This document shows, one piece after another, positions 1-64,000 of a stretch of DNA of 64,000 bases. Positions within the stretch are counted from its first letter, which is position 1; every line of letters begins with the position of its first letter. Below the pieces are notes generated by a model that searched no databases, was not told the DNA's origin, and worked only from the letters and a program-made list of their open reading frames with translations. The stretch is from Octopus sinensis (taxonomy: Eukaryota), in assembly GCF_006345805.1 (NCBI RefSeq), contig NC_043017.1, positions 13,702,001 through 13,766,000 on the forward strand, read 5' to 3'. Position numbers and translations under genes: made by a program.

Positions 1-166
1 TCTCTCTTACACAATTTCTATCTCTCTCACTCTCTTTCTCTCATTCTTTTTCTCTCACTCTCTTTCTATCTCCCTCCAACTCCGTTTGGTTCTTGCTACT
101 TCTTTCACTTTTTTTTGTATCTTCCTTTCTCTGCCATTCTTTCTCCTCCAATTTTTCACTCATTTT

Positions 167-198
<32 letters not shown>

Positions 199-530
199 CC
201 CATATCTCTCTTTTCCCCTCTCTCTCCCCATCGCTTTCATTCCCCTCTCTTCATATCTCTTTCCTCTCCTCTCCTCTCCTCTCTCTTTACCCACCTCTTT
301 CTTCCCCCTTTCGTTTCCTACTCTCTCCTCTCTTTCCTTTTCCGTCTGTCTCCCTCTCTCTTTTCTTCTCTCTCTCCATCTCATTCTTTCCTTTATCTCC
401 ATATCTCTCCTCTCCCCTCTCTCTCTCTCTCCTTTCGTTTCCTTCTGTCTCTTCTCCTGCCACACCCCTCTGCCTCCACCTCTCTTTTCTCCTCTCGCTC
501 TTTCCTCCATCCTTGTCCACTCCTTTCTCA

Positions 531-561
<31 letters not shown>

Positions 562-1260
562 CCCATATCTCTCTTTTCCCCTCTCTCTCCCCATCGCTTT
601 CATTCCCCTCTCTTCATATCTCTTTCCTCTCCTCTCCTCTCCTCTCCTCTCTCTTTACCCACCTCTTTCTTCCCCCTTTCGTTTCCTACTCTCTCCTCTC
701 TTTCCTTTTCCGTCTGTCTCCCTCTCTCTTTTCTTCTCTCTCTCCATCTCATTCTTTCCTTTATCTCCATATCTCTCCTCTCCCCTCTCTCTCTCTCCTT
801 TCGTTTCCTTCTGTCTCTTCTCCTGCCACACCCCTCTGCCTCCACCTCTCTTTTCTCCTCTCGCTCTTTCCTCCATCCTTGTCCACTCCTTTCTCATCTC
901 TCTCTCTCTCTCTCTCTTCCTTTGTTTCTGCTTATCTCTTACTCTTTCCCTATTAATCTTTTCCCTACCTTCACTCTCGCGCCGCCATCCTTCTTTGTTC
1001 TTACTCTTTCTTCGTCTCTCTCACCCCTCTATCTCTCTCTCTCTTTCTCTAACAATACTTCAACGTTATTGTCACTTTCTCTCTCTTCACCTCCCTCTTA
1101 CTATTTCTTACTATTTCTTCCCAACTCCTTGTCTCCCTCTCGTTTTTTCTTTTCCACGTTCCTTGTCTATCAATTTCACTTATTTTATTCTTTTTCTTTC
1201 ATTCTTCTTTTAAAACCATTCTTAATTATTCTGTCTCTCAGCTTCTTATTTTTCTCCGAG
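1..1260. repeat. CT-rich polypyrimidine low-complexity tract containing a ~365-bp tandem duplication
   Basis: Almost purely C/T. ccccatatc at 198 and 561, and gtccactcc at 515 and 881, mark two near-identical copies. Confidence 0.9.
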
Positions 1261-1540
1261 GCAAAGCAATAAAAAACAGAGAAAACATAACTTTGTTGCA
1301 CAGAATAACTATCTATTATTTTTTTTTCCTCTTAGTTTCTTTGACTTTACAATAAAATCTTTTATGTTGTAACCATTTTCAGCTTGTCTGCTACTTCTCT
1401 TATAAACCTTCATACGTTCAAGCGAACGAAAGAGCCTCGGCGCTAGAAATAACAGCCAACAGCAATCATGGGCAAACTGCAGTTTGCGGGGCTTTCTGAA
1501 TGGCACGCCTAACGAAAAATTAGTTTGTCTTTTTTTTTTT

Positions 1541-1923
1541 TACTCTCTTTTACTTGTTTCAGTCATTTGACTGCGGCCATGCTGGAGCACCACCTTTTAG
1601 TCGAGCAAATCGACCCCGGGACTTATTCATTGTAAGCCCAGTACTTATTCTATCAGTCTCTTTTGCCGAACCGCTAAGTTACGGGGACGTAAACACACCA
1701 GCATCGGTTGTCAAGCAATGCTAGGGGGACAAACACACACACAAACACACATATACATATATATATATACGACGGGCTTCTTTCAGTTTCCGTCTACCAA
1801 ATCCACTCACAAGGCATTGGTCGGCCCGGGGCTATAGCAGAAGACACCTGCCCAAGATGCCACGCAGTGGGACTGAACCCGGAACCATGTGGTTGGTTAG
1901 CAAGCTACTTACCACACAGCCAC
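1541..1923 (-). mobile_element. tRNA-derived SINE, family A (CORE-like)
   Basis: Same ~400-bp sequence recurs about 14 times in the window. tRNA-like head with A/B boxes, cttgggcaagtgtctt core, internal (TA)/(TG) microsatellite, (aaagagta)n tail. Confidence 0.85.
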
Positions 1924-2645
1924 TTCTGGGTTTTTTTTTTCTGTAGTGTGGCTCACCTTATGATGAATTATGTTTCGCGCGGCCCGCTTCTCGAAAAAGG
2001 TTGCCTACGCCTACCTACCTTACAGTCTTAAAAGAAGGGCAAACTGGGTAAGGTTTTGAATGCATTATTTCTACTGAAAGACGGGATGGTCACGGTTGGA
2101 AAGCCTTTGTTCATACGTCTGCTCAATCAGGACCGATCTTGTACAAAATAATAATTTTTGTCTAAGAATAATACAATAAGCCACAAAGCGATAGAACCTC
2201 TAACGTGGTAGCTGGACCTGCTTAAAATAACAGCCGAACTCTTTTAAAATTAACTTTTGCTTTGGGCCCTCAACTCCTTCATGGAGTTTCTAGGGGCGCC
2301 GTCATAACATACAGAGTGTCTTAGACAATTTTAGACCTGGCAGAGTCTATCACTTTCCAGGATAGGTCACAGTCGATTTCTTCAAGAAAAGGAGACAGAT
2401 AGAAAGAGAAGAATCGATTTATTTATTGATCTCGAAAGGATGAAAAGCAAAGTTGACCTAGGCAGGATTTGAACTCAGAGCGTAGAGAGTCAGAATGATT
2501 ACCACAAAGTAATCAACTCTCGACACTCTAACGACTCTGCGAACGGACACGCCCTAAATCAGTGGTTTTCAACCTGGGTTCCATATGGCCCCTAAGGGTC
2601 GATATAAGATTTTTTGGCGGGGGTGGGGCGGTCCACGCAACAAAG

Positions 2646-3057
2646 GGATCTTTTCGGTTTGAACGGCAGTTTTTAACATAATTTCTAGGTAACTAAAAAA
2701 TTTTAAACTTCGTATACTGGTAGAATGTGTTTATAAAATATCTTTTTCTCTTGGCTTTATTGAGAAAATTCTATAGTTTATAAGATATTTGTTGTTTTTT
2801 TTTTCTTCAATTTCAACCAATCAATGACGTCCACTGAGGTAAAAAAAAAAAAAACATTCTGTGCCGTATGAATATGTCCCTCGTTTAAGAAACATATTGG
2901 GTTTATTTACATTTGTGAAGAAAAAACGATACCCTTCCCCCCACCCCTAACCCTAAAACAGATTGAAATGCAATAGATCGATACTAGGGTCATAATTATG
3001 GGTGACAATTTCATATGACACCGCTAGAAAAAACTGCCGTTCAAACTGAAAAGATCC
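2646..3057. mobile_element. GG-terminal MITE family 1 (Merlin-like)
   Basis: TIR ggatcttttcggtttgaacggcagttttt and its reverse complement at the ends. Three copies in the window. Confidence 0.8.
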
Positions 3058-3224
3058 TAACAAGGAGTAAATCAGGGATCCACAATAGTATTTTAAGGGC
3101 CCCTGAAAAAATGTTGCTTTAGATGTATGTATAGGTATTTCTTGCAAGAGACAGATAGGTTTCTTTCTCTAACATCTCGTATCATTCAACCGACACGAGT
3201 TAATATGTGAAAAGCTCTCTCTTC

Positions 3225-3648
3225 TACTCTTTTACTCTTTTACTTGTTTCAGTCATTTGACTGCGGCCATGCTGGAGCACCACCTTTAGTCGAGCAAATC
3301 GACCCCGGGACTTATTCTTTTGTAAGCCCAGTACTTATTCTATCGGTCTCTTTTTGCCGAACCGCTAAGTGACGGGAACGTAAACATACCAGCATCGGTT
3401 GTCAAGCGATGGTGGGGGGGGGGGGGACAAACACAGACACACAAACATATACACACACATACATACATATATATATACATATATACGACGGGCTTCTTTC
3501 AGTTTCCGTCTACCAAATCCACTCACAAGGCATTGGTCGGCCCGGGGCTATAGCAGAAGACACCTGCCCAAGATGCCACGCAGTGGGACTGAACCCGGAA
3601 CCATGTGGTTGGTAAGCAAGCTACTTACCACACAGCCACTCTGCGCCT
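3225..3648 (-). mobile_element. SINE family A, full length
   Basis: Near-identical to the other family A copies. Confidence 0.9.
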
Positions 3649-3770
3649 ATAGCTAAATAGAATTTTGAAAGAAATTTCTAGAAAACTAGTTTTTAAACAT
3701 CGAATGGCTATGGGGATCCACCAGAATAAAATAGTAATCCAAAGGGATCCATAAGTAAAAAAAAATATGG

Positions 3771-3936
3771 GGCGTAACTTCGGTATAAGTACCGGAAGTA
3801 CCGGATACAAGAAAGTGTTTTTTTTTATATATGGGTGGTTAGGGTTTGTGTTAGGGTTAGGGGTGGGAGAAAAGGGTTTCTCTTATCTTCAGAAATGTAA
3901 ACAAAGTCACATGTGTACCTATACCGAAGGTTCGCC
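3771..3936 (+). mobile_element. GG-terminal MITE family 2 (Merlin-like)
   Basis: TIR ggcgtaacttcggtata / tataccgaaggttcgcc, TSD aaaatatgg/aaaatatag, internal TTAGGG-like repeats. Confidence 0.75.
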
Positions 3937-4278
3937 AAAATATAGTTGAAAACCCCAGTTCTAAATCCTAAATCACACACCCAATTGTCTTTCGCAAATA
4001 GCAAACAGGTTGTAAATGTATATAATCCTAGATACACTTCTAAAAAGACAGGGGAAGTCACAGCAGGAACATTTTTGATCATGGATCAGTCTGTTCGCTT
4101 AGGACCAAACCTGGATCTAAATAGCAGCCACAGCGACATCCTCAAAACCTGCAATTTTCATAAATGAGTGAGATGAGCGCTGTAATGTTGAGCTAAGTTC
4201 TCTATGAGTGTTCCATGTAGTAACGATTTTCACTTCCCTCGAGGGAGTAAGTTACAAATGTCCCACTATTCTTTAAAG

Positions 4279-4395
4279 AGCGATCCTTCGGTATAGGTAC
4301 CGTAAGTACCGGAAGTGGCTTTGTTTACATTTCTGAAGATAACAGAAACCCTTTTCTCCCACCTCTAACCCTAACCCTAACACAAACCCTAACCC

Positions 4396-4448
<53 letters not shown>

Positions 4449-4498
4449 CTTTCTTGAAATATATTTGGTACTTCTGGTACCTATACCGAAGTTACGCC
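4279..4498 (-). mobile_element. GG-terminal MITE family 2, inverted copy
   Basis: Reverse complement of 3771-3936. Exact 8-bp TSD ctttaaag at 4271-4278 and 4499-4506. Confidence 0.8.
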
Positions 4499-4869
4499 CT
4501 TTAAAGCTGTATATTATCTTGCAAAACTAGCGAAATTTCTCATTTGCATTTTTTAAAAACTTTTTAGATAAAGAAGACAAAGCCACAACCTTTCCCATGG
4601 TTGTTAAAACTTCGCAGGCTCACATCTTAAGCCAGCCCTGATCAAGCAGACCTACGATCAAAGACGTTCCCAACTGTAACCCATTCAATCTTTTCGTTTC
4701 TCAAACGCTAACGTAGTATCTCAGACGACATTATCTATGTGATGCAACGTAGGGTATATTTTGAGGAAGATAGGGCTCCTGTTAATGGCAGACTCGAGTT
4801 CCTGTATAGAGGTTCTCATTGTAAGCTCGTCGCCATCGTCGCTGTTGTTGTTTAACCCAAGGTCATTCC

Positions 4870-4965
4870 TGATCAAACAGCTATGATCATATGATCAAAC
4901 AGCTATGATCATATGATCAAACAGCTATGATCATATGATCAAACAGCTATGATCATATGATCAAA
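4870..4965. repeat. 22-bp tandem repeat x4 (tgatcaaacagctatgatcata)
   Basis: Four exact units plus a partial, inside an older interspersed repeat. Confidence 0.9.
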
Positions 4966-5006
4966 GGTGTTCCAGGAGAATTCATCCCAAGTTTTTATTA
5001 TTATAT

Positions 5007-5064
<58 letters not shown>

Positions 5065-5078
5065 ATTATTATAATATA

Positions 5079-5466
5079 CTAGCAGTATCGCCCGGCGTTG
5101 CTCGGATTTGTAAGGGAAATAACTATATAAGCATTTTTAGAGAGTTATAGCCAAAAAATAGCAAAAAAATGCATCAAAAATGGAAAAAAAAATAATGGTA
5201 AAATTTTTTTTTAATCGTTGACTCATCGTAGACATTTTTAGAGAGTTACTTCCCTTATATAATAGCGAAAAAATGCATTAAAATGATGGTAAATTTTTTT
5301 TAAATCGTAGACTCATCGTAGACGCGCGCTAATACCCAGAAGGGCTCGATATGAATCACGACTATAAGATACCCGGTTTTGGTTAAACTGCACCGCAAAA
5401 TGTGGGAGTAGTTAGGAATCTAAATCGTAGGAGACAGACACACAACTTCACTTTTATATATAAAGA
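5079..5466 (-). mobile_element. Non-autonomous Helitron
   Basis: 5' TC end, 3' hairpin ccgagcaacgccggg then CTAG, no TSD. Matches copies at 36769 and 51681. Confidence 0.85.
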
Positions 5467-5587
5467 TATATATAGAACGCCATGATAGATCGTTAGCTCC
5501 TACACGCATTTTTTCTCTCCTTTTTTTTCTCTCCTTTTTTCTCTCCTTTTTTTCTCCTTGTTTCTCTCCTTGTTTCTTTTCTGTGTA

Positions 5588-5625
5588 TCTTTCTGTTGAA
5601 GAGCGTAGGCTCGAAACGTAAAAGA
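5588..5625 (+). ncRNA. Minimal type-I hammerhead ribozyme motif (Penelope-like), core variant CUGUUGA
   Basis: Stem I tcttt/aaaga, core ctgttga, stem II gagc-gtag-gctc, gaaac-gta with palindromic acgt stem III. Confidence 0.65.
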
Positions 5626-5722
5626 CTTGTTCTATTTCTATTCCTGAGCGCCATACTAATACATTTGTTTGTTTGTACTCCACCTGCCTTCGTCTCTTGT
5701 TTATTTTCGTAAACCTTCCCGT

Positions 5723-5789
<67 letters not shown>

Positions 5790-5793
<4 letters not shown>

Positions 5794-6900
5794 CGTTGAA
5801 GTGACAAAGGAGCATATTCGGCATATTTTTCTTTATGATTTCAATAAAGGTAACAACGTAACAGAAAGTGCTAGGAATATTAGTGCAGTATATGCGGATC
5901 GGACAATACGCGTAACCCAGTGTCAACGGTGGTTCCAAATATTCCGAGCTAGAAACTACAGCCTAGAAGACGAGCCTCGTCCTGGAGGATCTGCAAAGCT
6001 CGACGAGAACGTCCTGCAAAACCTGGTGGAACAAAATCCTATCGTAACTGTTGAGGAACTAGCAGAGAAGCTTGGGTTTGGTCATTCAAGCGTTCACAGA
6101 CACCTGCGTGCCATCGGATAAGTCAGCAAATTGGGTCAATGGGTTCCTCACAAACTTTCAGTGTCTAATCGCGCGCAGAGAGTGAATGTGTGCTCTTCTT
6201 TGCTGTCACGTCTCACGAATGAACTGTTTTGGATCGAATAGTGACTGGTGATGAGAAATGGGTTCTCTATAAAAATGTCAAGCGCCAAAGACAGCGGGAA
6301 GAGAAAGGAGAAAGACCGGCACCCCAGGCTAAAGAAGGTCTTCACTCACGTAAGGTCTTGTTATCTGTTTGGTGGGATATGAAAGGTTTAGTCTACTTTG
6401 AACTTTTAAACACAAACCAAATGATAAAGAAGGAGATCTACTGTGAGGAGCTTGAGCGGCTTAAGTCAGCGCTAGAAGGCAAGCGACCATCTTTGGTTTC
6501 AAGAGGAAAGATGTTCTTCCAGCAGGATAATGCTCGGTCACATACAGCGAGGATGACATTCCAAAGGCTGGAGCAGCTTGAATGGGAAACGATGCCCCAC
6601 CAAACATATTCGTCAGACATTGCCCCGTCTGGTTATCATTTATTCCGCAGTTTTCAAAATCATTTGGACGGAAAAAATATGAATTCTATAGACGAGGTCA
6701 ACACAGTACTGGAGGAGTATCTTTCATCACAAACAAGTAAATTTTGGAAGAGGGGGGCCTTGCAAGTCCACCGGATAGAGGGAAGAACATTTTAGAAAAT
6801 GAAGGCAAGTATAGTTTAGATTAAAAAAGAACTTTGTTTATCTTAATTTTGAAAAATAACAGAAGTATAAAAAACTCATTATTTATGGGATGACCCAATA
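5790..6900 (+). pseudogene. Mariner (DD34D) transposase pseudogene with 3' TIR
   Basis: WVPHKL, TGDEKW, QQDNAR and YSSDIAPSGYHLF motifs. Stop at 6119-6121 and a frameshift near 6229. TIR atttatgggatgacccaata; 5' TIR lost. Confidence 0.92.
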
Positions 6901-6930
6901 CTAGCTGAAATACTCGGCGTTGCCCGAGTT
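6901..6930 (-). mobile_element. Helitron 3' terminus (upstream extent uncertain)
   Basis: Reverse strand reads actcgggcaacgccgagtatttcagCTAG|t. Confidence 0.6.
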
Positions 6931-7631
6931 AATGACTTAAGGAGTTAACAGTAAAATCGCAAAGCTCTTTATCTGACTAGAAAATCTTTTCAAAAAAAAA
7001 GCACTCAGCGCAATTTCGGACTAAGAACACTTTATAGACTTTTTTTTATTTTTCTTCTTTTAAGAATATATTTTTGTTTGATATCCAAATTCCAAACATA
7101 TGCAAGTTCAATTCTGTAAAAACTTGTACAAAAATTCCAAGTCTTTTGAACCCCTTTTCCGTTTCCGCTTAGACGTAATCCTAGCCCTAACTCAAAATTG
7201 TAATCCTAAGTGCTAACACGAAACCCTAATGTTAAATGCAAACTCTCAGCGGAGCAAGAAAGCGCGTCATATGAAAGACATGTGTGTGTGTGGAGAGAGA
7301 GAGAGAGAGAGAGGGGGGGGAGAGGGAGAGAGAAAGAAAGGGAGAGGGAGAGAGAGAGGGGGGCGGAGCGAGAAGGAGCAAAATATTAAAGACGTGTGTG
7401 TGTGTGTGTGTGTGTGGAGTGAGAGAAGGGGATAAGTAAAAAGAATGAGTTTGGTTTAATAACAGATATAGTTGTAGAATTATGCATATACATGTTAAGA
7501 GACTAAACCTTTGATCTAAATCGTTCCTTTTCTTAAAGTTAACATCGTGTGACATACATACATACATACATACATACATACATACATACATACATACATA
7601 CATACATACATACATACATACATACATACAT

Positions 7632-8181
7632 GGTGGCTGCCCCTCGTTATCGGGTATGGCCATTGCACGAAGCTTAATCAATGTTGTTATCGTGCAATGC
7701 CTGTGCAAGAAGATTTTTTTTAAAGTGAGGAAAGGCTGTGCACTGAGTCAATCCCACTCACTAAGCAACAGCAGCCATAATCCGAAAAGAAGAACAAGTC
7801 AACATCATCGGTAACCACTGAGCCGCAGGTTTTATGTCGGAGTTATCCCAGTTACCTGAGTTACCTTCTCCTAGAAGGATGCCCTGACAAAGGCTAGGAG
7901 TCCTTCACTCCCAATGGTTTAACCGCGCGATCGGGTATTCAGTCCGATTATTTCTATGTCCCCGCGCATGATACAGCCTTAAGACATTTATTGGATGGCC
8001 GTTGACTCTCAAGAGTTCCTCCGCCCATTGACAGGTTTTGTTTTTCATCCCGCAGGGTGTCCAATAAACATCCTCCTCACCAAGCAAGCTTGGTGGTGTT
8101 GCCGGTTTAGTCGCCGACGACCCAACCATGTAACAGGTTGTACTGGGTTACATGTTACCAGTAGCACTCGAAAGTAACCTG
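7632..8181 (-). mobile_element. GC-richer retroelement-derived segment resembling an RTE 5' leader, embedded in (ACAT)n
   Basis: ccttctcctagaaggatgccctgac motif resembles RTE leaders from recall. (ACAT)n on both sides; no ORF. Confidence 0.4.
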
Positions 8182-8223
8182 ACACATACATACATACATA
8201 CATACATACATACATACATACAT

Positions 8224-8254
<31 letters not shown>

Positions 8255-8949
8255 TACACACACATAAACACTGTTTTAATTAGCTATCGTCTGTTTCCTA
8301 CGACTTGGCTTTGCAAACTGATTGAAAGCGCTCGCGTGTATCCCTGAATGACTGTTGTATTAACGTTATCATCCCAGTGCCACTCCAGATTTGTCGCTTA
8401 CACAACTCTGTCCTCCCCTTCCCTGATATCAATCACGCTCCCTGTGCCACCTCATTTCCCTCACACCGACACTCTTGCATCCTTCTCATTTTATCAAAAA
8501 ATAGCCCAACCTACCATTAAAATTTTGCAGTACGAGTTTAATTCGTTCCATGACCGAGCTCGTTTTACGATTTACTCGTTTTACAAATCAGTTTTCCCCA
8601 TAATCCGTTCCGGCCCATAAAATCACCCAAATATAATTTTTATGGGTTTTAAAATAGTAAAGGTACAGTTATAACGAAAATGAAAATTATAAAAACATAA
8701 TAAAAGAGAATACAAAACAAATATGTAAACTGGTTTTATTAATCGAACAACCTTAAAGACAGGACGGTTTGTGAGCGAGTTAGACGATGAAGCGTTGAGG
8801 AGAAGGATTACTATTTGGAAGGAGAATCTCCTTTCAAGAAGAATGGTTTCTGGCGTTTTCTCTCTCACTCAGCTTAATTTAGGCTTTTTGGACACTTTCT
8901 TCGCGTTTTACACTTGCAGGTTGTTTCATTAGAAACATATCTGAGCACC

Positions 8950-9296
8950 TTTTCAAACTCCACCTGTCTAACACCCGTGGACATATTTACAAAGTCAGAA
9001 AACAGCACAGCTCCCATGACTTCAGGAAACATTTTTTCACGCTGAGAGTTGCTGAAGCATGGAACAAACTCCCAGCATCAGTTGTTAGTTGTTGGAGCAC
9101 TGCATCCTTCAAAACTTCCATGCTTTCTGAGATTCGCCAACACTACACCTGATTTTCTCCCCTCCATACACACACAAGCATGTATCTGACTCATACATTG
9201 TTCGTTTTCCAGACATTTGTACATTACTGCATATACTCTGACAAGTTGTGGTGCACCTGAGCACTGTATACAATAATTTCATTATTATTATTATTA
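8950..9296 (+). mobile_element. CR1-type LINE 3' end
   Basis: Translates TRGHIYKVRK..FFTLRVAEAWNKLP; (att)n tail. Same tail inverted at about 47917 and 48905-49145. Confidence 0.8.
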
Positions 9297-9522
9297 TCAA
9301 GAGAAGTCTGCTTTTTCCTGCCTCTCAAAATGTTATAGAAATGAGCCAGAGCGGTGTCATTAAATAAAGCAGCCACACGGCCTGTAGATACTTTTTCAGG
9401 ATGATTTCGTTCTCACTGCCACTTTGCCAACACTGCCTTTATGTCACTCGTAGCGAGTGACATAGAGGCATAAATGTGTGTATGTATGTTTATATATATA
9501 TATATCTCATTTACTCAGTCTC

Positions 9523-9849
9523 ATTTACTTGTTTCAGTCATTTGACTGCGGCCATGCTGGAGTACCGCCTTTAGTCGAGAAAATCGACCCCGGGACTTAT
9601 TCTTTGTAAGCCCAGTACTTATTCTATCGGTCTCTTTTGCCGAACCGCTAAGTGAATGGAACGTAAACACACCAGCATCGGTTGTCAAGCAATGCTAGGG
9701 GGACAAACACAGACACACAAACATATACACATACACTTATATATATATATATACATATATACGACAGGCTTCTTTCAGTTTCCGCCTACCAAATCCACTC
9801 ACAAGGCATTGGTCGGCCCGGGGCTATAGCAGAAGACACTTGCCCAAGA
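9523..9849 (-). mobile_element. SINE family A, 5'-truncated
   Basis: Matches the family. Confidence 0.85.
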
Positions 9850-10098
9850 TATATATATATATATTATATATATAATATATATATAATATATATATATACA
9901 TATGTATACATACATATGTGTGTGTTTGTGTTTGTGTGTGTGTGTGTGTGTGGTGTGTGTGTGTGTGTGTGTTGTGTGTGTGTGTGTGTGTATTATCGAA
10001 CAGACATGCACAATATATGTGCCTTGCTTGTTCGCCGGTCGACGACGATTCTCTCATAACGCCGCGTGTAGTAAATTTGATTTACAGCTGTTACTGGT

Positions 10099-10167
<69 letters not shown>

Positions 10168-10519
10168 ACACACATAAAATCAGGTAGTCATTGCGCATGA
10201 CGCTTTACAAGCCCTTTAAGATTAGTGCTGTGGTGGGAGGAAGACATCCTCAAACCGGAGACCTGACCCGACTCAGCTAAAGGTACCCAAAGGCTAGATG
10301 TACCCAAAGGCTAGATGTTGGTGTTAAACTGAGATGTGGGTTAAGTCTATCACCCAAGTGGCTCGCGGCGGAATTTGAGCTCAGAATGCAAAGAGCTGTG
10401 ACGAATACATTAAGGTATCCCGTCTAATACTCTAACGATTCCTCTAACGCACTGCTTTTGGCTGATACTTTTGTTATCGACCCCAGAAGAATGTAAAGCA
10501 AATATGGCCACAGCGGGGA

Positions 10520-10925
10520 TTTGTACTTCCAATACAATATTGGTTTCAAAATTTGGCACAGGGCCTGCAGTTTGTGGGGAGGAGGTAAGTGGATTACACC
10601 GAGCGCAGTCTGCAACTGGTGCATATTTTATCGAACCCGAAAGGATGAAGGGCAAAGTCAGCCTGGGCAAAATTTGAACTTAAAACGTAAAGACGAACGA
10701 AATACCTATTTCTATTTCTTTATTACCCACAAGGGGCTAAACACAGAGGGGACAAACAAGGACAGACATAGGTATTAAGTCGATTACATCGACCCCAGTG
10801 CGTAACTGGTACTTAATTTATCGACCCCGAAAGGATGAAAGGCAAAGTCGACCTCGGCGAAATTTGAACTCACAACGTAACGGCAGCCGAAATACCGCTA
10901 AGCATTTTGCCCGACGTGCTAATGG
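10520..10925 (-). mobile_element. Young Nin-domain SINE (family B) fused to an older Nin-SINE with a different tail
   Basis: gcctttcatcctttcggggtcgat Nin-like domain in both parts; junction at gaaata|ggtattt. Confidence 0.75.
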
Positions 10926-11092
10926 CTCTTCCAGCTCACCGCCTGAGACTTCGAATACAATATTGAAAGCTGGTTCTACAAACGAAACTTTGTATCATTC
11001 TTATGAAAATTCCTTGCAATGAAGTCGATTATTAAATCGGCTTCACAACAGGAAATTTCCATAAGAATTATACCAATAAGGTATCGTAGATA

Positions 11093-11263
11093 GGCGCAGG
11101 AGTGGCTGTGTGGTCAGTAGCTTGTTTACCAACCTCATGGTTCCGGGTTCAGTCCCACTGCGTGGCATCTTGGGCAAGTGTCTTCTGCTATAGCCTCAGG
11201 CCGACCAATGCCTTGTGAGTGGATTTGGTAGACGGAAACTGAAAGAAGCCTGTCGTATATATG

Positions 11264-11298
<35 letters not shown>

Positions 11299-11514
11299 CT
11301 TTACTACCCACAATGGGCTAAACATAGAGGGGACAAACAAGGACAGACAAAGGGATTAAGTCGATTACATCGACCCCAGTGCGAAACTGGTACTTTATTT
11401 ATCGACCCCGTAAGGATGAAAGGCAAAGTCGACCTTGGCGGAATTTGAACTCAGACGTAACGACAGACGAAATACCGCTAAGTATTTCGCCCGGCGCGTT
11501 AACGTTTCTGCCAG

Positions 11515-11566
<52 letters not shown>

Positions 11567-11752
11567 CTAGCATTGCTTGACAATCGATGCTGGTGTGTTT
11601 ATGTCCCCGTCACTTAGCGGTTCGGCAAAAGAGACCGATAAAATAAGTACTAGGCTTACAAAGAATAAGTCCCGGGGTTGATTTGCTCGACTAAAGACGG
11701 TGTTCCAGCATGGCCGCAGTCAAATGACTGAAACAAGTAAAAGAGTAAAAGA
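11093..11752 (+). mobile_element. SINE family A split by a family B insertion
   Basis: 5' half 11093-11270, 3' half 11520-11752. Confidence 0.85.
11296..11518 (-). mobile_element. Nin-domain SINE (family B)
   Basis: Matches the family; nested in the microsatellite of the family A copy. Confidence 0.85.
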
Positions 11753-12146
11753 GAGAGAGAGATGTTGAATGGAATGGAAACAAACTAAGAATACAAGACA
11801 ATAGGGTGTGTCTCGATGGAAATTTTAGCAGTTGTTTTCAGCAGATCGAGTAACTAACTATATAGCGGATCCTTTATTGATTCAAAATAAGTTCCAGTCA
11901 AGTACTGAGGAAGATGATTAAATTAACTCCACCCCCTCAGCCAAATTCTTTGGCGTTCTGCCTCTCTTAGAAATTGCTTTTAATTATTTACAATTCTTCT
12001 CACACGAATAAACAACAAGAACAAGAACAGAGAAAAATTTCGTTGTATAGTTTGATTCAAAGAAGTTTACAGTTCAATTCCACGGAGAATTTCTTGAAAT
12101 AGCTTCACTCAGACTCAACAGTATTCTCTCTCTTCAATGCCAGATT

Positions 12147-12545
12147 TACTCTTTCTCTTTTACTCTTTTACTTGTTTCAGTCATTTGACTGCGGCCATGC
12201 TGGAGCACTGCCTTTAGTCGAGCAAATCGACCCCGGGACTTATTCTTTGTAAGCCCGGTCTCTTTTGCCGAACCGCTAGGTGACGGGGACGTAAACACAC
12301 CAGCATCGGTTGTCAAGCAATGCTAGGGGGACAAACACAGACACACAAACATATACACACACTTATATATATATATATATATACATATATACGACAGGCT
12401 TCTTTCAGTTTCCGTCTACCAAATCCACTCACAAGGCATTGGTCGGCCCGCGGCTATAGCAGAAGACACTTGCCCAAGATGCCACGCAGTGGGACTGAAC
12501 CCGGTTGGTTAGCAAGCTACTTACCACACAGCCACTCCTGCGCCT
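12147..12545 (-). mobile_element. SINE family A
   Basis: Matches the family, with small deletions. Confidence 0.85.
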
Positions 12546-13095
12546 GTTCGATCGCTTAACTAATTTTATTTATATTTTTGAACTATTTATTTATATTTGG
12601 AATTATTTTATTTTATATATTTTTGAAATTTTAAGCAGTCTTTTCTCTACGCGATTGGCCAGTTTACGTAAGCTAATCTTTCACAATTTTGCCCACAGAT
12701 CTGCTTTTCCCATTGACCGAGATCGTTCAATTCTCGGCCTCTGATTGGTCGAGTTATGACGTGAAGGGCTTCTCTTTCTCTTTCTCTTTCTCACTTTCGC
12801 TCTTTCACTCTTTCGCTGGTGAACCTATTTTATTCAACATACTGTGATGTCCTACATCAAATCAATCAACAGCATTCATTAAAGAAAACATCAAGATTTA
12901 CTAGCATAAGATAGTTAGAAATATACATACGCCTCAAAATGTTTAGTGTGTGGAGACGGTAATGCAAGTTGCAGTATTACTAGTATTACTGGTTTTATCT
13001 GCGATCTTGCCCAGAAAGTGAAACCACTGAATCCAGCAGAGATCGGCAAACAAAATGAAAGTACAATCATATTAGGTAGCATTCGACTAACAAAA

Positions 13096-13466
13096 TCTCT
13101 CTCTATATAAACGGCAGTTTGTCTGTCTGCGTGTCTGTTAGGTTGTACTCTCACTCTGACCACGGCTTTCAACCGATTCTGATGAAACACACACATAGCC
13201 CAATGTCATAATTCAAAACTAACGCAGCGAAAATTTTGAAAAGTTCCCCCAGTTCTGAAAAAAATCGATAAATTCGACATGGGGTCGAGAATCAGAAACA
13301 CAAACCACAGACTGTCTAGGGGACGCAACTCGACCTTTTTAACTCTCAAAAAAAATTTACTATAATTTTTTCCCCATTTTTTTGCTATTTTTTGGCTATA
13401 ACTCTCTAAAAATGCTTTATAGTTATTTCCCTTAGAAACCCGAGCAACGCCGGGCGATACTGCTAG
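13096..13466 (+). mobile_element. Non-autonomous Helitron (second internal type)
   Basis: a|TC start; cccgagcaacgccgggcgatactgCTAG|t end shared with the 5079 family. Confidence 0.85.
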
Positions 13467-13808
13467 TCGGCAATAAAATGAAACTGGCCTTTGTTTTTTA
13501 ATTTTTTTTTCGAAACTGAAATTTTATTTCGGCACAAGTTACCATCGTGATCGTTATGAAATGGTCCACCGGATTCCAAGGTCGGTGGTATTTCACAAGC
13601 CGTAGATGTGCCTATCTCGAGTCGAAATGCCTATATTTTATTGCACATCTTCATCGCACGGCATACCTACCTACATAAGTGAGCCTCTCCACACCGATTT
13701 TGTTTTATTTCAGTCATTTGACTGTGGCCTGCTGGAGCACCGCCTTGAAGGGTTTTAGTCGAACAAATCGACCCTAGGGCTTGTTTTTTAAAGCTTAATA
13801 CTTTTTCT

Positions 13809-14032
13809 GTCTATCTTTACTACCCACAAGGGGCTAAACACAGAGAGGACAGACAAACGGATCAAGTTGATTACATCGACCCCAGTGCGAAACTGGTACT
13901 TTATTTATCGACCCCGAAAGGATGAAAGGCAAAGTTGACCTCGGCGGAATTTGAACTTAGAACGTAGCGGCAGACGAAATACCGCTAAGCATTTCGCCCG
14001 GCGTGCTAAAGTTTCTGCCAGCTCGCCGCCTT
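13809..14032 (-). mobile_element. Nin-domain SINE (family B) inside an old family A copy
   Basis: Matches the family. Confidence 0.85.
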
Positions 14033-14092
14033 AAATACACCAACACCGGTTATGAAGCAGTAGTGGGGAACAAAGACACACACAGATATGTA

Positions 14093-14300
14093 CCACGGGG
14101 TGCTGAAAAGTTCCTGGCTTTGGGTAAAAGAAACTACAGGAGAGTCAGTTAATTATGATTTTATTGAACATATTCCCCCATCAGATTCACATACTTACTG
14201 CAGTGGCCCTTCGGTTTTTCTAAGCCCTGTAAAAGAACTCGGAAGGTCGAGCCTCCAACCAGGCTTTTCGTGATATCCTTAAAGCCAGGAACTTTTCAGT
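14093..14300. mobile_element. Tc1/mariner-type MITE
   Basis: TIR gctgaaaagttcctggcttt / aaagccaggaacttttcag; related remnant near 47690-47810. Confidence 0.65.
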
Positions 14301-14817
14301 GGGCTTCTTTCAGTTTCCGTCTATCAAATCCACTGGCAAAAGTTTTAGTCGGCCCGAAGGTACAATAAAAGACACTTGCCCAAAGCGTAATGCAGTGGAA
14401 CTGAACCCGGAACCATGTGGTTGGGAAGCAAACTTCTTACCATACAGCCACGCCTTTTCAGAAAAATAGGTATTTTTTAATGAAATTTTCTACCAATAGA
14501 TTACGGTGGTTTAGATTACGATTGTACTGGAATTTAATGTGAATAATTATTATAAATTGGGGAGCGCTCACTCATACATACTGTCCCATATGACGTGTAT
14601 GTCTACAAAAAGAAATTTGAAATTTTGTAGATATATATGTCTTGTATGTTAGTATGTATATATGCGCGGCTTCCTTTTTCTTTTTTACCAATTTTTATTT
14701 CGATATAATCGTAATTTACACCATCTGAAAAGTATCTCTAGAAAATTTCATTGAAAAGAAAATATCTATTTTCTGAAAGCTATGAGGATACAAAATGTCT
14801 GGAGCGCGGGTAACATA

Positions 14818-15095
14818 TATATTTCGTTATTACCCACAAGGGGCTAAATACAGAGAGGACAAACAAGGACAGACAAATGGATTAAGTCGATTACATTGAC
14901 CCCAGTGCGTAACTGGTACTTAATTTATCGACCCCGAAAGGATGAAAGGCAAAGTCGACCTCGGCGGAATTTGAACTCAGAACGTAACGACAGACGAAAT
15001 ACCGCTAAGCATTTCGCCCGACGCGCTAACGTGTCGTCTGCCAGCTCGTGTCGTCTGCCAGCTCGTGTCGTCTGCCAGCTCGTGTCGTCTGCCAG
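14818..15095 (-). mobile_element. Nin-domain SINE with a 17-bp unit amplified ~4x at its 5' end
   Basis: gtgtcgtctgccagctc repeated at 15031-15095. Confidence 0.85.
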
Positions 15096-15549
15096 TATGG
15101 ACCCGTTTTATAACTGACGAGTGGGGCTGCTTACCAAACGACTACCTAACCACAGTCTGCGCTTCGTTGATCCCAACGTAGGATGCAACTGTACTCACAC
15201 CGTAGAAGGAACGGAATAAAATCAAATACAAACATTGCGCCATACATAGGACATCAGGCAATTTCATCAGCGGCAATTTTCTGACGTCATTCTCATTAAC
15301 AGAACACAATTATGCATTTATCCTGCCGTCATTTCATTCACTTAAATTCTAGGAAAGGATAATTTATAAATAAACATCAGATATTATTATCTATCATATT
15401 TATTTTCTTTCAGATTTCATTTTAAAATAATTCGTTTGGACTTTACGAGTATATATAGCGTATAATTAGGTGGCTTACAGATTCATTTCTTTGGCCTCAC
15501 ACATGTACACATTATGCGTATTTGTCTGTCTGTCTCTCTATCTATTTGC

Positions 15550-15645
<96 letters not shown>

Positions 15646-15834
15646 CCGTACGTACGTATATCAAAAATGTTTGTACATACATAGATACATACACACATAT
15701 TTCCAAAAACCGTTTCAAAGGGCTATGATTTCATAGCCCTTTGAAACGTGTTTCCTCTTAAGTCGGTTTGAAAAGCCCGTTAACCACAGCGAATGTTGAT
15801 CATACTCGAGTTAGTAATTGATTTTTTTTTTTTG

Positions 15835-16216
15835 AAGCACTCCGTCGGTTACGACGACGAGGGTTCCGGTTGATCCGAATCAACGGAACAGCCTGCTCGT
15901 GAAATTAACGTGTAAGTGGCTGAGCACTCCACAGACACGTGTACCCTTAACGTAGTTCTCGGGGATATTCAGCGTGACACAAAGAGTGACAAGGCCGGCC
16001 CTTTGAAATACAAGGTACAACAGAAACAGGAAGTAAGAGTGAGAGAAAGTTGTGGTGAAAGAGTACAGCAGGGATCACCACCATCCCCTGCCGGAGCCTC
16101 GTGGAGCTTTAGGTGTTTTCGCTCAATAAACACTCACAACGCCCGGTCTGGGAATCGAAACCGCGATCCTATGACCGCGAGTCCGCTGCCCTAACCACTG
16201 GGCCATTGCGCCTCCA
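15835..16216 (-). mobile_element. tRNA-derived SINE family C (tail 1)
   Basis: Head ggcgcaatggcccagtgg...gtttcgattcc; TSD actcgagttagtaat. Confidence 0.88.
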
Positions 16217-16511
16217 CTCGAGTTAGTAATAAGTTACTTAACTCCGGTAATTATTCACGCTTGGTAAATCCGAGTATCCTTCATAGGAATGCATAGTTTC
16301 CGTAGAGCAAGTAATAGCATTAATATTGGTCAGGAGAACGATATCCACATCTATAATTTTATTAAATTAAGCAGTTATTTACAGCTTAACTTCGAATGGC
16401 AGTAAATACTGTACTCTGAAGAATCTGCATCGACAATAGAACTAAAATATACACCTAACAATGTGCAGTTGATGTTATTGAAACGCGCGTAGTGTCCACG
16501 AAAGAATGCTG

Positions 16512-17014
16512 GGATCTTTTCGGTTTGAACGGCAGTTTTTAACATAATTTCTAGGTAACTAAAAAAATTTTTAACTTCGTATACTGGTAGAATGTGTGGA
16601 TCTTTTCATTTTGAAGGCCAGATTTTCCTAGTTAACTAAAAAATTTGAAACTTTGTATACTGGTAGAATGTGTCAGAATGTGTTTATAAAACATCTTTTT
16701 CTCTTGGCTTCATTGAGAAAATTCTATAGTTTGTAAGATATTTGTGGTTTTTTCTTCTTCAATTTCTGCAATTTCAACCAATCAATGACGTCTATTTAGT
16801 TAAAAAGCATTCTGTGCCGTATGAATATGTCCCTCGTTTAAGAAACAGATTGGGTTTATTTACATACATTTGTGAAGAAAAAAAGATACCCTTCCCCCAC
16901 CCCTAACCCTAAAATAGATTGAAATGCAATAGATCGATTCTAGGGTTATAATTATGGGTGACAGTTTCATATGACACCGCTAGAAAAAAACTGCCGTTCA
17001 AACCGAAAAGATCC
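16512..17014. mobile_element. GG-terminal MITE family 1 with internal partial duplication
   Basis: Same TIRs as 2646-3057; no TSD visible. Confidence 0.8.
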
Positions 17015-17065
17015 TAATAAAATTATAGATGTGGAAAGTCTCAGTCCTCCTGACGATTATTAATA

Positions 17066-17787
17066 CGGGGGTAATTTCAAAAGTAAGGTCTCCAAAGCGC
17101 TGGAGATGCAGGGAAACCGTGCGTGCGGCTATTGGGAACACTGCTGTGTTTGTTGTGCATTGTTGTGTGTAGTTTGGGTTCTAATGGGATAGACAACCAA
17201 TTGAAAACCATTGTTATGTTACGTGTTTATTGACTTTACATGTTACACGGACGACGACATTATATACTTTACACACAGTTGTACTGTTCACTAACAAAAT
17301 AGTGCCAAGAGTGGGATGTTGTTTGGCATAGCAAACACATAGATATGAATGTGTAACATGCATGCGCATGCGTCTGTATCTGCGCGCGCTTCGCTGCCAC
17401 GCTCAGTCTTGGCTTGGCAGTCGTATCTGATGGAGCTCCCGATTGACGCTACCGCCAAGTGTGAAGTTCGCGCAGTTATTCGGTTTTTGAACGCAAAAGG
17501 CATTAAACTTATTGAAATTCATCGCCAATTAACGCAAGTGTATGGCGAGTCGTGCATGGATGTCAAAAACGTCTGCAAGCGGTGTAGGGAGTTTGCAGCT
17601 GGTCGTACTGAAATTCATGACGAAGAAAGAAGCGGGCGACCATCAATTTCCAGTCGCGAAGGTTGAGCAAATCCTGCATGAAAATCGGCGGATCACTCTG
17701 GATGATCTCCGCATGTTGGTTCCTGGGGTTTCCCGAAGCACCATTCATAGGGTTTTGAGTGAAAAGTTGCAATATCAGCAAGTATAG
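17066..17787 (+). pseudogene. Mariner element 5' half (HTH region), frameshifted
   Basis: CEVRAVIRFL..IHRQL..YG..DEERSGRP..RRIT. 5' TIR near 17066. A second 5'-UTR fragment lies inverted at 29340-29525. Confidence 0.85.
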
Positions 17788-18047
17788 ATGCGTAGGATTT
17801 AAATGAAGAGGTGTTCTAGGTTATTCCACAAATTGAGATATATCCCAATCCTCCTTCCCATCAAGAATTATGTATACTCCTTGACTAGAAGCTCCTCAGA
17901 TTTCGGTCTACTTTGCCTATAGGGATAACCAACATTTCTTATCACTAAGTGTTTGAAATACTTTCATCTCCTTCTTGTTTTAGTCGTGACAAGTTCGAGA
18001 AATACTGAACATACTTGCGACATAAATAAGATTTATATATAAGATTT

Positions 18048-18650
18048 GAAGGTGGCAAGCTGGTAGAATTGTCATCATGCCGGGCGAAATGCTAAGTGAT
18101 ATTCGTCTGCCGCTACGTTCTGAGTTCAAATTCCGCTGAGGTCGACTTTGCCTTTCATCCTTTCGGGGTCGATTAAATAAGTACCAGTTACGCACTGGGG
18201 TCGATATAATCGACTTAATCCGTTTGTCTGTCCTTGTTTGTTCCCTCTGTGTTTAACCTCTTGTGGGTAATTAAGAAATAGGTATTTCGTCTGTCTTTAT
18301 GTTCTGTGTTCAAATTCCGCCGAGGTCGACTTTGCCTTTCATCCTTTCGGGGTCGATTAAATAAGTACCAGTTACGCACTGGGATCGATATAATCGACTT
18401 AATCCGTTTGTCTGTCCTTGTTTGTCCCCTCTATGTTTAGCCCCTTGTGGGTAATAAAGAAATAGGTATTTCGTCTGTCTTTACGTTCTGTGTTCAAATT
18501 CCGCCGAGGTCGACTTTGCCTTTCATCCTTTCGGGGTCGATTAAATAAGTACTAGTTACGCACTGGGATCGATATAATCAGCTTAATCCGTTTGTCTGTC
18601 CTTGTTTGTCCCCATCTGTGTTTAGCCCCTTGCGGGCAATAAAGAAATAA
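18048..18650 (+). mobile_element. Nin-SINE head plus three head-to-tail 184-bp units
   Basis: Junction gaaata|ggtatttcgtctg at 18281 and 18465. Confidence 0.9.
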
Positions 18651-18885
18651 TAAAAAAGATTTATAGAGACCAGTCTTGAGTTGAAATTCTAAAATAAAAG
18701 ACCAAGGCATAAAGAACCTAATTTCTTTCCTTTGCAAATTTTGAATGTAAGTCAGCTAAACAAAGCATGATCCTTTATTTATACAGCTACTATTCATTAC
18801 TTTAATGGCATACAGTGTTGGGCTTTGCTGTCGGCTTCAGAAGCTTGAGGGGCACTGGTCAAACAAAGTGTTAAACACTTATAAG

Positions 18886-19058
18886 TGGAGGCGCAATGGC
18901 CCAGTGGTTAGGGCAGCGGACTCGCGGTCATAGGATCGCGGTTTCGATTCCCAGACCGGGCGTTGTGAGTGTTTATTGAGCGAAAACACCTAAAAGTTCC
19001 ACGAGGCTCCGGCAGAGGATGGTGGTGATCCCTGCTGTACTCTTTCACCACAACTTTT
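18886..19058 (+). mobile_element. SINE family C, 3'-truncated
   Basis: Matches head and body of the family. Confidence 0.8.
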
Positions 19059-19088
19059 GGTTTGACCTAAAACTAGAAAGATTAAAGA

Positions 19089-19410
19089 CTCCGCCGGTTA
19101 CGACGACGAGGGTCCCAGCTGATACGATCAACGGAACAGCTTGCTCGTGAAATTAACGTGCAAATGGCTGAGCATTCCACAGACACGTGTACCCTTAACG
19201 TAGTTCTCGGGGATAATCAGCGTGACACAGAGAGTGACAAGGCTGGCCCTTTGAAGTACAAGTACAACTCATTTTTGCCAGCTGAGTGGACTGGAGCAAC
19301 GTGAAATAAAGTGTCTTGCTCAAGGACACAACGCGTCGCCGGGAATCGAACTCACAACCTTACGATCATGAGCCGAATGCCCTAACCACTAAGCCACGCG
19401 CCCTCACACT
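19089..19410 (-). mobile_element. SINE with CORE-like body and family C tail 1
   Basis: gtgtccttgagcaagacacttt core joined to the family C 3' module; older copy at 48395-48722. Confidence 0.75.
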
Positions 19411-20287
19411 AGAAAGATAGAAACTATACAGAAGCCAATCGGGTGGATTGTACCTGTAATTCGAAAGTTATGCCCTTGTCACAACCTGTCGTATGCTGGT
19501 TCTACCGAGAAATCACCTTTAAAGTGCACGTATTTATAGAATAATCAGCCGACTTAACACGCTAAAGTTGATCAGCGAACTGAATCTTCGTCGTTTAACG
19601 ACGGAGATCCACTACCACAAAGTGTCAAGAACTGAGTTTTCTTTTATTGTGAGACATACTTTCACACCACCTTCAAAGTTTTTTCCTGCTACAATACATG
19701 TATAGATTTCGTTGTACAAAACACATCCGGATATTAACAAACAAGACACATTAAATTAGATGTATATAGATTTTGACTTAAATAGTCTTAAGCTTCAGCT
19801 AGCGGTCATCTAATCCCACCGTTGAGTGAGCTAAGAATTAAACTGGTTTGAGAATTATATATATAGGATTTTCCGTCAAATAATGCCTCATTGGGATTAG
19901 AGGAAATTATGAAAATTTTCGCCATTACTTTCGTGCTTTCGTAAAGTAGGAAAGTTGCCAAATTGTGAAAGATATTTTCTGCTGTGTCCTGCGCCTTGAT
20001 AACACGGGGAAACTGCTGACTCCTGACACACTTTTCGCGCGTTATAAAAACACAGAATGCATTTCATACAGACATCTTTTGCGTTACGGAAACATTGCGT
20101 TCCTGAAAAATCTTGCTGTAAACACAGAAACACAGAATTCTGTAACCCAAGTAAATGAAGAATTTATTTTATATTGCATTTAATATGAGTGTGTGTGTAT
20201 GCGTGTGAGTGTCCATGTGTTATACTTAAAGTAGAAGCATCGTTGAAAGCCTGCTAGCATTCATCTCGAGAAAGCATCTCTTATTAA

Positions 20288-20685
20288 CACTTTTACTTGT
20301 TTCAGTCATTTGACTGCGGCCATGCTGGAGCACCGCCTTTAGTCGAGCAAATCGATCCCAGGAATTATTCTTTGTAAGCCTAGTACTTATTCTATCGGTC
20401 TCTTTTACCGAACCGCTAAGTTACGGGGACGTAAACACACCAGCATCGGTTGTCAAATGATGTTGGAGGGACAGACACACAAACACACACACACACACAT
20501 ATATATACATATGCATATATACGACGGGTTTCTTTCAGTTTCCGTCAACCAAATCCACTCACAAGGCTTTGGTCGGCTCGAGGCTATAGTAGAAGACACT
20601 TGCCCAAGGTGCCACGCAGTGGAACTGAACCCGGAATCATGTGGTTAGTAAGCAAGCTTCTTACCACACAGTCACTCCTGCTCCT
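20288..20685 (-). mobile_element. SINE family A
   Basis: Matches the family. Confidence 0.85.
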
Positions 20686-20898
20686 CTTATAGAAGTACAA
20701 TGTTAAAAACACAGAAATCGATCAGTAGCCGAGGAAAATCGCCCAGCAGCCGTGGTAGCATTACCAAATATGTTCGTAATTGTGCTTCGTCTGTGGAAAG
20801 TATCCACGTTAAGAGAAAATCAGTCACTAATCACATCATAAAACAGTGACTGAAAAAGAAAGATGTCAGTAGAAGACGGAAATCGTCCAGTAGAGACA

Positions 20899-21278
20899 TT
20901 GCTAGATACGTATTTCTTTCCCAGACCGGGCGTTGTGAGTGTTTATGAGCGAAAACACCTAAAGCTCCACGAGGCTCCGGCAGGGGATGGTGGTGATCAT
21001 TGCTGTACTCTTTCACCACAACTTTCTCTCTCACTCTTACTTCCTGTTTCTGTTGTACCTGTATTTCAAAGGGCCGGCCTTGTCACTCTTTGTGTCACGC
21101 TGAATATCCCCGAGAACTACGTTAAGGGTACACGTGTCTGTGGAGTGCTCAGCCACTTGCACATTAATTTCACGAGCAGGCTGTTCCGTTGATCGGATCA
21201 ACCGGAACCCTCGTCGTCGTAACCGACGGAGTGCTTCCAGATACGTATTTCTGCTTCTTTGCGCTTCATCAGTAGCAA
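20899..21278 (-). ncRNA. Hammerhead ribozyme motif interrupted by a SINE
   Basis: Removing the SINE and one TSD gives ttgcta-CTGATGA-agcgcaaagaagca-GAAATACGTATC-tagcaa. Confidence 0.55.
20918..21238 (+). mobile_element. SINE family C, 5'-truncated
   Basis: 14-bp TSD agatacgtatttct at 20904-20917 and 21239-21252. Confidence 0.9.
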
Positions 21279-21597
21279 ATATTCAATGGCGACTGCATAC
21301 TGAAACACGTATTTAGTAATGTCACGACCGTGCTGGATGATTTTCGTCTGCTGTTAAGCAGATTTCTTCTTTAGAAATTGAATAATTTTTTTTCTAACAT
21401 CGGTACGAAGCCAGAAATTTGGGGAAAGGAAGTTAGTCGACCAGCTCGACTTCAGTAATTGACTGCTACTTTGTTTTATCAATCCTGAAAGGATAAAAAA
21501 GCACATTTAAGATTTTGTAAATACACTGTAAGAATGCAAATTGGGCGAAATGTTAAAGCTTCCGTTAACTTGCTTTGCAGTATTCGTTCAGTCACAA

Positions 21598-21835
21598 GGC
21601 GGCGAGCTGGCAGAATCGTTAGCACGCCGGGCGAAATACTTAGCGGTATTTCGTCTGCCGTTACGTTCTGAGTTCAAATTCCGCCAAGGTCGACTTTGCC
21701 TTTCATCCTTTCGGGGTCGATAAATTAAGTACCAGTTACGCACTGGGGTCGATACAATCGACTTAATACCTATGTCTGTCCTTGTTTGTCCCCTCTATGT
21801 TTAGCCCCTTGTGGGTAGTAAAGAAATAGGTATTC
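21598..21835 (+). mobile_element. Nin-domain SINE (family B), full length
   Basis: Matches the family. Confidence 0.88.
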
Positions 21836-22886
21836 GTTCTGGGTCTCTAAGTTCAAATACTATTTAGGTCTTCATCATTATCCTTTCGAAGTTTATAAAT
21901 ACAGCATCGGATTCTTCTTCTTCTTCTTCTTCTCCCTCTTTCTTTTTTCTTTCTTTCTTTCTGTCAGTTTGTTGTCAGACCTGAGGAGGAATGGGCTTCA
22001 CCAGATCTTTAAAAACAATTTTAAACGCTGAAGACACATACTACCATGTCATGACGGCGCTGCCCTTACGATTTTGTCTGAGGCTGGGGAGGCTCAAGGG
22101 AGAGCGAATATAATATTTTCCTACATGGATATATTTGAAGAAAGACTATATTCTGCTGTTGGCATTCATCTGCCATGTTTTTTCAATGCTGAATCTACTG
22201 TTGTCTTTTGGTCTTGAACAATTTTGTTCAGGATTCCTTATAATCTGATGTCCTCGTTGTCTTATTATTGCAATTAAACGGTTTTTGATAATGGAGAAAA
22301 TTCTTGCTTTTTCTCATTGTAAATCGATAGATTGTCGTTGTTGTTTCTGATATCGATAAAAAAAATATTAGCAAACATTTTAATATATTTTTATTTATTT
22401 GTTTTAATTAAGCAAAGTGGAATTCATGCAGTTTTAACAAATTAATCCAGTTATTTTCAATCAAATATCGATTGATTACTCGGTTCTATTTGTATTTATC
22501 TGCTTCAGGTTGTTTTTTTAGCCCCCAGGTTAGCTTTGATCGGAAAGGTTTATGATCAAAGGCACAACCATGTAACGACAAAATATTTGGTTAGTTGACA
22601 GAAGATCAAAAATTTGTGAAACACCAAGTTCATAGAATAGTTATTAACCGTTAACAGTAAAACAATCAGCATAATTAAATCTCAGAATGAGATTGAAACA
22701 GTAATCGCTCGATAATGTAAAGTATAGAAGCCATCTTATCATGGCTAACCACATTGGGGAGGGGGTTGTTACTGTAGCTTTATAGCCCCAAGAGATCTTC
22801 GTCTCTAGCTGGCTCTAAACACAATATCTGTGTCTTTGGAGTATTTGCAAAGGGAGGCCATCCCTTCCTCGCAAGCCTGAGTGATA

Positions 22887-22929
22887 CGCTCGAACTAGTT
22901 TCGGGATGTTTGTCCCTCGTCAACGGGCG
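22887..22929 (-). ncRNA. Minimal type-I hammerhead motif, core variant UUGACGA
   Basis: Minus strand: cgcccg-TTGACGA-ggga-caaaca-tccc-GAAA-ctag-TT-cgagcg. Confidence 0.6.
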
Positions 22930-23463
22930 GCAACCACCAGGTAGCGATGAAAGTGAGTAAAACAATCGTTAACAGGAAAAAATACGAAATCAGTTTATGC
23001 ATGCCTGGGCGAAATGCGTGTCAGTAATGGTAACGGGTTGTAGTAATCATCAAATTCCGTGGCCTAGTGAGTTGCTTAAGTTCCTGCAGAAAGTTGGCTT
23101 TAGCTGTATCTCAACCACTACTCAATTACCAGACAAACCATCGATATTGGTCTGTAGGAAGTCTGGAACCATGCGTAACGACAGATCTGTCAAAGAAAAG
23201 GCACCAAAAACAAGATCGCTAATGACATTCCAGTATGTTGTTTATTCCATAAATGGTTAGGTTGTTTACAACAACAGCGACGGTCAACCCAGCTACAGAT
23301 AAAAACAAGTTATTAGTGTGTTTACCAGGAACCTGAATGGTTAGTCGCTTGCAGACAAAATCCCAGACCAAAATCCTGTTAAGTGTTTATAATTATTTTC
23401 CCGTCTGAACAGTAATGTCCTATGTGTCCCTTTTGAAGACAGAAGAATATAATTTGAAGTAAA

Positions 23464-23956
23464 AGGCGGCGAGCTGGCAGAAACGTTAGCACGCCGGGTG
23501 AAATGCTTAGCCGTATTTCGTCTGCCGTTACGTTGTGAGTTCAAATTCCGCCGAGGTCGACTTTGCTTTTCATCCTTTCGGGGTCGATAAATTAAGTACC
23601 ACTTACGCACTGGGGTCGATATAATTGACTTAATCCGTTTGTCTGTCCTCTCTGTGTTCAGCCTCTTGTGGGTAGTAAAGAAATATATATATGGGTGATG
23701 AGACCATATCCTGCTCTGCCTGATATGTTTAGCATCTATGTAGTAATTCCTGATGGACCTGGGGCTTTTCCTATTTTCATATTCTTGATTGTCTTATCTA
23801 TCACACTGCTGTCAACTAGGATAGACAGTCCCTCTGTTGGTTTCAGATCAGGAAGACTCCTAGTTACGCACTGGAGTCGATGAAATTGACTTAATCCCTT
23901 TGTCTGTCCTTGTTTGTCCCCTCTATGTTTAGCCCCTTGTGGGTAATAAAGAAACT
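23464..23956 (+). mobile_element. Chimeric retroposon: Nin-SINE + transduced flank + second SINE tail
   Basis: 14-bp TSD taatttgaagtaaa at 23450-23463 and 23957-23970. Segment 23685-23860 is nearly identical to 39987-40166. Confidence 0.85.
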
Positions 23957-24307
23957 TAATTTGAAGTAAAGTTAAGGTTATTTTTAGCAGGTCGATCAAT
24001 CATGTTGAAGTCTCTTCGAGGATTCAATTTGCTTCTAGTGTTTTTCAAGGTAGGTATTGAGTGTTGCTGCTACAATTACACAAAATAATTCTATAGGTTG
24101 TTAAACCTTTCCAAAAAGAAAAACGTACATAAACCACAATAAAAATAATTTTTCTAAAAACTAATGTTAAATATTACTTACATGGGACTTTCTTTAACGA
24201 AAAGTCATTTAATTCATTTTGAAGCGTAGTTTCGTATACTGGCATGGATAACCAAGTCAAGGCTCCATAATAATTTATAAGCAATCAGACTAAGTCATCG
24301 TTTCAGG

Positions 24308-24505
24308 ATGGGACAAACAAGGACAGACATAGGTATTAAGTCGATTACATCGACCCCAGTGCGTAACTGGTACTTAATTTATCGACCCCGAAAGGATGAA
24401 AGGCAAAGTCGACCTCGGCGGAATTTGAACTCACAACGTAACGGCAGACGAAATACCGCTAAGCATTTCGCCCGGCGTGCTAACGTTTCTGCCAGCTCGC
24501 CGCCG
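24308..24505 (-). mobile_element. Nin-domain SINE (family B)
   Basis: Matches the family. Confidence 0.85.
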
Positions 24506-25127
24506 TTTCAGGATACCTTCTTTCCTTACTTCCTCCCTTCCAACACTTTGGGAGGCCCTGAAAAGGTTCATGAGAATTGACCTTCTTTTGATTAAAAGAA
24601 AGAAAGATACAATACAATACAATCAGAGTAAACGAATCCCAGTCGTGACTCGACCCGTGTTTTTATATAGCTTCAATAAAATTCTCCAACGCGTCCATTT
24701 TTAAGACGGCAGGGTGTGATTTGAAAGAGAATTGGGCTGACATTTCTTGCAGCTTCGGCAACTGCGTAGATAATCTTCCCTCTGGCCCTACCCCACCACT
24801 ATCTGTCACAAGCCATACATATATATATATAAATATGTTTGATTCAAAACATCATCAAGGACAACAATGGTCGACAAACACTTCTAACGTTGTTTCTTTT
24901 CGTTTTCTTTTAATAGTGCACAGCGTGGCTTCAAATGAGGAAGAGTTAAGTTTCTAAATTTGAACAACGATTGTGTGTTACGTTAAGAAGTGATGTGAAG
25001 AGAGGTAATGCCAAAACCCAAGCCATATGTTTCATACTTCGTTTCTCATCTCACTGCACCCTCTCCCCCACTAAAACAGTATTTGTGTTTTTATTGAAAT
25101 TCTCTCACCATATGTTACTTTTATATT

Positions 25128-25510
25128 GTGGAGGCGCAATGGCCCAGTGGTTAGGGCAGCGGACTCGCGGTCGTAGGATCGCGGTTTCGATTTCCAGACC
25201 GGGCATGGTGAGTGTTTATTGAGCGAAAACACCTAAGGCTTCACAAGGCTCCTGCAGGGGGGGGGTGAACCCTGCTGTACTCTTTCACCACAACTTTCTG
25301 TCACTCTTTCTTCCTGTTTCTGTTGTACCTGTATTTCAAAAGGGCCAGCCTTGTCACACTCTGTGTCACGCTGAATCTCCTCGAGAACTACGTTAAGGGT
25401 ACACGTGTCTGTGGAATGCTCAGCCACTTGCACGTTAATTTCACGAGCAAGCTGTTCCGTTGATCGTATCAGCTGGGACCCTCATCATCGTAACCGACGG
25501 AGTGCTCCTA
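25128..25510 (+). mobile_element. SINE family C (tail 1), full length
   Basis: TSD tacttttatatt. Confidence 0.88.
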
Positions 25511-25781
25511 TACTTTTATATTAGAAAAGAAAAACTATTTTTATTGAGATCATACAAAGGAAAATTCTCTACAAAAATACTTGTTTAATAAATTGTCTCT
25601 CATAATACGTTATGTTATTAATTAACCTCATCGAGGGCGGTTGACAGCCAGAATCGTTAACACATCGGATAAAATGCTTAGCAGCATTTCTTCCGGCTCT
25701 TTACGTTCTCAAATCTGGCCAAGGTCGACTTTGCCTTACATTCTTTTTCGGGGTCGATAAAATAAGTACTAGTTGAGAACT

Positions 25782-26306
25782 TTGTTCCTTCTCGAGCCAT
25801 GCCTGGCTCATAAGGGCCGGTTTCCCGGTTTCCTTGATGTATAGGTTCCCCACCTGGACGGGACGCCGGTCCGTCGCAGGTGAGCTGCTAGATGCAGGAG
25901 GAAATAGGGAGAGAAAGTTGTGGCGAAAGAGTCAGCAGAAGTTTCGCCATTATCTTCTGCTGGAGCCGCGTGGAACTTAGGTGTTTCGCTCATAAACACA
26001 CACATCGCCCGATCTGAGATTCGAACCCGCGATCCCTCGACCGGTTTCCCGGTTTCTTTGGTGTATAGGTTCCCCACCTGGACGGGACGCCGGTCCGTCG
26101 CAGGTGAGCTGCAAGATGCAGGAGGAAATAGTGAGAGAAAGTTGTGGCGAAAGAGTCAGCAGAAGTTTCGCCATTATCTTCTGCCGGAGCCGCGTGGAGC
26201 TTAGGTGTTTCACTCATAAACACACACATCGCCCGGTCTGAGATTCGAACCCGCGATCACTCGACCGCGAATCCGCTGCTCTAACCACTAGGCCATGTGC
26301 CTCCAC
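25782..26306 (-). mobile_element. SINE family C variant (tail 2) with ~222-bp internal tandem duplication
   Basis: TSD tactagttgagaact at 25767-25781 and 26307-26321; inserted in an old Nin-SINE. Confidence 0.85.
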
Positions 26307-26557
26307 TACTAGTTGAGAACTGGGGTTGATGTAATCAACTTACCCCGCAACACACACTCCCTTAAAATTGCTGGCCACGTGCCAAAATTTGAAACCATTA
26401 CTACTGAATCTCATCGAGAGTGGTGAACCGGTAGAATCGTAGGAGCCCCGGACAAGGTGCCCTGTGATAGTTGTTCTTTCTCTTTACGTTCTGAGTTGAA
26501 CGCCCACTCAGGTCAACTGCATCTTCCATCTCTCCGGAGGCAATAAAATAAAGTACC

Positions 26558-26789
26558 TATTTCTTTACTACCCACAAGAGGCCAAACACAGAAGGGACAA
26601 ACAAGGACAGACAAATAGATTAAGTCGATTACATCGACCCCAGTGCATAACTGGTACTTAATTTATCGACCCCGAAAGGATGAAAGGCAAAGTCGACCTC
26701 GGCGGAATTTGAACTCAGAACGTTTACGGCAGACGAAATACCGCTAAGCAACTCGTCCAACGTGCTAACAATTCTGCCGGCTCGCTGCC
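26558..26789 (-). mobile_element. Nin-domain SINE inserted antisense in an older Nin-SINE
   Basis: Junction aaagtacc|tatttc. Confidence 0.8.
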
Positions 26790-27539
26790 AAGCATGTATT
26801 AAAGTCGATGGTCTCAACTCTCTCTGTCCTCCTAAAACTGCTGGCCTTGCGTTAAAAATCTGAAATCGCGTAAGGTGGCCAGCTGGCAAATTTGTTAGCG
26901 CTCCGGATAAAATGCTTAGCGGCATTTCTTCTAGCTTTGCGTTCTGAGTTAAAATGTCGCCGAGATCAACTTTGCCTATTAGCATTTTGAAGTCAACGAA
27001 ATAAGCACCAATTGAGCACTGGGGTCGATGTAATAAACTTGACCCTATCCCCAAACCTCAGGCCTTATACATATTGTAGAAAGGATAATCATGATAATTT
27101 TTGTTGTTGTTGTTGGTGGTGGTGGTGGTGTTATCTATATAATAATCTGCTTGCTCGTTTGCCCGTTACACTTTAGGTAGTTAGAGAGGCTGAGGTGGAG
27201 TGAGTGAGAGGTGAGGTAAAAGTGAAAGAGTGGGAAGAATGTGAATAGAGAAGAAAAAAGAGAGGAGTATAATAATACATTAAGGCCAAATGCATCACGT
27301 GGTTAGTTGAAAGGAGAGTTGGAGAGCGAGAGAAAAAGACGGTGAGACAAAAGAGGGAGATGGAAGTGTTAACGACAGGCTGTAGGGTGGAGAAGAAAGG
27401 GTAAAGAGAAAGAGATATGTTTAGGATACAATATTTAGCAGAGGGTGATGTTCTGGTGGTAAGGCTAAAGACAGGCAGATAGAGAGAAATGAACGAGGAA
27501 GCCACAAAACATGAACAAAACAAAAAAAACTGGTTTCAG

Positions 27540-28452
27540 TCTTTAAGGGAGCTGACAAATATGAAAAATAAGTCAAAGTACCTAACAACTTTGAAGAAAA
27601 AGGATAAACAACAAAAGCTGTAAAACAACTGAAATCCAAACTAAAACTGGAACAGCAACGGATCATGCTAAAACGATAGCAAGAAAAGCCCCTTCATAGC
27701 TGAAAAAGCTCATGACTTAAAGCACAGACTGAAGGATTTTTAATTACAGCACAAAACCAGAGCCTTCTCACCGGAAATTACCAAAAACATGTAATGAAAA
27801 GAAATACAAGTAACTGCAAAATATGTGGAGATGTACAAGAAACAATAAATCATATTGTCTCTGGACGCCCAGTCATGGCTAAGAAGTAATATATTCACAG
27901 AGTTGGGACATATATACACTGAAATCTATGCCAACGCTATGGAATAACAACAGAAAAAAGATGGTATAGGCACTACAAGAAAAGGTCACAGAAAATGAGA
28001 AAGCAACTATACTCTGGGATATGCCAATACACACAGCTAGAGAAATTAAGGCCAAAAGGCCGGATGTAGTTTTTAGAGATCACCAAGAAAAAAATGCTTT
28101 CTAATCGATGTATCAATACCAACAGATGACAATGTTTCTCTAAAAGAAACGGAGAAACTTTCAAAATACAAAAACCAGGAAATAGAGGTAACTCGAAGGT
28201 GGAGTCTAAAAACAGAAACAATTCCTATCATAGTAGGCGCATTAGGTATGATAAAAAATATTCAGACAAATACATAACAAAAACACCAGGACTAACAAGC
28301 ATATAAAGCATACAGAAAATAGCACTAATAGGACCGCATACATCCTACGTAAAACACTTACAATACAGTAACCATAAGAGCATCACAGCAAACCACAGCA
28401 CACAGAGCAGCGCTCGGTAGTGCAGTGAAAGCACGTGATAAAAATAAGACTA

Positions 28453-28455
<3 letters not shown>
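27540..28455 (+). mobile_element. R4/Dong-type non-LTR retrotransposon 3' fragment (CCHC finger plus restriction-like endonuclease), degenerate
   Basis: CKICGDVQETINHIVSG, ILWDMPIHT, RPDVV, LIDVSIP, IVGALG; ends in (TAA)n. Confidence 0.8.
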
Positions 28456-28612
<157 letters not shown>

Positions 28613-29009
28613 GGTGGTGGTGGTGATGTTGGTCATCGTTGTTGCCTCTCTTCAACTCAGAAACGATTGAGCATACCTTCTTATCAAAGGAATTCCAGCT
28701 GTGACCATCACGACTCTCATTATCCATTTGCCAGTCCTGTGCATCGCAAGTGATACACAGGACATGTTTTCCTGGAGCACCATAAATGAATGGCTAAAGG
28801 AACATAACTCTATATTACTCGCAATATCAATCGCAAACACTGAGGATTGAGTGTGTGTGTATATAAATGTGTGCGTGCGCGCGCGTCTATCTATCTATCT
28901 ATCTATCTGTCTGTCTATCTATCTATCTATCTGTCTATCTATCTGTCTGTCTATCTATCTATCTATCTATCTACCTACCTACCTACCCACTTATCTATCT
29001 ATCTATCTA

Positions 29010-29060
<51 letters not shown>

Positions 29061-29914
29061 CACCAGTGTGTTGTGTTATGTACGCGTGTAAGTGTGCGCG
29101 CGTATAGAAAATATTTTTCAAAACTCATTCCCTGGACGGGATGCTGGTCGGTCGCAGGATGCCTCCGAAGTGATTTTTAGTTAATATGAACCCACCGCAC
29201 ACCGGACCCACGTCGACTAGGGCCGCCTCGTTCATGCGATACATCGATAGACAACGGTCTAAACCCGGCTCTCGTTCCCTGTTAGTGATAGGAAGAGCCA
29301 ATTTTGAAGGATGAAAAAGTGATTGTTATACATTCATATCTATGTGTTTACATCCCCACTCTTGGCACTATTTTGTTAGTGAACAGTACAACTGTGTGTA
29401 AAGCATATAATGTATTACTACGCTGAATGTCGAGTCCGTGTAACATGAAAAGTCAATAAACACGTAAACAATAACAATGGTTTTCATTTGGTTGTCTATC
29501 CCATTAGAACCCAAACTACACATAACAGTGATGTTGCTGCGAACACGAATCAATGTTTTAATGATTAGACAGAGGTCAAATAGAATAGATCTCAGAAACA
29601 GACTACGTACAAATTCGTTCTTCACAACTCCTGAAGCTGTTTTTTGACAGGGGGTGAGGATGTCAGGAAATTTTCATACAGCTGGAGGCCCCAATCGAAA
29701 CAGGGGACCCGAAATGATAAGGCTGAGAAATGCTGTTATAGATTATGCCTAACCGAAAACGATCACAGCCACATCATCCAAACAGAACCGGATGAAACCG
29801 GGCTTAGCTGCTAGTCTTTAATATAAACAAGAGTGCAGTTTACACCCAAAAGCCAATAAGAGAGTTTCTCCCATGGTAAATACTGCAGTAAAGGGGTTTT
29901 TTTTAACGTAACAG

Positions 29915-30260
29915 GTACTCTTTACACTTTTACGTGTTTCAGTCATTTGACTGTGGTCATGCTGGAGCACCACCTTTTTAGCCGATCAAATCGACCCCAG
30001 GACTTATTCTTTGGAAGCCTAGTACTTATTCTACCGCTAATTACGGGGACGTAAACACACCAGCATCGGTTGTCAAACGATGTTGGGGGGACAATATATA
30101 CGACGGGCTTCTTTCAGTTTCCGTCTACCAAATCCACTCACAAGGCTTTGGTCGGCCCGAGGCTATAGTAGAAGACACTTGCCCAAGGTGCCACGCAGTG
30201 GGACTGAACCCGGAACCATGTGGTTCGTAAGCAAGCTACTTACTACACAGCCACTCCCAC
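29915..30260 (-). mobile_element. SINE family A (deleted copy)
   Basis: Matches the family. Confidence 0.8.
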
Positions 30261-30814
30261 GCCGGTTGTTGTAATAGAACATCCACGTTTAAGTGAGGAT
30301 AAATATTACCACTAGGTATTAATATTGCTTTTATCGCTAGTAGACATTTCTTTAATACGCTAACTAATCGCCATACCAACGCCTGTCCTGGACTGTCAAT
30401 CTTATATATCGCTAGCGGGGAGATGAATCTCTTCTATTTCTAGCGGTCGAGTGTCCCTCATTAACGAAACTGGATCACAATCATGTTATCTGTAGACACG
30501 GAACCAGAGTTAGAGGGAATATATATCCCCACCAGCGATATAAACAAGGGTGAATTTTACACCAAAAAACCAGTACGAAAGTTTCTATCATAGTAGCTTG
30601 TCGCAGTTAAGTTTGTACTACTAAAACAACTACGGTTAAGGGGAGACAAATCTTACCTCCCTGCAACAGGATAGAGCACTGTATTATGTCCCTTTACCTG
30701 TGTGTAGCGGGGGTTGTTGATGCGTTTGTGTGTGTGTGTGATTTTGAGGTGTAAATAAAAGTGACCACACTTTTATTCTGCATGCTTGAATTATCATTGA
30801 AAATCAACAATATG

Positions 30815-31247
30815 GGCAATCTTTCGTCTCTAGTAGACCTTTCCGTCGATTTCCGTAAATTTTTTTTTTTTTTTACATATGGGCTTGCAGGAACTTTTGA
30901 AGTAATGAGAGCGAAAGAGACTAAGAGAAAGCGATTGTATGACGAGGGAAGTTCTTTTGAAGTTACCGTGCATGGGAAGCATTGATGTACATGTGTGTGT
31001 GTGTGTGTGCGTGTGTATTTGATGGGGTGTGGGAGACGGACAGTATGTTGTGTAAGTGAAGTGCTTCTGTTAGTGTGTGTGAAGAGACAGAGTAATGTGT
31101 GAAAGAAAGAGATAACTGAAATTTTTTACTCGGTGTATGTGTATATGTATGTATATTACTTCAAAAGTTCCCGCAAGCCCATATGTAAAAAACAAAAATT
31201 TTTTTACGGAAATCGACGGAAAGGTCTACTAGAGACGAAAGATCGCC
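30815..31247. mobile_element. GG-terminal MITE family 3 with ~90-bp TIRs (Merlin-like)
   Basis: TIR ggc(a/g)atctttcgtctctagtagacc...; exact 8-bp TSD acaatatg. Confidence 0.88.
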
Positions 31248-31814
31248 ACAATATGATATGGCGGCAGAGTGCAGTACAATATGTCAGTTACACTAAAAAA
31301 ATAAAGTGATGAAAGCCAGTCACAAAGAGATAACGGCCATTTTTTTTTTCCTCCTCTGAAAAATATCTGTGAGTTTGACTCGACCGTTGTGCTATAAAAT
31401 TGGCGGAGTCGACAATCCCGTTACTAATTTTAGTTAATGTTTACATCTTGACCCGGAAATGAAAATCCAAAAAAAATACTGGAATGGGTGTAAAACGATG
31501 TGTAGGAAACTGATATGAAAAAAGAAGTGCGCGCAAAGCAACGGGAGAGTGGAGAGAGGACTTCGGAAAATTCACAAAATCCGAGTTTTCCCTCATAACT
31601 TTTAGGAAAATGGGGGGGTTTTCAATGAAATTTTATAGAAATACGTTTCAAACGGCATACATTACGAATTGGAGGAGGTGATCTTGTCTCAGATGATGAA
31701 AGGTTAGAGTATGACACAACGACAGAAATAGATGTCTTGCTGTAGAAGAGGTACATGGTTACCCAGCCAGAAAGAGCGAAAGAAAAGGAGAGTTAACAAG
31801 AAAGAGAATAGAAA

Positions 31815-32395
31815 GGTGCGCTGGCAGAAACGTTAGCACGCTGGAGGAAATGCTTAGCGGTATTTCGTCTGCCGTTACGTTCTGAGTTCAAATTCCGCCG
31901 AGGTCGACTTTGCCTTTCATCCTTTCGGGGTCGATAAATAAAGTACCAGTTACACACTGGGGTCGATGTAATCGACTTAATCCGTTTGTCTGTCCTTGTT
32001 TGTCCCCTCTGTGTTTAGCCCCTTGTGGGTAGCAAAGAAATAGGTATTTCGTCTGCGATTACGTTCTGAGTTCAAATTCCGCCGAGGTCGACTTTGCCTT
32101 TCATCTTTTCGGGGTCGATAAATTAAGTACCAGTAATGGACTGGGGTCGATGTAATCGACTTAATCCCTTTGTCTGTTCTTGTTTGTCCTATTTGTGTTT
32201 AGCCCCTTGTGGGTAATAAAGAAATACGTATTTCGTCTGCCACTATGTTCTGAGTTCAAATTCTGCCAAGGATGAATCCTTTCGGAGTCGATTTAAATAA
32301 GTACCAGTTACGCACTGGGGTCGATATAATCAACTTAATCCGTTTGTCTGTCCTTGTTTGTCCCCTCTGTGTGTAGCCCCTTGTGGACAGCAAAG
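31815..32395 (+). mobile_element. Nin-SINE head plus three 184-bp tandem units
   Basis: (g/c)gtatttcgtctg at 31859, 32043 and 32227. Confidence 0.9.
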
Positions 32396-32688
32396 TAATA
32401 AGAAAGAGGACAGGAACAGGTATGCTGTTGTAGAGAAGATACATAGTTGCCCAGCCAGAGGGAAGAGCAAGGGAAGGAAAGAGAGAGTGAGAGACAGCAA
32501 GAGCAGGAGAGAGAGATGATGGCAAAGTATGCTTGCAAGGAACTGGGATCAAAGCATAGGTGAGATGGTAGCATGAGGTGCTGGCAGGGTATTGCCCAGA
32601 AGGTACGAGTAGGGAGTGGGGGTGGAGAATGCTGTAACTGTTGAGAACCTGGGTATACAGAGTGGGTAGGGAAAGTAACAATACCTAT

Positions 32689-32910
32689 TTCTTTATTACC
32701 CACAAGGGGCTAAACACAGAGGGGACAAACAAGGACAGACATAGGTATTAAGTCGATTACATCGACCCCAGTGCGTCACTGGTACTTTATTTATCGACCC
32801 CGAAAGGATGAAAGGCAAAGTCGACCTCGGCGGAATTTGAACTCACAACGTAACGGCAGACGAAATACTGCTAAGCATTTCGCCTGACGTGCTAACGTTT
32901 CTGCCAGCTC
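32689..32910 (-). mobile_element. Nin-domain SINE (family B)
   Basis: Matches the family; inverted relative to the adjacent array. Confidence 0.88.
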
Positions 32911-33239
32911 AATACCGTACCGTGAGCAGGTTAGTGAGGACAGGATTGGTGGGTGGGAGATAGTCCATAGTGTATGAAGAGGAAATGTGAGGAAGAGAAG
33001 AGATAGTTTTAGAGAGGAGATGTAGTTTGGTTTGTTGGAGTAGACTGTGTGAAAATGTTATTGTTACTTGTGGGTGGAACACAACACTTCTAGAACTCAT
33101 ATTCACTAATGTGAGCAGGTCTTCTCTAGACCCTCATGGTGCCAGACATCTCAGTCCATTGTCATTTCCTCCATAACCCCCAACATCCTGAGATCGATCC
33201 TTACCACTTCATCCCATGTCTTCCTGGATCACTTTTCTA

Positions 33240-33470
33240 CAGGTACCACCCACTATCAGTAGAGCTAAAAAAGAAGTAATTTCTACTCTTCTCCTCTGGA
33301 AGCCACCTACTCGCAATACCAGAGGGCGCACACTCTCCTACCCTGATGTAATCTCCAGGGATACAGGCATCCAGCAACAGGACCTCCGTAATGCCATGAT
33401 GGACTGTGAAGTCTGGCGTAGCATAGTAAATTCCATTGTCTCGACCACGGTCGAACAATGATGATGATGA
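33240..33470 (+). mobile_element. RTE-type LINE extreme 3' end
   Basis: LLLWKP...RGR..LSYPDVISRDTG...AMMDCEVWRSIV followed by (tga)n tail. Confidence 0.7.
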
Positions 33471-34450
33471 TCAGTAACCAGCACTTCTTTATACAGCTGT
33501 CTTCATTCATACGAATCACATGTTCAAACCAATGTAGTCTCCTCTCTTGCATGCATAATTTGATTTCTCTTATGTCCAATTTTTCTCGCAACATATTTGC
33601 ACTTTGTTGTTCATGTACATTGATACTACACATCCAGTACAGTATACTGCCTTCATGCCTGCTACATTCAGAGCCCATGTTTCATCACGATGAAGTATAG
33701 CCATTCGTACACAGGCATCATATAGTCTACCTTTCAGTGGAGGCGCAATGGCCCAGTGGTTAGGGCAGCGAACTCGCGGTCGTAGGATCGTGGTTTCGAT
33801 TCCCAGACCGGGCGTTGTGAGTGTTTATTGAGTGAAAACACCTAAAGCTCCATGAGGCTCCGGCAGGGGATGGTGGTGATCCTTGCTGTACTCTTTCACC
33901 ACAACTTTCTCTCACTCTTACTTCCTGTTTCTGTTGTACCTGTATTTCAAAGGGCCGGCCTTGTCACTCTCTGTGTCACACTGAATATCCCCGAGAACTA
34001 CGTTAAGGGTACACGTGTCTGTGGAGTGCTCAGTCACTTACACGTTAATTTCACGAGCAGGCTGTTCCATTGATCGGATCAACCGGAACCCTCATCGTCA
34101 TAACCGACAGAGTGCTTCCAATAGTCTACCTTTCACTTTGAGAAAGAGTCCATTTGTTGCCAACAGAGGTAGTAGTTCTCTGAACTTCTTCCCTCCTATC
34201 CTTATTCTAGAGACAATACTTTCAGAGCATCCACCACCATTACTAATTTGGTCACCTTAATAGCAGAAACTATCTACTACCTCAAGAGAGCTTCTTGGGT
34301 ATTTGAGAGAGTCTAAGCCCCATGTGCCCTTAGTGCTTATTGTTCCTGTGCATCTGCCACACATGAAGGGACCTTATCTTTTAATCTACCTGTGATTCCA
34401 CTACATCTCTTATGTGTCCATAGCTTACACTAGATGCAGGGAATGGAGTT
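33470..34450 (-). mobile_element. RTE LINE RT C-terminal fragment, split by a SINE
   Basis: WMCSINVHEQQSANMLREKL..RRLHWFEHVIRM; same family as 54090-55260. Confidence 0.8.
33737..34120 (+). mobile_element. SINE family C, full length
   Basis: 15-bp TSD atagtctacctttca. Confidence 0.9.
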
Positions 34451-34546
34451 ACTTTGCACTCCTTTCATACACATTGAACAGGGCCATTTGTCTGTGCATG
34501 TACATGAACATCGAACCAAATATCAATGGAAACAGTAGTTGTGATA

Positions 34547-34945
34547 CCTGTGCCGGTGGCACATAAAAAGCACCATCCGAACGTGACCGATGCCAACCCT
34601 GCCTCGAATGGCTTCTGTGCCGGAGGCACATAAAAAGCACCATCCGAACGTGGCCAATGCCAGCACCGCCTTGACTGGCTTCTGTGCCAGTAGCACATAA
34701 AAAAGCACCAACCGATCGTGGCCAATGCCAGACCCCTCTGGCACCTGTGCAGGTGGCACGTAAAAAGCACCCACTACACTCGCGGAGTGGTTGGCGTTAG
34801 GAAGGGCATCCAGCTGTAGAAACACTGCCAGATCAGACTGGAGCCTGGAGCAGACCCTGGCTCCCCAGACCCCGGTCGAACCATCCAACCCATGCTAGTG
34901 CAGAAAACGGACGTTAAACGATGATGATGATGATGATGATGATGA
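34547..34945 (+). mobile_element. RTE 3'-UTR module (63-68-bp repeats, V-like domain, (gat)n tail)
   Basis: Same module follows the RTE ORF at 55420-55725; also at 48177, 52935, 53775 and inverted at 39295. Confidence 0.8.
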
Positions 34946-34964
34946 AGGAGTCTTATCTACTTTC

Positions 34965-35130
34965 TTGCTAACAATAACTTTGGTCTTTGCTAAGTTAACT
35001 TTAAGGCCCTTGGATTCCAGGTTTTGCTTCCATACCTGGAATTTCTTCTCCAGTTCTGCTACAGATTCTACAATAAGAGCAAGGTCATCAGTGTAAACAA
35101 ATAATAAGTGGATGGCCAGAGACTGTGAAA
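34965..35130 (-). mobile_element. RTE reverse transcriptase fragment
   Basis: YTDDLALIVES..WKQNLESKGLKVNLAKTKV. Confidence 0.8.
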
Positions 35131-35352
35131 GATGTAGTGAAAAGTATAAAAAATCACTGGTCATTGAAAGAATGCCAGTCAGTACAGGATGTCTTAGTAA
35201 CAAAAGATGAGTGCATGGTCATTCCAAAACACATGCAAAACACCATTTTTCAGAGAATCCATGTTGCACATCGAAGAATTGAAAAGTGTCAATTCAAAGC
35301 AAGGAATATTGTTTATTGGAAAGGCATAAACAAAATCGAAGAACTAGTATGA
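35130..35352 (+). mobile_element. Gypsy-like pol remnant (integrase zinc-binding region)
   Basis: VIPKHMQNTIFQRIHVAHRRIEKCQFKARNIVYWKGIN. Confidence 0.7.
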
Positions 35353-35377
35353 TCGTGTGAAATAAGCAATTAGAACA

Positions 35378-36020
35378 TTGTGGCTGTGTGGTAAGTAGCT
35401 TGCCACATGGTTCCGGGTTCAGTCCCACTGCGTGGCATCTTGGGCAAGTGTCTTCTGCTATAGCCCCGGGCCGACCAATGCCTTGTGAGTGGATTTGGTA
35501 GACGGAAACTGAAAGAAGCCTGTCGTATATATGCATGTATATATATATGTATGTGTGTGTTTGTGTGTCTGTGTTTGTCCCCCTCTAGCATTACTTGACA
35601 ACCGATGCTGGTGTGTTGACGTCCCGTCACTTAGCGGTTCGGCAAAAGAGACAGATAGAATAAGTACTGGGCTTACAAAGCATAAGTCCCGGGGTCGATT
35701 TGCTGTTTTATAAGAAGCTTGGTTCCAAGTTCAGTCCCACTGTGTGGAAGCTTGGGTATGTGTCTTCTACCATAGCTTCAGGCCGACCAAAGCCTTGTGA
35801 ATGGATTTTGGTAGACGGAAACTGATGGAAGCCCATCGTATATATATATGTATATATGTGTGGGTGTGTCTTTGTGTCTGTGTTTTTTGTACCCCCATCA
35901 CCGCTTGACAACTGGTGTTGGTGTGTTTATGTCCTCGTAACCTAGCAGTTCGGGGAGAAAAGAAAAAACACCGACAGAAAAAGTACTAAGCTTTCAAAAA
36001 AGTCCTGAATGACTGAAACA
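35378..36020 (+). mobile_element. Two consecutive family A SINEs (young, then older)
   Basis: Approximately 35378-35705 and 35715-36020. Confidence 0.8.
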
Positions 36021-36130
36021 AGTTAAAAATAATAATAAAAGTTTATATAATTTTTCATTGGCTAAAGGGAGGTAACAGGGTATAACATTGCATTACATAA
36101 CACTGCATTATGTCCCTTTAATCACACACG

Positions 36131-36170
<40 letters not shown>

Positions 36171-36173
36171 CAT

Positions 36174-36457
36174 ATGAGGCGCAATGGCCCAGTGGTTAGG
36201 GCAGCGGACTCGCGGCTTCGATTCCCAGAGCGGGTGTTGTGAGTGTTTATTGAGCGAAAACACCTAAAGCTCCACAAGGCTCCGGCAGGGTGGGGTGGCG
36301 ATCCCTGCTGTACTCTTTTGCCACAACTTTCTCTCACTCTTTTTTCTGTTGGCCTGCTCGCTTAGCCAGCGGGGTGGCGTCATTTGAAGGCTAAAACAAT
36401 GCGAAGCGCATTGTGACCAGCGATGTGTAGCACCATCTGATAACCTGGTCGGTCACA

Positions 36458-36462
<5 letters not shown>
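36174..36462 (+). mobile_element. SINE family C variant (tail 3)
   Basis: Family C head and body followed by an unrelated 3' module ending ggtcacagtga(ta)n. Confidence 0.75.
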
Positions 36463-36498
<36 letters not shown>

Positions 36499-36768
36499 GA
36501 TTTTAGGTGTAAATAAAAATAATCACATGTAAAATCTGCCTGTTTGAAAAATCAACAACATGACAATTGTTGACAATGCGAAGTCTAAATCACGTGAGCT
36601 CGTAGTCTCAGCGCTGAAGGTAGCGATGATTTGCCTCCCTGCTAGCAATATAAACAAGAGTGCAATATTGCACCAAAAAGCCAATCCGAGAGCTTCTCTC
36701 ATGGTAACTACCGAGGGTACATAAATATTACCTCTCGGTTTCAGTACTGCCTCTATCGCTAATATATA

Positions 36769-37146
36769 TCTTTATATATAAAAGTGAAGTTGTGTGTCTG
36801 TCTCCTACGATTTAGATTCCTAACTCCTCCCACATTTTGCGGTGCAGTTTAACCAAATTCGGGTATCTTATAGCCGTGATTCATATCGAGCCCTTCTGAG
36901 TATTAGCGCGCGTCTACGATGAGTCTACCATTTTTTTTTTTTAATTTACCATCATTTTTCCGCTATTATATAAGGGAAGTAACTCTCTAAAAATGTCTAC
37001 GATGAGTCAACGATTTAAAAAAAATTTACCATCATTTTTTTCCCATTTTTAATGCAGTTTTTTGCTATCTTTGGCTATAACTCTCTAAAAATGCTTATAT
37101 AGTTATTTCCCTTACAAATCCGAGCAACGCCGGGCGATACTGCTAG
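36769..37146 (+). mobile_element. Non-autonomous Helitron
   Basis: a|TC...hairpin...CTAG|t. Confidence 0.88.
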
Positions 37147-37369
37147 TATTTTTTTTTTTTTATTGCCCACGGGGGGATAAACATAGTGGGGACAAACAAA
37201 AGTATTAAGTCGATGACATCGACCCAGTGCGTAACTGGTACTTATTTAATTGACCCCAGTGGAAATTGAACTCAGAACGTAACGGCAGACGAAATACTGC
37301 TGAGAATTTCGCCATGTGTGCTAACGTTTCTGCCAGCTAGATAATGTATATGTACATGTAACAAGGCAT

Positions 37370-37700
37370 GTGTCACTGAAGAAAATCACAACTGAATAAA
37401 GAAAATATGGACCTCCAAATACTCTGCATTCAATAAAACAGTCGGCCACAATGTGTTTGCAGTACCAGTACTCATACCAACATTTGGGCTACTTGATTGA
37501 ACATTTGATCAGATCTGAACCATTGATGTGAAAACCTGAAAGATACTAACCAGCTCACATAACTTGCATGTAGACCGCCTCTACCTAAAATGAAAACAAG
37601 GGAGCAGAGGCTCAACATCAATCCAGACTGCCTTTGAATGTTATATCATATCCCTTTGGCAACATTTTTTTAACCATCAAGTGTTGAAGTGCATCCCTTG
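37370..37700 (+). mobile_element. R4/Dong RT C-terminal remnant
   Basis: FAVPVLIPTFG..IDVKT..HVDRLYL..GSRGL, with stops. Confidence 0.65.
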
Positions 37701-37727
37701 ACCAAATTTGTATATACGAGGCAGATG

Positions 37728-38069
37728 GAAGCACTCCGTCGGTTATGACGACGAGGGTTCCGGTTGATCCGAATCAACGGAACAGCCTGCTCGTGAAATT
37801 AACGTGTAAGTGGCTGAGCACTCCACAGACATGTGTACCCTTAACGTAGTTCTCGGGGATATTCAGCGTGACACAGAGAGTGACAAGGCCGGCCCTTTGA
37901 AATACAGGTACAACAGAAACAGCAAGTAAGAGTGAGAGAAAGTTGTGGTGAAAGAGTACAGCAAGGATCACCACTCAATAAACACTCACAACGCCCGGTC
38001 TGGGAATCGAAACCGCGATCCTATGACCGCGAGTCCGCTGCCCTAACCACTGGGCCATTGCGCCTCCAC
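37728..38069 (-). mobile_element. SINE family C (internal deletion)
   Basis: Matches the family. Confidence 0.85.
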
Positions 38070-38778
38070 ACGAGGCAGGTAACATCATGAGACTTGGAAA
38101 GCAGCACTTTGAGCAGCATTCCTTGTCCGATAGCTTTGAATATATGCCCAAAGAACTGTCCTGGAATAAATATAGAGAATCCCCTTGTTACACAAATATC
38201 AGCACAAGGAATACTGGTGGAATATTCCCATCAAAACATCTGTCAGGTGTAAGCATAGCAGGCTGGATATTGTTGTTTGGGACAAACAAGAAAAAGTATG
38301 TACTGTCATAGAGGTTCCAGTCTGATTTAGCTTGATTTCCTAATGCCAACCACTTTACCAAGTGTACTGGGCACTTTTAACATGGTACTGCACAAGCACT
38401 TTTATGTGGCGCCAACATGAGTGCTTTTCTTTTTACATGGCACCAGTGCAGGACTTTTGCAGACCAATCCTCTTCTCCAGTGGGGTTGGCCTTAGGACTT
38501 CTGCTGTGGAGTATGGGTCTTCTTTAGTACAGTAAAGCACCAGGTTTCTCAGTCCTTTTCGTCTGGAGGTCATCCTTCAGTACTTCATCTCATGTCTTCC
38601 TGGGTCTCTATCTGTGATCCAGGTGTCAAATAATATTTGTTATTAAAAACACAATGGATGCCTACTTTTTGAGGAATTTCAAATACACCAAAATACACCC
38701 ATTTGAAATCTAGCTTCTTCAATATCAAACTGTGTATATTATAATGTACAATATAAATAATATTACATCTCATGGCCA

Positions 38779-39186
38779 TACTCTCTTTTTACTCTTTTAC
38801 TTGTTTCAGTCATTTGACTGCGGCCATGCTGGAGCACCGCCTTTAGTCGAGCAAATCGACCCCAGGACTTATTCTTTGTAAGCCCAGTACTTATTCTATC
38901 GGTCTCTTTTGCTGAACCGCTAAGTGACGGGGACGTAAACACACCAGCATCGGTTGCCAAGCAATGCTAGGGGAACAAACACAGACACACAAACATATAC
39001 ACACATACATATATACATATACGACAGGTTTCTTTCAGTTTCCGCCTACCAAATCCACTCACAAGGCATTGGTCGGCCCGGGGCTATAGCAGAAGACACT
39101 TGCCCAAGATGCCACGCAGTGGGACTGAACCCGCAACCATGTGGTTGGTAAGCAAGCTACCTACCACACAGCCACTCCTACGCCTA
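38779..39186 (-). mobile_element. SINE family A, full length
   Basis: Matches the family. Confidence 0.88.
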
Positions 39187-39479
39187 TCCATGAATATTTT
39201 ATATCTATCTAAAGTGCACAAACAGAAACACCCAAAATATTGAAAGATAAAGACATGAAAAGAGGTTTTTTCCAGAAATATCAAAAAATAGTGATCAGCA
39301 CTACTGCTGCTGCTACATCATCATCATCATCCTTTAACATCCGTTTTCCATGCTGGCATGGGTCGGGCGGTTTGACCAGACTTTGCAAACCAGAGACCTG
39401 CATCAAATTCCAGCCTGATTTAGCTTGGTTTCTATGGTTAGATGCCTTTCCTAATGCCAACCGCTTCACAGTGTTACAC

Positions 39480-40166
39480 CAGTCATTGGGGATGACATCT
39501 TCCTGAACAACCTGATTGACTATATGGGTGATGAGTCCAAAAGACGGCGAGCTGGCAGAAACGTTAGCACACCAGGCGAAATGCGTAGCCGTATTTCGTC
39601 TGCCGTAACGTTCTGAGTTCAAATTCCGCCAAGGTCGACTTTGCCTTTCATCCTTTCAGGTCGATAAATTAAGTACCTATTTCTTTACTACCCACAAGGG
39701 GCTAAACACAGAGGAGACAAACGGATTAAGTCGATTACATCGACCCCAGTGCGTAACTGGTACTTAATTTATCGACCCCGAAAGGATGAAAGGCAAAGTC
39801 GACCTTGGCGGATTTGAACTCAGAACATAACGGCAGACGAAATACGGCTACGCATTTCGCCCGGGGTGGTAACGGTTTTGCCAGCTCGCCGCCTAATTAA
39901 GTACCACTTACACACTGGGGTCGATATAATCGACTTAATCCGTTTGTCTGTCCCCTCTGTGTTTAGCCCCTTGTGGGTAGTAAAGAAATATATATATGGG
40001 TGATGAGACCATATCCTGCTCTGCCTGATATGTTTAGCATCTATGTAGTAATTCCTGATGGACCTGGGGCTTTTCCTATTTTCATATTCTTGATTGTCTT
40101 ATCTATCACACTGCTGTCAACTAGGATAGACAGTCCCTCTGTTGGTTTTCAGATCAGGAAGACTCC
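39480..40166 (-). mobile_element. RTE RT fragment hosting nested Nin-SINEs
   Basis: After removing the SINEs the frame reads DKTIKNMKIGKAPGPSGITT*MLNISG..GLITHIVNQVVQEDVIPNDW; TSD tatatgggtgatgag. Confidence 0.82.
39544..39990 (+). mobile_element. Nin-SINE containing an antisense Nin-SINE (39678-39893)
   Basis: Inner TSD aattaagtacc at 39667-39677 and 39895-39905. Confidence 0.88.
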
Positions 40167-40167
40167 C

Positions 40168-40172
40168 TTTTT
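40168..40172 (+). terminator. Putative Pol III terminator (first T5 downstream of the 39544 SINE)
   Basis: The segment copied to 23.7 kb ends at 40166, immediately before this run. Confidence 0.5.
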
Positions 40173-41032
40173 ACTATGTATTCTCCACATTAAATAACCT
40201 TTTATAGAAACACTTCTATGCCTCTTTCTTATCAGAGTCACTAAGAGCAAGCATACCATTATCCGTCTGTACACACTTCTCACCTGCACCTTGATTCTCT
40301 CTTATACACTGTCCCGCAATTGGGAACACCTCTCATCCCCTGATCCTCATGTTGTAAAGCATTGACAAAAACCCCTTCCTTTCTACCTCTAATTTTGCCC
40401 TTCATGCTGTAAAGCATTGACAAAAACCCCTTCCTTTCTACCTCTAATTTTGCCAGACAAACCTGTTGTCTAGTTTCCCTTGTAGTTACCTGATATGCTT
40501 CTTTGCTACTTGCACTGTTTCACTCTTTCCAAGTCCATCTCTTCTCTTTTACAGCCCTGTCAACCTCACTGTTCCACCACGTCGTCCTTGGTCTGATAGA
40601 AGCTTTGTTCTAGCCACAGATTTGGTCAGTTGCTGCCTCTAGTTTATCCTGTAAGAACTTCCTGTTGTCCTCTGTCATACATCTCTATCACTCTCCTTCT
40701 CAGAAAATGCTTCAATTAGAACATATATGAATTTCTGTACATTTGAAGGATACTTAAGATTCCATAACATTCTTTTCCATATTGGTTTGTATCTCTGGGA
40801 CCTTCTAGCCCACTTGAAAGCATTTGTTGACCAACCCATGGCTACAATAGAAATCCAATGATTTCTCCACAGATCTGAGTCAGTTCTAAAAAGCAACAGA
40901 AGCAGGAGAAAAAAATAAAACAGAAAAATGTTTGGTTGAATTATAATTCCGATATTTGATTTTTTTTATTCTTGAAATTTACATTAGAAAAACATTAAAC
41001 AAACTCATCAAAATCATCACCATCAACAAAAC

Positions 41033-41260
41033 TTAACCCTTTCGTTACCAACCAGGCTGAAACCGGCTCTGGTTCTGAGTACAAATGTCTTGTTTTCATA
41101 AGTTTTGAAGTAAAATCTTCAACCAAACCTTAGTCACAATTTATGCTTCTAACACTAGCTGAATGATAACGAAGTTATTTTACTAAATTCTTTGTTATAT
41201 TTAAAGTATTTGAAAGAAACACAGAGCATCTCAAAATAAATACAGTAACGAAAGGATTAA
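41033..41260. mobile_element. piggyBac-type MITE
   Basis: TTAA|ccctttcgttac...gtaacgaaagga|TTAA. Confidence 0.75.
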
Positions 41261-41652
41261 TAGAGATCAACAATTCTGAAGTTAAAATATACTTCAAGAC
41301 ATTGTCTACCGAGATCTTTTTGTTGTTTTTATCTCCTTAATGAGGGACGGGGAGGCGAGAGAGGAACTTTTCCTCTCATAAACCAGATCTAATGTAAAAA
41401 TATTTCTCAGAAACTTTGGCATCAATCAGTTAGCAGTGGTGGGAAATAATCAAAGAAGGCCAGTGGAACTGGTGCACAAAATCTCCAACACTGACTCCTC
41501 AATTTATGGAACCAGTGACTCAAACTCTTCTATTTTTAATTAGACTAATTAATTAATATACATTTCTTATGTTGATTAAAAGTACCCTACATATGTGGAC
41601 AGTATGAACTATCCAACTACTTTTTAGCACCCAAGCTTGTCAGAGTTTAGAT

Positions 41653-41879
41653 TTAACCCTTTAGTATTTAAACCGGCCATATCTGGTCAAAATAGTTAAT
41701 CTGTTTTATGTTCAAACTGACCAGATCCAGGCTCTCACACCTACCCTACAATGTTATTCTACATTAGGTAATTACACTGTCAAGATCTTGAAGATTTGAG
41801 ATAATGCATGATTAATTCAAATCAATGGGAATCAATAAGCATTATGTTTGATAGAATAATCTGAACATTAAAGGGTTAA
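41653..41879. mobile_element. piggyBac-type MITE
   Basis: TTAA|cccttt...aaaggg|TTAA; same family at 42359-42587 and 50566-50793. Confidence 0.8.
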
Positions 41880-42192
41880 AGGCTTCCCCTTACTCTATAC
41901 TATATTCTTTAAAGAAATTACAAACAATAAAGTAGAAGAGATAAATCTTACAAAATATAAAAAAGAAAGAGGTTTCTATTTAAAAGAAGTTATCAAGTAA
42001 AAGGATATCAAAGAAATAAACTAATAAAATATAAAATAATATCAGGAACATATTTGTCTCCTGTTTCAAAAATTTAAAATACATAAAAATTAAGACTATA
42101 ATATTAACACCCTAAAGTAACTTAACTAAGACTATTTTAACACAAATAGATACCTTAATTTTAACATTTCAAGGTTAAAGAATGGTTTAATT

Positions 42193-42752
42193 CAGTGCTT
42201 CTCAAGTGGGGTTCTTATAATATTTTTGGGGGGTCCATGCAACAAAATAGTAAACTGGAGACCCACAATATTATTTTAAGGACACCTGAAGAATTTTGCT
42301 TTAGATGCGTATATTGGTATGTATTTTAAGAAACAGCTAAGTTTTTTTCTCCATCATTTTAACCCTTTAGCATTTAAACCGGCCATATCCGGCCAAAAGT
42401 ATTCTGCCTGTTTTATGTTCATACTGGCCATATCTGGTCTCTCACACTAACCCTACAATATCATTTTAAAAATTAACAGCTACCTCATCAAAATCTCATA
42501 GCTCCAAGATAATGCATGATTAGTTCAAGGCAATGTGGATAAAGAAGCATTAATTTTGGCAGAATAATGCGAACACTAAAGGGTTAAAATAGTTCAACCC
42601 ACAAAAGTGAATGTGTGAAAAAGAAATTAGGAATTTTGAAAGAAGTTTCTATAAAGCTAATTTTTAAACATTGAATGTCTAGGTGGGGAGGTCCAACAGA
42701 ATAAAATAGTAATCAAAGGGTGCCATAGATGAAAAACGGTTGAGAATCCCTG
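42193..42752. mobile_element. hAT-like MITE with nested piggyBac MITE (42359-42587)
   Basis: TIR cagtgcttctcaa / ttgagaatccctg; TSD gtttaatt/gtttcatt. Confidence 0.75.
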
Positions 42753-42802
42753 GTTTCATTTAAGTGAATGTAACATGAAAGATTACTTTAAATGAAATAT
42801 AT

Positions 42803-43035
42803 ATTTCTTTACTACCCACAAGGGGCTAAACACAGAGGGGACAAACAAGGACAGACAAACGGATTAAGTCAATTACATCGATCCCAGTGCATAACTGGTA
42901 CTTAATTTATCGACCCTGAAAGGATGAAAGGCAAAGTCGACCTCGGCGGAATTTGAACTCAGAACGTAGCGGTAGACGAAATACGGCTACGCATTTCGCC
43001 CGGCGTGCTAACGTTTCTGCCAGCTCACCGCCTTT
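42803..43035 (-). mobile_element. Nin-domain SINE (family B)
   Basis: Matches the family. Confidence 0.85.
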
Positions 43036-43946
43036 TTTTACTACGGAAGTGGCGGTTTCTTTAAATGCAATATAAATTATATTGTAAAGTATTGAGAAGT
43101 TTCTCTCTACAAAGAAACATGGTAATTTAGAAAAGGGATTCAATTGAAAGTGCATATCTAAACATCTTGTTCTTAGAAAAAAGAATTCTGTCTTCTCAGA
43201 TCGTCCTTCACAGAAGACTTTTGATATGATTTATTTTCAAATTTGTAGCTGTAACTGTAATCAAATAAAAAATTGTGAAATAGGAAAAATTTTAACACAT
43301 TATTTTATATCTGTTGCTGGTCTAAAGTCAATCCCTGATTCTTGTGGCTAAACAACTACTGCCAACCCCAATTCCATGACTTTGACTTCACAGCCCTTTA
43401 AAAGCAAAATCACTCAACTACAAATGTTGGTTGGAAGATAGCAATGAATGAAATATTAATTCTATAAACAGGGAGAGAAGAATCACACACATACACAATG
43501 GTGGTAGTGATGGGTTTGTTATTCTTCCATATTCCAAAATAAATAGAGATAGAATCATTAATATTTAGTTCAATAAAGTTATTTCATTTTTTTACAAATT
43601 ACAATATTTTAGATTATAATTTTTTTAAATTGTTCTTTCCTTTTTTTTTTTTACCATTAAGTGGTAATTTCATGACCTTGCATCAATGAGCAATTGTGCC
43701 ACCATGCAGTCGATCAAACTGCAAGAAATAACAGCCAAAATACCTATAGATCACATCCTACTGTATTTAAGGAGTATACTGGATAATATATTCCAAGAAT
43801 ATGTCTGAAAAGATGAGATGGAATGTCTTCATTCATGGCTCTGTTTAATCAGTGTTAACTTCAGATTAAACAACTTGGTACTGATCTTGTTTACATCTTA
43901 AGAGTTCTTCCTCTCACACACACATTCCATATCACACACTAACTTG

Positions 43947-45449
43947 CTAATACCTCTTTGAATTCATGATATCTTCAATGTCTTCAACTCTCTTTGGACA
44001 ATTACTGGACAGGATGACAGGTGAAGAATTTGTTATCAACACGTTGTCTTCTATTCGAATCCCAATGCCTCTAAATTCTGCTGGCACCATCATATTGGTT
44101 TCAGGTATGTAAATACCAGGCTCTATAGTCACAATCATGCCAGGTTCAAGACGGATACGGCGAGAAACGCTCGGAGTATCGTGGACATCCATGCCAAGGT
44201 AATGACCAACATGATGGGGACAGAACTTCCGAGCAGTTGCCATTAGCTTACTCCCACTTAAACTTGATTCAATTAATCCCAACGCTTTCAGTTCACAACC
44301 CAAAATAGCGAGCATTTCGGTGTAGATATCATCCAAAGAGAGACTCTTTCGACACATTTTCAAACACAGTTCCTGACATCTGAGAACTGCATTATAGACT
44401 TCTCTTTGGACCTTCGAGAAAGTTCCTGAAACAGGCCAAGTCCTGGTTAGATCGCTGGTATAACCGTGAAGTTCACAGCCAGCATCCATTAAAACTAATT
44501 CACCGTCATTCACAATTTGGTTATTATTTACATAATGTACAGTGTTGGCGCGATTTCCTCCAGCTACGACTGGTGGGTATGCCAGATACTGTGCACCTCG
44601 TGTTCGACATTCGTAATCCATTTTAGCAACAAGCATGCTTTCATTTATACCTGGCTGTGAAAACTCCATTACTTTTACTAGGGATTCGGAAGCGATATCC
44701 ACAGAATTCTTCATCAGTTCAATCTCATCCTCTGATTTGATGAGTCTGAGGTTTTGAACTAATTTGTCGGTAATCTCAAAATTACAGTTCCTACTTTCTT
44801 GAATAAACCTGGTCAGGAATCTGTCGTGTATTTTCTTCTGAACGGGTTTGTTAAAGTTATACCAAACCGTATACCTAGAATGATTCTTCTTGTATTCATA
44901 AAGAAACGACTCCAGTTCGTCAACAGTATAAGCAGCATCGATTCCGGTAAAAGATAACGTCCCTTCAACTCCTGAGCAAGGACCATCCCACAGTTCGCGT
45001 TCCGGGTTCTTGGGAGGAACAAATAGAACGGACTTCGGGTCGGCATAAGGGTTTCCGTCATTCGGGTTGTTGAAGATTAATAATAAACTGTCTGGTTCCA
45101 AAAAACCACATAAATACAAAAATTCAGTGTTCTGCCTAAAAGTGTAAGGAATATCGTAACTCATGAATACCTTAGAAGCTGAAGGGAATATAAAGATCAT
45201 GTCCTTCGGGGCACCAGATTTTCGCTGCTGGAGAGCATTTCGAAACAATGCGATGCGTCTGCGACGATATTCGTCTTCGGTAATTCCAGGAGTCACTTGG
45301 CCTTCTTTGAGAAGATGTGGATGAGTCTTCGGAACTGGTTGTCCGAAATATCTACACCAAAGACCATTTTTAACCTTACTTCTCCTTAAAGATACCAACG
45401 CAACCTTTAAAACATCGCACCAAGACGATTTGGTCAGAACGACCGCCAT
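43947..45449 (-). CDS. XPNPEP3: Xaa-Pro aminopeptidase 3 (M24B, mitochondrial Icp55 orthologue), intronless CDS
   Basis: 500-aa ORF. Arg/Lys-rich presequence-like N-terminus; GQPxPxTHPHLL motif; metal ligands in LMDAGCELHGYTSDLTRTWP, HHVGHYLGMDVHD, TIEPG and RIEDNV. Confidence 0.95.
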   Translation of the reverse strand: MAVVLTKSSWCDVLKVALVSLRRSKVKNGLWCRYFGQPVPKTHPHLLKEGQVTPGITEDEYRRRRIALFRNALQQRKSGAPKDMIFIFPSASKVFMSYDIPYTFRQNTEFLYLCGFLEPDSLLLIFNNPNDGNPYADPKSVLFVPPKNPERELWDGPCSGVEGTLSFTGIDAAYTVDELESFLYEYKKNHSRYTVWYNFNKPVQKKIHDRFLTRFIQESRNCNFEITDKLVQNLRLIKSEDEIELMKNSVDIASESLVKVMEFSQPGINESMLVAKMDYECRTRGAQYLAYPPVVAGGNRANTVHYVNNNQIVNDGELVLMDAGCELHGYTSDLTRTWPVSGTFSKVQREVYNAVLRCQELCLKMCRKSLSLDDIYTEMLAILGCELKALGLIESSLSGSKLMATARKFCPHHVGHYLGMDVHDTPSVSRRIRLEPGMIVTIEPGIYIPETNMMVPAEFRGIGIRIEDNVLITNSSPVILSSNCPKRVEDIEDIMNSKRY

Positions 45450-45496
45450 TATAGTATGTCTTTAATGATCTCCCTTAGATCGGTTTCCGTTTCCAT
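45449..45496 (-). promoter_or_regulatory. 15-codon uORF (METETDLREIIKDIL) whose TAA overlaps the XPNPEP3 ATG
   Basis: ggaATGG...ctaTAATGgcg read directly. Whether it is transcribed or translated is unknown. Confidence 0.5.
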
Positions 45497-45630
45497 TCCA
45501 ATTCCACCTGAAACGAAGCTTCTGGGGTCATATATCTTGCTAGAAACAACTCATATCACCCTTATATCGTACATTAATATATATATTTTTTTAATGGACT
45601 ATTCACACTAGATAATGTAGTTCATAATAC

Positions 45631-46071
45631 GGATCTTTTCGGTTTGAACGGCAGTTTTTAACATAATTTCTAGGTAGCTAAAAAATTCTAAACTTCGTAT
45701 ATACTGGTAGAATGTGTTTATAAAACATCCTTTTCTCTTGGCTTTATTGAGAAAATTCTATAGTTTATAAGATATTTGTTGGTTGTTTTTTCTTCAATTT
45801 CAACCAATCAATGACGTCCATTGAGGTAAAAAAAAAAAAAAACAACATTCTGTGCCGTATGAATATGTCCCTCGTTTAAGAAACAGATTGGGTTTATTTA
45901 CATTTGTGAAGAAAAAACGATACCCTTCCTCCCACCCCTAACTAACCCCTCCTTCCACCCTAACCCTAAAACAGATTGAAATGCAATAGATAGATACTAG
46001 GGTCATAATTATGGGTGACAATTTCATATGACACCGCTAGAAAAAAAATGCCGTTCAAACCGAAAATATCC
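45631..46071. mobile_element. GG-terminal MITE family 1 upstream of XPNPEP3
   Basis: TIRs; flanked by an exact 18-bp duplication taatgtagttcataatac. Confidence 0.88.
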
Positions 46072-46584
46072 TAATGTAGTTCATAATACTTTATGTCTGT
46101 AAAACAATATCAAGACCGGATGGTTGTATATTTTATCATAGATCTGCTCACCTCTAACTAAACTGCATTATTTCGAAAATATGGCCTTCAAAAATAATCA
46201 ACTTTAAATTGTATTTCTTTCTGTGTGTTTAAAATCCGATTTCTGTCGACATGCTGAAGTGAAATCTAGTTTTGAAAGTGAAAGTTTAGTTCCAAAATCT
46301 TTTACTTGTGAATTATTTCTTCGTGTACAACCACGGTGGTCGGGTTGTTTGTGTCATTAATTCAAAATATATATTTCTATTAAAATTAGTCGTCCTTACA
46401 CAACAATATGCTTAGCTATTATCTCTGTACTTGTTCTTAATTTTATACGGCATTTGTAAATCGATTACAGCTCCTGTCCAGTGTAAACAATACGTTGTAA
46501 ATCAATATAGTTATTAGTGTTAATTATCATAGTTAAAATATAAATTTATAAATATTTATTTTGTCCAATGTGTACATATTGAAC

Positions 46585-46615
46585 GTCCTTGACCCTGGCA
46601 CAAACCGGAAGCGAC
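46585..46615 (-). promoter_or_regulatory. Possible XPNPEP3 promoter / TSS-proximal ETS-type motif
   Basis: gtcgcttccggttt in unique sequence; candidate noncoding exon 46251-46152 (ttcag|...gag|gtgagc). Inference only. Confidence 0.3.
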
Positions 46616-46685
46616 TTTTATAAACAAAAAGACATTATTTCACATATGGGCTTACTAAGATTAATAAAACTGAGATCTATCTTTT

Positions 46686-46959
46686 TATCTTTTACTTGTT
46701 TCAGTCATTTGACTGCGGCCATGCTGGAGCACCGCCTTTAATCGAGCAACTCGACCCCGGGACTTATTCTTTTGTGAGCCCAGTACTTATTCTATCGGTC
46801 TCTTTTGCCGAACCGCTAAGTAACGGGACATAAACGCACCAGCATCGGTTGTCAAGCAATGCTAGAGGGACAAACACACACACGCATATATATATATATA
46901 TATACGACGGGCTTCTTTCAGTTTCCGTCTACCAAATCCACTCACAAGGCTTTGGTCGT
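46686..46959 (-). mobile_element. SINE family A, 5'-truncated
   Basis: Matches the family. Confidence 0.85.
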
Positions 46960-47134
46960 TACTTTTTTATAATATATTTTATATACGCATAAAACTCCTT
47001 AGAATTTTTGTAGGCATTTGGAGATGCATGCATGTTTTCACGTACAAATAATGCATTATGAGCCAACGAGATAGTCTATGACTTAAATTAATTAAATTGA
47101 TTTAATTACAGTTTTATAGTATATTTTACAAACA

Positions 47135-47535
47135 GCTTGCTAACCAACCACATGGTTCCGGGTTTAGGCCCACTGCGTGGCATCTTGGGCAAGTGTCTTC
47201 TGCTATAGCCCCGGGCAAGTGTCTTCTGCTATAGCCCCGGGCCGACCAATGCCTTGTGAGTGGATTTGGTAGACGGAAACTGAAAGAAGCCTGTCGTATA
47301 TATGTATATATATATATATATGTATATGTGTGTGTCTGTGTTTGTCCCCCCTAGCATTGCTTGACAACCGATGCTGGTGTGTTTACGTCCCCGTCACTTA
47401 GCGGTTCGGCAGAGGAGACCGATAGAATAAGCGCTGGGCTTACAAAGAATAAGTCGCGGGGTCGATTTGCTCGACTAAATGCGGTGCTCCAGCATGGCCG
47501 CAGTCAAAATGACTGAAACAAGTAAAAGAGTAAAA
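47135..47535 (+). mobile_element. SINE family A with a 26-bp internal tandem duplication
   Basis: gggcaagtgtcttctgctatagcccc x2. Confidence 0.85.
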
Positions 47536-48904
47536 TGTAATGTCATATTTGCACCCAGTGTATCCTTGTCTAAGGTGGTAGTGTGTAATTTAAGGGGGAC
47601 TTAGCTTCTACTTTCTAGCTACTCCAGCAGTCATGTACAAAGTCTGTCTTTGGTTCATTAAAAAATTATCAGAAACCTGTTGATGTTGTTCTTGTTGGAC
47701 TGTTGCAAGAAGTGTGTGAATCTGAGAGGGGAATATGTTGAATAATATGATTAACTGATCCTCCTCTATTTTCTTTTAGCCAAAATCAGGAACTTTTCAG
47801 CATCTCCTCATAGATTACTCCACTTTTCAGGATGGCATTTGATACATTGTCCTTTTAACTGAGGGGGTACTTGAAAATTTGAATTTCTAAAAGTGGCAAT
47901 CCTATTAAGACAATAATAATAATAATGAAATTATTGTATACAGTGCTCAGGTGCACTACAACTCATCAGAAAAAGTAACCAAAACAGCATGAAGAGTTCG
48001 TAGAATATACACAGGAAGAGAACAGTGAATAAGTCTTCAAAAATCAAAAGAAAAAAAAAAAAGAAACGGGGATGGTGGGGCCATCAGATGTACTATTGAC
48101 AAAAATTTCAGGAAGCATAGAAGTTTTGAAAGATTTAGTGCCTCGACGGCTAACAAATTGAATTATATTAATGGCACCTGTGCTGGTGGCACGTAAAAAG
48201 CACCCACTACACTCACGGAGTGGTTGGCATTAGGAAGGGCATCCAGCTGTAGAAACACTGCCAGATGAGACTGGGCCTGGTGCAGCCTTCTGGTTTCCCA
48301 GACCCCAGTTGAACCATCCAACCCATGCTAGCATGGAAAATGGACGTTAAACGATGATGATGATGATGATAAGTATGTTCTGAAAGCATAACTAACTGGC
48401 ACTCCATCAGTTATGACAATGAGGGTTCCAGTTGATCCAATCAACAGAAAAGTCTGCTCGTGAAATTAATGCACATGTGGCTGAGCACTCCACAGGCATG
48501 TGTACCCTTAATGTAGTCCTCAGAAAGATTTAGCATGACACAGAGTGTGACAAGGCTGACCCCTTTGAAATACAGGTACAACTAATAATTGCCAACTGAG
48601 TGGACTGGAGCAATGTGAAATGAAGTGTCTTGCTCAAGGACACACTGCATAGCTGGGAATTAAACTCAGGACCTCACAATCATGAGCCAACAGCCCTAAC
48701 CACTAAGCCACATGCCTTCACTCTGAAAGCATAGTGGCCAGGAAAAAGTTCCGAGAGTTGAGCGGAAAAACATGATAGTATCTTGCTTAAGGATACAATG
48801 TGATGCCTGGTCCAAACCTCTGGCCTTAACATGAACCCGACACCATAATTACCTTGACTGAGAGGACAGAACCATAGATACATTTAAAAGGTCATTAAAA
48901 TATT

Positions 48905-49145
48905 TATTAGAAAATGTATTTTATAATAATAATGAAATTATTGTATACAGTGCTCAGGTGCACCACAACTTGTCAGAAAGTGCATATAAAGTACATGCAG
49001 TAATGTAAAAATGTCTGGAAAGCGAACAATGTATGAGTCAGATACATGCCTGTGTGTGTATGGAGGGGAGAAAATCAGGTGTAGTGTTGGCAAATCTCAG
49101 AAAGCATGGAAGTTTTGAAGGATGCAGTGCTCCGACAACTAACAG
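48905..49145 (-). mobile_element. CR1 LINE 3' end
   Basis: Reverse complement of 9090-9296. Confidence 0.8.
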
Positions 49146-49507
49146 CTGTTTTTTTTTGTTATTTCAAGAAATTTCTACCATCTTCATCATCATCGTTTAA
49201 TTAGTGGGTAATGAGAGTCAATAGAGAGACTCGGTGAAGCATCAAACAAAGCATTTTGTGGTATTTGTTTTTGTTGTCTAGGCTCCCAAGAAGATTAACT
49301 TTGCCTTTTGTCCCTTTATTCATTGACCCCCATTTTGGTGTGATAAAGGGACAGTCCAAGACGAGGGGTTTGATGGTGAAATTGTTAGAAAGAAAATGTT
49401 CAACCCCTGAGTTCAAACACAAATCTGAATATACATTTATTTAGAAAGTGCTTTAACAAATCCCTGATTATTTCTTTAGCTTATCATCCTCCATGCCAGT
49501 TTTTTAG

Positions 49508-50080
49508 GAGCACTCCGTCAGTTACGACAATGAGGGTCCCAGCTGATACGAACAGCTTGCTCGTGGAATTAACGTGCAAGTGGCTGAGCACTCCACAGAC
49601 ACGTGTACCCTTAACGTAGTTCTCGGGGAGATTCAGCGTGACATAGTGTGTGACAAGGCCGGCCCTTTGAAATACAAGGTACAACAGAAACAGCAAGTAA
49701 GAGTGAGAGAAAGTTGTGGTGAAAGAGTACAGCAGAGATCACCACCATCCCTTGCCGGAGCCTCGTGGAGCTTTAGGTGTTTTCGCTCAATAAACACTCA
49801 AAACGCCCGGTCTGGGAATCGAAACCGCGATCCTATGACCGCGAGTCCGCTGCCCTAACCACTGGGCCATTGCGCCTCCACATGCCAGTACAGGAAGAAA
49901 GGGTGAGAGAAAGTTGTGGTGAAAGAGTACAGTAGGGATCACCACCACCCCCGGCAGGAGCCTCGTGAAGCTTTAGGTGTTTTCGCTCAATAAACACTCA
50001 CAATGCCAGGTCTGGGAATCGAAACCGCAATCCTACGACCGCGAGTCCGCTGCCCTAACCACTGGGCCATTGCGCCTCCA
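49508..50080 (-). mobile_element. SINE family C plus an adjacent second head/body copy
   Basis: catgccagt repeated at all three junctions. Confidence 0.82.
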
Positions 50081-50565
50081 CATGCCAGTACGGGAGCAGA
50101 CAAAAGAGAGAGGAGGGTCTGAAGAGGTGTAAAACCATGAATACAACAGAAATAGAATATGTCTGTCTTCTAATTTCATTAAGTTTCCTCACACTTAACT
50201 GGTACTTTAATCATTTCTTCTTTTTTTCTTTTTTTGTGATTCATGTGTTAGAGATTAATTAATTAATCATCAGATATTTATTGGAGATGCTGGTGCAGTT
50301 GGTCATTTACCTGTTTGATTGATTATAGTCACCATTCTTCCCTGTTTTTTTGGTTTTGTGCCATTATAGAAAAAAACACCAAACAAATAAATAATCAATA
50401 TATTTCTTTAATTATTAATTAAGAGCACAAAATAAATCCATTCTGTCATTACTATTTTTATAGTTACGGTTTCAACTAATTGGGACCACAGAACTTTCCT
50501 TGATAAAGAGAGTTACAGTCAAATGACTTAATGCAGTAAATTACTGGTATATATCAACACATCAG

Positions 50566-50793
50566 TTAACCCTTTAGTGTTTAAACCGGCCATATCCAGC
50601 CCAAATATTCTACAAATTTTATATTCAAATGGGCGATATCTAGCCTCTCACACCTAACCTTCATTGACATTCTAAAAATAAACAATCGTATCATTGAAAC
50701 CTCAAAGCTATAACATAATGCATGATCAATTCAAAACAATTTGAGTGAAAAAGTATTACATTTAACAGAGTAATCTGAACACTAAAGGGTTAA
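50566..50793. mobile_element. piggyBac-type MITE
   Basis: TTAA|cccttta...taaaggg|TTAA. Confidence 0.8.
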
Positions 50794-51130
50794 ACCAGTC
50801 AGGCATGGAACATGATTTAGTTGTTACTCTTTATGTTGAAGGTTCAAACTTCACCAAAGTAAACTTTGCCTCTTCCTGGAAAGGACTCCCTAAAATGGGG
50901 TTGATTAAATATTCCTATAAAACATCCTAGATATGAAGGGAATTATAACAAAGTTCAAAGACAGAAGGCCCGTGAAGGGCTGAAGTACAAAATTTAATTG
51001 AAAGGCATTTTACTCAACAAACTTATATTATATTTTTTATCTTTTTTTTTTTTGTTTTACATGGAAATATTCCAGAATACTGAATTAGAAAGATGAAAAA
51101 TAAAGGAAAAGCAAGAAAAATAAATTAATA

Positions 51131-51525
51131 TAGGCTCAGGAGTGGCTGTGTGGTAAGTAGCTTGTTTACCAATCACATGGTTCTGGGTTCAGTCCCACTG
51201 CATGGCACCTTGGGCAAATGTCTTCTACTATAGCCTCGGCCTGACCAAAGCCTTGTGAGTGGATTTGGTAGACGGAAACTGAAAGAAGCCTGTCGTATAT
51301 ATGTATATATGCGTGTGTGTATGTCTGTGTTTGTCCCCCTAGCATTGCTTGACAACCGATGCTGGTGTGTCTATGTCCCCGTTACTTAGCGGTTCGGCAA
51401 AAGAGACCGATAGAATAAGTACTGGGCTTACAAAAGAATAAGTCCCGGGGTCGAGTTGCTCGATTAGAGGCGGTGCTCCAACATGGTCGCAGTCAAATGA
51501 CTGAAACAAGTAAAAGAGTAAAGAG
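51131..51525 (+). mobile_element. SINE family A
   Basis: Matches the family. Confidence 0.85.
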
Positions 51526-51680
51526 TATTGGAATAAAATTAATGCCCACAATAATGTGTGTGTGTGTGTGTATTCTACTTCTGAGTTATCAGCAGCCATT
51601 GGTTTGAATTCATTAACAGCATACGTCTGCTGCAAACAATATGCTGAATCAGTTTTCCAAGTGACAGATAATGCAGGATA

Positions 51681-52075
51681 TCTTTATATATAAAAGTGAA
51701 GTTGTGTGTCTGTCTCCTACGATTTAGATTCCTAACTACTCCCACATTTTGCGGTGCAGTGTAACCAAAAGCGGGTATCTTATAGTTGTGATTCATATCG
51801 AGCCCTTCTGAATATTAGCGCGCGTCTACGATGAGTCTACGATTAAAAAAAAAATTTACCATCATTTTTCCCTATTTTTAATGCATTTTTTTGCTATAAT
51901 ATAAGGGAAGTAACTCTCTAAAAATGTATTATTAAATCTCAGAACGTAAAAAGCTACAGTAATACCCCCCTTTGTGGTTAGCCATATTGAGATGGCTATT
52001 ATACTTTACATCTCTAAAAATGCTTATATACTTATTTCCCTTACAAACCCGAGCAACGCCGGGCGATACTGCTAG
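51681..52075 (+). mobile_element. Non-autonomous Helitron with foreign internal segment
   Basis: a|TC...CTAG|t; segment of about 51928-52013 is absent from sister copies. Confidence 0.85.
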
Positions 52076-52199
52076 TTACTGTATATATAGTTTTTCATTG
52101 TGGCAAAGTTGTTAATTCCAAATTCCAGTTGTGTAAGGAGAGGATGCTTCTTGTGATGATTTAGTTAGTCAGTTAATTTTTTGGCTCAAAAAGCAAAAA

Positions 52200-52787
52200 G
52201 CAAGGCCATGTAGGGGGACATGGAGGTGTTCATGCAAAGAGTTCAGGCCATTTGTGGTCAAGGAAGACTTTGGACCGAGTAGTTGTTGGCATCTTCACTA
52301 TCTCGTCCGGCAGCTTATTCCATGGATTCGCAACCCGGACGGAGAAAGCCTCTCTCCTTCGATTGAGATGATATCGTCGCAGATAGAGCTTTTCGGAGTA
52401 ACCCCGCAGCCAACGTTCTGGAGCAGGAGTGAAGAACAGCTCTTTCGAGAGGTTACACTTTCCGCTTATGATGTTGTGAGCAAGAATGAGATCACCATGG
52501 CGTCGTTGTTTTTCTAGAGAATAAAGGTCAAGCATCTTCAGCCTTTCTTCATAAGACAAATGCTTGAGACCAAGAACCATGCGGGTAGCCAGCTTCTGGA
52601 CTCTTTCGAGATGTTGTATGTCTTTGAGGAGATAAGGAGAAGAGGCTTGAATCCTGTACTCCAATATGGGTCTCACCAGTGTGACATAGGGCGGTAGGAA
52701 TATGGCTGCTGTGAGCATTCCGAATGACCGTCGAATTGAAGACAGAACTCCACGTGCTTTGTTGGCAGCATGGACGCACTGGGCCAA
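52200..52787 (-). mobile_element. CR1-type LINE RT C-terminal fragment
   Basis: LVRPILEY..LERVQKLATRMV..LSYEERL..LYSLE..RGDLI..FSVRVANPWNKLP. Confidence 0.88.
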
Positions 52788-52934
52788 AGGCGAAAAGGAA
52801 GGGAAGTCACTTCTTTGATTTTAGAGTCTTCAAATAAAACAGAACAAGAATGTGGAGTATAAAACAAAGCAACAATAATGTTAATAATAATATTGATGAT
52901 GATGATGACGATGACGACAATAATAATGCCTGCA

Positions 52935-53355
52935 GATCGTGGCCATGCCAGCCTCGCCTGGCCTCCGTGCCGGTGGCGCGTAAAAAACACTATCCGAGCG
53001 TGGCCGTTTGCCAGCCTCGTCTGGCACCTGTGTCGGTGGCACATAAAAAACACCATCCGAGCGTGGCCGTTCGCCAGCCTCGTCTGGCACCTGTGTCGGT
53101 GGCACATAAAATAACACCATCCGAGTGTGGCCGTTCGCCAGCCTCGTCTGGCACCTGTGTCGGTGGCACATAAAAAGCACCCACTACACTCACAGAGTGG
53201 TTGGCGTTAGGAAGGGCATCCAGCTGTAGAAACACTGCCAGATCTGACTGGCCTGGTGCAGCCTTCGGGCTTCCCAGACCCCAGTTGAACCGTCCAACCC
53301 ATGCTAGCATGGAAAGCGGACGTTAAACGATGATGATGATGATGATGATGATGAT
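52935..53355 (+). mobile_element. RTE 3'-UTR module with ~4 tandem 63-64-bp units
   Basis: gtggccgtt at 53000, 53063 and 53127; (gat)n tail. Confidence 0.85.
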
Positions 53356-53374
53356 GTATGGTGTTGCTGACAAC

Positions 53375-53700
53375 ATCACAAATAGCATGAAAGGGTGAAA
53401 AACCAAATTGTAATCAAGTAATGTATTCCTTGGAGAAGTTAATATTAAAAGGGGAATCTTCCAAGGTGACTCGTTTTCTCCCTTACTTTTTGTAATTGCA
53501 CTTATACCCATAACAGTGACACTTAGGAAAGTTAAGATGGGTTACCGATGTGGGAAGAAAGGCCCATCACTGAACCATCTTCTGTTTATGGATGACTTGA
53601 AATTGTCAGGAAAATCTGAAAAACAGGTAAATTCCTTAACCAAAACAGTCCAGAAGTGTAGTAGGGACATCGGTATGGAATTTACGATTACTCAGTACTT
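53375..53700 (+). mobile_element. R4/Dong-type RT core fragment
   Basis: RGIFQGDSFSPLLFVIAL..NHLLFMDDLKL. Confidence 0.8.
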
Positions 53701-54089
53701 AATATGAAAAGAGACAAAAAAGCAGCCTGCAGAGGATTGCAGTTACCCATCAGGAGAGACCATGGGTGAACCCGACGGGCACATAAAAAGCACCATCTGA
53801 ACATGGCTGATGCTAGTGTCCTCTGACTAGCTCCCATGCCAGTGGCACATAAAAGGCACTATCCAAATGTGATTGAATGCCAGGCCAACCTGACTGGCTC
53901 CTGTGTCGGTGGCATGTAAAAAGCACCCAGTACACTTTCGGAGTGGTTGGTATTAGGAAGGGCATCCAGCTGTAGAAACATTGCCAGATCAGACTGGAAC
54001 CTAGGGCAGCCACTAGCTTTCCAGACCTCAGTCAAGCTGTCCAACCCATGCCAGCATGGAAAACAGACATTAGACGATGATGATGATGA

Positions 54090-55725
54090 TGGTGGAGGAT
54101 GCTCTGAAAGTATTGTTTCTAGAATAAGAATAGAGTGGAGGAAGTTCAGAGAGCTATTACCTCTGTTGGCAAAAAAAAAAGAGACTCTCCTTCAGAGTGA
54201 AAGGTAGACTGTATGATGCTTGTGTGCAAACGGCTATACTCCATGGTAGTGAGACATGGGCTCTGAATGCAGAAGACATGCGTAGACTGGAGAAAAATGA
54301 AGGTAGTATGCTCTGTTGAATGTGCAGCATCAATGCACATGCACATCAAAGTGCAAATGTATTGAGAGAAAAATTGGGCATAAGAGAAATCAAATGTAGG
54401 ATGCAAGAGAGAAGACTATGTTGGTTTGGACATGTGATGCGTATGAATGAGGACAAATGCAGGTAGATGGCCCTGCTCGATCTGTAGAAAAGGTGTAGGT
54501 AGAAACTCCATAAGATGTACCCAGTGTAAGCTATGGACACATAAGAGGTGCAGCATCATCAAAGGAAGATTAACCGAGAAGATAGCTTTCGTGTGCGGCA
54601 GATGCACAGGGGCAATAAACACCACAGATGCTCAGAAAACAGATTCCATCACACTCCACGGGGAGAAACTAGAAGTAGTTGATAGCTTCCGCTACCTAGG
54701 TGACCAAGTTAGTAGTTGGTGTGGATGCTCAGAGAGAGTTACCACTAGAATTAGAGTAGCCCGGACAAAGTTTAGAAAGCTTCTACCCCTACTGGTGACA
54801 GAGGGCCTCTTGCTCAGAGTGAAAGGTAGATTGTACAATGCTTGTGTGTGAACTGCCATGCTACACAGTAGTGAAACATGGGCCGTGACTGCAGAGGACA
54901 TGCATAGGCTCAAAAGAAATGAAGCTAGCATGATCTGCTGAATGTGTAATTTCAGTGTGCACACACAACAGAGTGTAAGCGCCCAGAGAGAAATGTTGGA
55001 CATAAGAAGCATTGGATGTGATGTGCAAGAGAGATGTTTGTGCTGGTATGGTCATGTACTATGGTTGGAGGAGGAGAGCTGTGTGAAGTGCCACTCCCAA
55101 ACAGTTGAAGGAATTCGGAGTAGAGGTAGACCCAGGAAGACATGGGCTGAGGTGGTCAAGCATGACCTTCAAACGTGGGGCCTCACAGAGGCAATGATGA
55201 AAGACCGAGACCTCTGGAGATATGCTGTGGCTGCGAAGACCCGGCAAATAAAGTGAGTTCACGACTGTATCCTACACCAGTTTCGCATAACCAGCCCCAG
55301 CCATTTCAAAAGTACCTTGGATCGTAGGGTGACCTGCTGTGCTTGAGGAGACCTATTGAGTCAAGTACATCAACATCAAAATCAAAATGAAAATTAAATG
55401 GAAATTGTAATTGTGATACCCGTGCTGGTGGCATGTAAAAAGCACCATCCAAATGTGGTCGATGCCAGCGCAGCCTCGACTAGCTTCTGTGCTGGTGGCA
55501 CGTAAAAAGCACCAACTGATTGTGGCCGTTACCAGCCTTCTCTGGCCCCTGTGCCAGTGGCACGTAAAACGCACCCACTACACTCATGGAGTGGTTGGCG
55601 TTAGGAAGGGCATCCAGCCAGATCAGACTGAAGCCTGGTGCAGCCTCCAGGCTTCACAGACCCCGGTCGAACCGTCCAACCCATGCTAGCATGGAAAACA
55701 GACGTTAAACGATGATGATGACGAT
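54090..55725 (+). mobile_element. RTE-clade LINE, two fused 3' fragments with PHD-like finger, 3' UTR and tail
   Basis: CSICRKGVG..CTQCKLWTHKRC..CGRC, FRYLG, SETW, RGRPRKTW; 3' module ends (gat)n. Confidence 0.88.
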
Positions 55726-58241
55726 GAGTACTGGTCTTCAGTTATCTGAAACAGTTGTAAACTACGTGACAAAGATTGTTCTTATAGCCAACTTTATATC
55801 TGTTAGAAATAGTAACTATATCTCCAACCAATCTCACGTTAACATCTTTTAAAAGGACACTCAAACACTTCTCATAGCTTAGAGTGGAATTTGAGATTAA
55901 ACACTAACAACAACTCAAGGAAAGAAGGAGCATCAGCGCAATCTTAGTCATCTATTATATTTTCATTCTATATTGGAATAAAAATTGATGCTTCTTTATC
56001 TTTTGAAAGTAAAAGTAGTTACCTTGTCGAAAGCAAGTGTTTTCCAGGTAAAAAAAAAAGGTGTTCTTGGAGGGAGTCTTTTTATGAGTTATTTTAATTT
56101 TAACGTTTGCCATCTAATATGTCCAACAATACATGGGACTTGATGACGAGTACAGGAGATTGTTTTATAAGACGTGGTGACCGACAAGGAATTTTTTTTC
56201 ATTCAATAAAAATGACAATTTCTTGTGACAAACTCTGTTGAATATCAACTTGTGTGATAGGGGTTTTCTTTGAGCTTTCTAGTTTCACTACAACCAGAAT
56301 GAAGTGAAATGTTATGAAAAGGCCATAACTTTGTAGTAAAATTTTCTTGTACAATTGCTGTTAAATCATTGGCAACCAAATATACTTGACTGGTCAACGA
56401 TTATGTCTCGTTCATCTTAATTAGAAATGTAATTAAAATATATAGAGGATCTAATTTCAATAATGACAATGACGCATTGGTTGTTTCATAGCCATAGTTC
56501 TCACACGGACAAATACTAAAACATCCACAACAATATTACTGGGATCTTTTGCTCCCATAAAATAGACTTTAGATTCATACAAATCTTTATTTTACCGGAT
56601 AATTTAAAAACCATTATGACTTTTTAAAGCATGGCTATTTGTCTGCCTCTTACTTCAGTTCTCGTAGCGCCTCCACCACAGGTACGTTATTTTATCGGCC
56701 CAGGAAGGATGAAAGATGTTGGCGGAATTTGAACTCTGAACATAAAAAAAAAAAGTGCCATCGTAATTACATGCAGCAAGGGTAGTGAGACATCCTGTAA
56801 ATATAGCAGCCCTAACACCTAGAAAAGTGGGGATGACACATTGGAAAATATAGCCCTAGACACATAATGTTCCAGTAAAGGAGTGTGATAGTCATGGGTG
56901 GGATTCCTTTGATTATAAGACAGACCTGGGGCTAAATAATTTCCACCGAAGACTTACATCGGATTCACTCGGTTCGTAATTCAAACATTTTCCCGCTAAT
57001 TCTCCCCACCCGGGGCCTTCTTTTAAAATGTAATTGGGTCTAGTGGAATAAAAACAGCAGTTTTTTTTTTGTTTTGCCGCCAGAATCTGATGAAAACACG
57101 AAGAATGATGCTAGGTTTGTCTGAGTGTATTCTGTAATAGGTCGATATTAAACACATCCTCACAATCATTGATCAGTTGTGTTAATATTATTATTATTAT
57201 TATAAACTATTATCATCATCATCATCCTCTACAAAAGTGTAGACATGCTGACAGCTGGAAATGTTGATAGTAAAAAGAGAAAAAAAATGGAAAAAGATAA
57301 GGAATAAGGGAGGAGAAAGAAGCTAAGACGGCGGTGGACGGAAAGCAAATGGAAAGAAACTGAGAAATAATTTCGTTTTCATGTTTAGCAGAAACTTCTG
57401 GATTAGTTGGCCTTTAATCATAGGTTTGCTGGGATGTGTGTGTGTTTGTGTGAGTGAATGAGAGAAAGAGAGATAGAGAAAGAGAGAGAAGATATTAGGG
57501 AACAGATGTGTGTGTATCATGTAAGGAGAAGTGAACGGGGGGAGAATGAAATGTATATTAGTAATGAGAGAGGAAAAGAAAGGAGAAAAGGTAATAGAGA
57601 AAGATTGAGGAAAAGATAGATTGGAGAGACAGTAGTAAATCCATAGAGTGATAGAGAGAATGAGAGAGAGAGAGAGAGATTGAGAGGAAGTAGAAAAAAG
57701 TGTTGGAAGAAGGAAGGGAAAAGATAGAAAGGGAGAGATTTTCACCTGAGAAAGAAAGATAGAGGAGGAAGAAAGAGAGATAGAGAAAGCAGGAAGGGGA
57801 GAACGTGTGCGTGTGTGAGAGAATGAAAGAGTAAGAAGGAGGTGGGAGGGAGAAAGAGAGAGAGAGAGAGCGAGAGAGAAAATAAACCGCTGTGTTGTAA
57901 CAGTGAAGTTGGCAGCGAAAGAGAGTAGGAGTAATGTGTAGTACTCCAATAGTAATTTAATTGACTTTAACACATTAAGAACAGTAATAACTACTATATT
58001 AGTAACAACAACGACAGCAATCACAACTGCATTAATAATAACACAACAATAACAGTAATAATAGCAACTTTTACCACTTGACAGCCAGGGTGGTGGCGGT
58101 GATAGTGGCCTTTTATATATACCCGATATTGGCCAAGTCTTCTTCCGAATATTGGCAGGTACCCGTGGATTTATTTCATCACAACATATAAACTTATATC
58201 AAAACAGCCATCATTAACGACATCATCATTACAGTATCACC

Positions 58242-58285
<44 letters not shown>

Positions 58286-59446
58286 CTGTCTGCAAGAAGA
58301 AATCTGAGAGGATTAACAGAAACAGGAGATAATTTCTAAAGAAGAAGAAGAATGGTTTTGGTGCCGAGATACTATTCTATCTCTGCTGCCATATTTTGAT
58401 ATATGTAAAAAAAAAAAAAAATACCCAAACAAACAAGGATTTATTCTGGGGAAACAAAAACCAAAATCTACCACCTAAACACACAAAATTGTATATATAT
58501 ATACACACACACACACATTCATAATATATATTGTTTATGCAATATAGTTCTGTGTCTAGAACTTACACCTTATATATACACACATGTATGTAAATTTGTC
58601 TATGTAATATCTATCTATCTATCTTTCTATCTACCTACACTAACATATCTGTGGATCGGTCTATATAACATATAAGATACGTATTGTACATTTGTGTATA
58701 TAAATACATATTGTAAATTCTATAACATATATACACTCGTTTGTAAATATGTTCATATAAAAATATTTACAATCATGTATGTAGACTTGTATATTATATA
58801 ATACACAGTATAAATGTACAGATATGTAAATTTTTCTCATACACACACATTTATGTAAATTTGTCAACATACAGCATGTACATACAATATATATACTGGT
58901 GATTTCTGAAAGTGTGTGCATATATATATTTTATATATATAAAAAAATTAAACAGCAAAAAAACAAAACAAAAAAGAAGACCCATGAAGAAGCTAATTTC
59001 TTGCAAAGTGATGGATAACCTGGGATAAAGAGATAATTACCAATTCGAAGAATTATATAAGCCAAAAGGATTCTTATTTTATTTAACAAAAGACTGGATT
59101 TATGAAGGACAAATTACCAAAACAAGACTTAATTGCTATTGTTGCTATTACTGCTGCAATTAACACCACTACAAATATTATATTCCTACTGTGGTAGTGG
59201 TTTATATAAACAAGGGAAGTGTGTATATATATTATATATACAATAAAACGTTGACCACTGTGGAAAGACAACAGTATTAACAAGAACAGGCCTTGTATGA
59301 GTGATGTGGTGAGTGTATAGAATAGTCGAGATAAAAAGAGTATAGAAGGGACATTATATATATATATATTTATTATAAATAGACAATTGGTGATTATGTG
59401 TATTATATATGTGTGTAGAAAGAGTGTCATGTAGTGTGAGTGAAGG

Positions 59447-59479
<33 letters not shown>

Positions 59480-60192
59480 AAGGGAGTACAAATAGATTTC
59501 TAGTGACGCGACAGAAATATAGAGAGAGGGGGAGCATTAAGATATATACATATATAAAGAGAGGAGGAGTGAGAGGATAAACGTAATAGAAAAAAGAAAT
59601 TGATAGACAGAAAAGCAGGCGCAACAAGACATTAAGTGACAGAGGTTAGGGTGGAGTGAAAGGAAGAGGACTAGTGGACAAAGATAGATAGAGAGGACTA
59701 ATGAGGTTTAATTAAACCAGTAGATAGAGAGATAAAATTAGAGAGAGGGAGGGAAGAGTCACTGCTAAAGGAGTGCAAGAGTGTTAGCGAGAGGAAGAGT
59801 TAGGACAGTCGATAGAAAGAGGCAACACAACCAGTGTCGATAGATATATAAATAGAAGGAGGGGAAGAGGCTGTAGAGAAAGTGTGAGGCCAGTATCGAT
59901 AAACAGAGATCGAGAGAGGGGTAGGAGTGATAGAAATACGGTAGAGAGGTGTGAGAGGCGCAGTAAGACCAGTGTCGATAGACAGATAGAGGGGAAGGAG
60001 TGATAGGAGCAGTCAGGCCAGTGTAAATAGAAAGATTAAAAGAGGGGGAAGGAGTGACAAAAGATAAGATAGAGAGGGTGTGAGTGAGAGGAGCAGAGAG
60101 GCCAGTGTGGATAGACCAATTGATAGAGAGAGGGGAAGAAATAGTGATAGGGAAAGATAAGATAGAGAGGGTGTGAGTGAGAGGAGCAGTGA

Positions 60193-60339
<147 letters not shown>

Positions 60340-61435
60340 TGACAGAAAATAACAAACGAGCATCTTACATTTTTAAATGTTTTTTTTTCTTCAATGTTCA
60401 TTTTTGTATGTTCGTGTTTAATTTAATTGGATTATTTATTTAATTATTTTCCCATCTTTTTACCTGTTTACCTACTTTGTCTGTCTATCTACCCATCCAT
60501 CCGTGTATCCATACATCTTCATAGCTACATATCAGTTTATTTAAGTATCTACACGCAGACCCCTCTATTTACCCATGTATCTCTCTATGTATGTATGTAT
60601 TCATCTATATCTTTCTATCCATCCATCCATTTGTCTATCTACCCTCATGTCTACCCGTATAGCTACAATCTGTTTTTATTATGTTATTCGGACGTTTATG
60701 AAATATTTTTTTTCCCTAAACCACACTTTTTCAACCCCATTGTTCCCCCTTACAGCTCCCTCTGTCCACTGATATATGATTTTTTTTCTCCACAGATTTC
60801 ATATATCCCTTCTTTGACAACCACCCCCACACTTTATTTTTCCCTCTATAGTTGTAAAAACCATGTCACAACTATTTCAATCATACCCCTTTTCTCACTT
60901 ATATTTAACTCCCCCCTTTAAATGTCCCTCTCTGTGAAACTCCCCACCTTTCTATCCGACATCATCTCCACCTGTAATTAAATCTGTCTCTCTATAAACA
61001 TCCAGTCCAACCTTCATGAAACTTTGATTTCAAAATCCTCACCCATCCTTAATTGAACCATTATTTACTCCTAATTCATCCGGGTGTGTATGATAACAGT
61101 TTTCTTATGAGACAGTACACACACACACACACACACACACACAATGATGAAGTTATATATATTGTCTTTCATGATTATCACAGTTATTATATTAATGGTT
61201 TGAAATTTTGACACAAAGCAAGCAATTTCGGGGCTGTGGGTAAGTTGATTACAACGGCCCCCAGCATTCAACGGGTACTTATTTACACGATCTCGAAGAA
61301 ATTCGAACTCGGAATATAATAATAATAGAGTATATTGTGTGTTAGGGTGTATAACTATGCGTAGGTATATATATATGTGTATATATATATACACATACAT
61401 ACACACATAGTATATATGTATATATATATATATAT

Positions 61436-61467
61436 GGCGATCGTGCTACTACAAACGAAAGATCGCC
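61436..61467. mobile_element. 32-bp minimal remnant of GG-terminal MITE family 3
   Basis: ggcgatc...cgaaagatcgcc within (TA)n. Confidence 0.55.
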
Positions 61468-61534
61468 ATATAGGCTACATACATACACACATAGTATATA
61501 TATATATATATATACATACACACATAGTATATAT

Positions 61535-61567
<33 letters not shown>

Positions 61568-61989
61568 CACATACATACACACATAGTATATACTCTCGCA
61601 TACATGCAAATGTGTGTTTATAATTGTAGGTATATATGTGTTATATTATACATGTATATATATTCGGGTGTGTATGTGTGTATACAGACACACGCGCGTA
61701 CACAAAATTAAATAGTGGACGTAAGTGTGGTTGTTTACATGTCCAGTGTCTGATCAAAGATGTTGGTATTTTAAGGCCGACCATTTTGAAACTTGGGGTA
61801 CAAATTGGTTTGACGAAGTTAAGAAATATCTTAACTCTGTAAACACTTTTAAGTGGGGGCTTTTTAACTTGGACATCGTAACATACACACGCACATATAT
61901 AGCAAATATAGCAAGAGGCGAATGTATTTGATTCATTCCTTCGTTGGTTTTCTTTTTTGAAACAAATTGATTATAGCCCTAAATAATTT

Positions 61990-61995
61990 CTAGTT

Positions 61996-62048
<53 letters not shown>

Positions 62049-62440
62049 CTATATATGTGTGTGTGTGTGTGTATGTGTGTGTGGTATGTGTGTGTGTGTA
62101 TATGTGTGTGTGTATATGTGTGTGTATATATGTGTGTGTATATATGTGTGTGTATATATGTGTATATATATGTGTGTATATATATGTGTGTATATATATG
62201 TGTGTGTATATATGTGTGTGTATATATATGTGTGTATATATGTGTGTATATATGTGTATATATATATATGTGTATATATGTGTGTGTATATATATATATG
62301 TGTATATATGTGTGTATATATATATATATGTGTATATATGTGTGTATATATATATATGTGTATATATGTGTGTATATATATATGTGTATATATATATGCG
62401 CGCGTCGTAATATATTACAATATTACACACGTGTTATATA
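61990..62440. repeat. Compound (TA)n/(TG)n microsatellite
   Basis: Read directly. Confidence 0.95.
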
Positions 62441-62929
62441 GTTAACTTCATATATCGTGGATATATATATATATATATATTAGAAATGTACAGTAGGTAA
62501 GACCTAGATAAGCTCAGTGTAAAAATAAAAAAACATGTAGTAGAGCTCAAATGAATTTGAACCTAAACCCCGAATTCTCCATCCAAGGCAAGCAAGGCCC
62601 ACAATATCATTGCTCTAACATTATAAGATCGCCTATATATATATATAATTTCTGTGTATGTATTTTGGGTAGATATATATACAGTTGTCGTTAGTAAGTG
62701 TGAATGTCCATACACACACACATCCATCCATCCATCCGTCCACACTCGAGACGAAATAATATGTGTTGGTTGGTTGTCTACGGTCGGCGTCGTCATCTCT
62801 ATGAATGTCCCTGGCCATCAGATCTGTCTTTAGCAACCGTTGGTGGCAGGGACAGACAGACAGACATGTTAGTTTCTGCTCACTCCATACATACTTTTTG
62901 TCACCTCTCTCTCTGTCTATATATGTGTG

Positions 62930-62984
<55 letters not shown>

Positions 62985-63462
62985 GACATGAGAGACGTGT
63001 GTGTGTGTGTGTGTGGCAATGACAGACATGTTGGTTCCTTTCACATCATTTTTGCCTGCGTATAATATATAAAATGTATGTATAGAGATACAGCCACGGA
63101 GTGTATGAGATATGTATATGTAGATGTGTTTTATTGGTAGGATATATATATATATAATGTGTGTGTGTGAAAGAATAAAGTGCAATTTGTTGATATGTGA
63201 ATCAGTTCCATTGATGTATGTATGATGTGTGGTCCTTGTTTGTGAAAAAGCTATGATGTATATCATTCTTGATTATTAAGGATTGTTTTCTTATCGTAAT
63301 GTGTGTCTCTACATATAAAGCTACCAATTCAATATATATATATGTATACATACACACACACACACCCTGCTTTGTTCCATTTATGGCTACAGATTTTGGT
63401 TAAAGTCTTCGAGATCCATGACGCATGTAAGACGACAAACAACTCACACAGTATTGTACACA

Positions 63463-63507
<45 letters not shown>

Positions 63508-64000
63508 ATATATATATACTCGTTATGAAAGCAATATCTAAACCTTATATATGTATGGCTTACTTTCTCCCTTCAGGACATTTCTGTCTTGATGTTACGT
63601 GCCAATATATATATGTGTGTGTGTGTGTATATGAAGTGGTGTTATATAATGTGGTGTATATATCCACGATTGATACGACCACGTATATATATATATATGT
63701 GTGTGTGTGTGTTCACTCTTTCCCTCCCCCCACACGATGTCTATTAATGGTGGACATATATCTGTTAGCAACGTGTTGTCACTGAAATGACGTGTTGCGA
63801 ATATTTCCATCTTAAACACTATCATCATCATTATTATTGCTATATTATTATTATCATCATCATCGTCGGGTTGCACCTCGGATTTCTTTCCTCGAAAACA
63901 TCGTCCCCAGTAGTTTTACCTGTTGACATTTCCCTTGATCTTATGAGATGTGTGTGTGTGTGTGTGTGTGTGTAGATGCTGCTGTGGCCGAGTGGTTTGG

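What the first reader, a model, noticed from the sequence alone, without database searches (positions are those of the whole stretch)
23450..23970. Source-and-daughter pair: SINE read-through RNA captured by template switching
One insertion bounded by a 14-bp TSD contains, in order, a Nin-SINE, 176 bp of antisense RTE DNA and a second SINE 3' tail. The SINE shares private variants (agccgtattt, gtaccactta, loss of cttgtttgtc) with the outer SINE at 39544-39990, and the RTE piece differs by one T from 39987-40166. At 39.5 kb the RTE continues on both sides of the SINE with its own TSD, so that locus is the origin. The copied flank stops 1-2 nt before the first T5 run, as expected for Pol III termination. 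Inferred model: reverse transcription primed on a normal SINE tail, then jumped onto the terminated read-through RNA. This would let SINEs move flanking DNA that lacks a LINE-recognised tail, and it happened before the inner SINE inserted at 39678.
Basis: partly seen in the sequence, partly recalled or inferred. Interest (0 to 1): 0.7.

Follow-up and report, generated by a model that had tools for sequence, protein, structure and literature searches.

The report
Chimeric octopus SINE carrying neighbour's flank
In an Octopus sinensis chromosome, one short mobile-element insertion carries 176 bases copied from beside another such element 16 kb away, most likely because the copying enzyme hopped between RNA templates; this is a clear, source-resolved example of a known way that mobile elements shuffle DNA, not a new kind of system.

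Summary
The anatomy is real. A perfect 14-bp target-site duplication (23450-23463 / 23957-23970) encloses a full SINE, 176 bp identical (bar one T) to the DNA just 3' of the SINE at 39.5 kb, one extra T, and a second SINE tail from another subfamily. Orthologous loci in O. bimaculoides and O. vulgaris show the 176 bp has long lived at 39.99-40.17 kb, so the direction 39.5 kb to 23.5 kb is confirmed. The copy ends 1 nt before the first T5 run.

The mother-daughter claim for the SINE itself does not hold. The two SINE bodies differ at 16 positions (8%), against no substitutions in the next 198 nt. Positions 1-138 are no closer to the 39.5 kb SINE than to unrelated copies. Only one of the three "private" variants is private.

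Best reading (about 0.5): one LINE-driven insertion built from several RNA templates, including a Pol III read-through RNA of the 39.5 kb SINE, with at least two template switches. Main rival (about 0.22): DNA-level repair of a pre-existing SINE using the 39.5 kb locus as template. Genome-wide tests could not be run here. This is a new member of a known kind (chimeric retrocopies); interest is moderate.

The parts
23450..23463 (.). Left copy of the 14-bp target-site duplication, TAATTTGAAGTAAA
23464..23600 (+). SINE positions 1-138 (tRNA-like head plus conserved core). This part is not specially related to the 39.5 kb SINE.
   Evidence: There are 11 differences from the 39.5 kb SINE. The nearest copy is 24320-24504, with 4 differences.
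23601..23684 (+). SINE positions 139 to the end. It shares CACT, gatATAat and a 10-bp deletion with the 39.5 kb outer SINE but also differs from it at 5 sites.
23685..23860 (+). 176-nt copy of the DNA immediately 3' of the 39.5 kb SINE. It includes that SINE's right TSD copy and is antisense to a LINE reverse-transcriptase reading frame.
   Evidence: It is identical to 39990-40166 apart from T3 versus T4. T3 is the ancestral state.
23861..23861 (+). One extra T at the flank/tail junction. It may be an untemplated base or the first U of the terminator run.
23862..23956 (+). Second SINE tail (positions 139 to the end) from a different subfamily, with the 10-bp segment present
   Evidence: It is 93.5% identical to other copies and 80% to the 39.5 kb SINE tail. 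See also the alignment.
23957..23970 (.). Right copy of the 14-bp target-site duplication
39521..39539 (.). Left TSD copy of the outer SINE at the source locus (TATATGGGTGATGAGTCCA)
39544..39677 (+). Outer SINE, positions 1-138
39678..39894 (-). Inner SINE inserted in inverted orientation at outer-SINE position 138|139. Its TSD AATTAAGTACC lies at 39667-39677 and 39895-39905. It is absent from the 23.5 kb copy.
39906..39989 (+). Outer SINE, positions 139 to the end
39990..40166 (+). Source of the copied 3' flank. Its first 22 nt include the right TSD copy at 39993-40011.
   Evidence: The part from 40012 onward is orthologous in O. bimaculoides and the part from 40062 onward in O. vulgaris.
40168..40172 (+). 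First T5 run downstream of the outer SINE, a candidate Pol III terminator. It is conserved in all three Octopus species.
40012..40900 (-). Old LINE fragment (C-terminal end of the endonuclease, linker and N-terminal part of the reverse transcriptase). It continues at about 39470-39539 on the other side of the SINE.

Best explanation
Locus A (23464-23956) is one LINE-mediated, target-primed reverse-transcription event in the Octopus sinensis lineage, and it used more than one RNA template.

The proposed steps are as follows. Reverse transcription started, as usual, on the 3' tail of an ordinary SINE RNA and copied it back to SINE position 139. That position is the edge of the conserved core shared by several SINE families in this window. 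The enzyme then moved to the 3' end of a Pol III read-through transcript of the SINE at 39.5 kb (locus B). That transcript had run 177 nt into the flanking old LINE fragment and ended at the first T5 run. The enzyme copied this trailer back into the SINE part of the RNA.

The left-hand SINE body was then finished on another SINE RNA. There are two versions. In one, the enzyme switches back at about position 138/139, so that positions 139 to the end come from B. In the other, it re-initiates at the SINE's (TA)n 3' end on a sibling RNA of the same subfamily, so that only the trailer comes from B. The sequence cannot separate these two versions.

Shown: the anatomy, the single TSD, the direction B to A, the end point at the T5 run, and that positions 1-138 are not a recent copy of B. 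Inferred: the RNA nature of the template, the Pol III origin, and the number and places of the switches.
For: One perfect 14-bp TSD encloses everything.

The left element starts at the normal SINE 5' end.

The flank copy starts at B's SINE/flank junction and carries B's right TSD copy.

The flank is orthologous at B in O. bimaculoides and O. vulgaris. At all 7 substitutions that separate O. sinensis from O. bimaculoides in the flank, A equals B.

The copy ends 1 nt before the first T5 run, which has a chance of about 0.006-0.03.

The consensus SINE has no T4 run of its own, so read-through is expected.

The right-hand tail comes from another subfamily.

The family was active recently. The copy at 42801-43034 is absent from a clean empty site in O. 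vulgaris.

This SINE system shows other joins of a SINE 3' end to an internal site. There are TSD-flanked trimers and a dimer joined at AAATA|GGTATTTCG.

Several diverged SINE families lose homology at positions 133-139, so 138/139 is a module boundary.

There is precedent. Bipartite and tripartite LINE/SINE chimeras are known with a 14-bp TSD and switching at specific sites (PMC2104539). Template switching is the standard model for SINE module exchange (PMC4824008, PMC5729268, PMC4758252).
Against: The two loci are only 16 kb apart. Free reinsertion would put them that close with a chance of about 2e-5. This therefore requires capture of a locally made RNA, or else points to a DNA-level process.

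At least two switches are needed, not one.

If positions 139 to the end came from B, five differences within 64 nt have to be explained next to 198 clean nt. If they did not come from B, sharing CACT, gatATAat and the 10-bp deletion has to be put down to subfamily membership, and no other such copy is in the window.

The polymerase had to pass two T4 runs.

The junction has CC+T where the source has CCC+T5, so the RNA 3' end is not exactly as predicted.

No transcript data are available. The partner LINE and its tail were not identified.
Confidence: 0.5

Rival explanations
1. DNA-level patch. An ordinary SINE ('X' = 23464-23600 plus 23862-23956) was already at locus A with its own 14-bp TSD. 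It was nicked or broken at position 138|139. The 3' end at position 138 invaded the homologous SINE 16 kb away at locus B and copied positions 139 to the end plus 176 nt of flank. The new strand was then rejoined to X at position 139 by end joining, with one filler T. This is one-sided homologous invasion followed by non-homologous joining, as in synthesis-dependent strand annealing or microhomology-mediated break-induced replication.
For: Removing 23601-23861 restores a gap-free, full-length 232-nt SINE. Positions 1-138 are not B-like, while CACT, gatATAat and the 10-bp deletion start right after position 138. Position 138|139 is also where the inner SINE hit locus B. The antisense strand there reads GGTACT, which matches the GGTAYT target start seen at 4 of 11 insertions, so the partner endonuclease plausibly nicks there. 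Proximity in cis is natural for repair-template choice. The TSD is then simply X's own.
Against: The end of the copied tract next to the first T5 run would be a coincidence, with p about 0.006-0.03. Freshly copied DNA should match B, yet 5 differences lie in positions 139-202 against none in the next 198 nt. The single-changepoint fit puts the break in divergence at column 202 rather than 138. No allele with an uninterrupted X was seen.
Confidence: 0.22
2. There was one template jump. The whole left SINE plus flank is a copy of the B read-through RNA, and all 16 SINE differences arose afterwards by CpG decay, point mutation and gene conversion with other SINE copies.
For: It is the simplest path. 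It explains all four shared rare states. Seven of the 16 differences are CpG transitions and the flank has no CpG. An inverted SINE 97% identical to A's positions 1-138 lies about 640 bp away (24320-24504) and could have converted that part.
Against: There are 8-9 non-CpG differences in about 185 nt against 0 in 198 nt. B has 9 derived states, all within columns 4-145, that A lacks. A's positions 1-138 are as far from B (11 differences) as unrelated copies are (10-11). The SINE divergence (8%) exceeds the divergence between O. sinensis and O. bimaculoides in the same flank (4.6%). Conversion would need at least two tracts that skip 'agccgt'.
Confidence: 0.06
3. RNA ligation before reverse transcription. 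The trimmed 3' end of the B read-through RNA was ligated to a 5'-OH fragment of another SINE RNA beginning at position 139. The hybrid RNA was then retrotransposed in the normal way through its SINE tail.
For: RtcB-mediated ligation of the Pol III transcript U6 to LINE-1 RNA precedes retrotransposition of U6/L1 chimeras (PMC6789731). The single T at the junction could be the last U left from the terminator run.
Against: The sequence has no feature that tells ligation from a template jump. This model does not by itself explain why positions 1-138 are not B-like. One C is missing at the junction.
Confidence: 0.05
4. Ordinary retrotransposition of one continuous transcript from an unseen source. 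The source would be an allele or duplicate of locus B in which a 5'-truncated SINE had inserted at the T5 site, or an independent composite family.
For: It needs no template switch. T-rich sites are plausible insertion targets.
Against: In the assembled B locus, and in both other species, the LINE frame and the T5 run are uninterrupted. The flank occurs only twice in the window. It does not explain the divergent SINE body. The 16-kb proximity is unexplained.
Confidence: 0.05

Closest known systems
Bipartite and tripartite chimeric retrocopies formed by LINE reverse-transcriptase template switching (U6-L1 type in mammals; WEIRD / Mg-SINE / MGL chimeras in Magnaporthe; PMC2104539)
   Same: Copies of different transcripts are fused head to tail in one orientation. 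The 3' part is a 5'-truncated LINE or SINE tail. One TSD encloses the whole (14 bp in both cases). Double jumps and preferred switch sites have been described.
   Different: Here the captured middle piece is the non-repetitive 3' trailer of a SINE read-through RNA. Its source locus lies 16 kb away on the same chromosome. The LINE/SINE pair is a cephalopod one with a specific, non-poly(A) tail.
3' transduction by LINE-1 and SVA (Moran 1999, Goodier 2000 and Pickeral 2000, as cited in PMC13141329)
   Same: DNA directly downstream of a source element is carried to a new site. The end of the carried segment lies at a downstream termination signal. The source can be traced through the unique flank.
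   Different: Classical transduction uses one continuous Pol II transcript that ends at a downstream poly(A) site. Here the transcript would be Pol III, would end at a T run, and has no usable tail of its own. The tail comes from another SINE RNA.
SINE module exchange by template switching (PittSINE from TguSINE1, PMC5729268; MetaSINE and Deu hybrids, PMC4824008; mollusc 'jigsaw' SINEs, PMC4758252)
   Same: The result is head + new middle + LINE-type tail. The switch point coincides with a module boundary shared by several SINE families.
   Different: Those cases are inferred from family consensus sequences long after the event. This is a single young insertion with the donor locus still recognisable, and nothing shows that it founded a family.
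U6/LINE-1 chimeras made by RtcB RNA ligation (PMC6789731)
   Same: The 3' end of a Pol III transcript is joined to another retrotransposable RNA.
   Different: There is no evidence here for ligation rather than jumping. The organism and the element types differ.
Coupled homologous/non-homologous double-strand-break repair with templated insertion (one-sided invasion, SDSA; named from my own knowledge)
   Same: A tract copied from a nearby homologous repeat runs out into the donor's unique flank and is rejoined with a 1-nt filler.
   Different: That process would not predict an end point at a Pol III terminator, and fresh copies should match the donor.

Membership tests
Chimeric retrocopy made by LINE template switching | Two or more unrelated transcript copies are fused in the same orientation, and the 3' part is a 5'-truncated LINE or SINE tail. 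| tested here: met
   The order is SINE, then 176-nt flank of locus B, then a SINE tail from position 139, all on the + strand.
Chimeric retrocopy made by LINE template switching | One target-site duplication encloses the whole chimera, with no TSD around the parts. | tested here: met
   A perfect 14-bp repeat lies at 23450-23463 and 23957-23970, and there is none at the internal junctions.
Chimeric retrocopy made by LINE template switching | The 5' component ends at the natural ends of an RNA, not at arbitrary DNA break points. | tested here: inconclusive
   The 5' end is the normal SINE start. The 3' end is 1 nt before the first T5 run (p about 0.006-0.03). However, two T4 runs were passed and the junction is CC+T rather than CCC+Tn.
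Chimeric retrocopy made by LINE template switching | Each component is a faithful copy of its donor. | tested here: not met
   The flank is faithful (0 substitutions). The SINE body differs from the proposed donor at 16 of 202 positions. It therefore needs a third template or later changes.
3' transduction | The carried segment is contiguous with the source element's 3' end at an identifiable source locus. | tested here: met
   39990-40166 lies directly 3' of the outer SINE, and the locus is orthologous in two other species.
3' transduction | One continuous read-through transcript supplies its own 3' end for priming. | tested here: not met
   Locus B has no SINE tail after 40166. The LINE frame and the T5 run continue uninterrupted.
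tRNA-derived SINE | Internal Pol III A and B boxes, or a tRNA-like head, are present. | tested here: inconclusive
   A B-box-like GAGTTCAAATTCC and an acceptor-like GGCGGCG...CGCCG can be read in the sequence. ARAGORN calls no tRNA and Rfam finds no family.
tRNA-derived SINE | The element is short, dispersed in many copies with TSDs, and shows presence/absence differences between relatives. | tested here: met
   About 25 copies lie in the 64-kb window. TSDs were found for most. The copy at 42801-43034 is absent from O. vulgaris.
tRNA-derived SINE | The 3' tail is shared with a partner LINE. | not tested
   No LINE 3' end matching the tail was found in the window. No genome-wide search was possible.
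Nin-DC SINE superfamily | The Nin-DC central domain is present. | not testable with these tools
   No Nin-DC consensus is held in the papers reachable here. A conserved core ending at about position 138 exists, but its identity is unknown.
RTE-clade LINE | The reverse transcriptase groups with RTE, in a single ORF with an AP endonuclease. | not tested
   Only a generic reverse-transcriptase N-terminal motif, an RVT_1 match just under Pfam's cut-off, and a PHD-like finger were seen. Database searches with the peptide found nothing.
Ectopic repair patch (SDSA / templated insertion) | The recipient is a pre-existing homologous repeat, and removing the patch restores it exactly. | tested here: inconclusive
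   Removing 23601-23861 gives a gap-free 232-nt SINE. However, no unpatched allele was seen, and the divergence changepoint is at column 202 rather than 138.

The most novel reading that the evidence does not exclude
The 3' edge of the conserved SINE core (position 138/139) is a preferred template-switch point for the partner LINE's reverse transcriptase. During insertion, the enzyme samples RNAs made in the immediate chromosomal neighbourhood. SINEs with no terminator of their own could then routinely pick up Pol III trailers from nearby loci and re-equip them with a working tail. That would be a mechanism for local sequence shuffling and for the birth of new SINE middle domains, seen here with donor and product 16 kb apart.
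Probability: 0.15. Interest if true: 0.65.

Novelty: new member of a known kind. Interest (0 to 1): 0.4.

Why it matters
SINE families are mosaics of heads, cores and tails, and template switching is the usual explanation. That explanation is almost always inferred from old consensus sequences. This locus is a young single event with three useful properties: the donor of the middle piece is still identifiable, the donor locus is anchored by orthology in two other species, and the captured piece ends at a Pol III terminator. If the RNA reading is right, it shows that a terminator-less SINE can carry unique flanking DNA to a new site by borrowing another SINE's tail. It also shows that the borrowed template can come from a neighbouring locus. 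The practical value is that the case gives concrete junction probes and an orthologous site. With these, a whole-genome search can decide between RNA-level and DNA-level origins and measure how often this happens in octopus genomes, which are very rich in SINEs.

Tried and rejected
1. Segmental or DNA duplication of a larger block: rejected. BLAST of A +/- 2 kb against B +/- 2 kb shows no shared sequence outside the chimera except unrelated repeats.

2. Two independent adjacent insertions: rejected. There is one TSD around the whole and none inside.

3. A-to-I or other RNA editing as the cause of the SINE differences: rejected. All six positions where B has A and locus A has G carry G in the family consensus, and no consensus A became G. 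They are therefore G>A changes in B's lineage, not edits in the copy.

4. Uniform neutral divergence plus CpG decay: rejected. About 8-9 non-CpG differences in the SINE body stand against 0 in the next 198 nt.

5. Patch at 138|139 as the sole explanation: kept as a rival, not adopted. The likelihood changepoint lies at column 202.

Exact look-ups of three junction ORFs, two protein searches with repeat-derived peptides and five scans of the metagenome, prokaryote-genome and viral collections for the SINE core and for the CACT variant all returned nothing. These collections do not hold octopus repeats.

7. Reaching the orthologous A site: failed. The O. bimaculoides and O. vulgaris loci fetched through XPNPEP3 stop about 6-10 kb short of it.

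8. tRNA and Rfam scans of the window: no hit.

9. RNA folding of a SINE copy: no unusual stability (z = -1.5) and no obvious structure at position 138.

10. The B-locus empty site in other species: not readable. O. bimaculoides loses homology exactly after the right TSD copy, and O. vulgaris has a 1.14-kb microhomology deletion reaching 50 nt into the flank.
Full report
WHAT IS THERE.

Locus A. A perfect 14-bp direct repeat, TAATTTGAAGTAAA, lies at 23450-23463 and 23957-23970. Between the repeats, in order, are:
- a SINE at 23464-23684;
- 176 nt at 23685-23860;
- a single T at 23861;
- a second SINE tail at 23862-23956 that begins at SINE position 139.
In 20,000 random placements at the same spacing, only 35 gave even a 10-bp repeat.

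The 176 nt are identical to 39990-40166 except for T3 versus T4 at 40146-40149. They occur nowhere else in the window. The SINE is abundant, with about 25 copies or fragments in the 64 kb.

Locus B. An outer SINE (39544-39677 plus 39906-39989) is split at position 138|139 by an inverted inner SINE (39678-39894, TSD AATTAAGTACC). The outer SINE has its own TSD, TATATGGGTGATGAG(T/A)CCA, at 39521-39539 and 39993-40011. With the SINEs and one TSD copy removed, the minus strand reads ...GKAPGPSGITT*MLNISGRAGFG|LITHIVNQVVQEDVIPNDWCNT. This is a typical N-terminal reverse-transcriptase region of a non-LTR element. The SINE therefore inserted into a LINE fragment there.

Nearby pieces give a near-threshold RVT_1 hit and a PHD-like finger. 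The clade 'RTE' was not tested. ARAGORN and Rfam find nothing in the window.

ORGANISM AND ORTHOLOGY.

An intact, intronless 500-aa XPNPEP3 ORF lies at 43947-45449 on the minus strand. It is 96% identical to the O. bimaculoides protein. An exact look-up places the window on Octopus sinensis GCA_006345805.1, CM016879.1 (record = window + 13,702,000). The orthologous loci of O. bimaculoides (L001) and O. vulgaris (L003) were fetched. Both reach locus B but not locus A.

The flank is present at the orthologous place in both species. In O. bimaculoides it starts at window 40012, and in O. vulgaris at window 40062. Locus B is therefore the old home of the 176 nt, and the direction B to A is established independently of the TSD argument.

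In the flank, O. sinensis B and O. bimaculoides differ by 7 substitutions in about 153 nt (4.6%). At all seven, A equals B. At the T run, A, O. bimaculoides and O. vulgaris all have T3, so B's T4 is a later change. The T5 run is conserved in all three species.

Neither species keeps the SINE site itself. O. bimaculoides loses homology exactly after the right TSD copy. O. vulgaris has a 1.14-kb deletion with ACC microhomology.

The SINE family was active after the split between O. vulgaris and O. sinensis. The copy at 42801-43034 is missing from a clean empty site in O. vulgaris.

THE END POINT.

The consensus SINE has no T4 run. Downstream of B's SINE there are T4 runs at flank nt 80, 88 and 155, the last of which was T3 at the time of the event. 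The first T5 run is at 40168-40172. The shared tract stops at 40166. A random end point lies 0-2 nt upstream of a T>=5 run with probability 0.006-0.008, and upstream of a T>=4 run with probability 0.02-0.03. This is the main evidence that the copied template was a Pol III transcript. The junction reads CC-T-AGTTACGC where B has CCC-TTTTT, so the T may be a filler base or the first U of the terminator.

THE PROBLEM WITH 'DAUGHTER OF B'.

A and B differ at 11 sites in SINE positions 1-138 and at 5 sites in positions 139-202. They then show no substitution in the last 22 nt of the SINE plus the 176-nt flank. The single-changepoint maximum is at column 202. Seven of the differences are CpG transitions, and the flank has no CpG. 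Even so, 8-9 non-CpG differences in about 185 nt stand against 0 in 198 nt.

Polarised by the other copies, B has 9 derived states (six G>A, all in columns 4-145) and A has 7 (five C>T). In positions 1-138, A is closest to 24320-24504 (4 differences), 21596-21828 (7) and 42801-43034 (8), and has 11 differences from B. B in turn is as far from A as from unrelated copies. The 8% SINE divergence also exceeds the inter-species divergence of the adjoining flank.

- agccgtattt is also in the inner SINE and in 42801-43034;
- the 10-bp loss is also in 13814-14032;
- only CACT is confined to A and B.

Positions 1-138 of A are therefore very unlikely to be a recent copy of B. For positions 139-202 the evidence conflicts: three shared derived states against five differences. 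Rough likelihoods are about equal for 'from B' and 'from a sibling RNA'.

A SECOND COINCIDENCE.

Several features fall at SINE position 138/139:
- A's second tail begins at position 139.
- The switch from non-B-like to B-like inside A's first SINE lies between positions 119 and 140.
- Deleting 23601-23861 restores a gap-free 232-nt SINE.
- The inner SINE entered B at 138|139.
- Four diverged SINE families in the window lose homology to this SINE at positions 133-139.

Position 138/139 is therefore a module boundary. The antisense strand there reads GGTACT, which matches the GGTAYT target start seen at 4 of 11 independent insertions.

MECHANISM.

The single TSD, the normal SINE 5' end, the terminator-adjacent end point, the foreign tail and the recent activity of the family point to one target-primed reverse-transcription event that used several RNAs. 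Reverse transcription would have started on an ordinary SINE tail and left it at position 139. It would then have continued from the 3' end of a read-through RNA of B. Finally it would have completed the SINE body on another SINE RNA, either by switching back at about 138/139 or by re-initiating at the SINE's (TA)n end on a sibling RNA.

Double jumps, preferred switch sites and a 14-bp TSD are documented for LINE/SINE chimeras (PMC2104539). Template switching is the accepted model for SINE module exchange (PMC4824008, PMC5729268, PMC4758252). The window itself holds TSD-flanked SINE trimers and a dimer joined at AAATA|GGTATTTCG. This is a join of a SINE 3' end to an internal site through GGTATTT microhomology.

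I give this RNA reading about 0.5. Prior RNA ligation (PMC6789731) cannot be told apart by sequence.

MAIN RIVAL.

The two loci are 16 kb apart. This is very unlikely for free reinsertion and natural for repair-template choice in cis. The rival is that a pre-existing SINE at A was nicked at the 138|139 hot spot and repaired by one-sided invasion of B plus end joining. This reproduces the anatomy, the TSD and the non-B-like 5' part. It does not explain the end at the T5 run, nor the five differences in supposedly fresh DNA. I give it about 0.22. An unseen pre-joined source or a composite family gets about 0.05.

WHAT COULD NOT BE DONE.

No public collection reachable here holds octopus repeats. 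As a result, three tests were not run: the search for more daughters, the census of the CACT subfamily, and the read of the orthologous A site. These are specified under next steps.

VERDICT.

It is a new, unusually well-resolved member of the known class of chimeric retrocopies. Interest is moderate.

Noticed in passing
window 18049-18649, 31820-32400, 10463-10944: These are SINE multimers: a full SINE followed by one or two 184-bp units that start at SINE position about 49-51. TRF reports 3.0 copies at 18102-18649 and at 31859-32400. The units are joined at AAATA|GGTATTTCG, that is, a SINE 3' end meets an internal GGTATTT. The 18-kb array is flanked by AAGATTTATA, so it inserted as one unit. 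This could reflect template switching or a multimeric master element.
   Followed up: partly
window 42801-43034; L003 (O. vulgaris) reverse-complement 9100-9140: This SINE copy is absent from a clean empty site in O. vulgaris (TSD CTTTAAATG). It carries about 26 extra nucleotides (GAAACCGCCACTTCCGTAGTAAAAAA) between the TSD and the SINE 5' end. The family was therefore active after the split between O. vulgaris and O. sinensis.
   Followed up: partly
3' junctions of SINE copies at 21828, 26558, 32686 and 39678: Four of 11 independent insertions have a target that starts with GGTAYT right after the SINE end AAAGAAATA. The other insertions end in (TA)n. This suggests that priming needs microhomology to the RNA 3' end. 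The antisense of SINE positions 133-138 is GGTACT, which explains the nested hit at 138|139.
   Followed up: partly
window 2418-2484, 10463-10527, 25649-25769, 56681-56745, 26872-27040: These are diverged SINE families that share the head and a conserved core (...TTTGCCTTTCATCCTTTCGGGGTCGATAAATTAAGTACC) with the main SINE but have different tails. Homology ends at positions 133-139 in four of them.
   Followed up: partly
window 39544-39989 versus 23464-23684: The derived changes are strand-asymmetric. The 39.5 kb outer SINE has six G>A and no C>T. The 23.5 kb SINE has five C>T and no G>A. This points to strand-specific deamination at or after birth of each copy. The cause is unexplained.
   Followed up: no
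window 38300-40062; L001 reverse-complement 3121-6889; L003 reverse-complement 5855-6388: The DNA to the left of the old LINE fragment differs in all three Octopus species. O. bimaculoides loses homology exactly at the right end of the SINE's TSD (40011|40012). O. vulgaris has a 1.14-kb deletion with ACC microhomology. The site looks like a rearrangement hot spot.
   Followed up: partly
window 43947-45449 (-): This is an intact, intronless 500-aa Xaa-Pro aminopeptidase 3 (XPNPEP3) ORF with AMP_N and Peptidase_M24 domains. It is 96% identical to the O. bimaculoides protein. It was used to identify the genome and to fetch the orthologous loci.
   Followed up: yes
window 15030-15095: A perfect 17-bp tandem repeat with 3.9 copies (CGTGTCGTCTGCCAGCT), made from the SINE's 5' head, lies at the 5' end of the copy at 14819-15048.
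   Followed up: no
window 5669-6795 (+): Mariner-type transposase ORFs are present (for example ...QQDNARSHTARMT...SSDIAPSGYHLF...), split over two frames.
   Followed up: no
window 38790-38918 and at least 10 other places (for example 3233-3363, 46688-46814, 51391-51520): Another very abundant short repeat is present (...TTACTTGTTTCAGTCATTTGACTGCGGCCATGCTGG...). A separate 224-bp x 2 tandem repeat lies at 25817-26267. A different repeat is shared in inverted orientation between 25127-25506 and 37730-38070.
   Followed up: no
window 54447-54851 (+), 52230-52787 (-), 33300-36000 (-): Further LINE pieces are present. A PHD-like finger followed by a conserved C-terminal region occurs at 54.4 kb and again at about 34-35 kb. 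A CR1/L2-like reverse-transcriptase C-terminal domain lies at 52.2-52.8 kb. None ends in the SINE's tail.
   Followed up: no
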